In this document: positions 1-64,000 of the stretch, one piece after another
How positions within the stretch are numbered: the first letter of the stretch is position 1
Layout of the letters: each line of letters starts with the position of its first letter
Assembly: GCA_024655945.1 (NCBI GenBank)
Contig: JANLFK010000007.1
Span: 133,123-197,122, forward strand
Origin: Candidatus Zhuqueibacterota bacterium
GTDB lineage: Bacteria > Zhuqueibacterota > Zhuqueibacteria > JANLFK01 > Oleimicrobiaceae
Direction of reading: 5' to 3'
DNA length: 64,000 bases
Notes under the pieces: model-generated
Databases searched by the model: none
Told to the model about the DNA's origin: nothing
The model's input: the letters and a program-made list of their open reading frames with translations, nothing else
Made by a program: the position numbers and the translations under genes

Positions 1-258
1 ATGGCTCAGCTGCGGGCGTGGACCGGTAGGGAGGTGATTACTTTTGCCTATCCTTTGGGGGACGCCTCCTCCTTCGACGAACGGGTGAGAAACATGCTGG
101 CAGAGGCTGGCATTCGCTTCGCCGTCACCACGCTGAAAGGGGCAAACACCCCAGCCCAGGACCCCCTGCTCCTCCGCCGCACCCTGATCGACGGCGCAGA
201 CGACTTTTGCACGTTCGTATGCAAAGTCGTGGGGCTTTTTGACGGTTACCACCGCTGA
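1..258 (+). CDS. C-terminal fragment of a polysaccharide deacetylase-family protein (5' end lies outside the window)
   Basis: Reading frame is open from nt 1. The FAYPLGD...RRTLIDG motif layout resembles the C-terminal region of NodB/PgaB-type deacetylases. The ATG at 1 is probably internal. Confidence 0.4.
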   Translation: MAQLRAWTGREVITFAYPLGDASSFDERVRNMLAEAGIRFAVTTLKGANTPAQDPLLLRRTLIDGADDFCTFVCKVVGLFDGYHR

Positions 259-327
259 GGCGCGGCTCGGCACCACGGCGCACAGGGAAGTACTACGCTG
301 CACATAGAAAAAAAAGGGCGTTGAGGT

Positions 328-735
328 ATGAGTTGGTCGAGAAAACGTTTGGTCCTGGGGGGCTTTATCGCAGGCTTTACCAGCTGTGCTGTGTTGCTTT
401 TGGTGTTGGCCAGTCTTGCCTGGCAATACCGCTCTCGCCTCGCGTCGCGCTTTGCCCAGCCCTATGCGGCGCACCTGGTGGCGCAGGTCTTTCGCGCCGT
501 GCCCGATGGCTACGTCACCAAGAATAGGGAGCGCGTCCTCGAGGTGCTTGACGCGTTCACCAATGCCGTGGCGCGCCGCCAAGTGAGCGAAGCCCAGATG
601 CGCCGCGTCGCTTCGCTGGTGCTTGCCGCCCTGGCGGACGGCGCATTCAGCTACCAGGAGCTGGACCAGCTCCTGGAGGCCATGCAGCAGTCCGTTCCGG
701 CGCTGCAGGCTGGGGGTCGTGAGGAGGGACGATGA
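328..735 (+). CDS. hypothetical membrane protein (one N-terminal TM helix)
   Basis: 135-aa ORF with a hydrophobic N-terminus. No recognizable domain. Its stop overlaps the next start as ATGA. Confidence 0.4.
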   Translation: MSWSRKRLVLGGFIAGFTSCAVLLLVLASLAWQYRSRLASRFAQPYAAHLVAQVFRAVPDGYVTKNRERVLEVLDAFTNAVARRQVSEAQMRRVASLVLAALADGAFSYQELDQLLEAMQQSVPALQAGGREEGR

Positions 736-1043
736 AGAGCACGGCGCTGGCTGCTGGGTCATTCGTTCTGGGGGCAATATGCGGCGTGCTCGGCGCGATG
801 ACCTTGCGCCATGAGCTTTGGCCTTTGGCCGACCGTGTGGGCATTCTCCGCCTTTACGCGGGCGTCGGATTGGCGCTGTTGGTGCTGTTCGTGGGCTGGT
901 ACCTGCGCCTGCAACGCAGGTTCTCTCGCGCTCTCGATCCGCACACCGCTCAACTGTTCTTCTCTGCAGCCAATTTCTTCCTCGTGGCGCTCCTGCTGGG
1001 TGGTGCCTTCGCCTTGGGGTTGTTCTTCGTGGTTGCCCACTGA
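732..1043 (+). CDS. hypothetical membrane protein (3-4 TM helices)
   Basis: 103-aa ORF, hydrophobic throughout, translationally coupled (ATGA) to the upstream ORF. Confidence 0.4.
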   Translation: MKSTALAAGSFVLGAICGVLGAMTLRHELWPLADRVGILRLYAGVGLALLVLFVGWYLRLQRRFSRALDPHTAQLFFSAANFFLVALLLGGAFALGLFFVVAH

Positions 1044-1108
1044 GGTGGGGGCAGTTCCCCGTCGCTCGTCGACTGTTCAGGTTACGTAACTGTCATATTT
1101 TTGCCCGG

Positions 1109-1123
1109 TGGCATAGCCTTTGC
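1109..1123 (+). promoter_or_regulatory. candidate sigma-54 (-24/-12) promoter upstream of the giant adhesin gene
   Basis: TGGCAT-agcct-TTGC shows the canonical GG-N10-GC spacing, ~170 nt upstream of the adhesin start. A 10-bp perfect palindrome GTTACGTAAC lies at 1081-1090. Confidence 0.3.
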
Positions 1124-1292
1124 CCAAAGGGAAGCGAACGCGCCGGAAGCACCGGCGTAGCGCCCAGCTAACGTTAAGCAAAATCAAGTTGCTGAGAGGG
1201 GGCGTGACGCGCCGGAGCTGTCTTTGCAGTGAGATGGTGTCTTTGCGTGAAACACCCACGCTCGGGGTTGTGGAACTGTGGAGGGTACAAGG

Positions 1293-4200
1293 ATGATGCT
1301 CAAGACACATGTGGTGCGGTGGGGGATGGTAGCGGTCCTCTTGGCGGTGGTGGCCGGCTTTGGTGCGGCGCAGACCATGGTTGACAATTTCAACCGGACG
1401 CAGCTTGGGTCGAATTGGACCGCCGATCCGGTCTACCAGATTGTCAACAATGAGTTGGCCAATACCAGCACAGTCTATCAATGGCCCGGGTATCTGGCGG
1501 TGTTCAACGCCATGACCGGGCCCACCACGGTCTCTTTCAAGTGGGGCACTACTGCCGACACCATTGGTACGCGGGAGGGAGCCCTTGCGGTCATGCTGGA
1601 CGCCAACAGCGTGAATGCCAACGGGTACATGATCTGGCATCACAGCACCAACAAGAGGATTTACCTGTACACGATTGCCAATGGGGCCCCCGGGGTGAAA
1701 GTGGACGACAAGGCCCCCTATCTGCCTGCTCCCAAGGCCGGCCAGGTCATGAGGGTGGTGATCACCTCCGATGCCGCTGGCTATCGGTTCGACCTGTACA
1801 TCAACGACCAGCTTGACGGCACGCTCACTGACCCGTTGAAGCGTGCTGGCAGCCTCAATGGGTATGCGGGCGTCATACTGAAGGGTAACCTCAATAACAA
1901 CATCGACGATTTCACCGTGTCCAAGGCCGGCGGCGGTGCTGAGACGCGCGACGACTTTAACCGCGCCGACGGTCCCCCGGGCGCGAACTGGAGTGCCGAC
2001 CCCGTCTACCAGATTGCCAGCAACGAGCTGGCCAACACCAACACCAACTACGTGTGGGGCGACCTTGCTATCTTCACCGCGCATCCGGGGCCGAATATGG
2101 TGCAATACACCTGGGGCGTGGGCGCGAACGCAGCCGGCATTCGCGAAGGCGCCTTTGCGGTGATGCTGGATAACGATAACCCTGATTCGGCGAACGGCTA
2201 CATGGTGTGGCACGCGGGCACCCGCCTCTATCTCTGGACGATTGAAGGAGGTGTGCCCAAGACACCCATCGTGAACATTGCCGCGGCACTGGCAGCTCCC
2301 ACGGCGGGTCAGACCGTTAAGGTGCTGATCACCGAGAATGCCAACGGCTACCATTTTGACTACTACGTGGACGACCAGTTCGACGGCCGTGTGTCTGATC
2401 CGTTGAAACGCGTGGGGAGCATCAACGGCTACGCGGGTGTCATGCTCAGAGGCGGAGTTGACCTCAACAACAACATCGACGACTTTGTTGCCGCCACCGT
2501 GGTGGACAACACGCCACCAGCAGCGGTGACCAATCTCGCGGTCAGCGCTACCACTGCCAGCTCTGTGACCCTGACCTGGACGGCCTCCGGCGATGACGGC
2601 ACGGTAGGCACGGCCGCCTCCTACGACCTGCGCAGGTCCACTTCGCCCATTACCGCCGCCAACTTTGACGCGGCCACCCCGGTCACCGGCCTGGGTACGC
2701 CTAAGGCCTCCGGCAGTGCGGAGACGTTCACCGTCACCGGTTTAAACTCGGCGACTACGTACTACTTTGCTCTTAAGGTGATCGACGATGCCGGCAACAA
2801 GAGCGACATCTCCAACGTGGTAACGGCCACCACGCAGAGCCCGGTGCGCTACGCCACCTACTGGGACACTTTCGAGCGCACGCAACTGGGTGACGATTGG
2901 GCGGCAGATCCGGAGTATGTGATTGAGAACGGGGAGCTGAAGAACAGCGTGACCACGGGCACCGCTGCCTGGGGCTATGCGGCGGTGTTCACAAAGTTCC
3001 CCAAGCCGCGTGCGGCGATGATCGTATGGAGCGAAACGGCGACCACTGCCGGTATTGGCCAGGGTGCCCTCTGTGCGATTATGGACCAGCCGAATCCCAA
3101 TGCCAATGGCTACATGATCTTCCACATTGACACCAGGCTCTTTCTCTACACGCTCAACGCGGGCAACCCCGGCGTGCAGGTGCAGTTGCTGACAAATGTG
3201 GCCACGCAACCGGCGGCAAGGGACACCTTCAAGGTGGTGTTCAGCACGGATGCCACCGGACACCACTTTGACGTCTACAAGAATAGCACCTTTGTGGGGC
3301 GCCTCAATGATGCTTCGCGCCTGATCAATCCGGCCACCTGGTATGTGGGTGCCTACCTCAAGGGCGGCGCCGGGTACGGCGGTGCCAACAACATCGAGGC
3401 CTTCGGTGTGGAATTGCAGGCCACCGAACCCACCAGGGTGGAGTACTGGTCGGGCGATGCGCAGACTGGGCGCATCGGCGAGGCTTTGCCGCAGCCCCTC
3501 AAGGTGCTCGTCACCGATGCCAACAACGTGCCGGTGCCGGGTGTGTACGTCGACTTTGCCGTCACCAGTGGGGTGGCAAGCTTGAGCACCGATATCACTT
3601 CCTTCGACGGCAACATCTGGCTAGAAGCGGAGAGCGGCATGGTGGAAACGCCCATGGTGCGCATCGCCGATGCAGACGCTGCGGGCAGCATGTGCGTGGG
3701 CGTGCCGACGCTCAACACTACCAATGACACGGGCAAGGTGGAGATTCACTTTTTCGTGCCGCAAACCGGCAACTACTACCTCTGGGTGCGCTACAAGGCC
3801 CCGGACAACCTGTCCAACTCCTTCTACGTGAAGAAGGACAAGGGGGCGTACGCCCTGGTGAACCTCACCGTGTCCACCACCTGGGCTTGGTCCAAGTACG
3901 CAACGGCGTTCAACTTTACCAAGGGTGGACACAGCATCACCCTGAAGAATGCCGAGGACGGGACGCTCATCGATAAAGTTCTCTTGACCACCTCGACGAC
4001 TTACACGCCCTCTGGTCAGGGGAGCTTGGCGACCACGTACTCAGACAAACTCACTGACGGCGACGGCCTGGCTTCGGCCATCTGCACGCTGGGGCTGCAG
4101 GTGGGCACGGTCACGGTGGAGGCGCGCGCCTACTATCGTGGGGACCAGCTCACAGGGAGCCCTGTAGTCTTTACCGAGTCGGCGGTAGGCGGCGAGGCGA

Positions 4201-7200
4201 GCCGCTTGGTGTATGTCTCAGGTGATAGCGTCTTCGGCCAGGCGGGGCAACGATTGCCGCAGCCGTTCGTGGTCAAGGTAACTGATGCCTTTGGCAACGG
4301 CGTGCCGAACGTCGCGGTCACCTTCTCCATCCTGGAAGGCGGCGGTACGCTGTCGAACGCGCAGCCTGTAATGACTGACAACAGCGGCCAGGCATCCACC
4401 TACCTGACCTTGGGCTTTGGCTCCTACCTGCAGCGGGTGCAGGCCAGTGCGCCCGGACTGGAGGGGTCGCCCATCATCTTCCGCGCCTATGCCACGGGCC
4501 TGAACCTGGCAATGTCCAAGGTGAGTGGCGACGGACAGTCCGGAACGGTGGGCACCGTGTTACCCCAGCCCTTGGTGGTCAGGGTGGCGCACGTGACCTC
4601 AGGCGATCCGGTGGCAGGCTTCCCGGTGACCTTTGTAGTAACGGCAGGGGGCGGGGAGCTTGATGGGAGCGCGACCACGAAGGTGGTGACGACCAATGCG
4701 GAGGGCCGGGCCTCGGTGACATGGACGCTGGGTGATGCCGCCGGTACCAATACCTGCGAAGCCAGGGCTACCGGCGTGGGCGGTTCACCCTTGGTGTTCA
4801 CGGCGACTGGCCAGCCCGGCCCGCCGACCACATTCACCAAGATCTCGCCATTGGAGACAGTGAGCGGGCCGGTGGGCATGCCCCTGGATGAGCCTTTCCG
4901 CGTGCGCGTCACTGATGCCAAGGGGAATGGCATCCCTGGACACCAAGTCCGTTTTGTGCGCACCATGGGTAGCGGCACCATGGACGGCATGACCGAGCGC
5001 AATGTGGCCACCGACGCGCAAGGGTATGCCCAGGTGATCTACGTGATGGGCAGCGCCCTCGGCGAGACGAACCGCGTGGAGGCCTCCGCGCAATACCAGG
5101 GCGCGCACTTGGCGGGCTCGCCGGTGGTCTTTACCGCCATTAGCACCGAAGGGGTGGCGCATCAGCTGGCCAAGGTCTCTGGCGACGGCCAGAGCGGAAC
5201 AGTGGGCACGGTGCTACCTGCGCCGTTTGTGGTGCGGGTCACCGACATCCTGGGTAACCCGATCGCTAACCATCCGGTGCGCTTTGCGGTCATCGGCGGT
5301 GGCGGCAACATCGGTGGGCAGACCTCTGTGGAGGTGCCAACGAACGCCGAGGGGTTGGCGTCGGTCACGCTCACTCTTGGGCAGGTTGCAGGTCGCGAGG
5401 TGCACGTGGTAGAGGTGACCTCGCAGCGGAACCAGGTGCCCTTGCAGGGCTCGCCCAAGTACTTCAAGGCCTCGGCTACCCCAGGCACGCCCTCGCAGCT
5501 CGTCTACGTGTCTGGCAACTACCAGAGCGCTGCCGTGGGCACCACTTTGAACGACCCGCTGAAGGTGAAGGTGGCCGATGCCTACGGCAACGGCATCAGG
5601 GGACATCTGGTCACCTTTAAGGTCATCTCTGGAGGCGGCAGTTTTGCCGGCATTCCGGAGCAGAACGCGTACACGGACAGCTTCGGCGTCGCCATGGCGT
5701 TCTTGACCCTGGGGACGCAGCCTGGGCAGAACAACAACGTGGTCGAAGTGTCGGCCAAGCAGAGTGGCGTCCACCTGGACGGCTCGCCGTTCACCTTCTA
5801 CGCGACTGCCTCTCCGGGCATTGCCGCTGCGCTGCAGTACGTGTCCGGGCGCAACCAGTCGGCCGAGGTAGGCACCGTACTCCCGCAGCCGCTGGTGGTG
5901 AAGGTCGTGGACAGCTTCGGCAACGCAGTGGTCGGGCACAATGTCACCTTCTCGGTGATCGAGGGTGGGGGTACTCTTGCGGGACAGACGCAGAGGAACG
6001 TGCTCACGCTCTCCGATGGCACGGCACGGGTGGTCTACACCTTAGGCACGGTCGCCGGGACGCTGAACAATCTGGTGCGCGCCAGCGTGCCAGGGCTATC
6101 CGGCTCGCCGGTCGATTTCTACGCCACTGCGCTCCCGGGCCCGCCCGCGGCGCTGATGGAGGTTTCCGGAAACGGGCAGACCGGCGCGGTAGGTACGCCG
6201 TTGCCGCAGCCGTTCAAGACAAAGGTTGTAGACAACTATCAGAACCCGATCAACGGTCACATCGTCACCTTCAGGGTGTTGAGCGGTGGTGGGAACCTGG
6301 CCGGGGCCAGTCGTCGCGATGTGTTCACCGACACGCAGGGCATCGCGCAAGTGACGCTGACGTTGGGCGCCACCCCAGGGGTGAACAACAACGTGGTCGA
6401 GGCGACCAGTGTTGCTCGCGACAGCACGCCTCTGCCTGGCTCGGGCGTCCGCTTCATCGCCTCGGCCACGGTGGGAGCGCCCAATAAGCTGGTGATAGTC
6501 AGTGGCAACAACCAGGAAGGCATCGTGGGCAACCCGCTGCCGCAGATGCTCACCGTCAAGGCAACCGACTCGCAGAACAACCCCATCGTCGGCCACTCGG
6601 TGACGTTCAGGGTGATGGCCGGCGGCGGCACGTTGGACGGCCCCACGGACACGTTGCGGGTGGTACAGACCGACGTCGAGGGCAAGGCGGCAGTGTTCCT
6701 CATCCTGGGCCCGGTTGCCGGGCAGAACAACAACGTCGTGCATGCCATCGCCACCTACGGCGGCAGCCAGTTGTCTGGTTCGCCGGCGGTCTTTGTCGCC
6801 TCGGCGCGAAGCAGCAACGCCACTGCCATCGAGAAGGTCTCGGGCGATGGCCAGTCAGCGGCTGCGGGCTCGACCCTGGCGCAGCCCATCCGCGTGCGGG
6901 CCCGCGACAGGAACCAAAACCCGGTTGCAGGCCACCCAGTGACCTTCAGGGTGGTGACAGGCGGCGGTGTGTTGAACGAGGTGGGCAACATCGTGGTGGT
7001 CAATACAGGCAGCGACGGTATTGCCGAGGTCACCTGGAAGTTGGGCACGGTGGCGGGCACGAATAACAACACGCTTGAAGCGACGGCAACAGATGGCGTG
7101 AACCCGCTGGCCGGCTCCCCGTTGCTGTTCACCGCATCGGCTTTTGCCGGCCCGCCCAGCGCCCAGGCCTCCACCATCACGGCCACTTCTCCCATTCCCG

Positions 7201-9806
7201 CGGATGGTGTGAGCAAGTCGCCCATCACCGTCAGGTTGCGCGACCAGTACAACAACCCGGTGCCTAACGCAGCCGTGATCATCAACGCCACGGGAACCAA
7301 CAATATCATCACGCAGCCGATGAGCCTCACCGACCCCAATGGCGAGACCCAGGGCTATCTTGCTTCGACGAAGGCGGAGGTGAAGGTAGTGAGCGCCCGC
7401 GCCGTGACCCATGGCGTTGACCTGCTGGCTACCGCCCAGGTGCGCTTCACGGCGCTGGCCGCCGCGCGCATCGCCGAGTTCGGTGGCAATGGCCAGATCG
7501 GCAACATCGGCACCGTGCTTGCCAATCCGCTGCAGGTGCGAGTGACTGACCGCAATGATAACGGCATCGTTGGCTATGCGGTGCAGTTTGCGGTGACCGC
7601 CGGCGGTGGCAGCATTGTCGAGCCGCAGCCGGTATATACCGACAGTAACGGTGTGGCACAGGCCCATTGGATCTTGGGGCGGACCGCCGGCTACAACCGC
7701 GTCGAGGCACGCGCCCCAGGTCTTAGCGGCTCGCCAGTGAGCTTTACTGCCTTCGGCCTGGAGCCGACGCCAGCGGCGATTGCCATCCACTCCGGCAATG
7801 AGCAGACCGGCATAGCCGGGCGGCTGTTGCCGCAACCGCTGGTGGTAAAGGTGACCGATGCCGCGGGCGTGGGGGTCTTTGGTCGCGCCGTGAGGTTTGA
7901 TGTCATCCTGGGCGACGGGGCCCTGGTCACCCCTGCAGTGGACACCACCGATGCCTATGGCTTGGCGGAGACCTATCTGACCCTCTCGCGAAGCTCCGGA
8001 TTGAACCTGGTGCGCGCGACTTGTCAGGGTCTGACCGCCACGGTCACCTTCACGGCCTACGCCGGGTCGGACGTAGCTACTAAATTGGAAATCTACTCTG
8101 GTGACAAGCAGGAGTACGTGGTGGGTCGGACGTTGCCGCTGCCGCTGGTGGCAAGGGCGTTGGACAAGAACAACAATCCCGTCTCCGGGGTGCCCGTCAC
8201 CTTTACGGGAATTCAGGGCAATGGCACCCTGCCCAGCGACAACACGCGGCTGACCGACAACGAGGGAAAGGCCAGCATCCCGTTCACTCTGGGCACCGCC
8301 GCGGGTACCTACCTGGTTCGCGCAGCGGCTCTGGGCTTGACCCCCGTCGTCTTCACGGAGACCGGCTTGCCGGATGTGCCCGCGAATCTGATCTACGTCA
8401 GTGGCAACGGCCAGACCGGTAGCGTCGGGCGGGAGACGGTCTTCCCGTTGCAAGTGCGTGTGACCGACCAGTACGGGAACCCCGTGCCCAACTCCTCGGT
8501 CACCTACGTGGTAATCCAGGGTGGCGGCAGCATTGTCGAGCCGCAGCCGGTCTACACCAATGGCAGTGGCATTGCTTCGGCGCGCTGGCGGCTCGGCCCG
8601 ACGGTGGGTGAGAATAAGTGCCTGGCCTACAAGCAGGGCTGCCTCGGCTCGCCCATTGAGTTCACTGCCGTGGCAGTGGAGAATGCCTTCCCGCAGCTCG
8701 TGTTGCCGTCGGGCATCACGGTGCAGGAGACGCAGCGGGTGCGCTTCACGGTGGTAGCGACCGACGCCGACGGCGACCCCCTCACCTATCACGCGCGCAA
8801 GCTGCCCGCAGGCGCCACCTTCGACTCCTTGGGCACGCGGGTGTTCGACTGGACGCCCAACTATGCGCAGGCTGGGGTCTACTACCCGGTCTTCATCGCG
8901 CGCGACAACAAGGGCGGCATCGGCATCGACTCGGTGCGTATCGAGGTGCTAAACTTTAACCGTCCGCCGCACATCGTCGGCTACTCGCCGGTGTTCGACC
9001 AGATCACCATCGTGCAGCCGGATTCGGTCACCTTTGTGGTGGAGGCGGCTGACTTGGACGGCGACTCGCTGCGGTACGAATGGACCGTGGCCGGCATCAT
9101 CACTTCCACCGCGAGCACCTTCGTGCTCAGGTCGACGCTGTTCTCCATCGGCAACTATGACGTCAAGGTGAAGGTGAGCGATGGGTATGACACCATCGAG
9201 CGGACGTGGCACGTGCGCATCACCTCGACGGCCGTGGAGCTGGAGAGCTTTGCGGCGCGGGCCGTTCCCTACGAAGGGGTGGTCATCGAGTGGAAGACCG
9301 GGTTCGAGGCAAACAACGTGGGCTTCCACATCCTGCGGAGCTGCGCGCGGCAGAGCGGCTATGTGCCCGTGAACAGCGAGCTCATCCTCAGCAGGGATGA
9401 CCGCACCTACACGTTCGTGGACAAGACCGCCAACGAGGGAGGCGCGTACTACTACAAGCTCGTCGATGTCGACCGGAATGGGACGCGTACGGAACATGGC
9501 CCGATTGCCGTGCTCGCACCGGTGCCGGCCAAGTATGCGTTGTCCCAGAACTACCCGAACCCGTTCAACCCGGTGACGACCATCCGCTACGAGCTGCCTG
9601 CCGCCGGCCGGGTGACCGTGAAGATCTACAACATCTACGGCCAGCTGGTGCGCACCCTGGTCGACGAGCAGGTGGCCGCAGGCTACCACACGCTGCTGTG
9701 GGATGGGCGCGACGAGGACGGCCAGGCGGTCTCCTCCGGGGTGTACTACTACCGCATGGTCTCTGGCACCTTCGTGGAGACCAGGAAGATGGCACTGCTG
9801 CGGTGA
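1293..9806 (+). CDS. giant (~2840 aa) secreted cell-surface adhesin with a T9SS C-terminal sorting domain
   Basis: Signal peptide MMLKTHVVRWGMVAVLLAVVAGFGAAQ. A GGAGGG SD sits 6 nt before the ATG at 1293 (the ORF track starts at GTG 1278). Three ~190-aa N-terminal repeats (F[ND]R..LG..W.ADP.Y.I.N.ELAN) lie at ~1380-1940, 1944-2500 and 2860-3420, with an FN3 domain (~2514-2840) between repeats 2 and 3. A beta-sandwich/CBM-like module follows (~3620-4010). About 15 Big-type Ig repeats (motif [VY]SG[DN].Q.G.VG..LPQP[LF].V.V.D..GNP) span ~3430-8680. Cadherin-like/He_PIG modules (~8690-9230) and a C-terminal NYPNPFNP...YYYR T9SS sorting domain complete the protein. No in-frame stops over 8.5 kb. 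Confidence 0.9.
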   Translation: MMLKTHVVRWGMVAVLLAVVAGFGAAQTMVDNFNRTQLGSNWTADPVYQIVNNELANTSTVYQWPGYLAVFNAMTGPTTVSFKWGTTADTIGTREGALAVMLDANSVNANGYMIWHHSTNKRIYLYTIANGAPGVKVDDKAPYLPAPKAGQVMRVVITSDAAGYRFDLYINDQLDGTLTDPLKRAGSLNGYAGVILKGNLNNNIDDFTVSKAGGGAETRDDFNRADGPPGANWSADPVYQIASNELANTNTNYVWGDLAIFTAHPGPNMVQYTWGVGANAAGIREGAFAVMLDNDNPDSANGYMVWHAGTRLYLWTIEGGVPKTPIVNIAAALAAPTAGQTVKVLITENANGYHFDYYVDDQFDGRVSDPLKRVGSINGYAGVMLRGGVDLNNNIDDFVAATVVDNTPPAAVTNLAVSATTASSVTLTWTASGDDGTVGTAASYDLRRSTSPITAANFDAATPVTGLGTPKASGSAETFTVTGLNSATTYYFALKVIDDAGNKSDISNVVTATTQSPVRYATYWDTFERTQLGDDWAADPEYVIENGELKNSVTTGTAAWGYAAVFTKFPKPRAAMIVWSETATTAGIGQGALCAIMDQPNPNANGYMIFHIDTRLFLYTLNAGNPGVQVQLLTNVATQPAARDTFKVVFSTDATGHHFDVYKNSTFVGRLNDASRLINPATWYVGAYLKGGAGYGGANNIEAFGVELQATEPTRVEYWSGDAQTGRIGEALPQPLKVLVTDANNVPVPGVYVDFAVTSGVASLSTDITSFDGNIWLEAESGMVETPMVRIADADAAGSMCVGVPTLNTTNDTGKVEIHFFVPQTGNYYLWVRYKAPDNLSNSFYVKKDKGAYALVNLTVSTTWAWSKYATAFNFTKGGHSITLKNAEDGTLIDKVLLTTSTTYTPSGQGSLATTYSDKLTDGDGLASAICTLGLQVGTVTVEARAYYRGDQLTGSPVVFTESAVGGEASRLVYVSGDSVFGQAGQRLPQPFVVKVTDAFGNGVPNVAVTFSILEGGGTLSNAQPVMTDNSGQASTYLTLGFGSYLQRVQASAPGLEGSPIIFRAYATGLNLAMSKVSGDGQSGTVGTVLPQPLVVRVAHVTSGDPVAGFPVTFVVTAGGGELDGSATTKVVTTNAEGRASVTWTLGDAAGTNTCEARATGVGGSPLVFTATGQPGPPTTFTKISPLETVSGPVGMPLDEPFRVRVTDAKGNGIPGHQVRFVRTMGSGTMDGMTERNVATDAQGYAQVIYVMGSALGETNRVEASAQYQGAHLAGSPVVFTAISTEGVAHQLAKVSGDGQSGTVGTVLPAPFVVRVTDILGNPIANHPVRFAVIGGGGNIGGQTSVEVPTNAEGLASVTLTLGQVAGREVHVVEVTSQRNQVPLQGSPKYFKASATPGTPSQLVYVSGNYQSAAVGTTLNDPLKVKVADAYGNGIRGHLVTFKVISGGGSFAGIPEQNAYTDSFGVAMAFLTLGTQPGQNNNVVEVSAKQSGVHLDGSPFTFYATASPGIAAALQYVSGRNQSAEVGTVLPQPLVVKVVDSFGNAVVGHNVTFSVIEGGGTLAGQTQRNVLTLSDGTARVVYTLGTVAGTLNNLVRASVPGLSGSPVDFYATALPGPPAALMEVSGNGQTGAVGTPLPQPFKTKVVDNYQNPINGHIVTFRVLSGGGNLAGASRRDVFTDTQGIAQVTLTLGATPGVNNNVVEATSVARDSTPLPGSGVRFIASATVGAPNKLVIVSGNNQEGIVGNPLPQMLTVKATDSQNNPIVGHSVTFRVMAGGGTLDGPTDTLRVVQTDVEGKAAVFLILGPVAGQNNNVVHAIATYGGSQLSGSPAVFVASARSSNATAIEKVSGDGQSAAAGSTLAQPIRVRARDRNQNPVAGHPVTFRVVTGGGVLNEVGNIVVVNTGSDGIAEVTWKLGTVAGTNNNTLEATATDGVNPLAGSPLLFTASAFAGPPSAQASTITATSPIPADGVSKSPITVRLRDQYNNPVPNAAVIINATGTNNIITQPMSLTDPNGETQGYLASTKAEVKVVSARAVTHGVDLLATAQVRFTALAAARIAEFGGNGQIGNIGTVLANPLQVRVTDRNDNGIVGYAVQFAVTAGGGSIVEPQPVYTDSNGVAQAHWILGRTAGYNRVEARAPGLSGSPVSFTAFGLEPTPAAIAIHSGNEQTGIAGRLLPQPLVVKVTDAAGVGVFGRAVRFDVILGDGALVTPAVDTTDAYGLAETYLTLSRSSGLNLVRATCQGLTATVTFTAYAGSDVATKLEIYSGDKQEYVVGRTLPLPLVARALDKNNNPVSGVPVTFTGIQGNGTLPSDNTRLTDNEGKASIPFTLGTAAGTYLVRAAALGLTPVVFTETGLPDVPANLIYVSGNGQTGSVGRETVFPLQVRVTDQYGNPVPNSSVTYVVIQGGGSIVEPQPVYTNGSGIASARWRLGPTVGENKCLAYKQGCLGSPIEFTAVAVENAFPQLVLPSGITVQETQRVRFTVVATDADGDPLTYHARKLPAGATFDSLGTRVFDWTPNYAQAGVYYPVFIARDNKGGIGIDSVRIEVLNFNRPPHIVGYSPVFDQITIVQPDSVTFVVEAADLDGDSLRYEWTVAGIITSTASTFVLRSTLFSIGNYDVKVKVSDGYDTIERTWHVRITSTAVELESFAARAVPYEGVVIEWKTGFEANNVGFHILRSCARQSGYVPVNSELILSRDDRTYTFVDKTANEGGAYYYKLVDVDRNGTRTEHGPIAVLAPVPAKYALSQNYPNPFNPVTTIRYELPAAGRVTVKIYNIYGQLVRTLVDEQVAAGYHTLLWDGRDEDGQAVSSGVYYYRMVSGTFVETRKMALLR

Positions 9807-9905
9807 TGTCCTTCGATTGACGGTCTGAGACATTCTGGGGAACCAGGGCTTCCCTGAGCGACTGGATAAGCGTCTGCTGTCGCTTGCCCAGTTCCTTGTT
9901 CCCTC

Positions 9906-9950
9906 CGGGCCGGCACCAGGTCTGTTGGTGGTGCCGGCCTTTCCTTTTTT
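9906..9950 (+). terminator. rho-independent terminator after the adhesin gene
   Basis: GC-rich hairpin GGGCCGGCACCA-ggtctgt-TGGTGGTGCCGGCC followed by TTTCCTTTTTT. Confidence 0.55.
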
Positions 9951-10241
9951 GGCGGCACCGTCGCCGCGAGAGTCCGGTGCCGCAGCTTCACGCTGGCTTG
10001 TTCGCCTCTCCTCGGCCGTGGATGAGTCGCGCGCGCAGTCGCCTGGCAGTCACCGAGCGCGAGACTCCTGCCTGCCTTCATCCCCCTCAGCTGCTCTTGG
10101 CCCAACTCGTGTCGTGCTCGGCGCGACCGCGGGAGAAAGTAACAGGGGAAAGCCGCCGGGGCGCAAGAATGTGCTTGTTTTTGAGCGCCGGAATGATATA
10201 TTCGAGACGGCAGAACGGCCCAGGGATCGGAGAGGGAGGCA

Positions 10242-11180
10242 ATGACAAAGGCGCTGCGCATATTGCAGAAGATCCGGGAGGACCATGTGTCGGGCGCATC
10301 CGTGCTGGCAGCAAAAGCGGCCGCCTGTTTCCTGGCGTTCTTGGATGAGCGCCGACAGGTCCCTCCCGCGCGCGTGATGGAAGGGCTCATCGACCTTGGC
10401 TGCGCCCTGTTGGCCGCGCAGCCGGGGAACGGCCCCATCTTCAACCTCGTCAACTCGCTCCTCTTGCGTTTGAGCGGGGAGGTGAGCGAAGGGGAGGACT
10501 CCACCGAGCTTCTCCGGGTGGCCCGAGGCCATGTCAATTCCTGGCTACAGGTGTCACACGTGGCGTTGTGCGAGATTGCCGCGGCGGCAGGGGCCCTGAT
10601 CAAGGACGGGGACATCGTTCTCACGCACAGCTACAGCAGCTCGGTGCTTGCAGGTCTGAAACAGGCCAAGGCGGCGGACCGACGCTTCAAGGCCATCGTC
10701 ACCGAATCGCGTCCCCTGCTGGAGGGCAGGCTGCTGGCCAAGGAGCTGGCAGCCTTGGGTTTGCCGGTGACCCTGTTGGTGGATGCTGCTGCGCCCGCCT
10801 TGGTAGCCGACGTGAATCTTGTACTGGTCGGCGCCGACATGGTCACTGAGCACTTTATCGTCAACAAGATTGGAACGCGGGCAATTGCTGTGGCGGCACA
10901 ACAGGTGGAGGTGCCCGTGTTTGCGGTCAGCGAGCTGTCGAAATGCCTGCCGCGGGCGCACGCGGGGGGATTCCAAGCGGAGCGGCACCCGCGACAGGTG
11001 TGGGCGCGCGCGCCACGCAGGGTTGAGGTGCGCAATATCAACTTCGAGGCTGTGCCGCTCGAGCTGGTTACGGGGGTGGTCACTGAACAGGGGGTCATGC
11101 GGCCCGCCGACATGCGGCTCTATGTCGAAGAGGAGCTCGCCTCTGGGGGTATCGCCCCTTGTCTGGTGCAGGGGGAATAA
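10242..11180 (+). CDS. eIF-2B alpha/beta/delta-like family protein (ribose-1,5-bisphosphate / methylthioribose-1-phosphate isomerase-like)
   Basis: Motifs typical of the eIF2B_5 fold: VLTHSYSSSVL...GADMVTEHFIVNKIGT...AVAAQQVEVPVF. It is shorter (312 aa) than canonical MtnA. Confidence 0.55.
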   Translation: MTKALRILQKIREDHVSGASVLAAKAAACFLAFLDERRQVPPARVMEGLIDLGCALLAAQPGNGPIFNLVNSLLLRLSGEVSEGEDSTELLRVARGHVNSWLQVSHVALCEIAAAAGALIKDGDIVLTHSYSSSVLAGLKQAKAADRRFKAIVTESRPLLEGRLLAKELAALGLPVTLLVDAAAPALVADVNLVLVGADMVTEHFIVNKIGTRAIAVAAQQVEVPVFAVSELSKCLPRAHAGGFQAERHPRQVWARAPRRVEVRNINFEAVPLELVTGVVTEQGVMRPADMRLYVEEELASGGIAPCLVQGE

Positions 11181-11501
11181 CTCGCGCAGAGGCCCATGCC
11201 GATCCAGGGATATCGACCGTGCCTGCACAAGGCTGCTCTGGCGGGGCGGCAGGCGGCACAGGCCCCGAAAAGAATATTCACGGGCCGACCGGCTGCGGAG
11301 TCCAATGGAGGCATGCTTTCGTCGGCAACCAAGGCACTCCATCGGCAGCATGAATAAGGGAGCATGATGAGGAAGCCGGGGTGCTTGTTCACTCTTTGAG
11401 AAGCAAGTCTGCGCCGAGGTGGATTGGTTCGCGAGAACTGACCGGCGCTTTGCGGCCTCCGCAGACAGGCCGGACGAACGGGAAATCGTCGATGGCATAA
11501 G

Positions 11502-13052
11502 ATGAGTAGGAAGGAAAAAGAGAATCTGGGGGAGCGCAAGGCGAAGAGCAACAAGCAGCCCGCAGGCTCTCAGGGCAGGCGAGTGTCGCTTGGGACCTGG
11601 AAGGTCGACAGCGAGGCGATCTTCGAGAGCATCTCTGACGGCGTTTTCACGGTGGATTTGCAATGGCGCATCACCTCCTTCAATCGGGCCGCGGAGCAGA
11701 TCACCGGGGTGCCGCAGAGCGAAGCGCTTGGCCGTCTATGCTGGGAGGTGTTCCGCGCCAGCCTCTGCGAATCCGACTGCGCCCTGCGCCGCACCTTGGC
11801 GAGTGGCCAGCCGGTGGTCGGCCAAACCGCTTACATCGTCACCGCCCGAGGCGAGAGAATTCCCATCAGCGTTTCCACGGCCGTCTTGCCCGATGCTCAG
11901 GGCAAGGTGATCGGTGGTGCGGAAACCTTTCGCGACTTGAGCGAAGTCCAGGCCCTGCGCGAAGAGCTGGAGGGACGGGCCCGCGTTGGTGAGCTCTTCA
12001 GCCAGAGCCCGGAGATGCAGAAGATTTTCGCTGTGCTCCCGGCTATTGCCGCAAGCCCCTGCACGGTTCTCATCACAGGCGAGAGCGGGACGGGGAAGGA
12101 GCAGTTGGCGCGTGCCATCCATGCCTTGAGCCCAAGAGCAAAGGGACCCTTTGTGGCGGTCAACTGTGGCGCTTTGCCGGAGACACTCTTAGAGTCGGAG
12201 CTGTTCGGCTACACAGCGGGCGCTTTCACAGGCGCCACCAAGGACAAACCCGGCCGTTTCGCCTTGGCAAAGGGCGGCACGCTCTTCTTGGACGAGATAG
12301 GCGACATGACGCCTGCCCTTCAGGTGCGGCTTCTGCGGGTGCTGCAGGAGCGAACCTACGAACCGCTGGGCGCCGTGCGAAGCGAACAGGCCGATGTGCG
12401 TATCATCGCGGCCAGCAACAAGGATCTGGCGGCGCTGGTGAAAGTGGGGAGCTTCCGCGAGGACCTGTATTATCGCATCAACGTCGTGCGGCTGGACCTG
12501 CCGCCTCTGCGCAGGCGCAGGCAGGACATACCGCTGCTCATTGAGCAGATGATCGAGCGGTTCAACCGCTTGCACCACAAGTCGATCCGTGGAGTGAGCA
12601 GCGATGCGCTCTCCCTGCTCATGGCCTACGACTGGCCTGGGAATATCCGCGAGCTGGAAAATGCCATTGAGCACGCCTTCATTCTCTCTCAGGGGGAGCT
12701 GATAGAAATGGTGCACTTGCCTCCGGAGCTTACCGGTGCCTCGCACCCCTTCCGGCCGCAGGGCGAGGGTCGTCGCCCCGTCAGCGACGCGCAAAGAGCC
12801 AAGGCCCTCGTGGAGGCGCAAGCAATCCAACGTGCGCTGGAGCGCCACGGTTATAATCGCGTGGCTGCCGCTCGCGAGCTGGGGATGCACAAGAGCACCC
12901 TTTTCCGCAAGATCAAACGCCTGGGTCTGGTGTTGCCGGAAAAAGGCGGGCGCTCGCGCCGCTCAGTGGCAGTCGTGCGCCTCTGTTTGCTCGGGAGAGT
13001 CGCACCGGTGCGCCTCGTTTGGCTGCCTGGAGATGTCTCATGTCTCATCTAA
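11502..13052 (+). CDS. sigma-54-dependent Fis-family transcriptional activator with N-terminal PAS domain
   Basis: PAS region FESISDGVFTVDLQWRITSFNRAAEQITG. AAA+ sigma-54 interaction domain: Walker A GESGTGKE, GAFTGA loop, FLDEIGDM Walker B, ESELFG, R-finger. C-terminal Fis-type HTH. Confidence 0.9.
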   Translation: MSRKEKENLGERKAKSNKQPAGSQGRRVSLGTWKVDSEAIFESISDGVFTVDLQWRITSFNRAAEQITGVPQSEALGRLCWEVFRASLCESDCALRRTLASGQPVVGQTAYIVTARGERIPISVSTAVLPDAQGKVIGGAETFRDLSEVQALREELEGRARVGELFSQSPEMQKIFAVLPAIAASPCTVLITGESGTGKEQLARAIHALSPRAKGPFVAVNCGALPETLLESELFGYTAGAFTGATKDKPGRFALAKGGTLFLDEIGDMTPALQVRLLRVLQERTYEPLGAVRSEQADVRIIAASNKDLAALVKVGSFREDLYYRINVVRLDLPPLRRRRQDIPLLIEQMIERFNRLHHKSIRGVSSDALSLLMAYDWPGNIRELENAIEHAFILSQGELIEMVHLPPELTGASHPFRPQGEGRRPVSDAQRAKALVEAQAIQRALERHGYNRVAAARELGMHKSTLFRKIKRLGLVLPEKGGRSRRSVAVVRLCLLGRVAPVRLVWLPGDVSCLI

Positions 13053-13101
13053 CTGCTTGTCATGTGGGGGGTTGGAATGCTGCACCTCGTGGGATCGCAC
13101 A

Positions 13102-13117
13102 TGGCACGCCTGTTGCA
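13102..13117 (+). promoter_or_regulatory. sigma-54 -24/-12 promoter (TGGCAC-N5-TTGCA)
   Basis: TGGCACgcctgTTGCA is a near-perfect consensus. It lies 50 nt after the EBP gene stop and ~43 nt upstream of the GTG start at 13160, which has a GAGGGAG SD. Confidence 0.6.
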
Positions 13118-13159
13118 AAAGCAACGGACGGCGGTAACGGTCTAACGTGAGGGAGTCGC

Positions 13160-13627
13160 GTGCGGGTGGCCTTTTCGGTGTGGGGAGAGTACATCTCTCC
13201 GGTGTTCGATGTCGCGCGCGAGCGGCGTGTCCAGGTGCTGGTTTGTGGAGCCATCTCGCGATGGCTTCATGCAGCCTTGCGCAGCAGTGGCGTTCGCGTT
13301 ATCCCGTTCGTCGCTGGCAAGGTGGCCGATGTTGAAGCGGCTTTCCTCACGGGCGCACTTGGCCGGCCAGAATTTGTCATGCCAGGGTGCTGTCACCGCC
13401 ATGGGAGCTTTTCTTTCGGCCGAAAGGAGCGTGCCATGCGTGCAAGACAAGGAAGAGGTGGAGGTCAAGGCAGGGGGCAAGGCCCGGGACCATGCGGCGG
13501 CTTTGGCGGGCCAGGCGGCTTCAGCATCTGCCCGCAATGTGGTCACCGCGAGCCCCACGAACGGGGCGTCCCTTGTCAACAGAGGGTCTGCCCCCAGTGC
13601 GGAACTCCCCTCGTGCGAGAACAGTAG
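13160..13627 (+). CDS. NifX/NifB-like (dinitrogenase FeMo-cofactor-binding family) domain protein with G-rich linker and C-terminal CPxCG...CPxCG zinc ribbon
   Basis: The N-terminal ~90 aa match PF02579-type proteins (VWGEYISPVFD...VLVCGAISR...VIPFVAG). The tail GRGGGQGRGQGPGPCGG...CPQCGHREPHERGVPCQQRVCPQCGTPL is a zinc ribbon. An internal ATG at 13433, preceded by AAAGGAG, could alternatively start a separate 64-aa Zn-ribbon protein in the same frame. Confidence 0.55.
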   Translation: MRVAFSVWGEYISPVFDVARERRVQVLVCGAISRWLHAALRSSGVRVIPFVAGKVADVEAAFLTGALGRPEFVMPGCCHRHGSFSFGRKERAMRARQGRGGGQGRGQGPGPCGGFGGPGGFSICPQCGHREPHERGVPCQQRVCPQCGTPLVREQ

Positions 13628-13643
13628 CAAGACGGAGGACGTT

Positions 13644-13979
13644 ATGCCACGAGGTGATCGGACAGGTCGCATGGGCATGGGGCCCATGACCGGACGAGCG
13701 GCCGGTTACTGTGCTGGATTCCCCACGCCTGGGTATGCGAACCCCTTGGGACGGTGGGCATGGTGGGGAGGTGGCCGCGGCTGGCGGCACTGTTTCTACG
13801 CCACCGGTCTCCCTGGGTGGCTCCGCTTCGGGCGATGGTTCTGGGGCATGCCGGTATCCGCCCCGGAACCGGAAGTGGAGAAACAGGCGTTGAAAGCCCA
13901 GGCGGACTGGCTGGAAAAGGAGCTGCAGGCTATAATAAAGAGACTCGAGGAGTTGGAGGCCTCCGGCGAACAGCAGTAA
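13644..13979 (+). CDS. DUF5320-like small protein (G/P/M-rich N-terminus, coiled-coil C-terminus)
   Basis: MPRGDRTGRMGMGPMTGRAAGYCAGFPTPGYANP...EKQALKAQADWLEKELQAIIKRLEELEA. A GGAGGA SD sits 5 nt upstream. The track's longer ORF from 13209 is a spurious upstream extension. Confidence 0.55.
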   Translation: MPRGDRTGRMGMGPMTGRAAGYCAGFPTPGYANPLGRWAWWGGGRGWRHCFYATGLPGWLRFGRWFWGMPVSAPEPEVEKQALKAQADWLEKELQAIIKRLEELEASGEQQ

Positions 13980-14139
13980 CTTGGCTGCAAGAGGCGACAC
14001 CCCGTCCCGCGCCGAGGGGCGGAAGTAATCCTGTCGCAAGGCAGTCACTCACCACCTCCCCAAAATGGCAACTGGCGAGGGGGGACTCGTGCCGTCTGCC
14101 TGCGTGGCCCTATTGATGTGGAAAGGAGCACCGAAGAGC

Positions 14140-15126
14140 GTGCCGAACGATTCCACAAGTACAGAGCCGAGGACCGTGTCCATACAGGTCGAGGACTTAC
14201 GCAAGGCCTTCGGCGAGGTGCGCGCATTGGACGGGGTGTCCTTCACCGTCTATCAGGGCGAGCTGTTCGGCTACCAGAGCCCCAACGGAGCGGGCAAGAC
14301 GACGACCATCAACCTGCTCACGGGTCTGGCCAGGCCGGACAGCGGTTCCATCCGCATCGCCGGCATCGACTGTGCCGCTGACCCCAAGGCTGCCCAGCAC
14401 TTGATCGGCGTGGTTCCGGACGAGAGCAATCTCTACCCGGAGCTCACGGGCTTTGAGAACCTTTGTTTCTGCGCGGCGCTTTAGGGCGTGAGGAAGGCGG
14501 AGTGCGAGGCGCGAGCAGAGGCGCTGTTGGACAGCTTTGGCCTTGCAGAGGCAGCGCACCGTCGGTTCGCCGGCTACTCCAAGGGCATGAAGCGCAAGCT
14601 GACCATTGCCGCTGCCCTCATTCACCGGCTCCCTCTGCTTTTCCTCGACGAGCCGACCACCGGCATCGACGTGGCCAGCGCCAGGCACATCCGGCAACTG
14701 ATTGCCAAACTGCACGAGGAAGGCACGACCGTCTTCCTGACCACCCACTACATCGAAGAGGCGGAGCGGCTCTGCCAACGCATAGCGCTCATTGTCGCCG
14801 GCCGCATCGTGCGTATCGACACCGTGGAGGCTTTGCGGCAGGACTCCCAGCAGCCGTACGTGGTGCACCTGGTTCTTGGCAACGCGGTGCCGGGCCTGCT
14901 GGAAAAGCTCGCCGCCGCCTTCCCGAACTTGGTCTTCTATGACCGGCAGCCGGACGTGATCCGGGTCGAGTCGCCGCTGCCGGTGCGCTGTCTGGAAGAG
15001 ACTGGAGCCGAGGTCAGAGAGGCAAAAATGGTGGTCCCTTCACTGGAAGAGGCGCTTGTGCGCATCACCGGCATCGAAGCGGAGGCCATGCGCCGCGATG
15101 CCGAGAAGAAAGGGGGCGAAGGATGA
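14140..15126 (+). pseudogene. ABC transporter ATP-binding protein interrupted by an in-frame TAG at 14482-14484, with an atypical Walker A
   Basis: Two same-frame ORFs (14065-14484 and 14488-15126) together encode a complete ABC ATPase (Q-loop, signature YSKGMKRKL, Walker B LLFLDEPTTGID, H-loop). The stop replaces a position normally occupied by Tyr (LENLCFCAAL*GVRKAE versus the usual ...Y.. pattern). Walker A reads YQSPNGAGKT rather than G..GPNGAGKT. Confidence 0.7.
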
Positions 15127-15860
15127 GCCACTGGATAGCCTTCTGGAACATCCTGCGCAAGGACATGCGCACCTACTACCTCAAGCCTCCGAACATAAGC
15201 TGGGGGCTGATCTTCCCCCTGGCGTGGGCGGCGATGTTTTTCATCAAATCGGGGAGGGGAATGCAGGATGTGTTGTCGGTGCTCCCCGGTGTGGTGGCCG
15301 TTTCGATCCTCTTTGGGACCACCTCCATGCTGGCCGTTACCGTCACCTTCGAGAAGAGGAATCGTTCCTTTGAGCGCCTCCTCCTCGCGCCTATCCCTTT
15401 GGAGTTGCTCATGTTGGCCAAGACCAGCGGCACCATTATCTTCGGGGTCCTCAACGCGTTCGTGCCGGTTGCTATGGCGGCATTCGTTGCCGATGTGGCA
15501 AACATCGCCTGGGAGATGTTTGTCCCTGCCGTGCTCTTGATCGCCGTGGTCTCTACGCTGTTTGGGCTGTTCATCCCGGTGAGCGTGAGCGAGGTGTTCG
15601 AGGCTCAGACCTTTTCCAACTTTTTCCGCTTTCCGATGATTTTCCTCTGCGGGCTGTTTTTCCCCGTGGCGAAGCTTCCGATTGTGCTGCGGCCCGTTGC
15701 CTACCTCCTGCCGCTCACCTATGGGGCCGATATCCTGCACGGGGCAATTGGAGGTGCGAACGCTTATCCGGTGTTGTTCGACTTTGCGCTGCTCATGGGC
15801 TTCTGTGCAGGGCTGTTCGCCCTCACGCTGGCGAATGTCCGACGGCGATGGATTGCTTGA
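15123..15860 (+). CDS. ABC-2 family transporter permease
   Basis: 245 aa with six predicted TM helices and ABC-2 type motifs. ATGA overlap with the upstream ABC ATPase. Confidence 0.8.
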   Translation: MSHWIAFWNILRKDMRTYYLKPPNISWGLIFPLAWAAMFFIKSGRGMQDVLSVLPGVVAVSILFGTTSMLAVTVTFEKRNRSFERLLLAPIPLELLMLAKTSGTIIFGVLNAFVPVAMAAFVADVANIAWEMFVPAVLLIAVVSTLFGLFIPVSVSEVFEAQTFSNFFRFPMIFLCGLFFPVAKLPIVLRPVAYLLPLTYGADILHGAIGGANAYPVLFDFALLMGFCAGLFALTLANVRRRWIA

Positions 15861-15872
15861 GCGCTTGACCCT

Positions 15873-16769
15873 GTGGCTTCGCGGCAAAAGTGCCCGAAGA
15901 GGTGTTTGGAGATGGAGCAGAACGAACGGGTGTTGGCTTATCAGCGGAACGAGCTCACCGAGCATGAGGTTTACAAGCGCTTAGCGCGAGGGGCCTCTCC
16001 GGAGAATCGGGATGTGCTCGCCTCCATCGCCGCAGATGAGCTCCGCCACTACCGGGAGTGGCGAAAGCTCAGCGGCCAGGACGTCAAGCCGCGCTGGCTG
16101 CAGGTGGCCCTGTTCGTGCTCATCGGCCGCCTGCTCGGTCTGACCTTTGCCCTGAAGTTGATGGAGAAAGGGGAGCGACTGGCGCAGGTTGAATATGGCA
16201 AGACCTCGCAGGAGCTGAGCGCAGCGGAGGCCCTTGGCCGCGAGGAAGAGGCACATGAGGCCACATTGCTGGCACTTCTCAACGAGAAGCACCTCCACTA
16301 CGTGGGAGCTATTGTCCTCGGTTTGAACGACGCGCTGGTAGAACTGACCGGCGGCCTTGCGGGTCTGACGCTGGCTTTGCAGCGCACGCGACTGGTGGCG
16401 CTCTCCGGCACTGTGGTGGGTCTGGCGGCGGCCATGTCCATGGCGGCGTCGGTCTATCTTTCCGCCAAGGCAGAAGCGGGTGACAAGGAGCCGGCGCACT
16501 CTGCGGCCTACACCGGCATCGCCTACGTGATGACTGTTGCCGTGCTCGTCATGCCCTTTTTCTTGCTGGAGAAGGCTCTTGTGGCCCTTGGTCTGGCCTT
16601 GGCAGCGTCCATCCTCATCGTGGCGAGCTTCACCTTCTACACCGCGGTGGCGCTGGACAGGCCCTTTGGCCGGCAGTTTGTGGAAATGGCCGCCATCAGC
16701 TTGGGCGTTGCTGCGGCCAGCTTTGCCGTGGGCTATGTTGCCCGTGCCCTGCTCGGCGTGGAGGTGTGA
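15873..16769 (+). CDS. VIT-family protein: ferritin/rubrerythrin-like N-domain fused to a VIT1/CCC1 Fe/Mn transporter domain
   Basis: N-terminal ER motif region EHEVYKRLA...ADELRHYREW...EEEAHEA, then five TM helices typical of PF01988. Start may be GTG 15873 or ATG 15912. Confidence 0.7.
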   Translation: MASRQKCPKRCLEMEQNERVLAYQRNELTEHEVYKRLARGASPENRDVLASIAADELRHYREWRKLSGQDVKPRWLQVALFVLIGRLLGLTFALKLMEKGERLAQVEYGKTSQELSAAEALGREEEAHEATLLALLNEKHLHYVGAIVLGLNDALVELTGGLAGLTLALQRTRLVALSGTVVGLAAAMSMAASVYLSAKAEAGDKEPAHSAAYTGIAYVMTVAVLVMPFFLLEKALVALGLALAASILIVASFTFYTAVALDRPFGRQFVEMAAISLGVAAASFAVGYVARALLGVEV

Positions 16770-16846
16770 ACCGGAAAGCAGCGTTGCCGGCCCCGGGTTC
16801 GAAGAGTCGCCAGCTGTGCGACAAGAAGAGGAGCGAAGGAAACAAG

Positions 16847-17752
16847 ATGACTGGATCGCAAGAGGATGCACACGATCTCTCCGCCCAAGAGGCGATGGAA
16901 AGCTTGGAACTGGCCAAGCGCCTGGCGCAGATCGGCTACAAGATTCTGGTGCTCTCCGGAAAGGGAGGCGTAGGGAAAAGCACGGTCGCTGCTAACCTGG
17001 CCGTGGCTCTGGCAGCCATGGGCAGGCGCGTGGGCCTCCTGGACGTCGACTTTCACGGCCCCAGCATCCCCAAGCTGATGGGCTTGGCGCAGCGCAGCGT
17101 GGCCATCGAGCAGGGGTCGATATTGCCGGTGGACTGCGGCCCCCACCTCAAGGTGATGTCCTTGGGCCTGCTGCTGCACAGCGAAGAGGATGCCGTCATC
17201 TGGCGGGGCCCCTTGAAAATGGGGGTGATCAAGCAACTGCTCAAGGACGTGCAATGGGGCCGCCTGGACTACCTGATCGCGGACAGCCCTCCTGGTACAG
17301 GCGATGAGCCGCTTTCGGTGGCGCAGCTCCTTACGCCGCCGGCAAGCGCCATCGTGGTGACCCAGCCTCAGCAGCTTTCCACTGCAGACGTGCGGCGCTC
17401 CATCCGTTTCTGCCAGCGGGTGGGTCTCCCTGTTTTGGGCGTGATTGAGAACATGAGCGGTTTTGCCTGCCCGCACTGCGGCACCCGAGTGGAGGTGTTC
17501 GGCAGCGGTGGGGGCGAACAACTGGCGCTGCAGGTGGACGTGCCGTTCCTCGGTCGCATTCCGCTGGACCCAAAGGTGGCGGAGTCTGGCGACCAAGGGA
17601 AGCCCTTTGTCGCCTACCTGCAGCAGTCGCCGATCGCGCAGGAGTTCCAGGCCATCGTGGAAAAGGTCCTCGCCGCCACCGAGAAAGAGGCAAGAGCCGA
17701 AGAGCCGGAAACCGACCCCGCCCAGACACCAGAGGCCCCTTCGAGCATCTGA
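16847..17752 (+). CDS. apbC: Mrp/NBP35 (ApbC) family Fe-S cluster carrier ATPase
   Basis: ILVLSGKGGVGKSTVAANLA deviant Walker A, DxDxHGPSIP, CPHCG C-terminal motif. A GAAGGA SD sits 7 nt before the ATG at 16847 (the track alternative GTG 16766 overlaps the upstream stop). Confidence 0.85.
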   Translation: MTGSQEDAHDLSAQEAMESLELAKRLAQIGYKILVLSGKGGVGKSTVAANLAVALAAMGRRVGLLDVDFHGPSIPKLMGLAQRSVAIEQGSILPVDCGPHLKVMSLGLLLHSEEDAVIWRGPLKMGVIKQLLKDVQWGRLDYLIADSPPGTGDEPLSVAQLLTPPASAIVVTQPQQLSTADVRRSIRFCQRVGLPVLGVIENMSGFACPHCGTRVEVFGSGGGEQLALQVDVPFLGRIPLDPKVAESGDQGKPFVAYLQQSPIAQEFQAIVEKVLAATEKEARAEEPETDPAQTPEAPSSI

Positions 17753-17904
17753 GCTCCCGCTGCCTTCAGGCTCATCTCCACGAGCCTTCTCCCCGAAACG
17801 CCGCAGGTGCCGAGGAGCCTCAGTTCCTCGTGGCTTGGCACACGCCTTCTCTTTGCACGGGCGCAGCGTAAAGAAGCAGCCCGAGAAGCGCTTTCCTTTT
17901 CGCC

Positions 17905-17945
17905 AAAAACACCTTGTTTGCGCACTTCGTTTTTAGTAAATTTAC
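17905..17945 (+). promoter_or_regulatory. possible sigma-70-like promoter of the ffh operon
   Basis: TTGTTT-16nt-GTAAAT lies in an AT-richer stretch ~25 nt upstream of the ffh ATG. ffh lacks an obvious SD. Confidence 0.25.
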
Positions 17946-17965
17946 CGGCCGTTCTGGGCACAACC

Positions 17966-19282
<1,317 letters not shown>

Positions 19283-19321
19283 GGCTCGTCCGTTGCCGTC
19301 ATGGAAGCAAGGAGGATTGAT

Positions 19322-19798
19322 TTGGCAGTACGACTACGCTTAGCGCGCGCCGGCAAGAAAAAGCAACCGTTCTATCGCATCGTGGCCGTGGATTCCCGCA
19401 AGGCGCGCGACGGAATGTGGTTGGAAAGGCTCGGCTACTACAATCCCTTGACCTCACCCCCGCTGGTGGAGCTGAATGAGGAGCGCGTCAACTATTGGCT
19501 GGACTGCGGGGCACAACCATCGGACACGGTACGCAGCCTGCTCGGCCGCAAAGGCATCCTCCTGCGCCGCGACCTGGTCAAGAAGGGTCTTGAGCCGGCG
19601 CGCATCGAGGAGGAGGTGAAAAAGTGGGAAGTGCTGCAGATCGAGCGGCACCGCCGCATAGAGGCTAAGGAGGCGGAAAAGCGCGCAGCAGCAGCGGCGG
19701 AGGGAGAAAAAGCCGAGCCAGAGGCCGAGCCGGAACCAGAAGCGCCTGCAGAGGCAGCACCGGCTGAAGGTGCCGAAGAGCCGGCCCCCGAAGCGTAG
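19322..19798 (+). CDS. rpsP: 30S ribosomal protein S16 with a ~75-aa charged low-complexity C-terminal extension
   Basis: A TTG start preceded by AAGGAGG (6-nt spacer) gives the canonical (M)AVRLRLARAGKKKQPFYRIV N-terminus. An A/E/K/P-rich tail (AEKRAAAAAEGEKAEPEAEPEPEAPAEAAPAEGAEEPAPEA) follows the S16 core. Confidence 0.85.
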   Translation: MAVRLRLARAGKKKQPFYRIVAVDSRKARDGMWLERLGYYNPLTSPPLVELNEERVNYWLDCGAQPSDTVRSLLGRKGILLRRDLVKKGLEPARIEEEVKKWEVLQIERHRRIEAKEAEKRAAAAAEGEKAEPEAEPEPEAPAEAAPAEGAEEPAPEA

Positions 19799-19863
19799 CC
19801 GCACGCAAAACGCCAGGCGGCACACGGCTGACCAGCCGTGACTGTCCTGGCCGGGAGGCAGAG

Positions 19864-20427
19864 ATGCAGAGGTCAGGGCAAGAGCGTGAAGAACCGTCTG
19901 GCGCGCGCGAGCCTCGTTTCGTGGTGATTGGCACGGTCGCGCGGGCCCACGGCGTGCGCGGCGAGCTGCTGGTCACGCCACACACCGATGACCCGCGCAG
20001 ATTTGCCGTCCTGCGCGAAGCCTATCTGCAGCGCGAAGATGGCCGGCGCTCGCGCGTCACGGTGCTCGGGGCAAGGGTGAGCACCAAAGGGGTGCTCTTG
20101 CGCCTGGCCGAGGTGGGCGACCGCACCGCCGCAGAGGCTCTCGTGGGCGCCGACATCGTCATCAGCCGTGAGCAGTGTCTGACGCTGCCGCCCGATAGCT
20201 ACTACATCTTCGACTTGCTGGGCATGGCAGTGCGCACCACGGCGGGGCGCCTGCTGGGCACGCTCGAGGAGGTGGTTGACTTGCCGGCCAACGATGTGTG
20301 GGTGGTGCGCGATGCCGAGCGCGAATACCTGATTCCGGCCATCAAGGAGGTCGTCAAGAAGGTCGACTGCGAGCAACGGGTGGTCATCATCGAGCCCATC
20401 GCCGGGCTGATTGATGAGGAGCCGTAG
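19864..20427 (+). CDS. rimM: ribosome maturation factor RimM
   Basis: [16 protein letters not shown]...PRG-barrel layout. GGGAGG SD. Conserved rpsP-rimM-trmD-rplS synteny. Confidence 0.85.
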
Positions 20428-20428
20428 G

Positions 20429-21124
20429 ATGCAGATCCACGTCATCACGGCCTTCCCGAACCTGTTGCAGGGCCCGCTGGACGAGAGCATCATCAAGCGG
20501 GCGCGCGAGCGCAATATCGTGCAGATCTACGTGCACGACCTGCGCGACTTTACCACCGACAAGCATCGCAGCGTCGACGACTACCCCTATGGCGGCGGGC
20601 CGGGCATGGTGCTCAAACCGGAGCCGATCTTTCGTTGCGTGGACCATATTCTGGCAGAGTGCCGGCTGCAGCAACCGCGCATCATCTTGATGACCCCGCA
20701 AGGGGAGCGCTACACGCAGCGGATGGCCATCGCCCTTTCCACCGTGGAGGCGATGATCATCATCTGCGGACATTACAAAGGGGTGGACGAACGCGTGCGC
20801 ATAGCGCTGGTCACCGATGAAATCTCCATCGGCGACTATGTGCTGAGCGGCGGCGAGCTGCCCGCAGCAGTGGTCATCGATTCGGTGGTCAGGCTGCTGC
20901 CCGGGGCCATTAGTGACCCGCTGTCAGCAGAGGGAGACTCGTTCCACCGTGGCATGCTCGACCACCCGCACTACACCAGACCAGAGGAGTTTCGCGGCAT
21001 GCGCGTGCCGGAGGTGCTGTTGTCGGGCAACCATGCCGCTATCGAGCGCTGGCGGCAGGAGCAAGCATTGGAGCAAACCCGGCGCCGGCGAAAAGACCTG
21101 TTGCAGGGAATGGAGAACGAATAG
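20429..21124 (+). CDS. trmD: tRNA (guanine37-N1)-methyltransferase TrmD
   Basis: [10 protein letters not shown]...[15 protein letters not shown]...[10 protein letters not shown]...[14 protein letters not shown] are classic SPOUT TrmD motifs. A GAGGAG SD precedes the ATG at 20429, immediately after the rimM TAG stop. Confidence 0.9.
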
Positions 21125-21157
21125 TGGCCAGCGGCCACATCAACGGGAGGCTTTGCA

Positions 21158-21499
21158 ATGAACAAGGCGGACCTGATCACCGCAGGGCAACTGAAAGAGG
21201 ACATCCCCGACTTTAAGGCTGGCGACACGATTGCCGTGCACGTCAAAGTGATCGAAGGGGACAAGGAGCGCATCCAGATCTTCAAAGGGGTGGTGCTGCA
21301 GCGCCGGGGCGCAGGCATCAACGAGACCTTCACCGTGCGCAAGGTATCTGACGGCGTGGGCGTAGAGCGGGTTTTCCCCCTGCACTCTCCGCGCATTGCC
21401 AAGATCGAGCTGGTGAGGCGTGGGCGCGTGCGGCGTGCCAAGCTGTTCTACCTGCGCAAGCTCATGGGCAAGGCTGCCCGCATCGAGGAAGAGCGCTGA
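21158..21499 (+). CDS. rplS: 50S ribosomal protein L19
   Basis: 113 aa. [31 protein letters not shown]...[10 protein letters not shown]. Confidence 0.95.
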
Positions 21500-21525
21500 A
21501 CCCAACCCCTGTGCGCTCCCAGTTA

Positions 21526-21560
21526 GACCATTATCGTCGTGACGATAATGGTTTTTCTTT
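21526..21560 (+). terminator. rho-independent terminator of the ffh-rplS operon
   Basis: Perfect 12-bp stem ACCATTATCGTC-gtg-GACGATAATGGT followed by TTTTTCTTT. Confidence 0.7.
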
Positions 21561-21604
21561 GTCTGAACGCTGGTAGAGCGTTCCCTGGTCACGCGGAGGA
21601 TACC

Positions 21605-22939
21605 ATGCAGGAGGAGAACGCGCGCCGGCAGATTCCCGGCCCGGAAAGCATACGCCTCATGCAGCGCAAGCAAGGGGAACTTCCGCCCGCGGCCTACACG
21701 CTGACGCCCATATTCATCGCGGAGGCGCACGGCGCCCAGCTGGTTGACGTGGACGGCAATCGCTTCATAGATTTTGCCGGCGGGATAGGCGTGCTCAACG
21801 TCGGGCACACTCACCCCAAGGTCGTGGAAGCTGTCATTGCGCAGGTGCGCAAATTCACCCACTCCTGCTTTCATGTGCTCCCCTACGAGTCCTACGTGGC
21901 GCTCGCGGCGCGGCTGAACCGTCTGGCTCCGGGAGACTCCAAGAAGAAGACCATTTTGGTCAACTCGGGCGCCGAGGCTGTGGAAAACGCGGTCAAGATC
22001 GCCAAGTACCACACCGGGCGCTATGCGTTGGTGAGCTTTGAGCACGGCTACCATGGGCGTACCTATCTGACCATGTCGCTCAACGGCAAGGTGGCGCCGT
22101 ACCGCAAGGGCTTTGGGCCGGGCGCGCCGGAGGTCTACCACCTGCGGGCGCCCTACTGCTACCGCTGTCCCCACGACAAGCAGCCGAACTCGTGCGCCAC
22201 ATTTTGCGCTTCGCGGCTCGAGGAGTTCTTCATGGTCAATGTGGACCCGCAGGCGGTGGCGGCCGTCATCTTCGAGCCGGTGCTGGGCGAAGGTGGCTTT
22301 GTCCCCTTTCCCCAGGCCTATCTCGCCGCGTTGCGCGAGTTCTGCCGTGCCCACGGCATTTTGCTCATCGCCGACGAGATTCAGACCGGTTGGGGCAGGA
22401 CCGGCAGGCTCTTCGCCTGCGAGCACTATGGCCTGGAGCCGGACATCTTGGTGACGGCCAAGTCACTGGCAGGCGGGCTCCCTCTGGCTGCAGTCATCGC
22501 CCGGGCAGAGGTTGTGGACGGCATCCACCCGGCAGGACTGGGCGGCACTTTTAGCGGCAATCCCGTGAGCTGCGCGGCCGCCTTGGCAGTGCTGGAGGTG
22601 AGCGAAGAGGAGGGGCTGGTCAAGCGGGCAGAAGAGATCGGCACGCGCGTGCGAGGCCGTTTTCGCAAAATGCAGGAACGCTACCCGCTCATTGGCGATG
22701 TGCGCGGCCTGGGGGCAATGAACGCACTGGAGTTGGTGAAGGACCGCGCGACCAAAGAGCCTGCCCCGCAGGCGGTCACGCAGGTGCTGCGCCACTGCTA
22801 CGAGCATGGACTGGTCGTCCTCAAGGCGGGCACCTACAACAACTGCATCCGCACGCTCATGCCGTTGGTAATCAGCGATGAGGAACTTGCCGGCGGCCTG
22901 GACATTTTGGAGCAAGCCATTGCCAGCGCCGCGCTCTAA
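21605..22939 (+). CDS. class-III pyridoxal-phosphate aminotransferase (GABA/putrescine/acetylornithine aminotransferase-like)
   Basis: AT-III fold motifs: DFAGGIGVLNVGHTHPKV, VNSGAEAVENAVKIA, ADEIQTGWGRTGR, TAKSLAGG (PLP lysine). A GGAGGA SD precedes the ATG at 21605. The track start at 21539 lies inside the upstream terminator hairpin. Confidence 0.85.
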   Translation: MQEENARRQIPGPESIRLMQRKQGELPPAAYTLTPIFIAEAHGAQLVDVDGNRFIDFAGGIGVLNVGHTHPKVVEAVIAQVRKFTHSCFHVLPYESYVALAARLNRLAPGDSKKKTILVNSGAEAVENAVKIAKYHTGRYALVSFEHGYHGRTYLTMSLNGKVAPYRKGFGPGAPEVYHLRAPYCYRCPHDKQPNSCATFCASRLEEFFMVNVDPQAVAAVIFEPVLGEGGFVPFPQAYLAALREFCRAHGILLIADEIQTGWGRTGRLFACEHYGLEPDILVTAKSLAGGLPLAAVIARAEVVDGIHPAGLGGTFSGNPVSCAAALAVLEVSEEEGLVKRAEEIGTRVRGRFRKMQERYPLIGDVRGLGAMNALELVKDRATKEPAPQAVTQVLRHCYEHGLVVLKAGTYNNCIRTLMPLVISDEELAGGLDILEQAIASAAL

Positions 22940-23119
22940 ACCCGTAGCGGCTCCGCCAACGCGCTCAGGGGAGAGCAAGCATGCCGGGTCTTGCGCACCG
23001 CACCGCTGACGCGGGTTCCCGAGCTCTGGGTGAGCGACAGTGGTTTGCAAACGTGGCAGCGGCTACAGGAGTGGTGGGCTGGCCGTCCCCTCTCGGGGCA
23101 GTTTTCCACCTCGCTTTGC

Positions 23120-23989
23120 CTACCGCGCCAGGACGTAGCCGATGATTTTGTAGGCCAATTTCGCTGCCAAAAAGTCCGGCGCCACCAGTCCAGGGGTGGG
23201 CGCAAGCTCCACCACATCGGCAGCGATGATGGGACAGGCGCTGGCCACCCCGCGCAGGAGCTCGATGGTCTGGTACCAGAAGAGGCCGCCGGGCTCGGGC
23301 GTGCCGGTTGCCGGCATGATGGCCGGATCCAAGGCATCCAGATCAAGGGTCAGGTAGAGCGGCCCCGCACCGTACCTGTTGAGCGCCTCCACCACCTGTG
23401 CCGCGCCGGGATGCTGCTCGGCAAAAAAGGTGGTGACCCGACTGTGGCGCAGCGGCTCCACCTCTTCTGCCGACATGCTTCTGATCCCCACCTGGACCAC
23501 CGGCACCCCCAATTCCACCACACGGCGCATCACACAGGCGTGGCTGAAGGGCGAGCCCTCGTAGGAGTCACGCATGTCCGCATGTGCGTCGAATTGCAGG
23601 ACGCGCAGCTCAGGGTACCTCTCTTTGCAGGCCTGCACCGCGCCGAGAGTGATGGAGTGTTCGCCACCCAAGGTGAGCACCATCTTGCCGTCGGCCAGAA
23701 GAGGAGCCGTCGCCTGGCGCACGGCGGCAACCATCACCTCTGGGCCCGAGGCCTCGCTGCTCAGCGGGGGCAGCGTCCAGATGCCGTGCTCCACTGGGCT
23801 CTGCCCGAGCTCGTGGTCGTAGAGCTCCATATGGCCGGAGGCCTCTAAAATGGCCAACGGGCCGCGCCGCGTCCCGGGCTGGTAGGAGGTGGTCGAGTCG
23901 TACGGCACCGGCAGCACCACGCAGCGAGCCGCCTCGTAGGTGCCTGGGTCCTCGATCCCCCCAAAGTTGAGCAGCACGCCTTGCCTCAT
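23120..23989 (-). CDS. speB: agmatinase / arginase-family ureohydrolase
   Basis: 289 aa from the ATG at 23989 (MRQGVLLNFGG...). Motifs DAHADMRD, SHACV, LDLDALDP (Mn-binding). The longer track ORF (to 24427) is a spurious extension overlapping the upstream gene. Confidence 0.8.
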   Translation of the reverse strand: MRQGVLLNFGGIEDPGTYEAARCVVLPVPYDSTTSYQPGTRRGPLAILEASGHMELYDHELGQSPVEHGIWTLPPLSSEASGPEVMVAAVRQATAPLLADGKMVLTLGGEHSITLGAVQACKERYPELRVLQFDAHADMRDSYEGSPFSHACVMRRVVELGVPVVQVGIRSMSAEEVEPLRHSRVTTFFAEQHPGAAQVVEALNRYGAGPLYLTLDLDALDPAIMPATGTPEPGGLFWYQTIELLRGVASACPIIAADVVELAPTPGLVAPDFLAAKLAYKIIGYVLAR

Positions 23990-23999
23990 GGCGCCCCTC

Positions 24000-25109
24000 T
24001 CACCTCTTGCGACGCTGCCGCTTCTGGAAGTCCTGGCGCAGGGCCTGCAGAAGCTGATCCCGCCGGTCGTACAGTCGCTTATGCACGCGCGGCTTGGCGT
24101 TAGCCAGCACGTAGGCGGTGAGGAGCGGCAGAGCGATGGTGGTGTCCACGTAGCAGACCACCGTGTCCGGCAATTGCGCCGGGTTGACTTTACCCCAGCT
24201 GACTGCCTCGCTGGGCGTGGCACCGGAAAGGCCACCCGTATCCGGCCGCGCATCGGTAATCTGAATGAAGTAGTCGTGCCCCTTCTCCGGAATCCCCAAC
24301 ACTTCCTGAATCTGCGGCTCGGTCTGCAGGAGAAAGTTCTTGGGGGCGCCTCCGCCCAGGATGACCACGGCACTCTTGCCACCTTTGCGCTTGGCGTCGT
24401 AGACGATGGCCGCCGTCTCGTTAACATCGGCCATCACGTCCAGCAGGCGCGGTCTGCCGCGCAACGAGTGCTCGGCCAAGTTCATGCCGATGGACGAGTC
24501 CCCGGGCGAAGGTGTGTAGACGGGCACCCCGTGCCTGTAGGCCGCCACCAGAATGGACTCTGTCTGCACGCCGAGGGCTTCGTTGCGCTTGGCCAGGTAC
24601 TTGCCCAAAAGGTGATGCAGCTGCGCAGTGGTCATGGGCATATCGAACTCCGGCGCCGCGGTCACCTCGCGGAGATAGCGGTCGGTAGTGAGCAGCACCT
24701 CGTAGTCGAACAGCACGTCGTAGATACGGATGACACCGTGCTTGCGCAGCTCAGGGTCCGGCACAAAAGGTGAGCCGGCGTGCAAGGCCAGGTCCAAGGC
24801 AAAGTGCGCGTCGTGGTAGAGATTGGCGCCCGTGGAGGTTATCCAGTCCACGAAGCCGTGCTCGATAAGGGGCACGATGCACGACAGCCCGAGCCCGGCA
24901 GGGGTCAGCGCACCGGACAGGCTGAGGCCAACCGTCACCTCTTCGCGCAAGACCTTCTCCACCAGCAGGTGCGCCGCCTCCCTGAGGCGGGCGGCGTTGT
25001 AGGCTAAGAAGGTCTTGTCCACCAGCTCAGTCACCGAGATGGTGCCGGCGATGGGCGCCGGTTTAATGCGCGGTCCGCGCAGGTAAGGCGACTTGCTCCG
25101 TCTTGCCAT
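24000..25109 (-). CDS. deoxyhypusine synthase-like protein (bacterial DHS/homospermidine-synthase-like)
   Basis: 369 aa. [20 protein letters not shown] and other DHS-family blocks. Located between pdaD and speB. Confidence 0.75.
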
Positions 25110-25122
25110 GCAGCGCTCCTAA

Positions 25123-25674
25123 TCAGGGGAGAAGAACGGCGGCAGCTACCACCGTGGTCCACTTGCCTTCCTTGTCCACGTTGGCCGACTGCGTGATGTT
25201 GCGGCTGTGCACGATCTTGCCGCTGATTTTCCAGATCTGCCGCTTGTTGTCCCAGCTTTCGTCTTCGTCGAATTCCACGCCCAAGGTGGAGGCGAGCATG
25301 GCGGCGGCCAAGTCTTCGGCATAGTCGCCGGCCTCTTTCTCCGTCTGGCCAAAGGCGTGATGTTCGCTCAAGTAGCCGTACATCGTCTTGTCGGCCGGGA
25401 TGGCCACGCCCACAGAGGCAGCAATCTGCCGACGGGGCTCGTTGCTACTGGCGCGCGCGATGACGCAGAAGGCGATCTGCCCAGGCTTGAGCAGCGACAG
25501 CCCGCGCTCCCGCGAGAGAATCTTGCACCCCGGCGGCAGGATGCTGCTCACCGAGACAATATTCAAGAACTGAATGCCCGCGTGGCGCAAAGCCAACTCG
25601 AACGACTGCAGTTCCTCGCGGTGCACACCGACACCCTTGGTCAAAAACATTTTCGTAGGCACAAACATCTTCAC
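25123..25674 (-). CDS. pdaD: pyruvoyl-dependent arginine decarboxylase
   Basis: 183 aa. [32 protein letters not shown]...[12 protein letters not shown] matches the PdaD family with the Ser-Ser self-cleavage region. Confidence 0.85.
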
Positions 25675-26128
25675 ATTTCCTCCCGTTGTCAGTCAAGGGG
25701 CGCTGGAGATCGAGGCCGCTGCGCGCGAGCCGAACAGGTGCAGGTGGTAAGCCTGCGCACAAGGACTTTGCCGCGATTAGGCGCGCGTACTCAAGCCCGT
25801 GGCAAAGTGGGCAAGCAGCGAACAGGTAACCTGACGATTGTGGGGAGGTGACGCGACGCAAGGGATGAAACGAAGGGTGCGGAACCGCCGAGGGGAGCAA
25901 CGAACGGCGGCGCGAGGAAAGACCACTGCTCCTTCCATGCTCATCTCCTTAGCTGTCCTCCAGACGTGCGTAGCCCACTGCGTTCAGAAACCAAATGACC
26001 TGCGCAAGGTACGTCAACATGGTGAAAGCCTCGCTTTGTTCTTGCCACAAAACTCGGGCGCAAATATAGCGAACTGGCGGCAAAAAATCAACCGATTAGT
26101 TGGAGACAAAGGTTCCGGTTGTTACCTT

Positions 26129-26520
26129 TCAGGCCCCATGACGGGCACACCCTTGGAAAGGCGCAGGAGGCGGCCCCGATGGATGGCGCGGCGCATCTTG
26201 CGCCTCTGCCAGATACGCTTTCACCAGGGCCTTGAAGAGCCGGCCGTGGTTGGGCACCTTGAGGTGCACCAGCTCGTGCACCATGACCTGCCGGCGAAAG
26301 GCAGGGGTTTGGGTCAGCGGTTCAACGCTCAGGGTAAGGCGCCCACGGGAAGAGAGGCTGGCCCACTTGCGCTTCATCGGACGAAGGTGAATTTCCCGGA
26401 TGCGCTCTTCCACACCGATGCGCCGCGCCCAGGCGTGGACTTCGGCCAGAAGGATGTCCCGTGCTACAGCCTCCTGCAAGGGTGCTCCGGACAAGCCCGG
26501 GGGTTCATCGCTCGTGAGCT

Positions 26521-26524
<4 letters not shown>
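26129..26524 (-). CDS. YgjP-like (DUF45/M48-family) zinc metallopeptidase-like protein accessory to the type I R-M system
   Basis: HELVHLKVPNHGRLF carries an HExxH motif. ATGA overlap with the hsdR stop. DUF45 genes commonly accompany hsdR. Confidence 0.65.
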
Positions 26525-29499
<2,975 letters not shown>

Positions 29500-29503
<4 letters not shown>

Positions 29504-30174
29504 GGTGTGTCCTCCAAAAGATGGGGACTTGTAGAAGTACCGCGCTGCTGTGCCCCCTGGATCGTCTCCCAGATCTTTTGTGCCAATGGATCATCGCCTG
29601 TGCGCTCCGGGTTATAGCGATCCAGATGCAAACGCAACGGGTTTTCGGCAATATATTGGCGAATGACTTCCAAAGTTTTATCATTACGAATAATGTGTTC
29701 ATAATAGTTCCGTTGCCACAGAGAAACGCCATAGGTGTTGGATAACGCATTGGTTCGTTTGGTGACCGCAGATTTGAATTGGCAAACAATCGCGCCAATG
29801 GGTGATGGAACCGGACCACATGGCCGTTTCGTATGGCCAACCGATGTAGGGGCGACCCGTCGGGTCGCCCCTACATCAACGATCCAAATGATGCCGTGAA
29901 TGTGATTGGGCATGACCACGAATTCATCGGCCCGCAATGGCACATACGGACGAATCCGCGCGGTTTTAAACCATTCCTCGCGCACCATTTCACCCAGCGC
30001 ATTGAGCCGCATCACCCCGTCCACCACACGACCGAACAGGTGCGTTCGGTCGTGCGTGACGATGGTGATGAAATACGCCCCGGGTTGGGTGTAATCGTAC
30101 CCTTTCAGGCGAATGGAACGCCGGTGGTGACGGGTTGGGTCATACGGACACACGAGGTTCCTCCTGCCGAACAC
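29500..30174 (-). CDS. REP-associated tyrosine transposase (RAYT; IS200/Y1-transposase-like), copy 1
   Basis: GTG start. RSIRLKGYDYTQPGAYFITIVTHDRTHLFG, HUH motif NHIHGIIWI, catalytic Tyr region WQRNYYEHIIRNDK. Stop overlaps the hsdR start. A 35-nt palindrome sits inside the coding sequence. Confidence 0.8.
29843..29877. repeat. REP-like perfect palindrome inside RAYT copy 1
   Basis: GATGTAGGGGCGACCCGTCGGGTCGCCCCTACATC. The 29-nt core GTAGGGGCGACCCG(T/C)CGGGTCGCCCCTAC recurs at 31483-31511 and, degenerate, at 28171-28195. It is translated in-frame as VGATRRVAPT. Confidence 0.8.
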
Positions 30175-31444
30175 GCGCTACGAACGACGCCGGCAACTGT
30201 CGCCGGGCGCTCATCAACTGGTGCAGCAGCGAGCGGAAGAGTTCCTGCGCCGCACGCACCTGCGCCTCCTCCGCCGCCAGGCCCCGATCCACCGCCTGCA
30301 GGATGCGGGCGATTTCGCGCTGCTCGGAGAGCGGGGGGAGGGGGATGGGAAGATTTCTCATTACCCCCTGGGATAATTTTCCTCGCGTCGTGCCACTAAT
30401 AAACATGGAGATATCCATCCAGTGCAGCACATGCATCAGGAACCAATTATCCAACTTGTCTGGAATGCCCTTGAGTACATGGGCATGATTGTTAACCCAG
30501 AACTTGCCCTGCATTATGTAAGCAGATTGTTCACACGCTCCCCAATATCCTTCATCTTCAGCCAACAAAACAAATTCTCCATCAAACAGGTAGTCGTCGA
30601 TAAAGTCTAGAATGCCATTTGCGCCACAATACGGGTAAATCCCCTTACGTCGCTGTCTCTCTTTCTCATTCAGAGGAATTCTTATGTGGTCGAGAATCTC
30701 AACAACCTCCCCCAACCTCACCACCCGCCAGTGTGCCGGCAGGGGACCAAGTTCGGTCTCCTGCAGCGGCACCTGAGCGGCCCGGTCGAGCGGCACGGGG
30801 CCGTAGGTGGACAGGTGGCGCATCAGGCTGCGCTTCAGTTCGCGCAGCGCGGCGATGACCCGCTCACTCGCCTCCTGCGCCCGCTGCACCGCGCGCAGCA
30901 CATGGGCAATGGCGCGTTGCTCGGGGAGAGGGGGGAGGGGGATGGGAAAATTTTTCAGAACAGTTTGACTAATATTTGGCTGAGCGCCGCCATAACGTTC
31001 AGTCAACAACTCATCTCGGCGACGAATGAACGTGTAGAACAAGTATTCCGAAGACATCTCCTTATGGGGAAATATTGCGCAAACAGCCTGGTTGGTAGCG
31101 GCATTTATCTTCAACAATCCAACTTTTCCTGTGGTAGCGCCATACATTGCAACCAGTAAAGTTCCTTTTGGGAAAATTCTAGCGCTGGAATTCAGTAACC
31201 CCAATTCCGTAAGGCTCTCTTCTGTAAATTCAATCGCGGCATCTCTTAGTTCGCCAGATTTCACCCAGGGTATTTGCCCTCCAAAGTATTCATCTCTTTT
31301 TCGGTCAGGAGTTCCTCCGCTTTTGGTCTCCGCCACCTCCCCCAACCGCACCACCTGCCAGTAAGCGGGCAGGGGGCCGAGTGCGGTCATTTTGAAGCCG
31401 TCGGGGAGGTCGGTTGGAGCCTCGGGTGGAGTGGGGCGGGTCAT
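30140..31444 (-). CDS. hsdS: type I restriction-modification specificity subunit HsdS (two TRDs)
   Basis: 434 aa. Duplicated conserved repeats (LPPLPEQRAIAHVL / LPPLSEQREIARIL) flank two variable target-recognition domains. Confidence 0.9.
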   Translation of the reverse strand: MTRPTPPEAPTDLPDGFKMTALGPLPAYWQVVRLGEVAETKSGGTPDRKRDEYFGGQIPWVKSGELRDAAIEFTEESLTELGLLNSSARIFPKGTLLVAMYGATTGKVGLLKINAATNQAVCAIFPHKEMSSEYLFYTFIRRRDELLTERYGGAQPNISQTVLKNFPIPLPPLPEQRAIAHVLRAVQRAQEASERVIAALRELKRSLMRHLSTYGPVPLDRAAQVPLQETELGPLPAHWRVVRLGEVVEILDHIRIPLNEKERQRRKGIYPYCGANGILDFIDDYLFDGEFVLLAEDEGYWGACEQSAYIMQGKFWVNNHAHVLKGIPDKLDNWFLMHVLHWMDISMFISGTTRGKLSQGVMRNLPIPLPPLSEQREIARILQAVDRGLAAEEAQVRAAQELFRSLLHQLMSARRQLPASFVARVRQEEPRVSV

Positions 31445-31482
31445 GGTTGTGCCTCCTCCGGCGTATCCAGGTCGTTGGTTTT

Positions 31483-31511
31483 GTAGGGGCGACCCGCCGG
31501 GTCGCCCCTAC
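31483..31511. repeat. REP (repetitive extragenic palindrome) at the 3' end of RAYT copy 2
   Basis: GTAGGGGCGACCCGCCGGGTCGCCCCTAC is a perfect 29-nt palindrome that overlaps the RAYT2 stop codon and lies 38 nt upstream of the hsdS start. Confidence 0.8.
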
Positions 31512-32100
31512 CAGGTCGGGCGCGGGCCTGGGGGGGCGGGGCCAACCGTGGCGGCGTTGTAGCGGTCCAGGTGCCAGCGCAGCGGATTTTCGGCGATGTA
31601 GCGGCGAATGGTGTTCAGGGCGCCTTCGTTGCGGAGGATGTGTTGGTGATAGTTGCGTTGCCACACGGGCGGGCCGGGCGTGCCCCGCAGGGCGTTGATG
31701 CGACGGGTGACGGCGGATTTGAACGATCCAACGATAGCCCCCAGCGCCCCCGATGCCGGTCCGGATGGGCGGGCGTTTCTCGGTAAGGGCCACGCATGTG
31801 TCGCCCTTACGCGGTTTCGCGCGCCATCGGTTTCCACAATCCAAAGCATCCCATGAACGTGATTTTGCATCACCACGAAGGCGTCCAATTCCGCGTGCGG
31901 AAAATGGTTGGGAATAGCATCCCAACACGTCTGTACAATACGCCCGTATTCATTCAACACCATCTCCCCACCCACCACGGCCCCGAACAGGGAGGCGCGT
32001 TCGTGGGCGCAGATGGGGATGAAATACGCCCCCGGTTGGGTGTAATCGTACCCCTTCAACCGGATGGACCGGCGATGGTGGCGGTCGGGATCGTAAGGGG

Positions 32101-32104
<4 letters not shown>
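31508..32104 (-). CDS. REP-associated tyrosine transposase (RAYT), copy 2
   Basis: 198 aa from the ATG at 32104 (MTPYDPDRHHRRSIRLKGYDYTQPGAYF..., NHVHGMLWIV, WQRNYHQHILRNE). The ATG overlaps the hsdM TGA (ATGA). A GGAGGTG SD is present. About 60% identical to copy 1. Contains an internal 8-bp-arm palindrome GTAAGGGC-N12-GCCCTTAC (31783-31810). The track ORF to 32683 is a spurious extension. Confidence 0.8.
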
Positions 32105-33681
<1,577 letters not shown>

Positions 33682-33755
33682 CTTTGTCTCCTCCACAAGT
33701 GCCCTGCCGGCACAAAATGGATCAGTTCCCCGCTGCAAGGGGCGGACACGCTGCG

Positions 33756-34343
33756 TCACTCAGCAGAGGGCTCACCTCTTGCTGCGGCGGCCCTTTGCCC
33801 CAGGGACCACTCCTCTCTCAGGATGGCGTAGATCGCCGCGTCTTCGAAGGTGCCCCAGCGGAAGAGCGATTGCCGAAGCGTGCCCTCGTAACGCATTCCG
33901 ATTCTTTGCGTCACCCGCCCTGAAGCCGGGTTCTTGGTCATGTGCCGCGCCTGCACGCGGTTCATACCCAGCACGCGAAAGGCATAGTCCACCATGGCCT
34001 TGGCAGCGTCTGTGCAATACCCCTGGTTCCAATAGGGCCTGCCCACCCAATAGCCGAGCTCGGCGAGCTTGTTGGTGGCGTCGATTGCTGCATGGATTGC
34101 GCCGATGAGTTTCCCGCTATCCCTGAGGGTGATGGCCAGGGTAAGGGCCTGCCCGTTGTCATACGCTTGCTGGTGGGTGGCAATCCACTGTTCGGCCACG
34201 CCATCCCCATAGGGATGAGGGATAGCAGTGGTAGTTGCCGCCACTTCCCGAGCGCCGGCCAGTTCTCGGACGACGGGGGCGTCGTCAAGCCTGAACGGGC
34301 GGAGGATTAGCCGAGCGGTGCTTAACGTTGGCATTGCGGCCAT
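33756..34343 (-). CDS. GNAT-family N-acetyltransferase (RimJ/RimL-like)
   Basis: 195 aa. LILRPFRLDDAP..., acetyl-CoA-binding segment, WNQGYCTDAAKAMVDYAF. Confidence 0.8.
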   Translation of the reverse strand: MAAMPTLSTARLILRPFRLDDAPVVRELAGAREVAATTTAIPHPYGDGVAEQWIATHQQAYDNGQALTLAITLRDSGKLIGAIHAAIDATNKLAELGYWVGRPYWNQGYCTDAAKAMVDYAFRVLGMNRVQARHMTKNPASGRVTQRIGMRYEGTLRQSLFRWGTFEDAAIYAILREEWSLGQRAAAARGEPSAE

Positions 34344-34739
34344 TGGTCACTCCTTGAGCTCATGGCATTGCCTTTTGACCAAAAATACAGGCAACAGCTG
34401 CCTTGCGCGGTACCCCCCATGCGCCTGCCCGGGAAAACGCGCGCCTGCAAGATGCGGGGAAAATTGGGAAAGTGCGAGGCTCCTCGCGCGGGAAGGCAAG
34501 CATCGCGCCGTTGCCAGGGAGGCCCGTTGCCCGGACGGCGGTGCCCGCTACCCCGGCCCAGGCAGGCTGTCATCCATGCACGGAGCAAGGTTATGGGACA
34601 TCTTACCACCCTCGTGACCAGCATGGCAGTTAGTGGAAGACCCGCCGCGAACGGGCCTCGTGAATTTTATGAAAAAACCCCTCCCCCGTCAAGGCGTTTC
34701 TCCACCTCGCCAGCTCGGAGGGGGCGCATGGAGCTTGCC

Positions 34740-36146
34740 TCAGAATGGCCCCCATCCGAGCAGCACCGGAGGAATGACCAGCAGCAGCCCGAGCACAAAC
34801 AGCGCCACTTCGATGGGCAAAAGCCAGCGTGCCCACTGCTCCCAGGGGATCTTTGCCATGCCCAATACCGCCATCGTCACCCCGGAGGTGGGGATGATCA
34901 TGTTGGTGTAGCCGTCCCCCAGTTGATAGGCCAGCACTGCCGTCTGCCGGGTGATGCCGATGAGGTCGGCAAGCGGCGCCATGATGGGCATGGTGAGGGC
35001 CGCCTTCCCGCTTCCTGAGGGAACGAAGAAGTTCAGCACGGTCTGGGCCACGTACATGAGCTGTGCGGCAAGGACCGGATGCAGGCGCGAGATGGCGCTG
35101 GACAGGGCGTACATGATGGTGTCCACAATCTGGCCGTCAGTGGCTAGCACAAGGATGGCGCGAGCGAAGCCGACCACCAGCGCCGCGCCTACCAGGTCGC
35201 GAGCGCCGGCGACGAAACTCTCGGCAATGCTGTTCACGGACAGACGGGCAGCAAGGCCCGTGGCGATCCCCAGACCCAAGAAGACCGCCGCAATTTCCGG
35301 GATGAACCACTGGAACTTCATGACGCCGACGATCATGACGAGCAACGCCAGGATGAAGAGCGCCACCACGAGCCGGTGGCGGCCACTCGGGCGCGGGGCC
35401 ACGGCATCGCTATCGCCGGCCACTCTCGCCCGCGTCTGGTCTATGGCGTACACCGGGCTGGTTTCCGGACGCTTCTTCACTTTGGCGGCATAAAGCATCA
35501 CTAGCCCGGTGCCGAGCGCCGTGGACACTATCCAGACAATGAGGCGATAGCCCATCCCCGAGAACAGAGGCAAGCCGGAAATCCCCTGGGCGATGCCGAT
35601 GGTAAAGGGATTGAGCATGGCGCCGGCAAAGCCGAGACCGGCGCCCAAGAAGGGGATGCACACGCCGACGATGCTATCGTAGCCCAAGGCCATGGCTAAG
35701 GGGATGAAAATGGGGATGAAGGGGATTACCTCCTCGCTCATGCCAAAGAGCGCGCCAAAGACCGAGAAAAGAAGCATCCCTGTGGGGATGACGATCATGC
35801 CGCGGTGACGGAGGCGTGTGGCCACGCGCGCGATCGCCGCGTCAATGACCTGCGTTTTTTGGATGATGGCAAAGACGCCCCCGATGATGAGGATAAAGCC
35901 GATAATGTCGGCGGTCTGACGGATGCCGACAAGGGGGGCCTTGAGCGCGGCAAAGAGACCTTGCGGTTTGCGTGCGACGAAGGCGAAGGTCCCCTCTTCC
36001 ACAATCTCTCGGCCATTGGCATCGAGGTGGCGCTGGTAGCGGCCGCCCGGGATCACCCAGGTGAGGGCAGCGACCACCAGCATGATGCCGGAAATCAGCA
36101 CCAGCGTGTGAGGAAGCTTTAACTGGCTCAGTTTCATGGCGTTCAC
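34740..36146 (-). CDS. YfcC-family (DcuC/C4-dicarboxylate-anaerobic-carrier-like) membrane transporter
   Basis: 468 aa, ~12 TM helices. The N-terminus (TLVLISGIMLVVAALTWVIPGGRY) and overall layout are typical of the YfcC/TIGR00366 family. ATGA-coupled to cyanophycinase. Confidence 0.7.
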   Translation of the reverse strand: MNAMKLSQLKLPHTLVLISGIMLVVAALTWVIPGGRYQRHLDANGREIVEEGTFAFVARKPQGLFAALKAPLVGIRQTADIIGFILIIGGVFAIIQKTQVIDAAIARVATRLRHRGMIVIPTGMLLFSVFGALFGMSEEVIPFIPIFIPLAMALGYDSIVGVCIPFLGAGLGFAGAMLNPFTIGIAQGISGLPLFSGMGYRLIVWIVSTALGTGLVMLYAAKVKKRPETSPVYAIDQTRARVAGDSDAVAPRPSGRHRLVVALFILALLVMIVGVMKFQWFIPEIAAVFLGLGIATGLAARLSVNSIAESFVAGARDLVGAALVVGFARAILVLATDGQIVDTIMYALSSAISRLHPVLAAQLMYVAQTVLNFFVPSGSGKAALTMPIMAPLADLIGITRQTAVLAYQLGDGYTNMIIPTSGVTMAVLGMAKIPWEQWARWLLPIEVALFVLGLLLVIPPVLLGWGPF

Positions 36147-36979
36147 CTCACTCGGCCACGGCGGAGGTCGAAGGTCTGCCCGGCCTTGAGCACCGCGAGC
36201 TTGATGCCTTGCATGGTCAGCCGCTTTGATGCAGGTGCCGGCGGCACAGAGGCATGGCGGGGGTCGTAGACCAGCACCGACCCCTCGCCGTAGACGCGAA
36301 AGCTGTCGTCCGGGGAGTAGAGAACCGCGGTGTCTTCATCGATGCCCAGGCCGATGAGGCGCTTTTCCATCACCAGGCTGAGCAGGCGGTTGTTGCGCTG
36401 GCGGGCCACGAAATGCTGATCCACGATGCAGTTGCTGAGAAAGCCCAGGCCACGCGCGGTGACGATGTTGCCCTTTTCGATCTTGCTGAGGTCGCCGTCG
36501 CCGGTGATCATCACCTCGCTCAGTACCGCTGCGCCCGCGCTGGTGCCGCCGATGAGGCCGCCTCGCTCAAAGTACAGGGAGCGCAGAGCCTCCTCGGCAC
36601 GCGTGCCGCCGATGCGCTCCATGAGCCGGGTCTGCACGCCCCCGGTGAAAAAGACGCCGCGCGCAGCAACGATGCGGGCCACGGTAGAGTCGGCGTTGGC
36701 GGTGTCGGGCCCGGCGATGTGCAACCAGCTCACCTGCTGGCCACCCGCTTCCTGAAACTGGCGGACCACAGCGGGGCCCGCTTCTTCCGGAGAGGCGCTG
36801 GCGCTGGTGATGACCAGGATGGGACCACCCTGGCACAGACGAACGAATTCCTCCACCGCCGGCCGTGGCCTGGCTCCTCCCCCGACAATGAGCAGGTAAC
36901 CGCGACGGGTGCCTTTCCCGCCACAGGCTTGAGCAGCCAGGAGCGAAAGCGTAATGGTGGCGAGTAAGAGCTTTCTCAT
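36143..36979 (-). CDS. secreted cyanophycinase (peptidase S51)
   Basis: Signal peptide with Cys (LLAAQAC). GGG...FTGG, GTSAGAAV (Ser nucleophile) and DQHF motifs characteristic of CphB/CphE. Confidence 0.8.
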   Translation of the reverse strand: MRKLLLATITLSLLAAQACGGKGTRRGYLLIVGGGARPRPAVEEFVRLCQGGPILVITSASASPEEAGPAVVRQFQEAGGQQVSWLHIAGPDTANADSTVARIVAARGVFFTGGVQTRLMERIGGTRAEEALRSLYFERGGLIGGTSAGAAVLSEVMITGDGDLSKIEKGNIVTARGLGFLSNCIVDQHFVARQRNNRLLSLVMEKRLIGLGIDEDTAVLYSPDDSFRVYGEGSVLVYDPRHASVPPAPASKRLTMQGIKLAVLKAGQTFDLRRGRVR

Positions 36980-37206
36980 CTTGTTCTCCTTCCTTGCTTG
37001 CGTCGAGCCGTGAAACCGTCGCGGGCAAGATATGAAATTTCTGCGGCAAAGTCAACACAACTTTTGCCGCCCTGATTCTGGCGGCGGCGCATTTTTGTCT
37101 TGCATCTCTGCTACGATTTGGCTATAATAGTTCAGCAAGTCGACAGATCGGGGACCCGAACAGTGGGTGGACAGGACAGGGGCGCGGGGCAAGAGCAAGA
37201 TGCGAG

Positions 37207-38625
37207 GTGCACGCAATGAACACGCCCAACAGATTTGCCCTTGTTGCGTTGGCGATCTTTGCACTGAGCGCCTGCGCCAGGCGCACAGAAAGAGCCGTTG
37301 AGGAGGTCGTCCCCCCTTCCTTTGCGGAATTGGCAGATGCTAAGATGAGCTCCAACCCGGTCATCGCCAAGATGTTGGCCCAAATCTCGCCTGACACGCT
37401 CGAGTCCTTGGTCGCCACTTTGGCCTCGTTCGAGACCAGGCATACCCTTTCGGACACGACCTCCGACCACCGTGGGATTGGGGCAGCGCGGCGCTGGCTG
37501 GAGCGCAGATTCCGCTCCTACCGCGCCGCCTGCGGCGGCCGGCTGCAGGTGGAGTGCGACCGCTGGCATCAGCAGATACCCGGCATGGGCATGGGAACTT
37601 TGGTGAATGTGCTGGCCATCCTTCCCGCGCCCGACCCCCAGCTGCAGTCGCGCGTGGTCCTGCTCTGCGCCCACTATGATTCCAGGTCTGGGGAAGCAAA
37701 GGATGCGATGGCCTCTGCTCCGGGCGCAAATGACGACGGCAGCGGCGTGGCAGCGCTGCTGGAGCTGGCGCGCGTGCTGTGCCTGTACAGGTTCGAAGCC
37801 ACCCTCGTGTTTGCTGCCGTGGCCGGTGAGGAACAGGGACTCCTGGGCAGTGCGCGTTTGGCGGAGCAAGTGCAGCAGCGGGGATGGGAGCCGATGGCGG
37901 TGCTCTCTATGGACATGATCGGCAACGTCGTGGGCGGCAACGGCCTGGTGGACAGCTCGCGCGTGCGCTGCTTCTCCGAAGGGGTCAGCTACACCGAGAG
38001 CGAAGAAGAGGCACGGAGAAGGTGGCGCATGGGCGGCGAAAGCGACTCGCCCTCCCGCCAGCTATCCCGCTATGCAAAGGCGCAGGCGGAGACCTATCTT
38101 CCTGACCTCGCGGTGTCTCTGGTCTTCAGACCCGACCGTCCGGGACGGGGAGGCGATCACCTCTCTTTCAACCGCGCAGGTTTTGCTGCGGTGCGCTTCA
38201 CCGAAGCCAACGAGCACTTTGGCCACCAGCATCAATTGGTGCGTATTGAAGGTGGCGTGCAATACGGCGATCTGCCGGAGTTCCTCTCCTATAGCTACTT
38301 GGCCCGCGTGACCAAAGCCGTGGGTGCGGTGGCCGCCGGCTTGGCGTTGTCGCCCAGGCCACCGCAACAGGTGAAGCTCGACCGCGGCCAGGGCTATGAT
38401 GCCCGCCTGAGCTGGAACGACCCGGCCCCCATGAACGACCTGGCCGGCTACAAGGTCTACATCCGGCAGACCACCTCCCCAGTCTGGCAGAAGGAACTGT
38501 TTGTGCGCAACGCCACCGTGGCCGCCATCAAAGGGTTGTGCATCGACGATTATTTCTTTGCCGTCGCTGCCGTGGACCGTGACGGCAACGAAAGCCTGCC
38601 TTGCTTTGCCACCCTGGGCCAATGA
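37207..38625 (+). CDS. M28-family aminopeptidase lipoprotein with a C-terminal fibronectin type-III domain
   Basis: Lipobox ALSAC. Zn ligands H...D...E(E)...D...H (HYDS, NDDGSG, EEQGLLGS, DMIG, HxxxD). The FN3-like tail (PPQQVKLDRGQGYDARLSWNDPA...YKVYIRQ) is indicated by motif only. Confidence 0.8.
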   Translation: MHAMNTPNRFALVALAIFALSACARRTERAVEEVVPPSFAELADAKMSSNPVIAKMLAQISPDTLESLVATLASFETRHTLSDTTSDHRGIGAARRWLERRFRSYRAACGGRLQVECDRWHQQIPGMGMGTLVNVLAILPAPDPQLQSRVVLLCAHYDSRSGEAKDAMASAPGANDDGSGVAALLELARVLCLYRFEATLVFAAVAGEEQGLLGSARLAEQVQQRGWEPMAVLSMDMIGNVVGGNGLVDSSRVRCFSEGVSYTESEEEARRRWRMGGESDSPSRQLSRYAKAQAETYLPDLAVSLVFRPDRPGRGGDHLSFNRAGFAAVRFTEANEHFGHQHQLVRIEGGVQYGDLPEFLSYSYLARVTKAVGAVAAGLALSPRPPQQVKLDRGQGYDARLSWNDPAPMNDLAGYKVYIRQTTSPVWQKELFVRNATVAAIKGLCIDDYFFAVAAVDRDGNESLPCFATLGQ

Positions 38626-39703
38626 GGAAGGGCTGTGCGGGCACCGTGCGAGTTGCCAGGGGCAGGCTGCGCGCAAGCGGGTTGATGGTCTCCGCGGGTC
38701 GATCGCCCAGGCGCCGCCCGTCTTCCTTGCCGTGCATAGCCTTTCCGCGAACTATCCGCGGGGGCTTGCCTACTTTCCTGGGGCGACGTTGCTGCTTGTG
38801 GGACTACTCGCCGCGCGGCCTGCACTGTACCGTGTACCCAATGACCCGCGGCTCTGCTTCCCCGGCTCCCCATCGCCCTGGAGGCCCTCAAGGGGCTTAG
38901 CTGTGGGAGGCAAGGGCCTCATGGCTATCCTGCCCAGCAATCGATGGTGAAGACAACCTGTCCCGCACCAGGCCGAAGGAGCAGAGTGCCTGCCTCTTCT
39001 GTGCCTTGAGTGGCCAACGGGCGCTGCGCTGGAAGACCGACGAGTCCCTGTACGTGGCCGGGAACATGGCTTTGAGGCCGGACGAAAGCATCCGTGCGGT
39101 CGGGAAGGGCAATCTCCTCCTGTGCTTTGATCGCCAGGGTCAACTCAAGTGGGGGTAGCTTTGGTTGCCGGACTGAGCTGGGCAGCAGGGGGCTGCTGCT
39201 GGACTCTGAGGGTGCGGCGTACCTGCTTACCGTTGTCGCTTGGCACCGGCCTTGGACAAGTTCGGGCGGCAGGCATTCGCGTGTGAGTTGCCTCAGCGCG
39301 ACGGGTCTGGCGAGCGGAGCGATTTCTGCAGACGGGCGGCTCGACCCTCTTGGTGAGTGGGGACTCTTCAGCATCCAGTAGGAGGGGAATGGCGCTGCGT
39401 AGTCGCCAAAGCCCAGGTGCGGAGCCTTGTTGCCGCCGACAGGGCAGTGAGCGCGCTCGGGCGCGGGCTTCCTCGGAGCTAACCGGTTCACAGGTTCCCG
39501 TGGCTGAGGAACGGGAAGGCGAAGCGGCATGGCAGAAGTTGCGGGGCAGAGTTCTTGCCCAGGCTCCAGGTGCGTACTCCTCGAGTTTTGCCTTCTTGCT
39601 CTGCCCGAAAAAGACCTTGCTTCTTTGCCTTCCCGGTTGTATATTTTTAGCGCCAGCTGAAAACCCCGACGCGGCCCGTTTTCTCTCGCTACTGGCTAAC
39701 TAT

Positions 39704-40062
39704 GGGGACGACATGGTTTCGACGGGAGTCGCGGGGTTAGAGACTGCATGCCGAGGTTCCAGCACCTCGTAAAACCGCTGGAAGCTAAATGTAAACGCAG
39801 ACAATGCGTATGCTCTGGCTGCCTAATTAGTGCAGCCACGTCCCTTGCGGGCTTAGCCCACTGGGCCCGTGCCGGGGCGTCGCTGACAGTGGGATAGCTG
39901 AGGACGATGCTCAGGCGTCCTTGGCGAATCTTCCCTGAGCTGGCCCGCTCCGGGCTTGGCCGGTTGCGCCTGGAGCAGGCGAGAGCAAGCAACGGGCTAA
40001 GCATGTAGAGGTCTCTAAGACCGGGCTTTCGGACGTGGGTTCGATTCCCACCGTCTCCACCA
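39704..40062 (+). ncRNA. ssrA: tmRNA (ssrA)
   Basis: 5' GGGGACGACATGGTTTCGACGGG pairs with 3' CGTCTCCACCA. T-arm GGGTTCGATTCCC. The tag reading frame 39797-39826 encodes ADNAYALAA*. Confidence 0.85.
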
Positions 40063-40144
40063 GATGTTGTGAAGGCCGTGAGCACCTCTTGCTCCGGTCT
40101 TTTCAGTCCACACGGCAAGCCGACGACTAACGCGCTTCGAGTCC

Positions 40145-41233
40145 ATGACCGAACGACCTGCCCTCAGCACTGTTTACTTTGCCCCACTCCGCAGGCAGGA
40201 CCCGCCGGCAGTTGTCGAGGGCACCCTGCACCGCCTTTGTCACAAGGCCGGCATGCGCCAGGTGGTGGCGCCCAAAGACTATGTAGCGGTCAAGCTCCAC
40301 TTTGGCGAAGAGGGAAATGGCACCCACCTGCCGCCCTCTCTGGTGCCACCCATAGTCTCGTTCATCAAGGAGTGTGGGGGACGGCCGTTTCTGACGGACA
40401 CCTGTGTGCTGTACCGAAGCCCCAGGAACAACGCCATCACGCATCTGGAGCTGGCGCACGCGCATGGCTTCACCTTGGAGGCAACGGGGGCGCCCGTGGT
40501 GATGGCGGACGGGGTATTCGGGGACAACGAAGTCGCCGTCCCTATCCCTGGTAAGCTGTTTGCAGAAGTTTCCTTGGCCCGTGAGGCCATGCGCGCCAAT
40601 GCGCTGGTGGTGGTCAGCCATGTGACTGGGCATGTGGCGGCCGGCCTTGGCGCAACCATCAAGAACTTGGGTATGGGGATGGCCAGCAGACGCGGCAAGC
40701 TGCGCCAGCACTCGGCCATGAAACCGCAGGTCAAGCCCGAAGCCTGTACCGGCTGCGGTGAGTGCGTGCGCTGGTGCCCGGAGCAAACCATCGAAATGGG
40801 CGACGGGGTGGCCTTCATCGCCAGCCAGGGGTGCATCGGCTGCGGCGAATGCCTCACTACCTGCCGCTTCGATGCCATCCGCTACGACTGGAAGGTTGCG
40901 GGCGATGACCTGCAGCGCAAGATCGCTGAGCATGCCCTCGGCGCCGTCATCCAGCGGCGGGACAAGGTGCTGTGCTTCAACTTTATCGTTTCTGTGACCA
41001 AAGACTGCGACTGCCTGGCTGTGGCGCAGTCGCCGCTGTTTGCGGACATTGGCGTGCTGGCCAGCCGCGATCCGGTGGCCATTGACAAGGCTGCGCTGGA
41101 CCTCATTGCCCAACGGGTGGGCAGGCCATTGCACCAGATGGCTTATCCCAAGGTGGACGGGATGGTGCAGCTGGCCCACGCCGAGGCTATTGGCTTAGGC
41201 ACTACTGCATACCAGCTGATTGAAGTGCGTTGA
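40145..41233 (+). CDS. DUF362 domain protein with 2x[4Fe-4S] ferredoxin-type domain
   Basis: 362 aa. DUF362 N-terminal region plus CTGCGECVRWCP and CIGCGECLTTC cluster motifs. Confidence 0.8.
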   Translation: MTERPALSTVYFAPLRRQDPPAVVEGTLHRLCHKAGMRQVVAPKDYVAVKLHFGEEGNGTHLPPSLVPPIVSFIKECGGRPFLTDTCVLYRSPRNNAITHLELAHAHGFTLEATGAPVVMADGVFGDNEVAVPIPGKLFAEVSLAREAMRANALVVVSHVTGHVAAGLGATIKNLGMGMASRRGKLRQHSAMKPQVKPEACTGCGECVRWCPEQTIEMGDGVAFIASQGCIGCGECLTTCRFDAIRYDWKVAGDDLQRKIAEHALGAVIQRRDKVLCFNFIVSVTKDCDCLAVAQSPLFADIGVLASRDPVAIDKAALDLIAQRVGRPLHQMAYPKVDGMVQLAHAEAIGLGTTAYQLIEVR

Positions 41234-41407
41234 GGCGTGGAGAAAGCTCTGTTTCGTGACGGAACGCACACGACAAATTGGCACGCTTTACTACCTTTTA
41301 CTTAGCGGTGAACCAGGCGCCCGGGAGGAGCCACGAGCGAGCAGACCGGAAGCAAGGACGAGAGAACTTGGGCACTGTTTTGCCACATCGGTGCCCTGGC
41401 CGGCTTT

Positions 41408-41686
41408 GTGTTCCTCTTTGGCCACATCATCGCGCCGCTGGTGATTTGGCTGATCAAGAAGGAAGAGCTGCCCTTGGTGGACGACCAGGGCAAAGAGTCG
41501 CTTAACTTCCAAATTAGCTTGACCATCTACCTCGTGGCTGCAGGGTTGCTGAGCTTCGTGCTCATCGGCATCTCCCTCCTCATAGCGCTGGGCATTTTCG
41601 GCCTGGTGGAGGTCATCATCGCGGCCGTGCGGGCCAATGAAGGAGAGCGCTTCCGCTACCCGCTGAACCTGCGCCTCATCAAGTAG
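41408..41686 (+). CDS. DUF4870-family small membrane protein (N-terminus probably longer than the ORF call)
   Basis: HIIAPLVIWLIKKEELPLVDDQGKESLNFQI...ANEGERFRYPL matches DUF4870. The same frame upstream encodes the conserved first helix (ERTWALFCHIGALAGFVFLF) back to a stop at 41309, but without an ATG/GTG/TTG. Confidence 0.55.
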   Translation: MFLFGHIIAPLVIWLIKKEELPLVDDQGKESLNFQISLTIYLVAAGLLSFVLIGISLLIALGIFGLVEVIIAAVRANEGERFRYPLNLRLIK

Positions 41687-41805
41687 TGCGCGGCAGGCAG
41701 AGGCCGTGGCAGAAGGCGAAGGTCTTGCCGACGGTTCGCCTCGTTGCCCCGGCCAACGGGTACCGTGCGAACGCCGGCGGCCGCTAAATAGCTGGAGGTC
41801 AACAA

Positions 41806-43500
41806 ATGAGATGGCCAAAGTCTGTCGTGGTGGGGGCGTGTGCCCTCTTCGTGGCGGCGGCGATGCCCGCATTTGCCCAGGTGGCCAAGACGCTTGATCG
41901 CCCGTGGCAGCCGGTGGTCGTCGACGCGAACTCTTTTCCTCAGCTCCATGCGACCCCGGTTGCGCACCTGCACCTATTTGCCTACCACAGCCAACAAGCG
42001 GGAGGCGTGTGGGAGCCGATCCCTTTCCAGATCGACGAGAAAGACTCCACGGATTTCTTCACTTTTCCCCATAACCAGCTATTCGACGGCTTTGACCAAC
42101 TGGTGTTCATGGTGCGCGACCTGGGCGACCAGGCACCACCAGAGGCATGGATCGATGACGTGGAGTCCAGAAGCCACCCGCGCTTGGCGATAGAGGTGGC
42201 TGACGCAGCGGATCCCACGCAAAGAGCCTGGGCCTACCTCTACGTGAGCTCGGCCATCACCACGCCCGCGCCGGATCCGTATGGTGCGTCGTGGCACTGG
42301 GTAGGGCCCGACTCCGAGTGGGTGGAGACGAGTAGCTACGCGGTCGGCTTTGCTCCCTCCGGCCTGATTGGCGATGCACGCATCAAACCTGAAGGGGGCG
42401 GCTCCGGCGTGCACCTGGTGGACACGCAGAAGCTGCGCATGGTGGGCTACTTCAGGTACGATGGGCTGGCCTTCAACCTGGGGAAAAGCGGCAACCCTCC
42501 AGGCAATGAGCGGGACTTCTTCCGCAGGGTCCCAGACTCCACCAGGGTGCTTGCCGGAGCGGTGCGCATCGTTGTCCGGGAGTGGGTGGGGCTTGTGCTC
42601 TTGGGGTGGCAGCTTCCCGTCGGGTTTCCGCTCACCACCTACTTCTATCCTCATAGCGTGAGCTTTGGTGGCGCTATCGACAGCGTGAACCTGCCGCCAG
42701 ATGTGGAGATCAGACTGGACCTGGTGCGGCAGTCGTTGGACCTTACACCTCACGCGTCGGGCATGCGCTTCTACAACGCCTACAACCCTGAAGGCGTGCT
42801 TGTGGATGGTGTGCCTGACACGCCGGTCAGCACCGTGGAAGCGCCCGGGCTCAACTGGGCCATGGTCACGGGGGAGCAGGGCACGATTGTCACTGTCACT
42901 AAGGTGCCTCGCCTTGGTTCCCAGCAGGGGCTCTACTACTGGGATAATGCCGCAGGCGGCTCGGCAGACGGTACGCATGAGTATCTTTTGGGTGGCGATA
43001 CCGGCGATGGCGTCTCGTACGGCGACTTTGGCTACGTGTTTACTGGTGAGACCTTTCCCGTAGCGCTCAGCTTTGAGCTCACCTGCTACTTCCTGCCGGC
43101 ATACCAGTCCCCTGCTGTCGCGGGGGCGCTCAAGGAGTGGGTGGAGACCGGCATGGCGGTGAACGTGCAGGCGCAGAGCTACCTGTCGGGCGTAGCCGCT
43201 GGGCAGGCGGACCGTGTCCCGTCGGCGTGGGCGCTCCACCAGAACTACCCGAATCCGTTCAATCCTGTGACAAGGCTGCAGGTGGAGCTGCCGGCGCGCG
43301 CCTCTGCCGAGCTCCAGATCGTCGATGGCACCGGCCACCAGGTGCGTCGCTTCAGGCTGAGCGGTGCGGGCGGGAGCAGGCAAGAGGTGGAATGGGACGG
43401 GCGCGACGAAGGCGGGGCGGAGCTGCCTTCCGGCGTGTACCTGGCAGTGCTGCGCACGGAGGGTGGCACCCTGGTGCGCAAGATGCTGCTGTTGCGCTAA
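41806..43500 (+). CDS. secreted hypothetical protein with T9SS C-terminal sorting domain (paralog A)
   Basis: Signal peptide ending AFAQ. No known catalytic motif. C-terminal QNYPNPFNPVTRLQVELP...VYLAVL...LLLR matches the T9SS C-terminal domain. Shares blocks (PFQIDE, LVF[ML]V[RG]D[LM]GD.AP..AW[IL]DD, AY[LY]Y.SS, GDTGDGVSYGD[FY]G) with the next gene. Confidence 0.7.
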   Translation: MRWPKSVVVGACALFVAAAMPAFAQVAKTLDRPWQPVVVDANSFPQLHATPVAHLHLFAYHSQQAGGVWEPIPFQIDEKDSTDFFTFPHNQLFDGFDQLVFMVRDLGDQAPPEAWIDDVESRSHPRLAIEVADAADPTQRAWAYLYVSSAITTPAPDPYGASWHWVGPDSEWVETSSYAVGFAPSGLIGDARIKPEGGGSGVHLVDTQKLRMVGYFRYDGLAFNLGKSGNPPGNERDFFRRVPDSTRVLAGAVRIVVREWVGLVLLGWQLPVGFPLTTYFYPHSVSFGGAIDSVNLPPDVEIRLDLVRQSLDLTPHASGMRFYNAYNPEGVLVDGVPDTPVSTVEAPGLNWAMVTGEQGTIVTVTKVPRLGSQQGLYYWDNAAGGSADGTHEYLLGGDTGDGVSYGDFGYVFTGETFPVALSFELTCYFLPAYQSPAVAGALKEWVETGMAVNVQAQSYLSGVAAGQADRVPSAWALHQNYPNPFNPVTRLQVELPARASAELQIVDGTGHQVRRFRLSGAGGSRQEVEWDGRDEGGAELPSGVYLAVLRTEGGTLVRKMLLLR

Positions 43501-43534
43501 GCTCGCGGGGTGCGGCGTTTCGAGTGAGGTGCCT

Positions 43535-45313
43535 ATGAGCACGTGGAGAGTATGGGGTGTGGCCGCGGTGCTGCTGTGCGTGCTGTTGGTGGCGCAGGTC
43601 AGCGCGCAACAGCTCCATCAGGAGCGCCGGTATGAGCCGGTGGTGGTCAAGCACCGGGAGATGCCGATCTGGGAGGACCTGCCCATCGAGCAGCTGTACC
43701 TCTACGCCTACGATGCGTGGACCGGTGTCTGGCGGCCGATGCCCTTCCAGATCGATGAGGTCTACAACACTGAGGACCCGTGCAAGCCTGGGGTGGCGGA
43801 GGCCCACCGCGACTTTTACGTGCAGGTGGGGAGCGCCAACGTCATTGCCGCCGATGCGAACCCGGCCTTTGACTCCGATGACGAGCTCGTCTTTCTGGTG
43901 GGGGACATGGGCGACCGCGCCCCTGATGACGCCTGGCTCGACGACCCGGACGCGCGCCAGCACCGCCGCTGGGAGATTGCGGTCGCCGACCCAGTGAACC
44001 CCTCCTGGCGTTGCTACGCCTACCTCTACCAGTCTTCCACCCTGAACCTGCAGGTGCCTAACCCGTACGGCTTTGCCTTCGACCCGGTGCGGCAGGAGGT
44101 GCAGACGACCATGTACCGCCTCCGCCTCAGCTCCACTAATGGGATGGTAGAGGATGTGGCCATCAAACCTCCGTACGGCAGCGGCGTGGACTTTTTCGAC
44201 ACGCAGAAGATCCGCTTTGCCGGCTACATGGATGTTACCGGTCAGTCCATCTACGTCGGTCTTGGCGGGGCTCCAGCCGCGAATGAGCGTGACAACCTGC
44301 ACGTGTACCAGGCACAGGAGGTGGGGCGCTACTACTTCGGCTACACTGCGCGACCGGTGGTGCGACTGGTGCGCACCGTTCGCCAGACGATCAAGTTCGG
44401 CGTGGTGGTGCTCCATGACATAGCGTTCTACGTCAAGGGCTACTTCTACCCGTTTTCCGCTGCCGTGGTGGGCGGCGCCAATTTGGATCCGGAGAAACTG
44501 AAGGCGGCGTTCAACACGGAGAACGACATCTACATCGAAATGGAACTCCTCCGTCAGTCGTGGGATTTCAACAGCAACGCCGTTGGCATGCGCTTCTACA
44601 ACCGCTTCAATGACGGCGTGCCGATCGATGGCGTGCCGGACGCAGTGAACAGCCAGATCCAGCTGCCCATTCGAGAGTGGGGCCTGGTCACTGGCCCGCA
44701 GGGCAGCATGTTTACCCACGCTACTTTCCGCGACACCACCTGGCAGGGCATTGCCCTCTACTACCACGATAGCCAGCAGGGGGGCGTGGCCGATGGCACT
44801 GCTGGCGGCGACACCGGCGACGGCGTCTCCTACGGCGACTATGGCATGATCTTCCGCGGCAGCGGCCAGGATAGCGTGAACTTGGAGTTGGGTTTTGTCG
44901 CCTACTTTTTGCCGGCCAATTTGCCCCGCAGCGAGGCTGAGAAGCTGGCCTTTATCGTCCAGCACCCGGTCACGGTTTCGGCGCGGGCAGTGGCATATCC
45001 CAGCGGTGTGGCCACGCAAAATCCACAGGCGCCTGCGCAGTCTCGCCTCTTGCCCGCCTTCCCGAATCCTTCTCCCGGTGGCGTCAGACTGCGTTTTGAG
45101 GCCGCAGGGTATGAGCACCTGACCCTGACGGTGATGGACGTGGCCGGGCGTCTGGTGGCCACTGTTGCTGCCGGGGAGTTCGGCCCAGGCAGGCACGAGG
45201 TGTACTGGGACGGCCGCGACTCCCACGGGAACCTGGTCCCCCCGGGTATCTACACGTGCTGGTTGCGTGGCGGCGGGCGCTCCAGGAGCACCAAACTGCT
45301 ACTTGTTCGCTGA
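43535..45313 (+). CDS. secreted hypothetical protein with T9SS C-terminal sorting domain (paralog B)
   Basis: A GAGGTG SD precedes the ATG at 43535 (MSTWRVWGVAAVLLCVLLVAQVSAQ). The track start at 43364 would overlap paralog A. Same conserved blocks as paralog A, plus a T9SS C-terminal domain. Confidence 0.7.
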   Translation: MSTWRVWGVAAVLLCVLLVAQVSAQQLHQERRYEPVVVKHREMPIWEDLPIEQLYLYAYDAWTGVWRPMPFQIDEVYNTEDPCKPGVAEAHRDFYVQVGSANVIAADANPAFDSDDELVFLVGDMGDRAPDDAWLDDPDARQHRRWEIAVADPVNPSWRCYAYLYQSSTLNLQVPNPYGFAFDPVRQEVQTTMYRLRLSSTNGMVEDVAIKPPYGSGVDFFDTQKIRFAGYMDVTGQSIYVGLGGAPAANERDNLHVYQAQEVGRYYFGYTARPVVRLVRTVRQTIKFGVVVLHDIAFYVKGYFYPFSAAVVGGANLDPEKLKAAFNTENDIYIEMELLRQSWDFNSNAVGMRFYNRFNDGVPIDGVPDAVNSQIQLPIREWGLVTGPQGSMFTHATFRDTTWQGIALYYHDSQQGGVADGTAGGDTGDGVSYGDYGMIFRGSGQDSVNLELGFVAYFLPANLPRSEAEKLAFIVQHPVTVSARAVAYPSGVATQNPQAPAQSRLLPAFPNPSPGGVRLRFEAAGYEHLTLTVMDVAGRLVATVAAGEFGPGRHEVYWDGRDSHGNLVPPGIYTCWLRGGGRSRSTKLLLVR

Positions 45314-45333
45314 ACGGCCAGGTGGGGTGAGGC

Positions 45334-46209
45334 ATGAGTATCCGCCGTGGTGGAGGCAGGGGCGTTGCGATCGCCAGCGCCGTCATTGGCGCGGCTGTCC
45401 TGCTAACTGGGCTCTCCTGTGAGGTCGAGCACGGCATTGCCCCGCTGCCGGGCATGGTGCGGGCAAGGGTGCTGTTCTACGGTGGACCACCGCCCAAGAA
45501 CACGCAGGGCATCTACTTGGTTGTGGCCCCCAAGTTTCCGCCGCGCGCCATCAATGAGCTCTACCACAGCCCCAATAGCCTGCCCTTCAAATGGGATGCC
45601 GTCCGCGACACGGTGATGGCGGAGATGGCTCTCCCTTACGGCCATTACGAGGCCATCAGCCTGTGGTGGTACAACACCGAGACCAAGTCCAATCTTGCTG
45701 ACGTGCTTGCCCTGCCTCTGGACGCCAGGAATAACCTCCTGCCCTTGGGATTCGATATCACCAAGGAGGAGCCGGTCTTTGCAATCGACCTGCGTGCCAA
45801 TTGGAGCCGCGTTGACCGCGACGCGAGCATCGAGGGGACTCTCTACTTCAACGGGCCTTTCCCTGCGAACACGCTGGCCACGGCGGTTGCCGCCTATGTG
45901 CGCAAGCCTGAGGTGAATGTCGAGTATCTGACCCTGCTCAAGTCCATCGACTTTTCTGTGGGCACAGAATCCGACAACTTCGATGCCCAGAAGAACGCCT
46001 ACCACTACGTGCTCCCGGTACGGCACGGGACGGTGGAGTACGTGGCTGTGTTCTGGCTGCCGGAGCGGGCCAGCTTGACTGACTTTCGCGTGCTCGGCAT
46101 CTACGAAGACCCGGACGCCCCAGGGCAGCCGGGCAAGCTGAGCATCAAGGCCGGTGAAACGAAGAAGGGGGCGGATATCTTCGTCGACTGGGCAAAGGCC
46201 AAGCCGTAG
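45334..46209 (+). CDS. hypothetical (lipo)protein
   Basis: 291 aa. Signal peptide with Cys (LLTGLSC). No recognizable domain. Confidence 0.55.
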   Translation: MSIRRGGGRGVAIASAVIGAAVLLTGLSCEVEHGIAPLPGMVRARVLFYGGPPPKNTQGIYLVVAPKFPPRAINELYHSPNSLPFKWDAVRDTVMAEMALPYGHYEAISLWWYNTETKSNLADVLALPLDARNNLLPLGFDITKEEPVFAIDLRANWSRVDRDASIEGTLYFNGPFPANTLATAVAAYVRKPEVNVEYLTLLKSIDFSVGTESDNFDAQKNAYHYVLPVRHGTVEYVAVFWLPERASLTDFRVLGIYEDPDAPGQPGKLSIKAGETKKGADIFVDWAKAKP

Positions 46210-46226
46210 GCTCAGGAGAAGGAGAG

Positions 46227-48401
46227 ATGCGCAAGCTCCATTGCTTGCTTCTGGTCTTTGCCGTTGCCGGGGCAGCAGTCCGCGCTGGCCATGCAGGGGT
46301 GGGGAGCGTGGCTGGCACGGTGGTGGACAGCGAGACCGGCAAGCCGCTGCCTGGCGCCAATGTGCAGGTGTTGGGCACCACGCGCGGGGCCAGTGCCGAC
46401 CGGGAAGGGCACTTTGTGGTGGTTCACCTGCCACCTGGCACCTACAGCGTGCGCGCCTCGATGATCGGCTACCGGGCGGTCACTCGCGAGTGGGTGAAGG
46501 TGGTCGAGGGCCAGGAGACGTGCCTCAGCTTTTCCCTGCAGCCTGCCCCCATCGAATTCGACCCCATAGTTGTGGTGGCTGGCAAGGCGCAGCAGCGGCT
46601 GGACCAGGCGGCGGTGTCCATTTCCGTGGTGAGCGCGCGCGACATCCAACGGCGCAATGCTACCAATCTGCTCGAGGCGTTGGAGACAGCGCCTGGGGTT
46701 AATTTCATCGGCGAGCAGATCAACATCCGCGGCTCCACCGGCTACACTTTTGGCGCAGGCAACAAGGTCTTGCTCCTGTTGGACGGCGTGCCGGTCTATG
46801 CCAGCGACACAGGTCAGTTCAACTGGGACATGCTGCCGCCGCTGGACATTGAGCAGATCGAGGTCCTGAAAGGCGCCGGCTCCACGCTCTGGGGCGCCTC
46901 GGCCCTGGGCGGCGTGGTCAACGTCGTCACCAAGTCGCCTTCGCCCAAGGGGCAACTGCTCTTTTCATGGACTGCGGGCAAGTACGACCGGCCCTACTAC
47001 GATGAGTGGCGCTGGACCGATCCCGACCGCCTGCACTACACGCGCGAAGACCTGAGCTACAGCCGCAGCTTTGGCCCTTTGGGCCTGCGGCTTTCGGCCG
47101 GGCGCTTTATGTCCACCGGCTACACGCAACTGGGCGACTTTCAGAAATACAACCTCACGGGGCGCGCCGACTACCGCTTTCGCAACAACGTGCGCTGGAC
47201 GCTCTATGCCGCGTACAGCTTCATCAAGCGTGGCTTTTTCGTCCAGTGGAAAGGGCAGAACGACCCCTACGAGGTGGACGAGGCGAACCTTGGCAATCGG
47301 GCGGCGACCAATCAGCTGGCCTGTTATGCCAAAGTCGTGGTGCCGTTCTCTGCGCGGGTGGCGCTGCATGTGCGGGGCTCGCTGGTGCGCACGCTCATGG
47401 GCAATCAGTTCGGCGCGGAGGCCAATTTCAATCCGGCGTGGGGACAGGGGGTTGAGCTCCAGGCGGATTGGCTGCCTCACGACCGCCACACCATCACCGG
47501 CGGCCTGCAGTACCAGCACGACGCCGGCAGCACCAAGTACTTTGGTAGCCACAGGGGCTTTTTCGTGGGGCCCTACGTGCAGGACGAATGGCGCGTGCGC
47601 GACAACCTGCGTCTGACCGGCGGCCTGCGCTATGACCGCTACCAAATCGTCGGCGGCCTGAAGGAGGACCTGTTCAGCCCCCGCCTTGGCGTCAACTGGC
47701 AGCCTTGGGCGAACGCCAGCCTGCGCGCTTCGGTGGGCAGCGGCTTCCGGGCGGCAACCATCGTGGAGCGCTATCTCGAGCTGACGGTGATGAACTTCAA
47801 GATCAAGGCCAATCCCGGCATTCGCGCGGAGCGGTCGTGGGCCTATGACCTCGGCTTCTGCCAGTACCTCATGCGCGACTGGAATGTGGACGTCTCCTTC
47901 TTCGACAATGAGTACTGGGACATGATTGAGGCGCACCTGGATTTGATTCGCGGGCAGATCCAGTTTCGCAACGTGACGCGCGCCAGGGTTCGCGGCGTGG
48001 AAGCCACCACCAACCTCAGCGTGCCGTTCCGCCTGCTGGGCCGTAGATGGACCGCTGGACTGCACCTCAGCACCACGGCCATGGACCCGCGCGACATCAA
48101 GTGGAATGAGCCCCTCACCTATCGGCCAAAGGTGCTCACCACGGTGAAAGCCGATCTGCGCCTGGGCAGGCTGCAAGGCGAAATCGACTACCGTTACGCC
48201 AGCAAGATCGACAAAGTCAAGGTCTACCCCATCAACGAGCGGGTGCCAATGAAGTTTGTGGACCTGCGCTTTGGCGTGGAGTTGGGCAAAGTCGCCTTGC
48301 GGGCAAGTGTGAACAACCTTCTGCAGTACAACTATGCGCCCATGGAGAGCAACCTCATGCCCATGCGCACGTTTCTTGTCGGCCTGCAAGGTGGCTTCTG
48401 A
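46227..48401 (+). CDS. TonB-dependent outer-membrane receptor with N-terminal carboxypeptidase-regulatory-like domain
   Basis: Signal peptide. CarbopepD_reg beta-sandwich (GTVVDSETGKPLPGANVQVLGT...GTYSVRAS.IGY), plug domain, 22-strand barrel, C-terminal aromatic residue (...LQGGF). Confidence 0.85.
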   Translation: MRKLHCLLLVFAVAGAAVRAGHAGVGSVAGTVVDSETGKPLPGANVQVLGTTRGASADREGHFVVVHLPPGTYSVRASMIGYRAVTREWVKVVEGQETCLSFSLQPAPIEFDPIVVVAGKAQQRLDQAAVSISVVSARDIQRRNATNLLEALETAPGVNFIGEQINIRGSTGYTFGAGNKVLLLLDGVPVYASDTGQFNWDMLPPLDIEQIEVLKGAGSTLWGASALGGVVNVVTKSPSPKGQLLFSWTAGKYDRPYYDEWRWTDPDRLHYTREDLSYSRSFGPLGLRLSAGRFMSTGYTQLGDFQKYNLTGRADYRFRNNVRWTLYAAYSFIKRGFFVQWKGQNDPYEVDEANLGNRAATNQLACYAKVVVPFSARVALHVRGSLVRTLMGNQFGAEANFNPAWGQGVELQADWLPHDRHTITGGLQYQHDAGSTKYFGSHRGFFVGPYVQDEWRVRDNLRLTGGLRYDRYQIVGGLKEDLFSPRLGVNWQPWANASLRASVGSGFRAATIVERYLELTVMNFKIKANPGIRAERSWAYDLGFCQYLMRDWNVDVSFFDNEYWDMIEAHLDLIRGQIQFRNVTRARVRGVEATTNLSVPFRLLGRRWTAGLHLSTTAMDPRDIKWNEPLTYRPKVLTTVKADLRLGRLQGEIDYRYASKIDKVKVYPINERVPMKFVDLRFGVELGKVALRASVNNLLQYNYAPMESNLMPMRTFLVGLQGGF

Positions 48402-48437
48402 GAAAGGAAAGGAGTGGCAACAGCATTGGAGGCGAAG

Positions 48438-49664
48438 ATGAGACGCGACCTGACCAGGCGGGAGTTTATGGCCAACGCGGCGTTGGGGGGACTGGTGCTG
48501 GGGACGGCGTGGCCATTGATGCGGTCGTTAGGCACGCAGCAGCCCCCGGCGCCAAAGGTGATCTACCGCCCACTGGGCAAGACAGGGGTTCGTCTGCCCA
48601 TCGTCAGCTTCGGGGTGATGAACTCCGACAGCCCAGACCTGCTGCGCAAGGCTCTTGACCTCGGCGTGCGCCACTTGGACACGGCGCATGGCTACATGGG
48701 CGGCAAGAGCGAGGAGGTCATTGGCACCATTGTGGCCGAGCGCACGTGCCGCGACCGCGTGGTCATCGGCACCAAGCTCTGGTTTGCCCGGGACCGCGAG
48801 GGGAACTTTCTCACCGCCGACCGTGGCCCGAATCCCGGCGCCACACAGGAAAACTTTGACCGCATGCTGGGCATCAGCCTGAAGAGGCTGCAGAGCGACT
48901 ATGTGGATATCCTCTACTTGCACAGCTGCCAGACGGCGGGCATGGTTACCCACGAGCCTCTCCTGAAAATCTTCGCGGAGGCCAAGAAGAAGGGGCTGGC
49001 GCGCTTTGTCGGCATCTCCACCCATTCCAACGAGCCGGAGGTGATCCGTGCGGCAGCGGACAGCGGCGTGTGGGATGTGGTCCTCACCGCCTACAACTAC
49101 CTCCAGGGCCATCGCGACGAGGTGCGCGCGGCCATCAAGTACGCGGCCGACAAGGGCCTTGGCGTGGTTGCCATGAAGACGCAGGCAGGAGCGCGCATGA
49201 ACCAGCGGCGGAGCGTCAACCATGCGGCAGCCCTCAAGTGGGTGCTCAATGACGAGCACGTGTGCACCACCATCCCCGGGGTCACGACGTTTGAGCAACT
49301 GGAGCTGGATTGGGGACTGATGGCCAACCTCAAACTGACTGAGGAGGAAGAAAAGGACCTGCAGCTTTCGGCCGCAACGCCAGGATCGTTCTACTGCCAC
49401 GGCTGTCGCTCGTGCGTGGCCTCGTGTCCGCAGCAGGTGGAGATTCCCACGGCCATGCGCGCCTACATGTACGCCTTTGCCTATGGCAACCGCCGGCAGG
49501 CGCACCAGGCGTTGGCAGAGTTCGCCGACCAGCGTGGACTCGCCCCCTGCCGGGACTGCGAGCGGTGTGTGGCCTCCTGCCGGCACGGCATCCCGATCGG
49601 CGCGCGCGTTCAGGGCGTCCTTGCCTTGGCAGGTGCGCATGACCACTCTGTGCAGCAAGTGTGA
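48438..49664 (+). CDS. TAT-exported aldo/keto reductase with C-terminal [4Fe-4S] ferredoxin-like domain
   Basis: Twin-arginine motif TRREFMANAALGG. AKR fold (GVRHLDTAHGY...). C-terminal CHGCRSCVASCP and CRDCERCVASC motifs. Confidence 0.75.
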   Translation: MRRDLTRREFMANAALGGLVLGTAWPLMRSLGTQQPPAPKVIYRPLGKTGVRLPIVSFGVMNSDSPDLLRKALDLGVRHLDTAHGYMGGKSEEVIGTIVAERTCRDRVVIGTKLWFARDREGNFLTADRGPNPGATQENFDRMLGISLKRLQSDYVDILYLHSCQTAGMVTHEPLLKIFAEAKKKGLARFVGISTHSNEPEVIRAAADSGVWDVVLTAYNYLQGHRDEVRAAIKYAADKGLGVVAMKTQAGARMNQRRSVNHAAALKWVLNDEHVCTTIPGVTTFEQLELDWGLMANLKLTEEEEKDLQLSAATPGSFYCHGCRSCVASCPQQVEIPTAMRAYMYAFAYGNRRQAHQALAEFADQRGLAPCRDCERCVASCRHGIPIGARVQGVLALAGAHDHSVQQV

Positions 49665-49674
49665 GGTGTACGCG

Positions 49675-50607
49675 ATGAGAAGTTTCCGCCCATCTTCGTT
49701 CAGGTTGGTCGGAGCTTTGGCGATCTTTGCGGTCGCGACAAGCTGTGTGGCGCAGGGCAGTGCCCAGCGGGAGGTCTTGGCTGCCCTGCTGCCCACTGCT
49801 GAGGACCTGCCGGGCTGGCAGCGTAGCGAGCCACTGCAATTTTTCCTGCCCGACAACTTGTGGGAGTACATCGACGGCGCCGCTGATCTGTACTTGGAGT
49901 ACGGCTTCCAGGCGGTGGTCGCTGCCGAGTACATGACGGCCGACAGCGCCCGCTCGCTCACTGTGGAGGTCTACCGCATGGCTACGCCGCTGGGCGGCTT
50001 TGGCATCTACGCGGCGGAGCGCTCCCCTGAGGACAGCATTGTGGCCGTGGGCGTGCAGGGGCGCCTGAGCGAAAATACCCTCAACTTCTGGAAGGGGCCT
50101 TTCTACGTCAAGCTCACTTCGTTTGACGTGGCGGAAGACGTGCCGCAGGTGCTCGCCCATGCGGCGCAGCGCATTGCGCAACGCATCCCAGGGGAGTTCG
50201 CCCAGCCTGCGCTGTTCGGCTGCTTTCCGGAGGAGCAGCGTGTGCCGCACAGCGAGCGCTACATCCCGCGCCACTTTCTGGGGCAAGCCTTTCTGCACGA
50301 TGCCTATCGCGTGGACTACCAGCATGGGGCAGTGGGGTGTCAGCTTTTCTTGGTCCCCACCGACTCGGCTGAGCAGGCGCTGCGCCGTTTGCTCGACTTT
50401 GCCCGCTCACAGGGGCAGAAGGTGGTGACCGACGAGGTGGGCGGCGTGCAGGTCACCTGCATGGGCGACGACCGCTGGATGATGGTCTTTGCCCTGCGCG
50501 GTCTGCTTGGGGGTGCCATTGGCGTCGTGGACCTGGAGGCGGGCAAGACGCTGGTGGGGCGGCTGCTGGCACGGGTGGCGGAGTGCCGGGCGGTTCAGGG
50601 GAGGTAG
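49675..50607 (+). CDS. hypothetical secreted/lipoprotein
   Basis: A GAGGTG SD precedes the ATG at 49675. Signal peptide ...FAVATSC. The preceding 66 codons of the track ORF overlap the AKR gene. Confidence 0.55.
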   Translation: MRSFRPSSFRLVGALAIFAVATSCVAQGSAQREVLAALLPTAEDLPGWQRSEPLQFFLPDNLWEYIDGAADLYLEYGFQAVVAAEYMTADSARSLTVEVYRMATPLGGFGIYAAERSPEDSIVAVGVQGRLSENTLNFWKGPFYVKLTSFDVAEDVPQVLAHAAQRIAQRIPGEFAQPALFGCFPEEQRVPHSERYIPRHFLGQAFLHDAYRVDYQHGAVGCQLFLVPTDSAEQALRRLLDFARSQGQKVVTDEVGGVQVTCMGDDRWMMVFALRGLLGGAIGVVDLEAGKTLVGRLLARVAECRAVQGR

Positions 50608-51387
50608 GTGAGACTTGGTTTGACGAGGGACCCCAGGCTGCAGTCTGAGTTAGCAAGGCAAGGTTTTTGAGGCCGGAGGCGGCGCCGGGCTGCTCCGCCG
50701 TGGCGTTTGAGCAAGGCGGCGCTCCTAAGGTGTGGCGTGCTCGCACCGACAAGCCGGGTGCAGCTCTGCGCTGGAGCTCGGGGGGCTGCGCCTCATTGCC
50801 AGGAACCTCCCCAGCCGCCTCCCGGGTCAGGAGCCAGCGCCGGGCGCTGCCGTGATTTGCTTCCGCCGCAACTTGTCCTCTTCCCAAAGGCCATGCCGAT
50901 CAGGTATGGGCTGTGCGCCAGTCGCGATCAGCCCATGGACTCTTGCAGTTGCCACATTTTCTCCGGGAAGACCCCCACTATTTGCTGCGCCAGCCAGGCC
51001 GTGGACGCATCCACTCGTGTCAGGCGATGCCATCTTGGCGGTTCTGCTCGAGGCGACGGTTCACAAGCGAGGGCCGGTGGCCTTAGGCGCGGCCTGTTCT
51101 GCCTCTCGTTGGCAGCACGTCCTAAGCTACTGAAGTCGTCCTGACTTCGCCAGAGCGAGCGCGCCATATCGCCGCAATGTGCCCCGGCGTCCCGCAGGAA
51201 GTCCTTCGCCAGCGCCCAGGCCCCACCGGCCCTGCAAGTTTTCACCGCCTTGCGTGTTCAAAGGCCGTGAACAGCTCTCGCCGGCTTTGCAGACAGACGG
51301 CGGCGGGAACTCTTGCGCCGGAATTCCGTACAGAGCATCAGTGCTGTCGACTTTCGCGGAACCGAGCCGTTCTATCAGAGGGAGCGT

Positions 51388-52299
51388 ATGGTCATCACAA
51401 TTGAAGGCCTGACCAAGGTCTACGAAGGCGGAAAGAAAGCCATCGACGACATTAACCTACGCATCGAGAGCGGGATGTTTGGCCTGCTCGGGCCCAACGG
51501 TGCCGGCAAGACCACCCTCATGCGTATTCTGGCCACCCTCATGAAGCCCAGCGCCGGGGTGGTCAAGTTCAACGGCCTGGACCTGCAAAAAGACCGCCGC
51601 GCCATCCGCGCCATGCTCGGCTATCTGCCCCAGGATTTTCGCCTCTTTTCCCGCCTCACCACCTGGGAGTTTCTGGACTATATCGCCGCGCTCTCCGGCC
51701 TCAAGGACAGCCGCGCCCGGAAAAAGGCCGTGGCCAACATGTTAGAGCAGGTGGGGTTGTACGAGGTTGGTGACCGCCAGGCGAACAAGCTCTCCGGTGG
51801 CATGAAGCGGCGCTTGGGCATCGCCCAGGCACTCATCGGTGACCCCAAGGTGGTCATCGTCGACGAGCCCACCACCGGGTTGGATCCGGAGGAGCGCATC
51901 CGCTTCCGCAACCTCCTCTCGGACATGACGCGGCGCGACATTATCATCATCTTGTCCACGCACATCGTGGGCGACATCTCCAGCACCTGCCGCAAGATGG
52001 CGCTGCTCAATGACGGCCACCTGGTCTTCGAAGGGGCGCCGGACGCCTTGATCGAGCAGGCAAAAGGCCACGTCTGGCGCATCAAGGCGGCCGACTCTCA
52101 GTTGGAGGCGATCAAGGAGCGCTATCCGGTCATTGCCACCATCCCCGCCGAAGCGGGCTGGGAGGTAGAAGTGGTGGCCGAGAACTTGGACACCTATCCC
52201 GGCAAGCCCATCGACCCAAACTTGGAGCACGCCTATGTCTTCTTCATGGAGTACAAGTTGGGGGCGTCGCTGGACGAGAAGGAGTTGGCCGAGAGGTAG
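51388..52299 (+). CDS. ABC transporter ATP-binding protein (ABC-2 / gliding-GldA-like subfamily)
   Basis: Walker A GLLGPNGAGKTT, signature LSGGMKRRL, Walker B VVIVDEPTTGLD, H-loop. A GAGGGAG SD precedes the ATG at 51388. Confidence 0.9.
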   Translation: MVITIEGLTKVYEGGKKAIDDINLRIESGMFGLLGPNGAGKTTLMRILATLMKPSAGVVKFNGLDLQKDRRAIRAMLGYLPQDFRLFSRLTTWEFLDYIAALSGLKDSRARKKAVANMLEQVGLYEVGDRQANKLSGGMKRRLGIAQALIGDPKVVIVDEPTTGLDPEERIRFRNLLSDMTRRDIIIILSTHIVGDISSTCRKMALLNDGHLVFEGAPDALIEQAKGHVWRIKAADSQLEAIKERYPVIATIPAEAGWEVEVVAENLDTYPGKPIDPNLEHAYVFFMEYKLGASLDEKELAER

Positions 52300-52335
52300 G
52301 CGTGACGTCATCTATTGCATAGCGAGGTGAAGAGG

Positions 52336-55300
52336 ATGTTATCCATACACAATATCTGGACAGTGGCCCGGTTTGAGATAAAGACGCTGCTGCGCAGCTG
52401 GTTCTTCCGCATCTTCGCCGGGCTGGCGGTGATCGGCCTCTTTGTGCTGAACCTGCTTTTGCTCACCAACGTGGGCAATTCGCCGTGGATCTTCCGCGGC
52501 CTGCCTGCATCGGTGCCGTACATGAACCTGTCGCTGCTCAACGTGGTGCAGGCGGTGATCGCAGTCTTCCTGGCCTCCGACTTTTTGAAGCGCGACAAGA
52601 AGTTGGACACCACCGAAGTGGTCTACATGCGCTCGATGACCAACGGCGACTATGTGTTCGGCAAGACCTTGGGTATCTTCTTGGTCTTCCTGGGCCTGAA
52701 CGTGGCGGTCCTCCTGGTGGCGGGGGTGTTCCACTCGGCCTTCAGCGGCCTGCCTTTTGGCGTGAAACCGTACCTTCTGTACACGCTGCTCATCAGCCTG
52801 CCGACGCTTTTCTATGTGTTCGGCTTAGCGTTCCTGCTCATGTCCCTCATCCGCAACCAGGCGGTGACCTTTGTGGTGCTCCTCGGCTACATCGGCCTGA
52901 CGCTCTTTGTGTTAGGGGGCGAGGCTCACCAGCTTTTCGACTACATGAGCTTCAACGTGCCGCTGATGTACTCGGACTTTGTCGGGTTTGGGAATATCGG
53001 TAAGGTGCTGATCCACCGGGGGATCTATTTCTGTCTGGGCGTTTCCTTTATCGCTGCCACGGTGCTCCTTCTGCGCCGCCTCCCGCAATCGATGGGGATG
53101 CTGCGCCTGGCGGCGGTTCTGGCCGTAGTATTCTTTGTGGCGGGTGTGGCATTGGCCGTGATGCATGTCCGCAGCTTCTTCGACGTGCGGGCACAACGCA
53201 AAGAGATGGTGGAGCTGAACACCTCGTTAGCGAGTCTGCCGCGCCCAAGTTTAGCCAGCATGCGCATAGCAGTGGACCACAAGGGCGACCGGCTGCACGG
53301 CGAAGCCACCATGGCGTTGCGCAACGAGGCCTCGCAGCCGCTCTCCCGGCTGGTAGTGGCGTTGAACCCGGGTTTGCAGGTTGAGCGGGTGGAGCAAAGC
53401 GGCCGGCCGGTAAGCGTGGCCCGTCGGCGCCACCTGTTGGAACTGACGCTTCCCGAAGCCCTGCAGCCGGGAGAGGTAGATTCAGTGCGCGTCGCCTACA
53501 GCGGCACTATCGACGAAGCGGCCTGCTACCTGGATGTGGACAATGCCAAGCGGGAAGCGCTCTATCGCGTGGCGCTGTTCAACATCGACAAGCGGCACGC
53601 ACTGGTAACCAAGGAGTTCGTGCTGCTCACCTCAGAGGCGCTTTGGTACCCGCGGCCAGGCGTCACCTACACGCCCCATGAGCCGACCGTGGTCGCCCCT
53701 GACTTTGCCCGGTTTACCCTGCAAGTGAGCACCTCGCCGGGTCTCCAGGCTATCTCCCAGGGTGAGGTGAGCAGCATAGCGCCGGGCAAGTTCGTGTTCC
53801 GGCCGGAGGTTCCATTGCCCAGCATGTCGTTGGTCATCGGCCCGTACCAGCAGCGCAGCATTACGGTTGACTCGGTGCAGTACGCGCTTTACACCTGGCC
53901 TGGCCACGACTATTTTCGCTCCTACTTCACCGAGGTGAGCGACACCTTGGGCGCCTTGATCAGGGAGATCAAGCAGGACTATGAGGTGCGGGTGGACATG
54001 AAGTACCCCTACCATCGTCTCTTCCTGGTGGAGGCGCCGGTGCAGTTCTATGCGTACCCCCGCGCCTGGGGAGGAGCGCAGGAGACCGTGCAGCCGCAGA
54101 TGGTCTTTTTGCCGGAAAAGGGCGTGTTCCTGCCGGCGGCGGATTTTCGCGAAGCCATGCGGCGGGAGCGCTGGCGCGCGCAGCGCACCAACCAGATCAG
54201 CACCCCCAAGGAGACGCAGACACGCCTGTTCCGCCAGTTCGTGGGCACCACGCTGGTCTCAGGCATGACCATGATTCGCATCGGCAGAGGTGGCGACCCT
54301 TTGAGCAGTGCCGGCTACAACGTCTTCCCCAACTACTATGCCTTTGCCACTGCGGTGCGCTCGGCGCAGTGGCCGTTTCTCAACCTGGCCATGGAGGCGT
54401 TCTTGCGGGCGCGGGCGGAGACAGGGTTCGCGCCGCCGTTCCGGTTCTTCTCAGGCTTGACGCAGGAAGAAAAGGTGAACCAAGCCCTGCAGGAGAAGAG
54501 CCTGCAGGAGCTCCTTGCTGATGCGCGCTACCAGGATCTGGTTGCCGATGCCATCAAGCTGAAAGGGACTTTTCTCTTCAGTTATCTGCAACATCGCATT
54601 GGCACGGAGCGGTTCAATGAGTTTCTGCGCCAATGGCTCGCGGCCAAGCGATTCAAGGCTGTCGATGCGCAGGAACTGGTGGCGGAGCTGCGCGATCGCT
54701 TTGGCATCGACTTGAGGAGCCTGCTGGCGGAATGGTCCACAAGCCGCCAGCTCCCCGGCTTCCTGCTGAGCAACATCGAAGGGTACAAGGTGCTGGACGG
54801 CGAGCGGACGCGGTATCAGGTAAAGTTTAAGGTCTCCAACCTCGAGCCGGCGGAGGGGCTGCTGGCCCTCACGTTCCGCGTGGCGGGAGGCGGCCCAGGG
54901 TTCGGCTTTGGCCCTCCGGGCTTCGGACAGGCCAACGAGGTACAGCGCACCGTGGTGCTGGCGGGCAATCAGACCAAAGAGGTGGGTATCGTGCTGGACG
55001 ACCAGCCGCGCATGGTGACCATCAACACTTTGACCTCGCGCAACCTCCCTTCGGTCATCAGCAGGCCATTCGATGAGTTTCAGGAGAACAAGAAGGCGGT
55101 GCCGTTCGAAGGGGAGCGCATCGTCAGCGAGCCGGTAGCCCTGGTCAATTCCGGCGAGCTGGTGGTGGACAACGAGGATCCGGGGTGCCATGTCGTTGGG
55201 AGCGCCAGCGGAAGCCCATTGCGCCATCTGCTCGGCGCCGGCTCTGCGAACAACCAGGAACGCTACGTGGCCATGCAGTTCTGGCGCCTGCCCCCGGAGT

Positions 55301-55707
55301 GGAAGGCCACCGTGCAGGCCAGCTTCTACGGCCGGTATGTGCGCTCGGCCTACTTCACCAAACCGGGCGGGGGCGATAAGGTGGTCTCCTGGACTACCCA
55401 TTTGCCTGCGCCTGGCTACTATGGCGTCTACTACTACAGCGGCGGTGCCATGCCGGGCTTCAGGCGCTTCGGCCCTGGCGGTGGAGGTCGACCGGGCGAA
55501 CGACCGCGCGACAGCGGGCAGTACCACTTCCGCATCCACCACGATGATGGTGTGGACGATGTAGTCTTCGACCGCGCCCAGGCAGAAGAAGGGTGGAACT
55601 TTTTGGGGCGCTACTACCTCTCCGGCGATAGCGCCAAGGTGGAGCTGACCAACAAGAGCGACGCGCGCGTCATCTTTGCCGACGCCGTCAAGTGGGTCAA
55701 GGAATGA
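52336..55707 (+). CDS. ABC-2 family permease fused to a large (~800 aa) extracytoplasmic domain (ABC permease/M1-aminopeptidase-like fusion; no HEXXH found)
   Basis: The N-terminal ~300 aa form a 6-TM ABC-2 permease. The remainder is soluble and resembles the permease/M1-family fusions annotated in FCB bacteria, but I could not find a zinc-binding HEXXH+E motif. Confidence 0.7.
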   Translation: MLSIHNIWTVARFEIKTLLRSWFFRIFAGLAVIGLFVLNLLLLTNVGNSPWIFRGLPASVPYMNLSLLNVVQAVIAVFLASDFLKRDKKLDTTEVVYMRSMTNGDYVFGKTLGIFLVFLGLNVAVLLVAGVFHSAFSGLPFGVKPYLLYTLLISLPTLFYVFGLAFLLMSLIRNQAVTFVVLLGYIGLTLFVLGGEAHQLFDYMSFNVPLMYSDFVGFGNIGKVLIHRGIYFCLGVSFIAATVLLLRRLPQSMGMLRLAAVLAVVFFVAGVALAVMHVRSFFDVRAQRKEMVELNTSLASLPRPSLASMRIAVDHKGDRLHGEATMALRNEASQPLSRLVVALNPGLQVERVEQSGRPVSVARRRHLLELTLPEALQPGEVDSVRVAYSGTIDEAACYLDVDNAKREALYRVALFNIDKRHALVTKEFVLLTSEALWYPRPGVTYTPHEPTVVAPDFARFTLQVSTSPGLQAISQGEVSSIAPGKFVFRPEVPLPSMSLVIGPYQQRSITVDSVQYALYTWPGHDYFRSYFTEVSDTLGALIREIKQDYEVRVDMKYPYHRLFLVEAPVQFYAYPRAWGGAQETVQPQMVFLPEKGVFLPAADFREAMRRERWRAQRTNQISTPKETQTRLFRQFVGTTLVSGMTMIRIGRGGDPLSSAGYNVFPNYYAFATAVRSAQWPFLNLAMEAFLRARAETGFAPPFRFFSGLTQEEKVNQALQEKSLQELLADARYQDLVADAIKLKGTFLFSYLQHRIGTERFNEFLRQWLAAKRFKAVDAQELVAELRDRFGIDLRSLLAEWSTSRQLPGFLLSNIEGYKVLDGERTRYQVKFKVSNLEPAEGLLALTFRVAGGGPGFGFGPPGFGQANEVQRTVVLAGNQTKEVGIVLDDQPRMVTINTLTSRNLPSVISRPFDEFQENKKAVPFEGERIVSEPVALVNSGELVVDNEDPGCHVVGSASGSPLRHLLGAGSANNQERYVAMQFWRLPPEWKATVQASFYGRYVRSAYFTKPGGGDKVVSWTTHLPAPGYYGVYYYSGGAMPGFRRFGPGGGGRPGERPRDSGQYHFRIHHDDGVDDVVFDRAQAEEGWNFLGRYYLSGDSAKVELTNKSDARVIFADAVKWVKE

Positions 55708-55754
55708 GACTGGGGAGCGCAGGTACGAGTCGGTTCTATGCAGTGGAGAGAAGG

Positions 55755-57257
55755 ATGCAGGTGAAGAGCTCACGTTATTTGTCTCGGGGAATATGGCGGC
55801 TCGCGGCAGTGCTGCTGCTTGGTGCTCTGAGCCAGGCAGCCCAAGGCCAGCGGGTGCTCACGCTGCAGGAGGCACTGGACATCGCCATGCAGCAGAGTCC
55901 AGACATTCAGCGTTCGCAGTTGAACCTGCAGCGGAGCAGCGAATCGCTCAATGCGCAGAAGGCGGCGCTCAAGTCGCAGTTCAGCCTGTCAATTACCCCG
56001 GCTGACTACCGCAACGAGCGCGTGTTCAACTCGTTCTTCTCCCGCTGGAATACCAACGAGACCAAGACGTCCTCCGGCACGTTCACCATCTCGCAGCCCA
56101 TAAAGTGGACTGACGGGACGCTGGCGCTCATCAATCGCTTCGCCTGGCAGGACGCCTACAGCGAGTTCCAGCACACGCGCAGCAAGACCTTTAGCAACAA
56201 CCTCTACCTGAGCTGGCAGCAGCCCATTTTCACCTACAACCGCACGGAGATGGCGCTGCGCCGGTTGGAGCTGGACCTCGAGGATGCGGCCCTCAGTTAC
56301 GCCATTCGCAAGTTGGCCTTGGAGCGGAGCGTGGCGCAGGCCTTCTTCGACGTCTACAGGAACAAGATGAGCCTGGAAATCGCCCGCGAGGAGCTGGCCA
56401 ACCAGGGACAGAGCTATCAGATCATCAAGAACAAGGTGGACGCAGGCCTTTCCGCCCTGGAGGAACTCTACCAGGCCGAGCTGAACCTGTCGACCAGCAA
56501 GTCCAATGTGGAGAACAAGCAAGTGGCGTTGGAAAACTCCTTAGACAGTTTCAAGCAGTTGATCGGCGTGTCGCTGTTCGAGGAGATCGCCGTGCAGGCG
56601 GACATTACCCATCAGCCGGTGCAGGTGGACCTGCAGAAGGCCCTGGACCATGGCCTACAGTGGCGCATGGAGCTGCGCCAGGCGCGCATCGACATCGAGA
56701 CCTCGCAATTCGATCTCGTTCAGGCCTCTGCCACCAATGAGTTCCGCGGCGATGTCACCGTCTCCTACGGCGTGATCGGCACCGACGAGCGGCTGGCCAA
56801 TATCTATGAGGTGCCCACCAAGAACCAGCGCTTCTCGCTCTCCCTGGAGATTCCCTTGTGGGACTGGGGAGAGAAAAAGTCGCGCATCAAGTCTGCCGAA
56901 GCGGTGGTGAAGACGCGCGAGCTGTCTCTGGAGGAGGAACGGAACAACATCCTCATCGCCATACGGCAGGTCTATCGCAACCTGCAGAACCTGGAAAGCC
57001 AGATCGAGATCGCGCGGCAGAATGTGCGCAACGCACAGCTCACCTACGACATCAACCTGGAGCGGTACAAGAACGGCGACCTCACCAGCATGGACTTGCA
57101 GCTCTACCAGAATCAGCTGTCGCAGAAGAAGCTTGCGCTGGTGGATGGCCTGATTAGCTACAAGATCGAGCTGTTGAACATGAAAATCCAGTCCCTCTGG
57201 GACTTTGAACGGAACGAGTCGGTGGTGCCCCAGGAGCTGCTCAGGTTGCGCTCGTAG
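55755..57257 (+). CDS. TolC-family outer-membrane efflux protein
   Basis: Signal peptide. Two TolC repeats of coiled-coil/beta-barrel layout. A GGAGAGAAGG SD precedes the ATG at 55755. Confidence 0.85.
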   Translation: MQVKSSRYLSRGIWRLAAVLLLGALSQAAQGQRVLTLQEALDIAMQQSPDIQRSQLNLQRSSESLNAQKAALKSQFSLSITPADYRNERVFNSFFSRWNTNETKTSSGTFTISQPIKWTDGTLALINRFAWQDAYSEFQHTRSKTFSNNLYLSWQQPIFTYNRTEMALRRLELDLEDAALSYAIRKLALERSVAQAFFDVYRNKMSLEIAREELANQGQSYQIIKNKVDAGLSALEELYQAELNLSTSKSNVENKQVALENSLDSFKQLIGVSLFEEIAVQADITHQPVQVDLQKALDHGLQWRMELRQARIDIETSQFDLVQASATNEFRGDVTVSYGVIGTDERLANIYEVPTKNQRFSLSLEIPLWDWGEKKSRIKSAEAVVKTRELSLEEERNNILIAIRQVYRNLQNLESQIEIARQNVRNAQLTYDINLERYKNGDLTSMDLQLYQNQLSQKKLALVDGLISYKIELLNMKIQSLWDFERNESVVPQELLRLRS

Positions 57258-57284
57258 CAGGTGGCTACCCGAAGGTCGGAGTGG

Positions 57285-58349
57285 ATGAAGGAGCAAGAGG
57301 TGAAAACGAGATTGTTGCTCATGTTGGGCCTGCTGCTACTGGTCGGATGTGGCGGGCGAGATACTGGGGGCGAAACGGACATTGCCGTGCCGGTATCGGT
57401 GGAGGAGATCACCCTGCGGCCGATTGAAGAGTTCATCGTGACCACCGGCACGGTGAGCGCCATCAAAGAGGCGCTGCTGAACTCCGAGACCGCCGGCCAC
57501 TACCGGCTGCTCACCAACCCGCAAACGGGGAGACCCTTTGCCCTGGGCGACCGGGTCAGCAAGGGGCAGGAGATTATCCATCTGGACAACCCGGAGTTGG
57601 AGACGAGCATCAAGATCGACTCGCAGGAGCTGAACTTAGACATCTCCAAGCGGGAGTACGAGAAGCAGCAGTCCCTGTACGAGAAGGGGGGCGTGACCTT
57701 GCGCGAGCTCAAGAATGCAGAGCGCGCCTACGTGGAGGCCAAGTACGCCTACGAAAACGCCCTGCTGCAACTGGCAAAGCTCAAGGTGGTGGCGCCTTTC
57801 GACGGGCTCATCGTCGAGCTGCCGTACTACACTCCTGGCGTGCGGGTGGCTGCCAACCAGCCGATGGTCACGATCATGAACTATAGCCAGCTCTACATGG
57901 AAGCGAACCTGCCGGGGGTGGATTTGGGAAGCGTGCAGGTCAACCAGCCGGTGCGGGTGATGAACTATACCATGCCCAAGGACACCCTGTACGGCAAGGT
58001 CTCGCAGGTGTCGCCGGCCATCGATGCCAGCACGCGCACCTTCAAGGCGGCGCTGCTCATCGACAATCCGCAGTGGCTCCTGCGCCCCGGGATGTTCGTG
58101 AAGGCGGAGATCGTGGTGGCGCGCAACGACTCGGCCATCGTCGTGCCCAAGGAGGTGATTCTGGCCAAGCGCCAGGGCAAGACCGTCTTCGTGGTGGAGC
58201 GCGGCGCCGCCCAGGAGCGGGTGATTACCACCGGCCTGGAAAACCCCAACGAGGTGGAGGTGGTGCAGGGACTGCGCGTGAACGAGCGGCTGGTGGTCAA
58301 AGGCTTCGAGACTTTGCGGAACCGCTCCAGGGTCAAGATTGTCCGCTAA
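57285..58349 (+). CDS. efflux RND transporter periplasmic adaptor subunit (membrane fusion protein)
   Basis: Lipobox LLVGC. Biotinyl-lipoyl/alpha-hairpin/beta-barrel HlyD-family architecture. Confidence 0.85.
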   Translation: MKEQEVKTRLLLMLGLLLLVGCGGRDTGGETDIAVPVSVEEITLRPIEEFIVTTGTVSAIKEALLNSETAGHYRLLTNPQTGRPFALGDRVSKGQEIIHLDNPELETSIKIDSQELNLDISKREYEKQQSLYEKGGVTLRELKNAERAYVEAKYAYENALLQLAKLKVVAPFDGLIVELPYYTPGVRVAANQPMVTIMNYSQLYMEANLPGVDLGSVQVNQPVRVMNYTMPKDTLYGKVSQVSPAIDASTRTFKAALLIDNPQWLLRPGMFVKAEIVVARNDSAIVVPKEVILAKRQGKTVFVVERGAAQERVITTGLENPNEVEVVQGLRVNERLVVKGFETLRNRSRVKIVR

Positions 58350-58379
58350 CGGCCCGGACCGCAACGAGAAAGCAGAGCA

Positions 58380-61300
58380 ATGAGAAAGCTGACGCAATTC
58401 TCCGTCGACTACCCCGTCACGGTGTTGATGCTGGTCCTGGCCGTCCTGCTGTTGGGGTACATCTCCTTTCGCAAGTTGGGGGTTGACCTCTTCCCCGACC
58501 TGAACAATCCGCGCATCTATGTGGAGCTGAAGGCAGGAGAACGTCCGCCAGAGGAGATCGAGAAGCAGTTCGTGGACGGCATCGAATCGCTGGCCATTCG
58601 CCAGCGCCATGTGGTCGAGGTGTCTTCCGTGTGCCGTGTGGGCTCGGCCCAGATCACGGTGGAATATGCCTGGGGCACGGACATGGACGAGGCCTTCCTG
58701 GACCTCCAGAAGAGCCTCACCAGCTTTGGCCAGAATGCCGCCATCGACCAGCTCACCATCACGCAGCACGACCCCAACGCCGCGCCCATCATGCTCATTG
58801 CCCTGTCGCACCCCCAGGTGGACGACATGGACGAGCTGCGCAAGGTGGCGGAGAACTATATCCGCAATGAGCTCATCCGCTTGGAGGGGGTGGCCGAGGT
58901 GGAAATCTCCGGGCAGGAGGAGAAGGAGGTGGTGCTGGAGACCGACCCCTACCTGCTGGAGGCTTATGGTCTGACCCCTGATGCCGTGGCCAATCGTCTG
59001 AACCTCTACAACCGCAATGTCTCCGGTGGCTCCATTGTCGAGATGGGGCGGCAATATGTGATCAAGGGCGTGGGCACGTTCCAGTCCTTGGAAGACATTG
59101 GCAACACCGTGCTCACCTACCGGCAGCCCACCCTGGCAGAGGCGAGTAGTACCGGCAGCACCGCCAGAGTGCCCGTGCTGTTGCGCGATGTGGCCAAGAT
59201 CGAGCTACGCAACAAAGAGCCGCAGAACATCGTCCGCCTCAACCAGAAGCGCTGCCTGGGGCTGGCCGTGTACAAAGAGACCAAGTTCAACACCGTGCGC
59301 GCGGTGAAGGACTTGTTGCGCGCGCTGGCCAACATCAGGCAGGCGCTGCCCGGGTACGAGCTGGTGGCGGTGCAGAACCAGGCGGACTTTATCACCACGG
59401 CGATTAACGAGGTCAAGCAGAGCGCACTCATCGGCGTGCTCCTGGCGGTGTTGGTGCTCTCTGTCTTCTTGCGGCGGATTGGGGCAACGGCCATCATCAG
59501 CGTGGCGATCCCCATCTCGGTGGTGGCTACCTTCAACATGATGTACTTCAACGGGCTGACCCTGAACATCATGACCCTTGGCGGGCTCGCCCTGGGCGCG
59601 GGGATGTTGGTGGACAATGCCATCGTGGTCATGGAGAACATTTTCCGCAACCTAGAGGCGGGCGTCCCGCTGCGCGAGGCCGCCATCGTCGGCACTGCCG
59701 AAGTCGGTGGCGCCATCACCGCTGCCACCCTGACGACCATTGTGGTCTTCTTGCCCATAGTCTACCTGCACGGCGTGGCGGGCGAGCTCTTCAAGGACCA
59801 GGCCTGGACCGTGGCGTTTTCGCTCCTCTCTTCCCTGGTCGTGGCCGTCTTGGTGATCCCGATGCTGGCGGCTCGTTTTCTGAAGACGGGCAACCCCACC
59901 CTGCCCAAGCGCTCGCTGTCGTTCCCCTGGTATCCGAAGATTTTGGCCCGCATTCTTGACTACAAATGGTGGGTGATCGGTGGCGCGGTGGCTCTGGTGG
60001 CGTTGGCGCTGTTGCTGCTGCCGGTAGTGGGAAGCGAGTTCATTCCCAAGACCGACCTCGGGGAGTTTACCATTGAGCTGAGGTTGCCTGAAGGCACGGA
60101 GTTGCGCCGCACCGAGCAGACCGTTGGCGGCATTGAGGATCTGATCAAGGCCACATTGGGCGAGGAGGTGCAAACCGTCTACAGCCACATTGGCCCGTCG
60201 GCCGTTTCCAGCAGCGACGAGAAGGCGATCTTTGCCGCGGAGAACACTGCCAGCGTCAGAGTCATCCTCAGCCCGAAACATCGTACGTCGGCGCAGGAGT
60301 TGATCGCTCGTTTGAATGCCAGACTTGCGGACGTCCCAGATCTGGAGGTGGAGTTCATCCAGGAGCAGTCGGCCCTGCAGAGCACCTTAGGCACCGAGGC
60401 GGCACCGCTGGTGGTGGAGATCAAGGGCACGGAGCTGGCGGTACTGGACAGCCTGACGCAACAGGCCAAGCGGCGGTTGCTGGGCATCGACGAGCTCTTC
60501 AATGTGCAGACCAGCTTCGAGGAGGGTGCGCCGGAGGTTGAAGTGGTGGTAGACCGATTGCTGGCGGGCATGTACAACATCAGCGTCGAGAGCATCAGCT
60601 CACAGCTGCGCGACCAGCTCACGGGCAAGCAGGCAGGCACCTGGGAGACCGGGGGCGAAATGCAGGACCTCACCCTGCACTTGCCGAAGGTGGGCGTGGG
60701 TCAGCTCCGCGACGTCCTCCTCACCAGCGGCGGGCAAAAGATCCGCCTGAGCGAGGTGGCCACCATCCGCGAGACGGTGGCGCCCAAGGAGATCTACCGT
60801 CGCAATCAGAATCGTATCGGTCGGGTGACCGCGCACATCCAGAAGGGCAAGCCCTTCGACCATGTGGTGCGGCAGGTGCGGCAAGAGTTGGCGCAACTGG
60901 AGCTTCCCCCCGACTACTGGGTGGCCCTCACCGGGGAGGAACAGAAGCGCAGCGAAGCGTTCCACAACCTCGGGTTTGCGCTTATCCTCTCAGTGGTGCT
61001 GGTGTACATGGTGTTGGCCAGTCAGTTCGAGTCGCTCATCCACCCCTTCACGGTGATGTTGAGCGTGCCATTGGCCGCAGTGGGGTCGGTCTTCACCTTT
61101 CTCATCGTCGGCAAGTCGTTGAACATCATGGCCTACATTGGCATCGTCATGTTGGCCGGGATCGCCGTCAACGACTCCATCATCCTGGTCGATGCCATCA
61201 ATCGGCTCAAGGCCGAGGGGTATCGGCTGCGTGATGCCATCATCGAGGCGGGACGAAGGCGGATCAGGCCCATCATCATGACCAGCCTGACCACCGTTTT

Positions 61301-61466
61301 GGCATTGCTGCCGTTGACCTTTGGCTTCGGCGAGGGGGCAGCGCTCCGGGCGCCGATGGCCTTAGCCGTGATCGGCGGCGTGGTAACGTCCACCCTGCTG
61401 ACCCTGGTGGTGATACCCTGTGTCTACCTTGCCTTTGACCAACTCCGCGCGCGATATGCGCGCTAA
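58380..61466 (+). CDS. efflux RND transporter permease subunit (AcrB/HAE1 family)
   Basis: 1028 aa, 12 TM helices plus two large periplasmic loops. Conserved AcrB motifs (GxxxDxxIVVxEN). Confidence 0.95.
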   Translation: MRKLTQFSVDYPVTVLMLVLAVLLLGYISFRKLGVDLFPDLNNPRIYVELKAGERPPEEIEKQFVDGIESLAIRQRHVVEVSSVCRVGSAQITVEYAWGTDMDEAFLDLQKSLTSFGQNAAIDQLTITQHDPNAAPIMLIALSHPQVDDMDELRKVAENYIRNELIRLEGVAEVEISGQEEKEVVLETDPYLLEAYGLTPDAVANRLNLYNRNVSGGSIVEMGRQYVIKGVGTFQSLEDIGNTVLTYRQPTLAEASSTGSTARVPVLLRDVAKIELRNKEPQNIVRLNQKRCLGLAVYKETKFNTVRAVKDLLRALANIRQALPGYELVAVQNQADFITTAINEVKQSALIGVLLAVLVLSVFLRRIGATAIISVAIPISVVATFNMMYFNGLTLNIMTLGGLALGAGMLVDNAIVVMENIFRNLEAGVPLREAAIVGTAEVGGAITAATLTTIVVFLPIVYLHGVAGELFKDQAWTVAFSLLSSLVVAVLVIPMLAARFLKTGNPTLPKRSLSFPWYPKILARILDYKWWVIGGAVALVALALLLLPVVGSEFIPKTDLGEFTIELRLPEGTELRRTEQTVGGIEDLIKATLGEEVQTVYSHIGPSAVSSSDEKAIFAAENTASVRVILSPKHRTSAQELIARLNARLADVPDLEVEFIQEQSALQSTLGTEAAPLVVEIKGTELAVLDSLTQQAKRRLLGIDELFNVQTSFEEGAPEVEVVVDRLLAGMYNISVESISSQLRDQLTGKQAGTWETGGEMQDLTLHLPKVGVGQLRDVLLTSGGQKIRLSEVATIRETVAPKEIYRRNQNRIGRVTAHIQKGKPFDHVVRQVRQELAQLELPPDYWVALTGEEQKRSEAFHNLGFALILSVVLVYMVLASQFESLIHPFTVMLSVPLAAVGSVFTFLIVGKSLNIMAYIGIVMLAGIAVNDSIILVDAINRLKAEGYRLRDAIIEAGRRRIRPIIMTSLTTVLALLPLTFGFGEGAALRAPMALAVIGGVVTSTLLTLVVIPCVYLAFDQLRARYAR

Positions 61467-61508
61467 GGCCTCATTGCATACGCCACTGGTGAATCGGGAA
61501 GAGCAAGA

Positions 61509-64000
61509 GTGAGTTTCATCTACCGACGCAAGACGCTCATTAGCATGCTGTTCGTGGGGCTGACCCTGCTTGGGGTGGTGTCCTACCAACAGCTCCCCGT
61601 GGAGTTGCTGCCCAACGCCGAGTTGCCCTTCCTTATCGTCCAGGTCTCTGGCATGCTGGATGTGGACCCGGCCTACATGGAACGGCACGCCATCATCCCG
61701 TTGGAAGGTGCGATTGGCTCGCTCCAGGGAGTCGAACGCATCGACTCATACGCCGATCCCCGGCGGGGCACGATCTTCGTCTACTTCACGCAAGGGACCA
61801 ACCTCAAGTATGCCTACCTGCGCCTGCAGGAAAAAGTGGATGTGGTCAAGACCACCTTGGGGGATGAGTTCAACGTCAACGTGGTGCGCGTTGACGTGGA
61901 CCAGCTTGCCAATCAGTTCATGGAGTTGCAGGTTCGCGGTGGTGGCGACGTGGACCGCCTCCGGCATTTGGTGGACAAGGAGGTGGTGCCGGAGCTCGAA
62001 AAGATCGACGGCATTGCCACGGTGGTGGTCTCCGGCGGACGGGAGAAATCCGTGGAGATTATCCTCAACCAGGACGCCTGCCGGGCGCATGGCATCACCG
62101 CAGCGCAGATCCGCAATCTGATCCGCCAGAACAGTCGCACTACCACCTTTGTCGGCCGTGCCTTTGGCCGGGACAAGCAGTACTTCGTCAATGTGATGGC
62201 CGATTATGCGGACGTGCGCGATTTAGAAAACCTCGTGGTGCGCCGAGAGGGGCCGGTGCTGTTGCGCGATGTGGCCCAGGTGGTGGTGGGCGTTAAGGAG
62301 GAGACCTCGCTGAGCCGAGTCAACGGCAAGGAGGCGGTGACCGTCCAGCTGGTGCGCGATGCGCAGGTCAATCTGATTTCCCTGTCGCACGCCACCAAAG
62401 CCGCTATCGCCCGTTTGAACCAAAAGCTCAGAGGACAGGATCTCGAGATTGCCATCCAGAGCAACACGGCCGACGACATGGAGAACAACGTCAAGTTGAT
62501 TATCCAACTGGCGTTGGTCGGCGGTTGCCTGGCGGTTGTGGTTCTTTGGCTCTTCCTGCGCAACCTGCGCTTGGTAGTGACTATCGTTCTGGCCATCCCC
62601 ATTTCCATCTTCACTGCGCTCAACCTGTTCTACGCCTTCGGGATCACGCTCAACAGCTTGACGCTGGTGGGCATGGCATTGGTGGTGGGGATGCTGTTGG
62701 ACAACAGCGTGGTGGTCCTCGAAAACATCTATCGCCACGCGGCCCTGCACCGCCAGCCCGACGAAGCGGTCACGCGCGGCACCAAGGAAGTGTGGCGCTC
62801 CATTCTTGCCGCCACTTTGACCACGCTCGTGGTCTTCCTGCCCTTTGTTTTCTCCAGCAACTTCCTCATCAAGCTCTTTGGTAGGCACATTGGCGTGTCG
62901 GTGGTGAGTACGCTGCTGGTCTCACTGGTGGTGGCCCTGCTGTTGGTGCCCATGATCACCCACCACTTCCTGAGTCGCGGCCAGGTGGGCAAGGGCGTGC
63001 AGTTCCGCATCGTCTCGCAGAAGAACAGGCTGCTGCAAATCTACACGCTTCTGCTCAAGTCGTGCATGCGTTTTCCGGTGCGCACCATCGGCACGGCGTT
63101 TGTGCTATTCGTGGCGAGCGTGCTCATCGCGCTGGGCGTGAGCCTGAACGTGGCGCGGGAAGTGCAGACCACCGATCTCAACCTCTACCTCACCATGGCC
63201 AGTGGCGCCACCCTGGAGACCACCGACGCGGTGACCAGCGAGTTGGAAAAGCGCATCGAGGATATCCCCGAGAAGCAGGACATCGTCAGCAAGATCTACG
63301 AGGAAGAGGCAGTTGTCACCGTCAAGCTGCGCAAGGACTATCAGAATATCAAGAAGCGTTCCATTGCGCAGATCAAGAGTGATATCCAGGAGCGCATCAA
63401 GGATTTCCGCCTGGCAGAGGTGAGCTTTGAGCAACCGCGTGCCAGCCGGCGCTTCCGCGGCGGTGGCGGCAGGGTGAACCCGGGCGCCTCATTCGAGCGC
63501 ATGTTGGGCATTGGCACCCAGAGCGAGTCGATCCTCATCAAAGGTACCGACTTTGGGCGCATGCGCAATGTAGCCGAAGACGTTCGTTACTACCTGGAGA
63601 ATCTGGAATCGGTACAGTCGGTGCGGCTCAATGTGTCCGAGAACCGGCCCGAGCTCCAGCTGCTTTTTGACAAAGCCGTGCTGAGCGAGTACGATATCAC
63701 CTTGGCCACGATCGCCGCCGAGCTGACGGGCTTTCAACGGGAGTTCTCCTCTGGACTGCAGTTCAAGCAGGGCACCGACGAGTACGAAATCGTCATCCGC
63801 AGCGCGGAGGTGGAGGAGCGGGACAAGACTGTCGGTGACCTCCGGTACCTGCGCATTCCTTCGCAGACCGGTGGCACTTACGAGCTGCAGCAGTTAAGCC
63901 GCATCGTCTACGCCACCGGCCTGGCTACCATCAACCGGGTGAATCAGGAGAAGCAGATCGAGGTCAGCTACCAGTTCTTGCCTGAGGTCAATGCCTCCAA
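61509..64000 (+). CDS. second efflux RND transporter permease subunit (3' end beyond the window)
   Basis: Starts at GTG 61509 (VSFIYRRKTLISMLFVGLTLLGVVSYQQLPVELLPN). Open to the end of the window. Paralogous to the preceding RND pump (MdtB/MdtC-like tandem). Confidence 0.9.
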   Translation, partial: MSFIYRRKTLISMLFVGLTLLGVVSYQQLPVELLPNAELPFLIVQVSGMLDVDPAYMERHAIIPLEGAIGSLQGVERIDSYADPRRGTIFVYFTQGTNLKYAYLRLQEKVDVVKTTLGDEFNVNVVRVDVDQLANQFMELQVRGGGDVDRLRHLVDKEVVPELEKIDGIATVVVSGGREKSVEIILNQDACRAHGITAAQIRNLIRQNSRTTTFVGRAFGRDKQYFVNVMADYADVRDLENLVVRREGPVLLRDVAQVVVGVKEETSLSRVNGKEAVTVQLVRDAQVNLISLSHATKAAIARLNQKLRGQDLEIAIQSNTADDMENNVKLIIQLALVGGCLAVVVLWLFLRNLRLVVTIVLAIPISIFTALNLFYAFGITLNSLTLVGMALVVGMLLDNSVVVLENIYRHAALHRQPDEAVTRGTKEVWRSILAATLTTLVVFLPFVFSSNFLIKLFGRHIGVSVVSTLLVSLVVALLLVPMITHHFLSRGQVGKGVQFRIVSQKNRLLQIYTLLLKSCMRFPVRTIGTAFVLFVASVLIALGVSLNVAREVQTTDLNLYLTMASGATLETTDAVTSELEKRIEDIPEKQDIVSKIYEEEAVVTVKLRKDYQNIKKRSIAQIKSDIQERIKDFRLAEVSFEQPRASRRFRGGGGRVNPGASFERMLGIGTQSESILIKGTDFGRMRNVAEDVRYYLENLESVQSVRLNVSENRPELQLLFDKAVLSEYDITLATIAAELTGFQREFSSGLQFKQGTDEYEIVIRSAEVEERDKTVGDLRYLRIPSQTGGTYELQQLSRIVYATGLATINRVNQEKQIEVSYQFLPEVNAS

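Follow-up and report, generated by a model that had tools for sequence, protein, structure and literature searches.

A giant T9SS-sorted surface protein with lectin-like repeats and an immunoglobulin-like stalk, probably glycan-binding and transcribed from its own sigma-54 promoter, in the phylum Zhuqueibacterota

An 8.5-kb gene on the forward strand of a 64-kb stretch of DNA, the window of this analysis, probably encodes a giant glycan-binding surface fibre that is exported by the T9SS and transcribed from its own sigma-54 promoter. Judged by its sequence, the product is a giant modular surface protein and a cargo of the T9SS, an assignment that is supported by HMM matches to the Ig-like array, the fn3 domain, and the sorting domain. 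The gene is very probably preceded by a sigma-54 promoter. The domains of the protein and the genomic context of the gene suggest the function of a glycan-binding adhesin or matrix fibre. The gene follows a cluster of genes for the synthesis and modification of glycans, which makes a surface fibre that binds glycans the preferred interpretation.

The maximal open reading frame extends from 1278 to 9806 on the forward strand and has 2842 codons counted from a GTG at position 1278. A preliminary description of this DNA had reported a single frame of 2842 amino acids. The frame is indeed single, but 2842 is its maximal length from the GTG, and the start codon is likely the ATG at 1293, which would yield a protein of 2837 amino acids. 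The ATG is preferred because of the GGAGGG sequence at 1280-1285 and because the public annotation also gives 2837 amino acids. The GC3 of the 8.5-kb frame is 0.81 and its codon-position G+C pattern is clearly that of coding sequence; the gene is genuine. A gene for 2837 amino acids is found at equal length in two independent records, contig JARYLN010000004.1 (GCA_029907585.1) and JGI metagenome 3300038743. The source assembly GCA_029907585.1 is a metagenome-assembled genome, in which the contig is 204 kb long. The closest named relative of the N-terminus of the gene belongs to a Candidatus Oleimicrobiaceae bacterium of Zhuqueibacterota, a phylum in the FCB group that was formerly named KSB1 (PMC11683472). 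The gene is followed by a good intrinsic terminator with a folding energy of -27 kcal/mol (z -2.45), and a consensus scan picks up part of its hairpin. The gene therefore appears to form a monocistronic unit. The positions of its features are listed in Table 1.

Table 1. Features of the gene and of its flanking sequences, with positions in the window.
Feature	Positions	Strand	Basis
10-bp palindrome GTTACGTAAC, candidate regulator site	1081-1090	+	conserved in orthologues
-24/-12 element TGGCAT-N5-TTGC	1109-1124	+	exact pattern match, conserved in orthologues
near-invariant 5' leader block, including ribosome-binding site GGAGGG (1280-1285)	1200-1292	+	three orthologous loci
coding sequence, 2837 aa (start likely)	1293-9806	+	ATG start; public annotation of the same contig
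Sec-type signal peptide MMLKTHVVRWGMVAVLLAVVAGFGAAQ	1293-1373	+	read from the translation
lectin-like domain N1	1374-1943	+	AlphaFold2 model, Foldseek
lectin-like domain N2	1953-2513	+	57% identical to N1
fibronectin type III domain (fn3)	2523-2828	+	PF00041, E 1.5e-7, 32 bits vs cut-off 25
lectin-like domain N3	2865-3443	+	42% identical to N1
Big_1 domain 1, split by nested insertion	3432-4199	+	self-built HMM, unit alignment, AlphaFold2
nested all-beta insert, ~145 aa, putative carbohydrate-binding module	3609-4043	+	sub-threshold Pfam
Big_1 domains 2 to 15, stalk	4200-8687	+	Pfam Big_1, Invasin_D3, self-built HMM
He_PIG / Big_9 Ig-like domain	8706-8942	+	PF05345 37.6 bits vs 24; PF17963 32.2 vs 23.6
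PKD domain	9009-9215	+	PF00801 23.9 bits vs 23.5, borderline
~95-aa module ahead of the sorting domain	9240-9527	+	no Pfam or NCBIfam family
T9SS type A C-terminal sorting domain	9552-9803	+	TIGR04183, PF18962, FlgD_ig
intrinsic terminator, 12-bp G+C-rich stem followed by T-rich run	9908-9950	+	fold energy, consensus scan

In the signal peptide, a hydrophobic core is accompanied by a cleavage-type motif, AAQ, and N-termini of a similar kind are present in the orthologues P0002, P0004, and L004. It is followed by three repeats, N1, N2, and N3, of about 190 amino acids each, and the fn3 domain is positioned between N2 and N3. The three N-terminal repeats and the FN3 domain of the preliminary description are thus present, with the identities and scores given in Table 1. 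The repeats N1-N3 have no match in Pfam or NCBIfam, even at E values of up to 5. An exhaustive profile search among 1.84 billion representative proteins identified only 196 representative clusters with the N-domain at E values of up to 0.001, so that the family is rare. Most of these proteins are 2300-3400 amino acids long and contain one to five copies of the domain. The AlphaFold2 model of the N-repeat (pTM 0.72, pLDDT 67) is an all-beta jelly roll. The best Foldseek matches are CBM66 (E 9e-6), galectins, and GH16 glucanases, with E values of about 1e-5 and a probability of 1.00, at TM scores of 0.43-0.55 on a model with a pLDDT of 67. When the sequence profile of the repeat was compared with the PDB, the same CBM66 levanase was on top at a non-significant E value of 0.13. 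The N-repeats can be assigned with moderate confidence to the ConA-like jelly rolls, and the designation lectin-like, which had been proposed before, agrees at the level of the modelled fold with the matches to CBM66, galectins, and GH16.

The central part of the protein is formed by immunoglobulin-like domains. The Pfam model Big_1 (PF02369) matches it in 15 stretches with a total of 335 bits (E 3e-102), and an HMM built from the protein itself recovers the same 15 units, which corresponds to the approximately 15 Ig repeats noticed previously. Unit 11 (residues 1976-2066) is of the classical invasin-D3 type, with an E value of 1e-33 for Invasin_D3. The description of the repeats as being of invasin/intimin type is valid only insofar as they are Big_1 domains; the protein does not belong to the inverse autotransporters. 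The Pfam scan detected no N-terminal outer-membrane beta-barrel, and the N-terminus consists instead of the signal peptide followed by the lectin-like repeats.

The first Big_1 domain is split into two halves, which comprise residues 719-780 and 901-974 (numbered from the GTG at 1278). The self-built HMM matched its positions 2-54 and 46-106 as separate pieces, and the alignment of the domain with the 13 other units contains one gap, about 148 columns long, at one loop. AlphaFold2 assembles both halves into one Ig domain with pLDDT values of 95-98. Therefore, what the preliminary description called a CBM-like beta-sandwich sits as a nested domain within the first unit of the stalk. The Pfam matches of this module are below threshold: Golvesin_C reaches 19.5 bits against a cut-off of 31.6 (E 1.1e-3), and CBM_35 17.6 bits against 28 (E 5e-3). 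A PDB search found no sequence relative of the insert, and a word-indexed protein search returned Big_1 neighbours only. The model of the insert has a pLDDT of about 40, and Foldseek is uninformative on such a model. In the relative P0009, the corresponding loop of the first Big_1 domain holds a nested Malectin domain, and it is by positional analogy with this Malectin that the insert may be regarded as a putative carbohydrate-binding module. An origin of the insert as a copy of the Golvesin_C domain of the neighbouring protein was considered and rejected, as the match between the two covers only 20 residues (E 0.008).

The stretch following the stalk, which had been described as cadherin-like modules, scores 15.8 bits with Cadherin_4 against a cut-off of 25.1, and the same stretch passes He_PIG and Big_9. 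The correct label is He_PIG/Big_9 together with PKD. For the module of about 95 amino acids ahead of the sorting domain, the single PDB sequence match listed covers 30 residues of carcinoembryonic antigen (E 1.3e-4) and was judged not meaningful. The sorting domain is of type A, with 40.5 bits for TIGR04183 against a cut-off of 23 and 51 bits for FlgD_ig, whereas the type B model TIGR04131 fails with 13.5 bits against 35. The model PF18962 (Por_Secre_tail), whose cut-off is 27, reaches 32.2 bits when the domain is scanned in isolation and 24.8 bits when the whole protein is scanned. The T9SS sorting domain recognized in the preliminary description is thus confirmed by two models, TIGR04183 and PF18962, above their curated cut-offs, and the domain scan backs the Ig-like array, the fn3 domain, and the sorting domain alike. 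The association with an S-layer that had also been considered is not borne out, since no SLH or S-layer domains were found in the protein. No genes of the T9SS machinery (PorV, PorU, Sov/SprA, GldKLMN) are located within the 64-kb window. Two other proteins with FlgD_ig tails are encoded at 41806-45313.

The motif TGGCATAGCCTTTGC at 1109-1123 has the correct -24/-12 spacing of a sigma-54 promoter, with GG at 1110-1111 and GC at 1122-1123. In the sequence TGGCATAGCCTTTGCC at 1109-1124, the GG and GC doublets are 10 nt apart, as in the consensus TGGCAC-N5-TTGCW, and the 16-nt consensus is departed from at two positions, each of them weakly conserved. Transcription is predicted to start near 1134, which would result in a leader of about 160 nt followed by the ribosome-binding site. 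No sigma-70-type promoter was found in the intergenic region. The strict pattern TGGCAY-N5-TTGC has two sites in the 64-kb window, compared with 0.53 expected, and both are intergenic and upstream of genes on the forward strand. The second site, a perfect TGGCACGCCTGTTGCA at 13102, is positioned after the gene of a PAS-AAA+-HTH_8 activator and before a DUF5320 operon. Another perfect sigma-54 site, TGGCACGCGACTTGCA, is located ahead of the GHL15-CE4 genes (L022:5925). The activator gene at 11502-13052 (PAS-AAA+-HTH) encodes an intact GAFTGA at residue 240. There is no copy of rpoN within the 64-kb window, and the three local sigma-54 promoters have no convincing upstream site in common. A site at 41535 was evaluated as a promoter for the other T9SS cargo genes and rejected, because it is inside an ORF of a small membrane protein.

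The -24/-12 element is conserved in the orthologous loci L001 and L004, where its position relative to the ATG is likewise -184 and substitutions are confined to degenerate positions. Both loci have unaltered GG and GC doublets, and L004 reads TGGCAC. The remainder of the intergenic region has diverged save for two islands. The first island comprises ACTGT, the palindrome, a T-rich run, and the -24/-12 element, and the second consists of the last approximately 90 nt of the leader. A scan of the genomes of GTDB species provided 18 loci encoding the N-domain, of which the close orthologue L004 was set aside, leaving 17. In 15 of these 17 homologous loci, which come from other FCB phyla, exactly one forward-strand TGGCAY-N5-TTGC heads the operon, and the pattern has 16 matches in 200 kb versus 1.7 ± 1.3 in dinucleotide shuffles. 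Thirteen of the 15 motif-bearing loci represent one orthologous operon type, in which a gene with cohesin, dockerin, and T9SS tail is followed by a gene for an N-domain protein of about 600 amino acids; therefore, the loci amount to about four independent operon types rather than fifteen. No activator gene was found within 6 kb of the other homologous loci. The GG-N10-GC sequences at -148 to -177 ahead of the homologues of about 600 amino acids were rejected as promoters, since they are codons for WDGRDD, a motif in the T9SS tail that the preceding gene encodes. The sigma-54 promoter, which had been put forward as possible, is thus strengthened by its retention in orthologues and by the recurrence of the motif in homologous operons.

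The 10-bp palindrome reported previously is present, unique in the window, and invariant in L001 and L004, while the 30 nt on its 5' side have diverged. About 49 nt separate its centre from the predicted transcription start downstream. Enhancer sites are typically located farther upstream, and the palindrome is unlike a typical enhancer site because it is too close to the -24 element. A pairing of the palindrome with a sigma-54 element was searched for metagenome-wide and rejected; it occurs at eight loci, none of them related to the gene, which is about the number expected by chance according to a rough estimate (20 specified bases). The leader block is near-invariant in the three orthologous loci, unlike the segment 1140-1199, which has diverged among them. 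The block has no match in Rfam, and shuffled sequence folds with the same energy (z 0.19). The consensus fold of the three leader sequences contains a few compensatory pairs, too few to count.

Ten kilobases upstream of the gene, a cluster encodes two PMT_2 proteins, an epimerase, a GT2 protein, a GHL15-Golvesin_C protein, and a CE4 deacetylase, as well as two small membrane proteins. This glycan cluster is syntenic in L001. The relatives of the protein have a common frame composed of an N-domain, fn3, a further N-domain, the Big_1 array, He_PIG, and the T9SS tail, to which an N-terminal GDSL/SGNH esterase is often added. Malectin domains are also found on the frame of Big_1 array and T9SS tail. 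The relative from Calditrichota is preceded by FemAB-like and DUF3473 deacetylase genes, which are typical of sigma-54-controlled PEP-CTERM/exosortase loci.

Two alternatives concern the gene itself. Transcription could start from a housekeeping promoter of the FCB sigma-A type by means of a -7 box, TATTTTTG at 1096-1103, in which case the sigma-54-like motif would be incidental or the site of another protein. The box fits TAnnTTTG, the -7 consensus of Bacteroidota (PMC9723704), and is inside the conserved island. Because it shares the conserved block, conservation alone does not single out sigma-54. Moreover, several of the seven TAnnTTTG matches in the window are upstream of genes in the right orientation. 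However, the number of matches is not enriched relative to the 7.8 expected, and the Bacteroidota-type -7 box was rejected on this ground as a general promoter in the window. The T of the TA pair is changed to C in L001, whereas all the defining sigma-54 positions are invariant, and the sigma-54 motif recurs in the unrelated upstream sequences of homologous operons, from which TAnnTTTG is absent. A sigma-A promoter in place of the sigma-54 promoter is thus improbable. The preliminary description had also anticipated collapse of the repeats during assembly and variation of their number in vivo, which would make the gene a hot spot of repeat-number change and its assembled length unreliable. A tandem series of 15 homologous domains, marked by a regular motif, is indeed present in the protein, but these do not correspond to repetitive DNA. 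Tandem Repeats Finder detected no array in the gene, only a 17-nt microsatellite. Between codon-aligned units, pairwise nucleotide identity is 49% in the mean and does not exceed 57%. Exact repeats reach 26 nt at the longest, and a blastn comparison of the gene with itself yields only three short off-diagonal HSPs. In addition to the two independent records with the same gene length, a diverged full-length relative of 2832 amino acids (P0004) has the same architecture and the same order of units. The DNA sequence indicates repeats that diverged anciently, too far for instability; the expectation of collapse and variation is refuted, and an unreliable gene length is hardly credible.

The two remaining alternatives concern the function. 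The protein may be not mainly an adhesin but a cellulosome- or Sus-like surface scaffold, which captures polysaccharide for degradation or modification. Several observations are consistent with this possibility: the GDSL/SGNH esterase at the N-terminus of relatives, the gene with cohesin, dockerin, and T9SS tail that precedes the lectin-domain gene in 13 related loci, the closest fold match to CBM66, which is the binding module of a levanase, and the glycoside-hydrolase-like protein and deacetylase encoded by neighbouring genes. However, catalytic, cohesin, and dockerin domains were not detected in the protein by Pfam, the upstream cluster with its GT2, PMT_2, and epimerase genes looks biosynthetic rather than catabolic, and there is no adjacent transporter or SusC/D pair, so that a scaffold appears rather unlikely. 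Even less weight can be given to a gliding-motility adhesin of the SprB/RemA kind or an S-layer protein. The protein is, like RemA of Flavobacterium johnsoniae, a giant T9SS cargo with lectin-like heads, but NCBIfam and Pfam scans showed no sequence relation to the SprB/RemA families, the sorting domain is of type A and not type B, SLH and S-layer domains are lacking from the protein, and gliding genes from the window. Either function is very unlikely.

The glycan-binding fibre would be produced and assembled as follows. Sigma-54 RNA polymerase would be held at the promoter in a closed state until opened by an AAA+ activator, one candidate for which is the PAS-AAA+-HTH protein encoded at 11502-13052. 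The protein would cross the inner membrane via Sec, and its C-terminal domain would direct it to the T9SS, where the domain would be cleaved and the protein tethered at the cell surface. The Ig stalk, with a presumed length of tens of nanometres, would keep the three lectin-like heads and the nested module off the cell. The heads may bind a polysaccharide, most plausibly the product or substrate of the upstream cluster (PMT_2, GT2, epimerase, GHL15-Golvesin_C, CE4), and the outcome would be adhesion or cohesion of a matrix.

Adhesins of giant size with an Ig-like stalk are familiar as T9SS cargo, and as a class the gene is ordinary. What is new is the family of lectin-like domains, which has about 196 clusters and no Pfam or NCBIfam model, and the loop of the first stalk domain, which carries different putative binding modules in different relatives. 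The consistent link of a probable sigma-54 promoter to one gene family across several uncultured phyla is likewise noteworthy, as is the presence of such a promoter at this locus also ahead of the neighbouring glycan-modification operon. It is tentatively proposed, as a possibility of rather low probability, that the N-repeat defines an undescribed lectin-domain family that serves as a sigma-54-controlled, T9SS-exported module across uncultured FCB phyla (KSB1/Zhuqueibacterota, Calditrichota, and others), both in Ig-stalk fibres and in cohesin-dockerin operons. If this were true, these bacteria would possess a regulated, self-assembling, glycan-binding surface matrix, formed by a route undescribed in cultured organisms, and giant Ig-stalk fibres with an exchangeable slot for binding domains in the first Big_1 domain. 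KSB1-type bacteria were reported to be frequent in biofilms (PMC11683472). Confirmation of these points would provide a handle on the switching-on of surface-matrix genes in these bacteria and an added case of sigma-54 control of a T9SS cargo.

The architecture of the protein resembles those of invasin from Yersinia and intimin from E. coli, in which tandem Big_1 domains also form a rigid stalk for a lectin-like head. However, both of these are inverse autotransporters: a beta-barrel makes up their N-terminal part, and a C-type-lectin-like tip is at their C-terminus. The polarity of the protein described here is the opposite: the heads are N-terminal and the anchoring signal is C-terminal, the predicted export is by the T9SS, and no beta-barrel was detected. 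The N-repeat has its best structural match in the fructan-binding CBM66 of the levanase SacC from Bacillus subtilis (PDB 4b1l, 4b1m), with which it has the ConA-like jelly roll in common. The sequence identity of the two is 13-16% at TM scores of 0.43-0.48, and the N-repeat has no Pfam match to the DUF1080 family, which is related to CBM66, or to any other family.

In its sorting, the protein is similar to the T9SS type A cargo of Bacteroidota, such as the gingipains and RemA of Flavobacterium johnsoniae, which have a signal peptide and a C-terminal sorting domain of about 80 amino acids, as is the case here. RemA is a large, lectin-bearing T9SS adhesin. The differences are in the host, which belongs to KSB1/Zhuqueibacterota, and in the passenger domains. 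The T9SS of Porphyromonas is known to be controlled by PorXY-SigP, whereas the promoter identified here is of the sigma-54 type. With respect to regulation, the locus is comparable to the PEP-CTERM/exosortase loci with PrsK-PrsR, in which sigma-54 promoters are likewise tied to genes of polysaccharide loci. The local activator with its PAS input domain is counted among the differences from these loci. In contrast to PEP-CTERM/exosortase loci, neither a PEP-CTERM signal nor an exosortase was seen at the locus, and the sorting signal is the T9SS domain.

The final ~90 nucleotides of the 5' leader of the adhesin gene (window 1200-1292) are near-invariant across the three orthologous loci, those of the window, L001, and L004, and their conservation exceeds that of the signal-peptide codons. 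The sequence TGTCTTTGC is present as a duplicate within this block. The segments GGTGT…ACACC may form a hairpin, in the pairing of which one compensatory change was identified, in L004. The leader block has no match in Rfam, and its folding energy is not in excess. At the other end of the gene, no family match was found for the module that precedes the sorting domain.

The predicted promoter TGGCACGCGACTTGCA, located in the locus record that extends upstream of the window (L022), occupies the gap 5' of a set of genes encoding a 104-aa protein, a GHL15-Golvesin_C protein, a CE4 deacetylase, and two small membrane proteins. The adhesin gene is positioned immediately 3' of this set. Downstream of the promoter TGGCACGCCTGTTGCA are a DUF5320 gene (window 13209 onward) and, after it, genes for an ABC transporter, a VIT-family protein, and an Mrp/NUBPL ATPase. 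The arrangement looks like that of an activator with its own target operon, and the operon possibly has a role in metal or iron handling. The ABC transporter ATPase gene with an in-frame stop codon is either a pseudogene or the product of a sequencing error; the region contains no gene in the NCBI annotation and two fragments in that of JGI.

Features of the window and of the upstream locus record L022
Feature	Position	Remarks
Predicted sigma-54 promoter, third perfect motif	L022:5925-5940	About 3.7 kb upstream of window start
Module of ~95 aa between PKD and sorting domain of adhesin	9240-9527	Contains VIEWKTGFEANNVGFHILRS
PAS-AAA+(GAFTGA)-HTH_8 activator gene	11502-13052	5' of TGGCACGCCTGTTGCA
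Predicted sigma-54 promoter, perfect motif	13102-13117	TGGCACGCCTGTTGCA; 50 nt past activator stop
ABC transporter ATPase gene	14065-15126	In-frame TAG at 14482-14484 (…FCAAL*GVRK…)
Type I restriction-modification hsdR, hsdS, hsdM	26521-33759	- strand
tmRNA gene	39704-40062	Rfam RF00023, 213.9 bits, full length
Two further proteins ending in an FlgD_ig-type domain	41806-43500; 43364-45313	
Protein of 1130 aa	52315-55707	Sole recognised domain: C-terminal Golvesin_C

The two proteins with FlgD_ig-type tails, in which no other domains were recognised, are likely T9SS cargo; the next gene encodes a TonB-dependent receptor. The gene of the 1130-aa protein has an ABC ATPase gene on one side and, on the other, a set of efflux genes (outer-membrane factor/HlyD/AcrB). 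Two unassigned ORFs are interspersed with the restriction-modification genes.

The loci L006-L019, from the scan of GTDB species genomes for the N-domain, the lectin-like repeat of the adhesin, contain one operon type (at about 4400-7700 of each locus) that is common to thirteen genomes of KSB1, Calditrichota, and other lineages. A sigma-54 motif at its head is followed by the gene of a ~470-aa protein combining a cohesin, a dockerin, and a T9SS tail in a single chain. The second gene encodes a ~600-aa protein in which an N-domain is accompanied by a BNR/Asp-box match below threshold; a third protein with a T9SS tail often follows. T9SS cargo that bears both cohesin and dockerin seems to be unusual.

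Follow-up and report, generated by a model that had tools for sequence, protein, structure and literature searches.

The orp operons of Desulfovibrio vulgaris are controlled by sigma-54, IHF and a PAS-[4Fe-4S] redox sensor, and MrpORP is an Fe-S carrier (PMC8359166, PMC3897727, PMC6345978). The PAS domain of the D. vulgaris activator OrpR contains the residues C52, E/D54, C61 and C65 (PMC8359166). IssA of Pyrococcus furiosus is a thioferrate iron-sulfur storage protein (PMC5524996), and the MbfA-type iron exporters have been reviewed (PMC7762939).

The locus described here lies in a window of 64 kb, which is the whole stretch of DNA that was analysed. It comprises seven co-directional genes. 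The gene for an OrpR-type activator (11502-13052) is first and is followed by an exact TGGCAC-N5-TTGCA promoter (13102-13117). Judged from sequence and gene content, the locus is a version, seldom seen, of a cluster already known from anaerobes, the redox-controlled OrpR/sigma-54 "orange protein" cluster, and its predicted regulator, promoter type and gene association are those of the published Desulfovibrio vulgaris orp/OrpR system. What is new here is an apparent swap of the ORP and ATPase core for ABC-2 exporter and VIT1 iron exporter genes. Two of the seven genes are damaged in the window's genome. The following features were identified.

11502..13052, + strand: OrpR-type sigma-54 enhancer-binding protein with PAS, AAA+ (with GAFTGA) and Fis-type HTH domains (Pfam, synteny)
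11739..11780, + strand: codons of the PAS cysteine triad, C80-W-E82-x6-C89-x3-C93, the OrpR [4Fe-4S] ligand signature (sequence motif)
12965..12982, no strand: predicted upstream activator site 1, AGTGGCAGTCGTGCGCCT; its centre lies 128 nt before the initial T of the promoter's TGGCAC
12998..13015, no strand: predicted upstream activator site 2, AGTCGCACCGGTGCGCCT; its centre lies 95 nt before that T
13102..13117, + strand: predicted sigma-54 -24/-12 promoter TGGCAC-gcctg-TTGCA, TGGCACGCCTGTTGCA (exact match and conservation)
13160..13627, + strand: NifX-like domain, Gly/Arg-rich linker and Cys-rich ribbon, here called the NifX-ribbon protein or XZ (homologue comparison, structure model)
13644..13979, + strand: DUF5320 (PF17253) protein (Pfam 1.9e-28)
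14140..15126, + strand: ABC ATPase, disrupted (reading frame, relatives L001 and L131)
15123..15860, + strand: ABC-2 type permease, intact (Pfam 2e-24)
15912..16769, + strand: VIT1-family iron transporter with a ferritin/rubrerythrin-like N-terminal region, an MbfA-like architecture (Pfam)
16847..17752, + strand: Mrp/NBP35 Fe-S carrier ATPase (PF10609 1e-98)

An initial annotation had read the locus as an anaerobe operon for the handling of metal or Fe-S, controlled by a sensor and dependent on sigma-54. This core reading of the predicted operon is kept and is strengthened by the comparative data. The annotation overlooked that the ORP core genes are absent and that two of the seven genes carry disabling lesions. 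Its remark that the components have no assigned function is apt for the NifX-ribbon and DUF5320 proteins, but the orp/OrpR context is published. The genes are co-directional as it stated, but they are not tightly spaced throughout, as a non-conserved spacer of 160 nt separates the DUF5320 gene from the ABC ATPase gene.

Regulator, promoter and upstream sites

The PAS-domain sigma-54 enhancer-binding protein proposed initially is real. It matched PAS_4 (2e-13), Sigma54_activat (PF00158, 6e-69), AAA_lid_14 (1e-27) and HTH_8 (1e-11), and the GAFTGA loop was present in its translation. Identity to 57 activators encoded directly upstream of NifX-ribbon genes was 61-69%. The PAS sequence reads C80-W-E82-VFRASL-C89-ESD-C93, and the spacing of C80, E82, C89 and C93 equals that of C52, E/D54, C61 and C65 at the published residue positions of OrpR (PMC8359166). 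The motif C-x-[ED]-x6-C-x3-C was found in 58/67 activators directly upstream of a NifX-ribbon gene, and most of the nine without it were ORFs cut short. The ancestral stop position of the activator gene (12963-12965) reads TCA in the window and TGA in the relative L001. The loss of this stop adds 29 codons, which cross the activator's own predicted binding sites. The gap of 50 nt noted initially between activator and promoter is thus present, but only by way of the lost stop.

The TGGCAC-N5-TTGCA sequence reported initially was confirmed as an exact match, and TGGCACGCCTGTTGCA was the sole exact promoter match in 64 kb. Chance alone would be expected to give one match of this kind, as about 2 hits with one mismatch arise per 64 kb, and the promoter's credibility comes from conservation across loci. 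A -24/-12 match with a score of at least 13 of 15 preceded the start of the orthologous gene by 10-81 nt in 68/82 related loci from many phyla, compared to 1.2% of random windows. The promoter of L001 differs from that of the window by one spacer base. The ribosome-binding site GAGGGAG and a GTG start at 13160 are present, the start being 42 nt downstream of the promoter. Transcription from a sigma-54 promoter under an adjacent cognate activator, by which an orp cluster is recognised, is predicted for this locus by sequence and conservation.

The family consensus of the upstream sites is an 18-bp palindrome, AGTAGC-N6-GCTACT. With up to 3 mismatches allowed, both sites were present in 49/70 loci; nearly all had their centres near -128 and -95, and the background was 0.09 sites per 260 nt. 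The palindromes of the window each have 3 mismatches to the consensus and sit exactly at the positions of the relatives, -128 and -95. Only 28 consensus sites with 3 mismatches occur in 64 kb, and the chance of both window sites falling at the expected positions was estimated at ~1e-6. The two predicted sites form a direct repeat with 33-nt spacing. Site 2 is contained within a near-perfect 20-bp palindrome (12997-13016) and is conserved in L001, where its counterpart is AGTCGCATAGGTGCGTCT. No match to the published D. vulgaris OrpR site GGGCGYRTTTTGCGCCC with up to 3 mismatches was found in seven related loci, five of them from Desulfovibrionales. The half-site TGCGCC is similar to the published OrpR half-site. 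The best IHF-like site in the spacer had 2 mismatches.

Products of the operon and gene order across loci

The first product was initially read as a NifX/NifB domain with a Gly-rich linker and a zinc ribbon. The NifX-like domain stands for the family, as the intact relative P0001 scored 35.8 bits against PF02579 with full coverage, but the window copy scored 17.2 bits, below the cut-off of 26.3. The structure model of P0001 matched PH0822 (target-normalised TM-score 0.82), TM1816, NifX, NafY and ORP 2wfb in the PDB. By score and model the XZ family belongs to PF02579/IPR003731, the fold of NifX, NafY, ORP and IssA. The family has an invariant module of six Cys and one His, and the linker has a Gly content of 33% and a pI of 11.6. 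The window copy has lost 99 nt in frame, with a junction near 13217-13227 and imperfect direct repeats flanking the deletion, and is without 33 residues that all compared homologues have. These are equivalent to residues 24-56, which form beta2, beta3 and helix 1 of the NifX fold. Residue 122 (13523-13525) is Ser in the window and Cys in 52/52 homologues.

The DUF5320 assignment, proposed initially together with PF02579, held over the full profile (positions 1-99 of 99, 100 bits compared to a cut-off of 27). The N-terminal part of the protein is rich in Gly, Trp and Arg and is cationic (23% Gly, 19% aromatic, 12% Arg+Lys, pI 11.2), and the C-terminal part, initially read as a putative coiled coil, is acidic.

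The proposed pairing of an ABC ATPase with an ABC-2 permease was half sound: the permease is intact, but the ATPase gene has an in-frame TAG at 14482-14484, a Walker A motif of SPNGAGKT compared to GPNGAGKT in L001 (Gly-to-Ser at 14278-14280) and, close to the C-terminus, a loss of 6 residues that L001 and L131 keep. A functional ABC-2 exporter would be expected to have a GxxGxGK[ST] Walker A and an uninterrupted ATPase frame, and the window sequence has neither. Recoding of the TAG was considered and is unlikely because the neighbouring NifX-ribbon gene uses TAG as its genuine stop.

The initial description of a rubrerythrin-VIT1 iron transporter was upheld for the VIT1 domain (46.6-49.4 bits, cut-off 28.1) but not for the rubrerythrin part, as the N-terminus scored 16.9-19.2 bits against a threshold of 22.8. 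The protein had a single match among PDB sequences, the VIT1 structure 6iu3 (E=0.42), and homologues of the gene elsewhere are stand-alone. We infer the substrates of the ABC-2 and VIT1 proteins from their family names only.

The last product is an Fe-S carrier of the ApbC/Mrp type, as first annotated, with the P-loop GKGGVGKS and CPHC in its translation and an alternative GTG start at 16766. Its best NCBIfam match was NF041136 MrpORP (389 bits, below the cut-off at 450), and the alignment ran over profile positions 2-260 of 365. As the match ends at position 260, the fused C-terminal NifX-like (Di-Nase) domain is absent.

The usual gene order in loci from many phyla is activator, NifX-ribbon, DUF5320, ORP-like NifX and two MinD/ferredoxin ATPases, with Mrp in some. 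A DUF5320 gene was found downstream of the NifX-ribbon gene in 47/54 loci, usually as the next gene. A single-domain PF02579 ORP-like gene was present in 41/54 related loci and a MinD-like ATPase pair in 38/54. A permease or VIT1 gene was found in 0/54 other loci with enough downstream sequence. The order seen in the window recurred only in L001 (86% identical) and, partly, in L131, a short fragment. Comparison of neighbourhoods, which had been suggested initially, showed XZ and DUF5320 together across phyla, with Mrp in some loci, and outside the window the variant with ABC and VIT1 cargo in L001 and, partly, L131 only. A phmmer search with an ORP-like query found no ORP-like NifX gene in the 64-kb window. 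No Orp3/Orp4-like ATPases were found in the window, where the only hits were weak P-loop/ferredoxin cross-matches to Mrp and a DUF362 protein. The absence of these genes means that the defining core of the orp cluster is missing.

Proposed role and state of the operon

It is quite probable that an OrpR-type redox switch drives the sigma-54 operon. The activator would sense the cellular redox potential through a [4Fe-4S] cluster on the PAS cysteine triad, and its oligomer is predicted to bind DNA at both 18-bp palindromes, the ones at -128 and -95. Under reducing (anoxic) conditions ATP hydrolysis by the activator would open the sigma-54 closed complex at TGGCAC-N5-TTGCA, and the operon would be sigma-54 dependent in vivo. 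At rising potential the PAS domain would turn activation off. In most anaerobes the switch would drive the NifX-ribbon, DUF5320 and ORP-like NifX proteins and the two MinD/ferredoxin ATPases, with Mrp in some. In the Calditrichota-related lineage the ORP/ATPase core would have given way to an ABC-2 exporter and an MbfA-like VIT1 protein, with NifX-ribbon, DUF5320 and Mrp retained. Under reducing conditions the operon would likely serve the handling of iron and iron-sulfur: surplus Fe2+ would be exported, Fe-S species would be bound or stored, and Mrp would deliver Fe-S.

Six window-specific lesions are present in three genes (activator, NifX-ribbon and ABC ATPase), namely the 99-nt deletion, the lost invariant cysteine, the TAG, the Walker A Gly-to-Ser change, the 6-residue deletion and the lost activator stop. 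Public annotations give no product or only fragments for both damaged genes, and the ABC ATPase is without a single product in them. These lesions would suit a decaying remnant that has lost its ORP core, is being pseudogenised in the rest and is without present function, but we consider this quite unlikely given the state of the control region, where promoter, ribosome-binding site and both predicted activator sites are undamaged and are conserved in L001. The motifs checked are also intact (the cysteine triad and GAFTGA of the activator, the N-terminal DUF5320 signature, and the P-loop and CXXC of Mrp), and the permease and VIT1 genes showed no lesion. The dN/dS compared to L001 was 0.10-0.20 in all six downstream genes (0.11 for the permease and 0.11 for VIT1), and no acceleration of amino-acid change was seen on the window branch, so any decay would be recent and limited to two cargo genes. 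With recent disabling lesions in the NifX-ribbon and ABC ATPase genes, the operon in the window's genome has probably kept only part of its function and may have ceased to work as one unit.

Just one assembly, recorded as GCA_029907585.1 and JGI 3300038743, is identical to the window, so the lesions are known from a single source, and the exact 155-residue XZ product is on no other public record. Both points would fit lesions that are artefacts introduced by assembly or consensus building in a metagenome-assembled genome, with the operon fully intact in the living organism. Such an origin is very improbable. Long frames elsewhere in the window (2842, 1130, 1028 and 985 residues) are uninterrupted, which argues against a generally error-prone assembly; the lesions differ in kind, being substitutions and two in-frame deletions; and the repeats flanking the larger deletion are as expected for real slippage.

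In the redox-switched operon the NifX-ribbon and DUF5320 proteins are the almost invariant first two products across phyla. As two separate proteins they may together do in bacteria what the thioferrate store IssA does in archaea, with the switch rewired to efflux and delivery in Calditrichota, although this is speculative and on balance unlikely. The NifX-like domain and the Cys6-His module would nucleate anionic iron-sulfur species, which the Gly/Trp/Arg-rich cationic regions of the XZ linker and DUF5320 would wrap. In the Calditrichota lineage the switch would tie the store to VIT1 and ABC-2 for iron efflux and to Mrp for Fe-S delivery. If true, OrpR would be a master switch of the iron-sulfur economy under reducing conditions and not a cell-division regulator.

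Comparison with described systems

The locus resembles the orp/OrpR system (DVU2106) of D. vulgaris Hildenborough in its single-component PAS, AAA+ and HTH activator with C-x-E/D-x6-C-x3-C (PMC8359166). In both the activator adjoins its target sigma-54 promoter and the upstream sites are palindromic (PMC8359166, PMC3897727), and the targets are NifX-family and Mrp/NBP35 proteins specific to anaerobes (PMC8359166, PMC3897727, PMC6345978). The orp genes of D. vulgaris (Nitratidesulfovibrio) form two divergent operons while the window has one co-directional operon. The window also differs in lacking ORP (Orp8) and the Orp3/Orp4 ATPases, in an Mrp without a fused NifX-like domain, and in the added ABC-2 exporter and VIT1 exporter cargo. 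The predicted site of the window is 18 bp, AGT(A/C)GC-N6-GC(T/G)NCT, compared to the published 17-bp GGGCGYRTTTTGCGCCC of D. vulgaris OrpR. The activator loop is the canonical GAFTGA in the window and GAFTDA in DVU2106. The locus shares with the canonical clusters of diverse anaerobes, such as L084, L002 and L035, the activator, the promoter position, sites near -128/-95, NifX-ribbon and DUF5320 first and Mrp last, but the middle of its operon is replaced.

IssA of Pyrococcus furiosus and the 'IssX' clade likewise have an IPR003731/PF02579 domain followed by a disordered glycine-rich cationic region (PMC5524996). The IssA tail has 15/70 Gly, 14/70 aromatic and 7/70 cationic residues and a pI of 10.7. 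The likeness of XZ and DUF5320 to IssA is one of composition and architecture only, and the NifX-ribbon protein differs in its extra invariant module of six Cys and one His. The VIT1 protein resembles alpha-proteobacterial MbfA (membrane-bound ferritin, erythrin-VIT1) in its C-terminal VIT1 domain and N-terminal E...ExxH-type ferritin/rubrerythrin-like motifs (PMC7762939), although its N-terminal match falls short of the Pfam cut-off. Control by Irr is reported for MbfA, whereas the VIT1 gene of the window lies downstream of a predicted OrpR/sigma-54 promoter.

Gene content and surroundings of the locus

The locus comprises a sigma-54 activator and a promoter followed by seven co-directional reading frames on the plus strand. 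Genes were assigned by Pfam and NCBIfam.

Features of the locus (window positions)
11502-13052, plus strand, activator of 516 residues with PAS, sigma-54 interaction, AAA-lid and Fis-type HTH domains (Pfam)
13102-13117, plus strand, sigma-54 promoter TGGCACGCCTGTTGCA, an exact TGGCAC-N5-TTGCA match
GTG start at 13160, plus strand, preceded by a GAGGGAG ribosome-binding site
13160-13627, plus strand, NifX-ribbon protein, a weak half-match to PF02579 plus a CxxC...CxxC ribbon
13644-13979, plus strand, DUF5320 protein (E = 1.9e-28)
14140-15126, plus strand, ABC ATPase in two pieces with a stop codon between them
15123-15860, plus strand, ABC-2 permease (E = 2e-24)
15912-16769, plus strand, VIT1 transporter, VIT1 above threshold and rubrerythrin-like N-terminus below threshold
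16847-17752, plus strand, Mrp/NBP35 ATPase, best NCBIfam model 'iron-sulfur cluster carrier protein MrpORP'

The cargo families named in the initial annotation could be assigned by Pfam and NCBIfam, apart from the rubrerythrin-like part of the VIT1 protein and the NifX-like domain, both below threshold; the ABC ATPase was split by its stop codon. The DUF5320 assignment was confirmed by profile search and that of PF02579 was not for the window copy (17.2 vs 26.3 bits).

The locus is bordered at the 3' side by ffh, rpsP, rimM, trmD and rplS and at the 5' side by an IF-2B-family gene and a secreted repeat protein of 2842 residues. This protein (1278-9806) contains Big_1, invasin and fn3-type repeats and has a FlgD_ig / Por_Secre_tail (type IX secretion) signal at its C-terminus. 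A type I restriction enzyme R subunit with HSDR_N, ResIII/SWI2_SNF2 and T1R domain 3 is encoded at 26521-29478 on the minus strand. Contig JARYLN010000004.1 of GCA_029907585.1 and one contig from JGI metagenome 3300038743 are both identical to the window. The closest relative, locus L001, is from the Calditrichaeota metagenome-assembled genome GCA_014359355.1, with about 86% nucleotide identity and the same gene order.

An Rfam scan of 11000-18200 at E values up to 1 gave no match, and a simple sigma-70 and terminator scan gave neither promoter-like sites nor a convincing terminator 3' of Mrp. In the 160 nt that separate DUF5320 from the ABC gene (13980-14139), Rfam gave no riboswitch or other known RNA, and neither a promoter-like nor a terminator-like site was found. 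The corresponding spacer of L001 has 204 nt and does not align to this one, which may be an insertion junction of the transporter genes.

Sigma-54 promoter, upstream sites and activator

The sequence TGGCAC-N5-TTGCA has one exact match in the 64 kb, at 13102-13117. About two one-mismatch matches are expected per 64 kb, and a single match is not significant by itself. The NifX-ribbon protein, made up of a NifX-like domain, a linker rich in Gly and Arg, and a Cys-rich ribbon, served as a comparative probe: with one genome per species scanned, relatives were found in 426 genomes, and 80 loci from many phyla were fetched for comparison. A -24/-12 match of at least 13/15 was present 10-81 nt upstream of the NifX-ribbon start in 68/82 loci, compared to 1.2% of equal-size random windows from the same loci.

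An 18-bp palindrome, AGTAGC-N6-GCTACT, was strongly enriched upstream of the promoter in the related loci. Its half-site AGTAGC was found in 52/70 upstream regions and in 3% of background regions. Palindrome sites with up to three mismatches occurred at two positions in 49/70 loci (background 0.09 sites per 260 nt), nearly always centred near 128 and 95 nt upstream of the T of TGGCAC. The window palindromes lie exactly at -128 (12965-12982) and -95 (12998-13015), 33 nt apart, and the site at -95 falls within a near-perfect 20-bp palindrome. There are 28 three-mismatch sites in the 64 kb, from which the chance of both sites falling on the expected positions was estimated at about 1e-6. L001 keeps the promoter, the ribosome-binding site and the proximal site (-95); its distal site is more diverged, and the sequence between these elements has diverged. 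A symmetric variant of the palindrome, AGTCGC...GCGACT, was seen in a minority of loci (L009, L014, L025, L043, L067, L078, the window and L001); the HTH recognition helix HKSTLFRKI is unchanged in these loci. In seven related loci, including five from Desulfovibrionales, no sequence within three mismatches of the published OrpR site GGGCGYRTTTTGCGCCC was found. IHF-like sites were found in 22/70 spacers of the family vs 4.6% of background, clustered about 35-45 nt upstream of the promoter. The best IHF-like site of the window has two mismatches. A TGGCAC-N5-TTGGA sequence at 39241-39256 was dismissed as a second promoter; it lacks the -12 GC dinucleotide and is most likely a chance match.

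A sigma-54 activator is encoded directly 5' of the NifX-ribbon gene, on the same strand, in 66/75 loci with enough upstream sequence. The window activator shares 61-69% full-length identity with 57 of these adjoining activators. Of 67 adjoining activators, 58 carry the motif C-x-[ED]-x6-C-x3-C in their PAS domain, and the other nine are mostly reading frames cut short. In the window it reads C80-W-E82-VFRASL-C89-ESD-C93. The spacing and the acidic residue are those of OrpR (DVU2106) of Desulfovibrio vulgaris, with C52, E/D54, C61 and C65. Redox sensing by OrpR requires all three cysteines, and its PAS domain holds a [4Fe-4S]2+ cluster which becomes [3Fe-4S]1+ upon mild oxidation (PMC8359166, Fievet et al.). 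The orp operons are expressed anaerobically and are off once the redox potential rises; OrpR without the PAS domain gives constitutive expression, and the oxidised forms keep DNA binding (PMC8359166). OrpR works with sigma-54 and IHF on promoters adjoining its own gene (PMC3897727).

The comparative evidence strongly supports the predicted sigma-54 promoter as real. The activator and promoter proposed in the initial annotation were borne out across the promoter, paired palindrome and activator counts, and that observation was largely right. The redox switch, consisting of the activator, the dual predicted sites and the sigma-54 promoter, is conserved in position almost base-for-base over many phyla.

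Lesions in the window copy

The NifX-ribbon protein has 155 residues in the window. Its homologues all have about 165-290, most of them 190-210. Alignment to L001 showed 33 residues (99 nt) to be missing; on either side of these 99 nt L001 has the imperfect direct repeats CGAGAGCTGCGCATC and CGCGAGCTGGGCGTC. An AlphaFold model of an intact relative (mean pLDDT 82.7) assigns strands 2 and 3 and helix 1 of the NifX fold to the missing stretch; it gives the ribbon with confidence and shows a disordered linker. The intact model matches PH0822, TM1816, MJ0327, NifX, NafY, MTH1175 and the D. gigas orange protein. The intact relative scores 35.8 bits against PF02579, above the threshold that the window copy falls below. 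The window protein also has a serine (Ser122) where 52/52 homologues have cysteine.

In the ABC ATPase a TAG codon at 14482-14484 replaces a conserved tyrosine of the relative (ALYGV to AL*GV). Recoding of TAG was rejected: the neighbouring NifX-ribbon gene ends with this codon, which is therefore a true stop in this organism. The Walker A motif reads SPNGAGKT compared to GPNGAGKT (Gly to Ser, 14278-14280), and six residues near the C-terminus, present in both L001 and L131 (a fragment with variant gene order), are missing. The ancestral stop codon of the activator is TGA in L001 and reads TCA in the window (12963-13052 region), where 29 further codons run over both predicted binding sites to a TAA. 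Public annotations give the NifX-ribbon and ABC ATPase genes as fragments only, or with no product.

These two genes are damaged in the window. All six downstream genes have a dN/dS of 0.10-0.20 in the comparison of the window with L001, and a relative-rate test gave no clear excess of amino-acid change on the window branch. The lesions are therefore either recent or artefacts. An assembly artefact is possible, as one assembly only lies behind the sequence, but the lesions are of several different kinds and reading frames of up to 2842 codons are intact elsewhere in the window.

Cargo proteins and comparison with the orp system

In the relatives the canonical order is the activator, NifX-ribbon, DUF5320, a single-domain NifX protein similar to the orange protein (ORP), two MinD-like ATPases with ferredoxin motifs (Orp3/4-like), often Mrp and sometimes a further NifX. 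Downstream sequence of 5 kb or more was available for 54 loci; DUF5320 was found in 47 of these, the ORP-like NifX in 41, the ATPase pair in 38, Mrp in 18, and an ABC-2 permease or VIT1 in none. The gene-neighbourhood comparison suggested in the initial annotation showed the NifX-ribbon/DUF5320 order to be common. A TrmO_N-domain gene lies inside the canonical operon in 14/54 loci (L002, L004, L014, L017, L020, L021 and others), either between the ORP-like gene and the ATPases or after the ATPases. Locus L024, from a Spirochaetota MAG, carries a second, divergently oriented orp-like cluster at 2770-8176 in many short activator, NifX, ATPase and Mrp fragments; these reflect either the decay of a duplicate or repeated frameshift errors in that assembly.

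The window and L001 keep NifX-ribbon, DUF5320 and Mrp, and have the ABC ATPase, ABC-2 permease and VIT1 in place of the ORP/ATPase core. No ORP-like or Orp3/4-like gene was found in the whole 64 kb. A DUF362 protein with a 4Fe-4S dicluster insert (40145-41233) gave a weak cross-match to the Orp3/4-like query and was rejected as a homologue. A metagenome scan with the VIT1 protein returned 51 homologous loci. Recruitment of the transporters into the OrpR operon is, on this sequence comparison, lineage-specific, since only L131 (70% identical) has the ABC/permease/VIT1 arrangement and the rest stand alone. A general VIT1-OrpR linkage was rejected, with about 50 metagenomic VIT1 loci standing alone. 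The sole activator-VIT1 neighbour, locus L122, has an unrelated activator with neither the OrpR PAS/cysteine-triad N-terminus nor a sigma-54 promoter.

In addition to the NifX fold, the NifX-ribbon protein carries an invariant cysteine in LVCGAIS, an MPGC(C) motif and the module C-x-C-x2-C-x5-H-x5-C-x4-C-x2-C, which does not vary among 52 sequences. The CxxC...CxxC ribbon seen in the initial annotation is present; the label 'zinc ribbon' is probably too narrow because the Cys/His ligands exceed the need of a simple zinc ribbon. The module is also fused to DUF134 (PF02001) in the proteins P0219 and P0220, the former also having sigma-70 region-4 (PF08281), which suggests a mobile module. The linker is 33% Gly with a pI of 11.6. 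For the N-terminal two-thirds of DUF5320 the values are 23% Gly, 19% aromatic residues, 12% Arg+Lys and a pI of 11.2. Both are similar in composition to the disordered tail of Pyrococcus IssA, a resemblance and not a demonstrated relationship. IssA belongs to the PF02579 family and its tail is proposed to wrap around anionic thioferrate (PMC5524996).

The VIT1 protein shares its architecture with MbfA-type membrane-bound ferritins, with the ferritin-like N-terminus below threshold; these are iron exporters (PMC7762939). Mrp has the deviant P-loop GKGGVGKS and a CPHC motif. In MrpORP such features (deviant P-loop, CXXC-type motif) bind a bridging [4Fe-4S] cluster that is passed to target proteins (PMC6345978). 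MrpORP has a fused NifX-like domain, which the window Mrp lacks; the window protein aligned to positions 2-260 of 365 of the MrpORP NCBIfam profile (389 bits vs a cut-off of 450).

Iron/iron-sulfur homeostasis under reducing conditions is pointed to as the shared theme of the switch, because the switch is conserved, NifX-ribbon and DUF5320 are nearly always first and one lineage has iron-export genes for the ORP core. The same three observations are handles on the physiological role of the ORP system, and NifX-ribbon and DUF5320 are nominated as small proteins for biochemical study. The cross-phylum regulatory architecture and this near-universal pair may be of wider use than the locus itself. 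For the window the message is more modest, that of a recognisable member of a published system with two damaged genes.

The Desulfovibrio orp cluster contains the same gene families as the canonical operon, with the Orp3/4 ATPases, Orp8 (ORP) and Orp9 (MrpORP) (PMC6345978). Judged by sequence, the module, whose components have no assigned function according to the initial annotation, belongs to the published OrpR/sigma-54 regulatory system and is an unusual predicted variant of it, with transporters instead of the ORP core.
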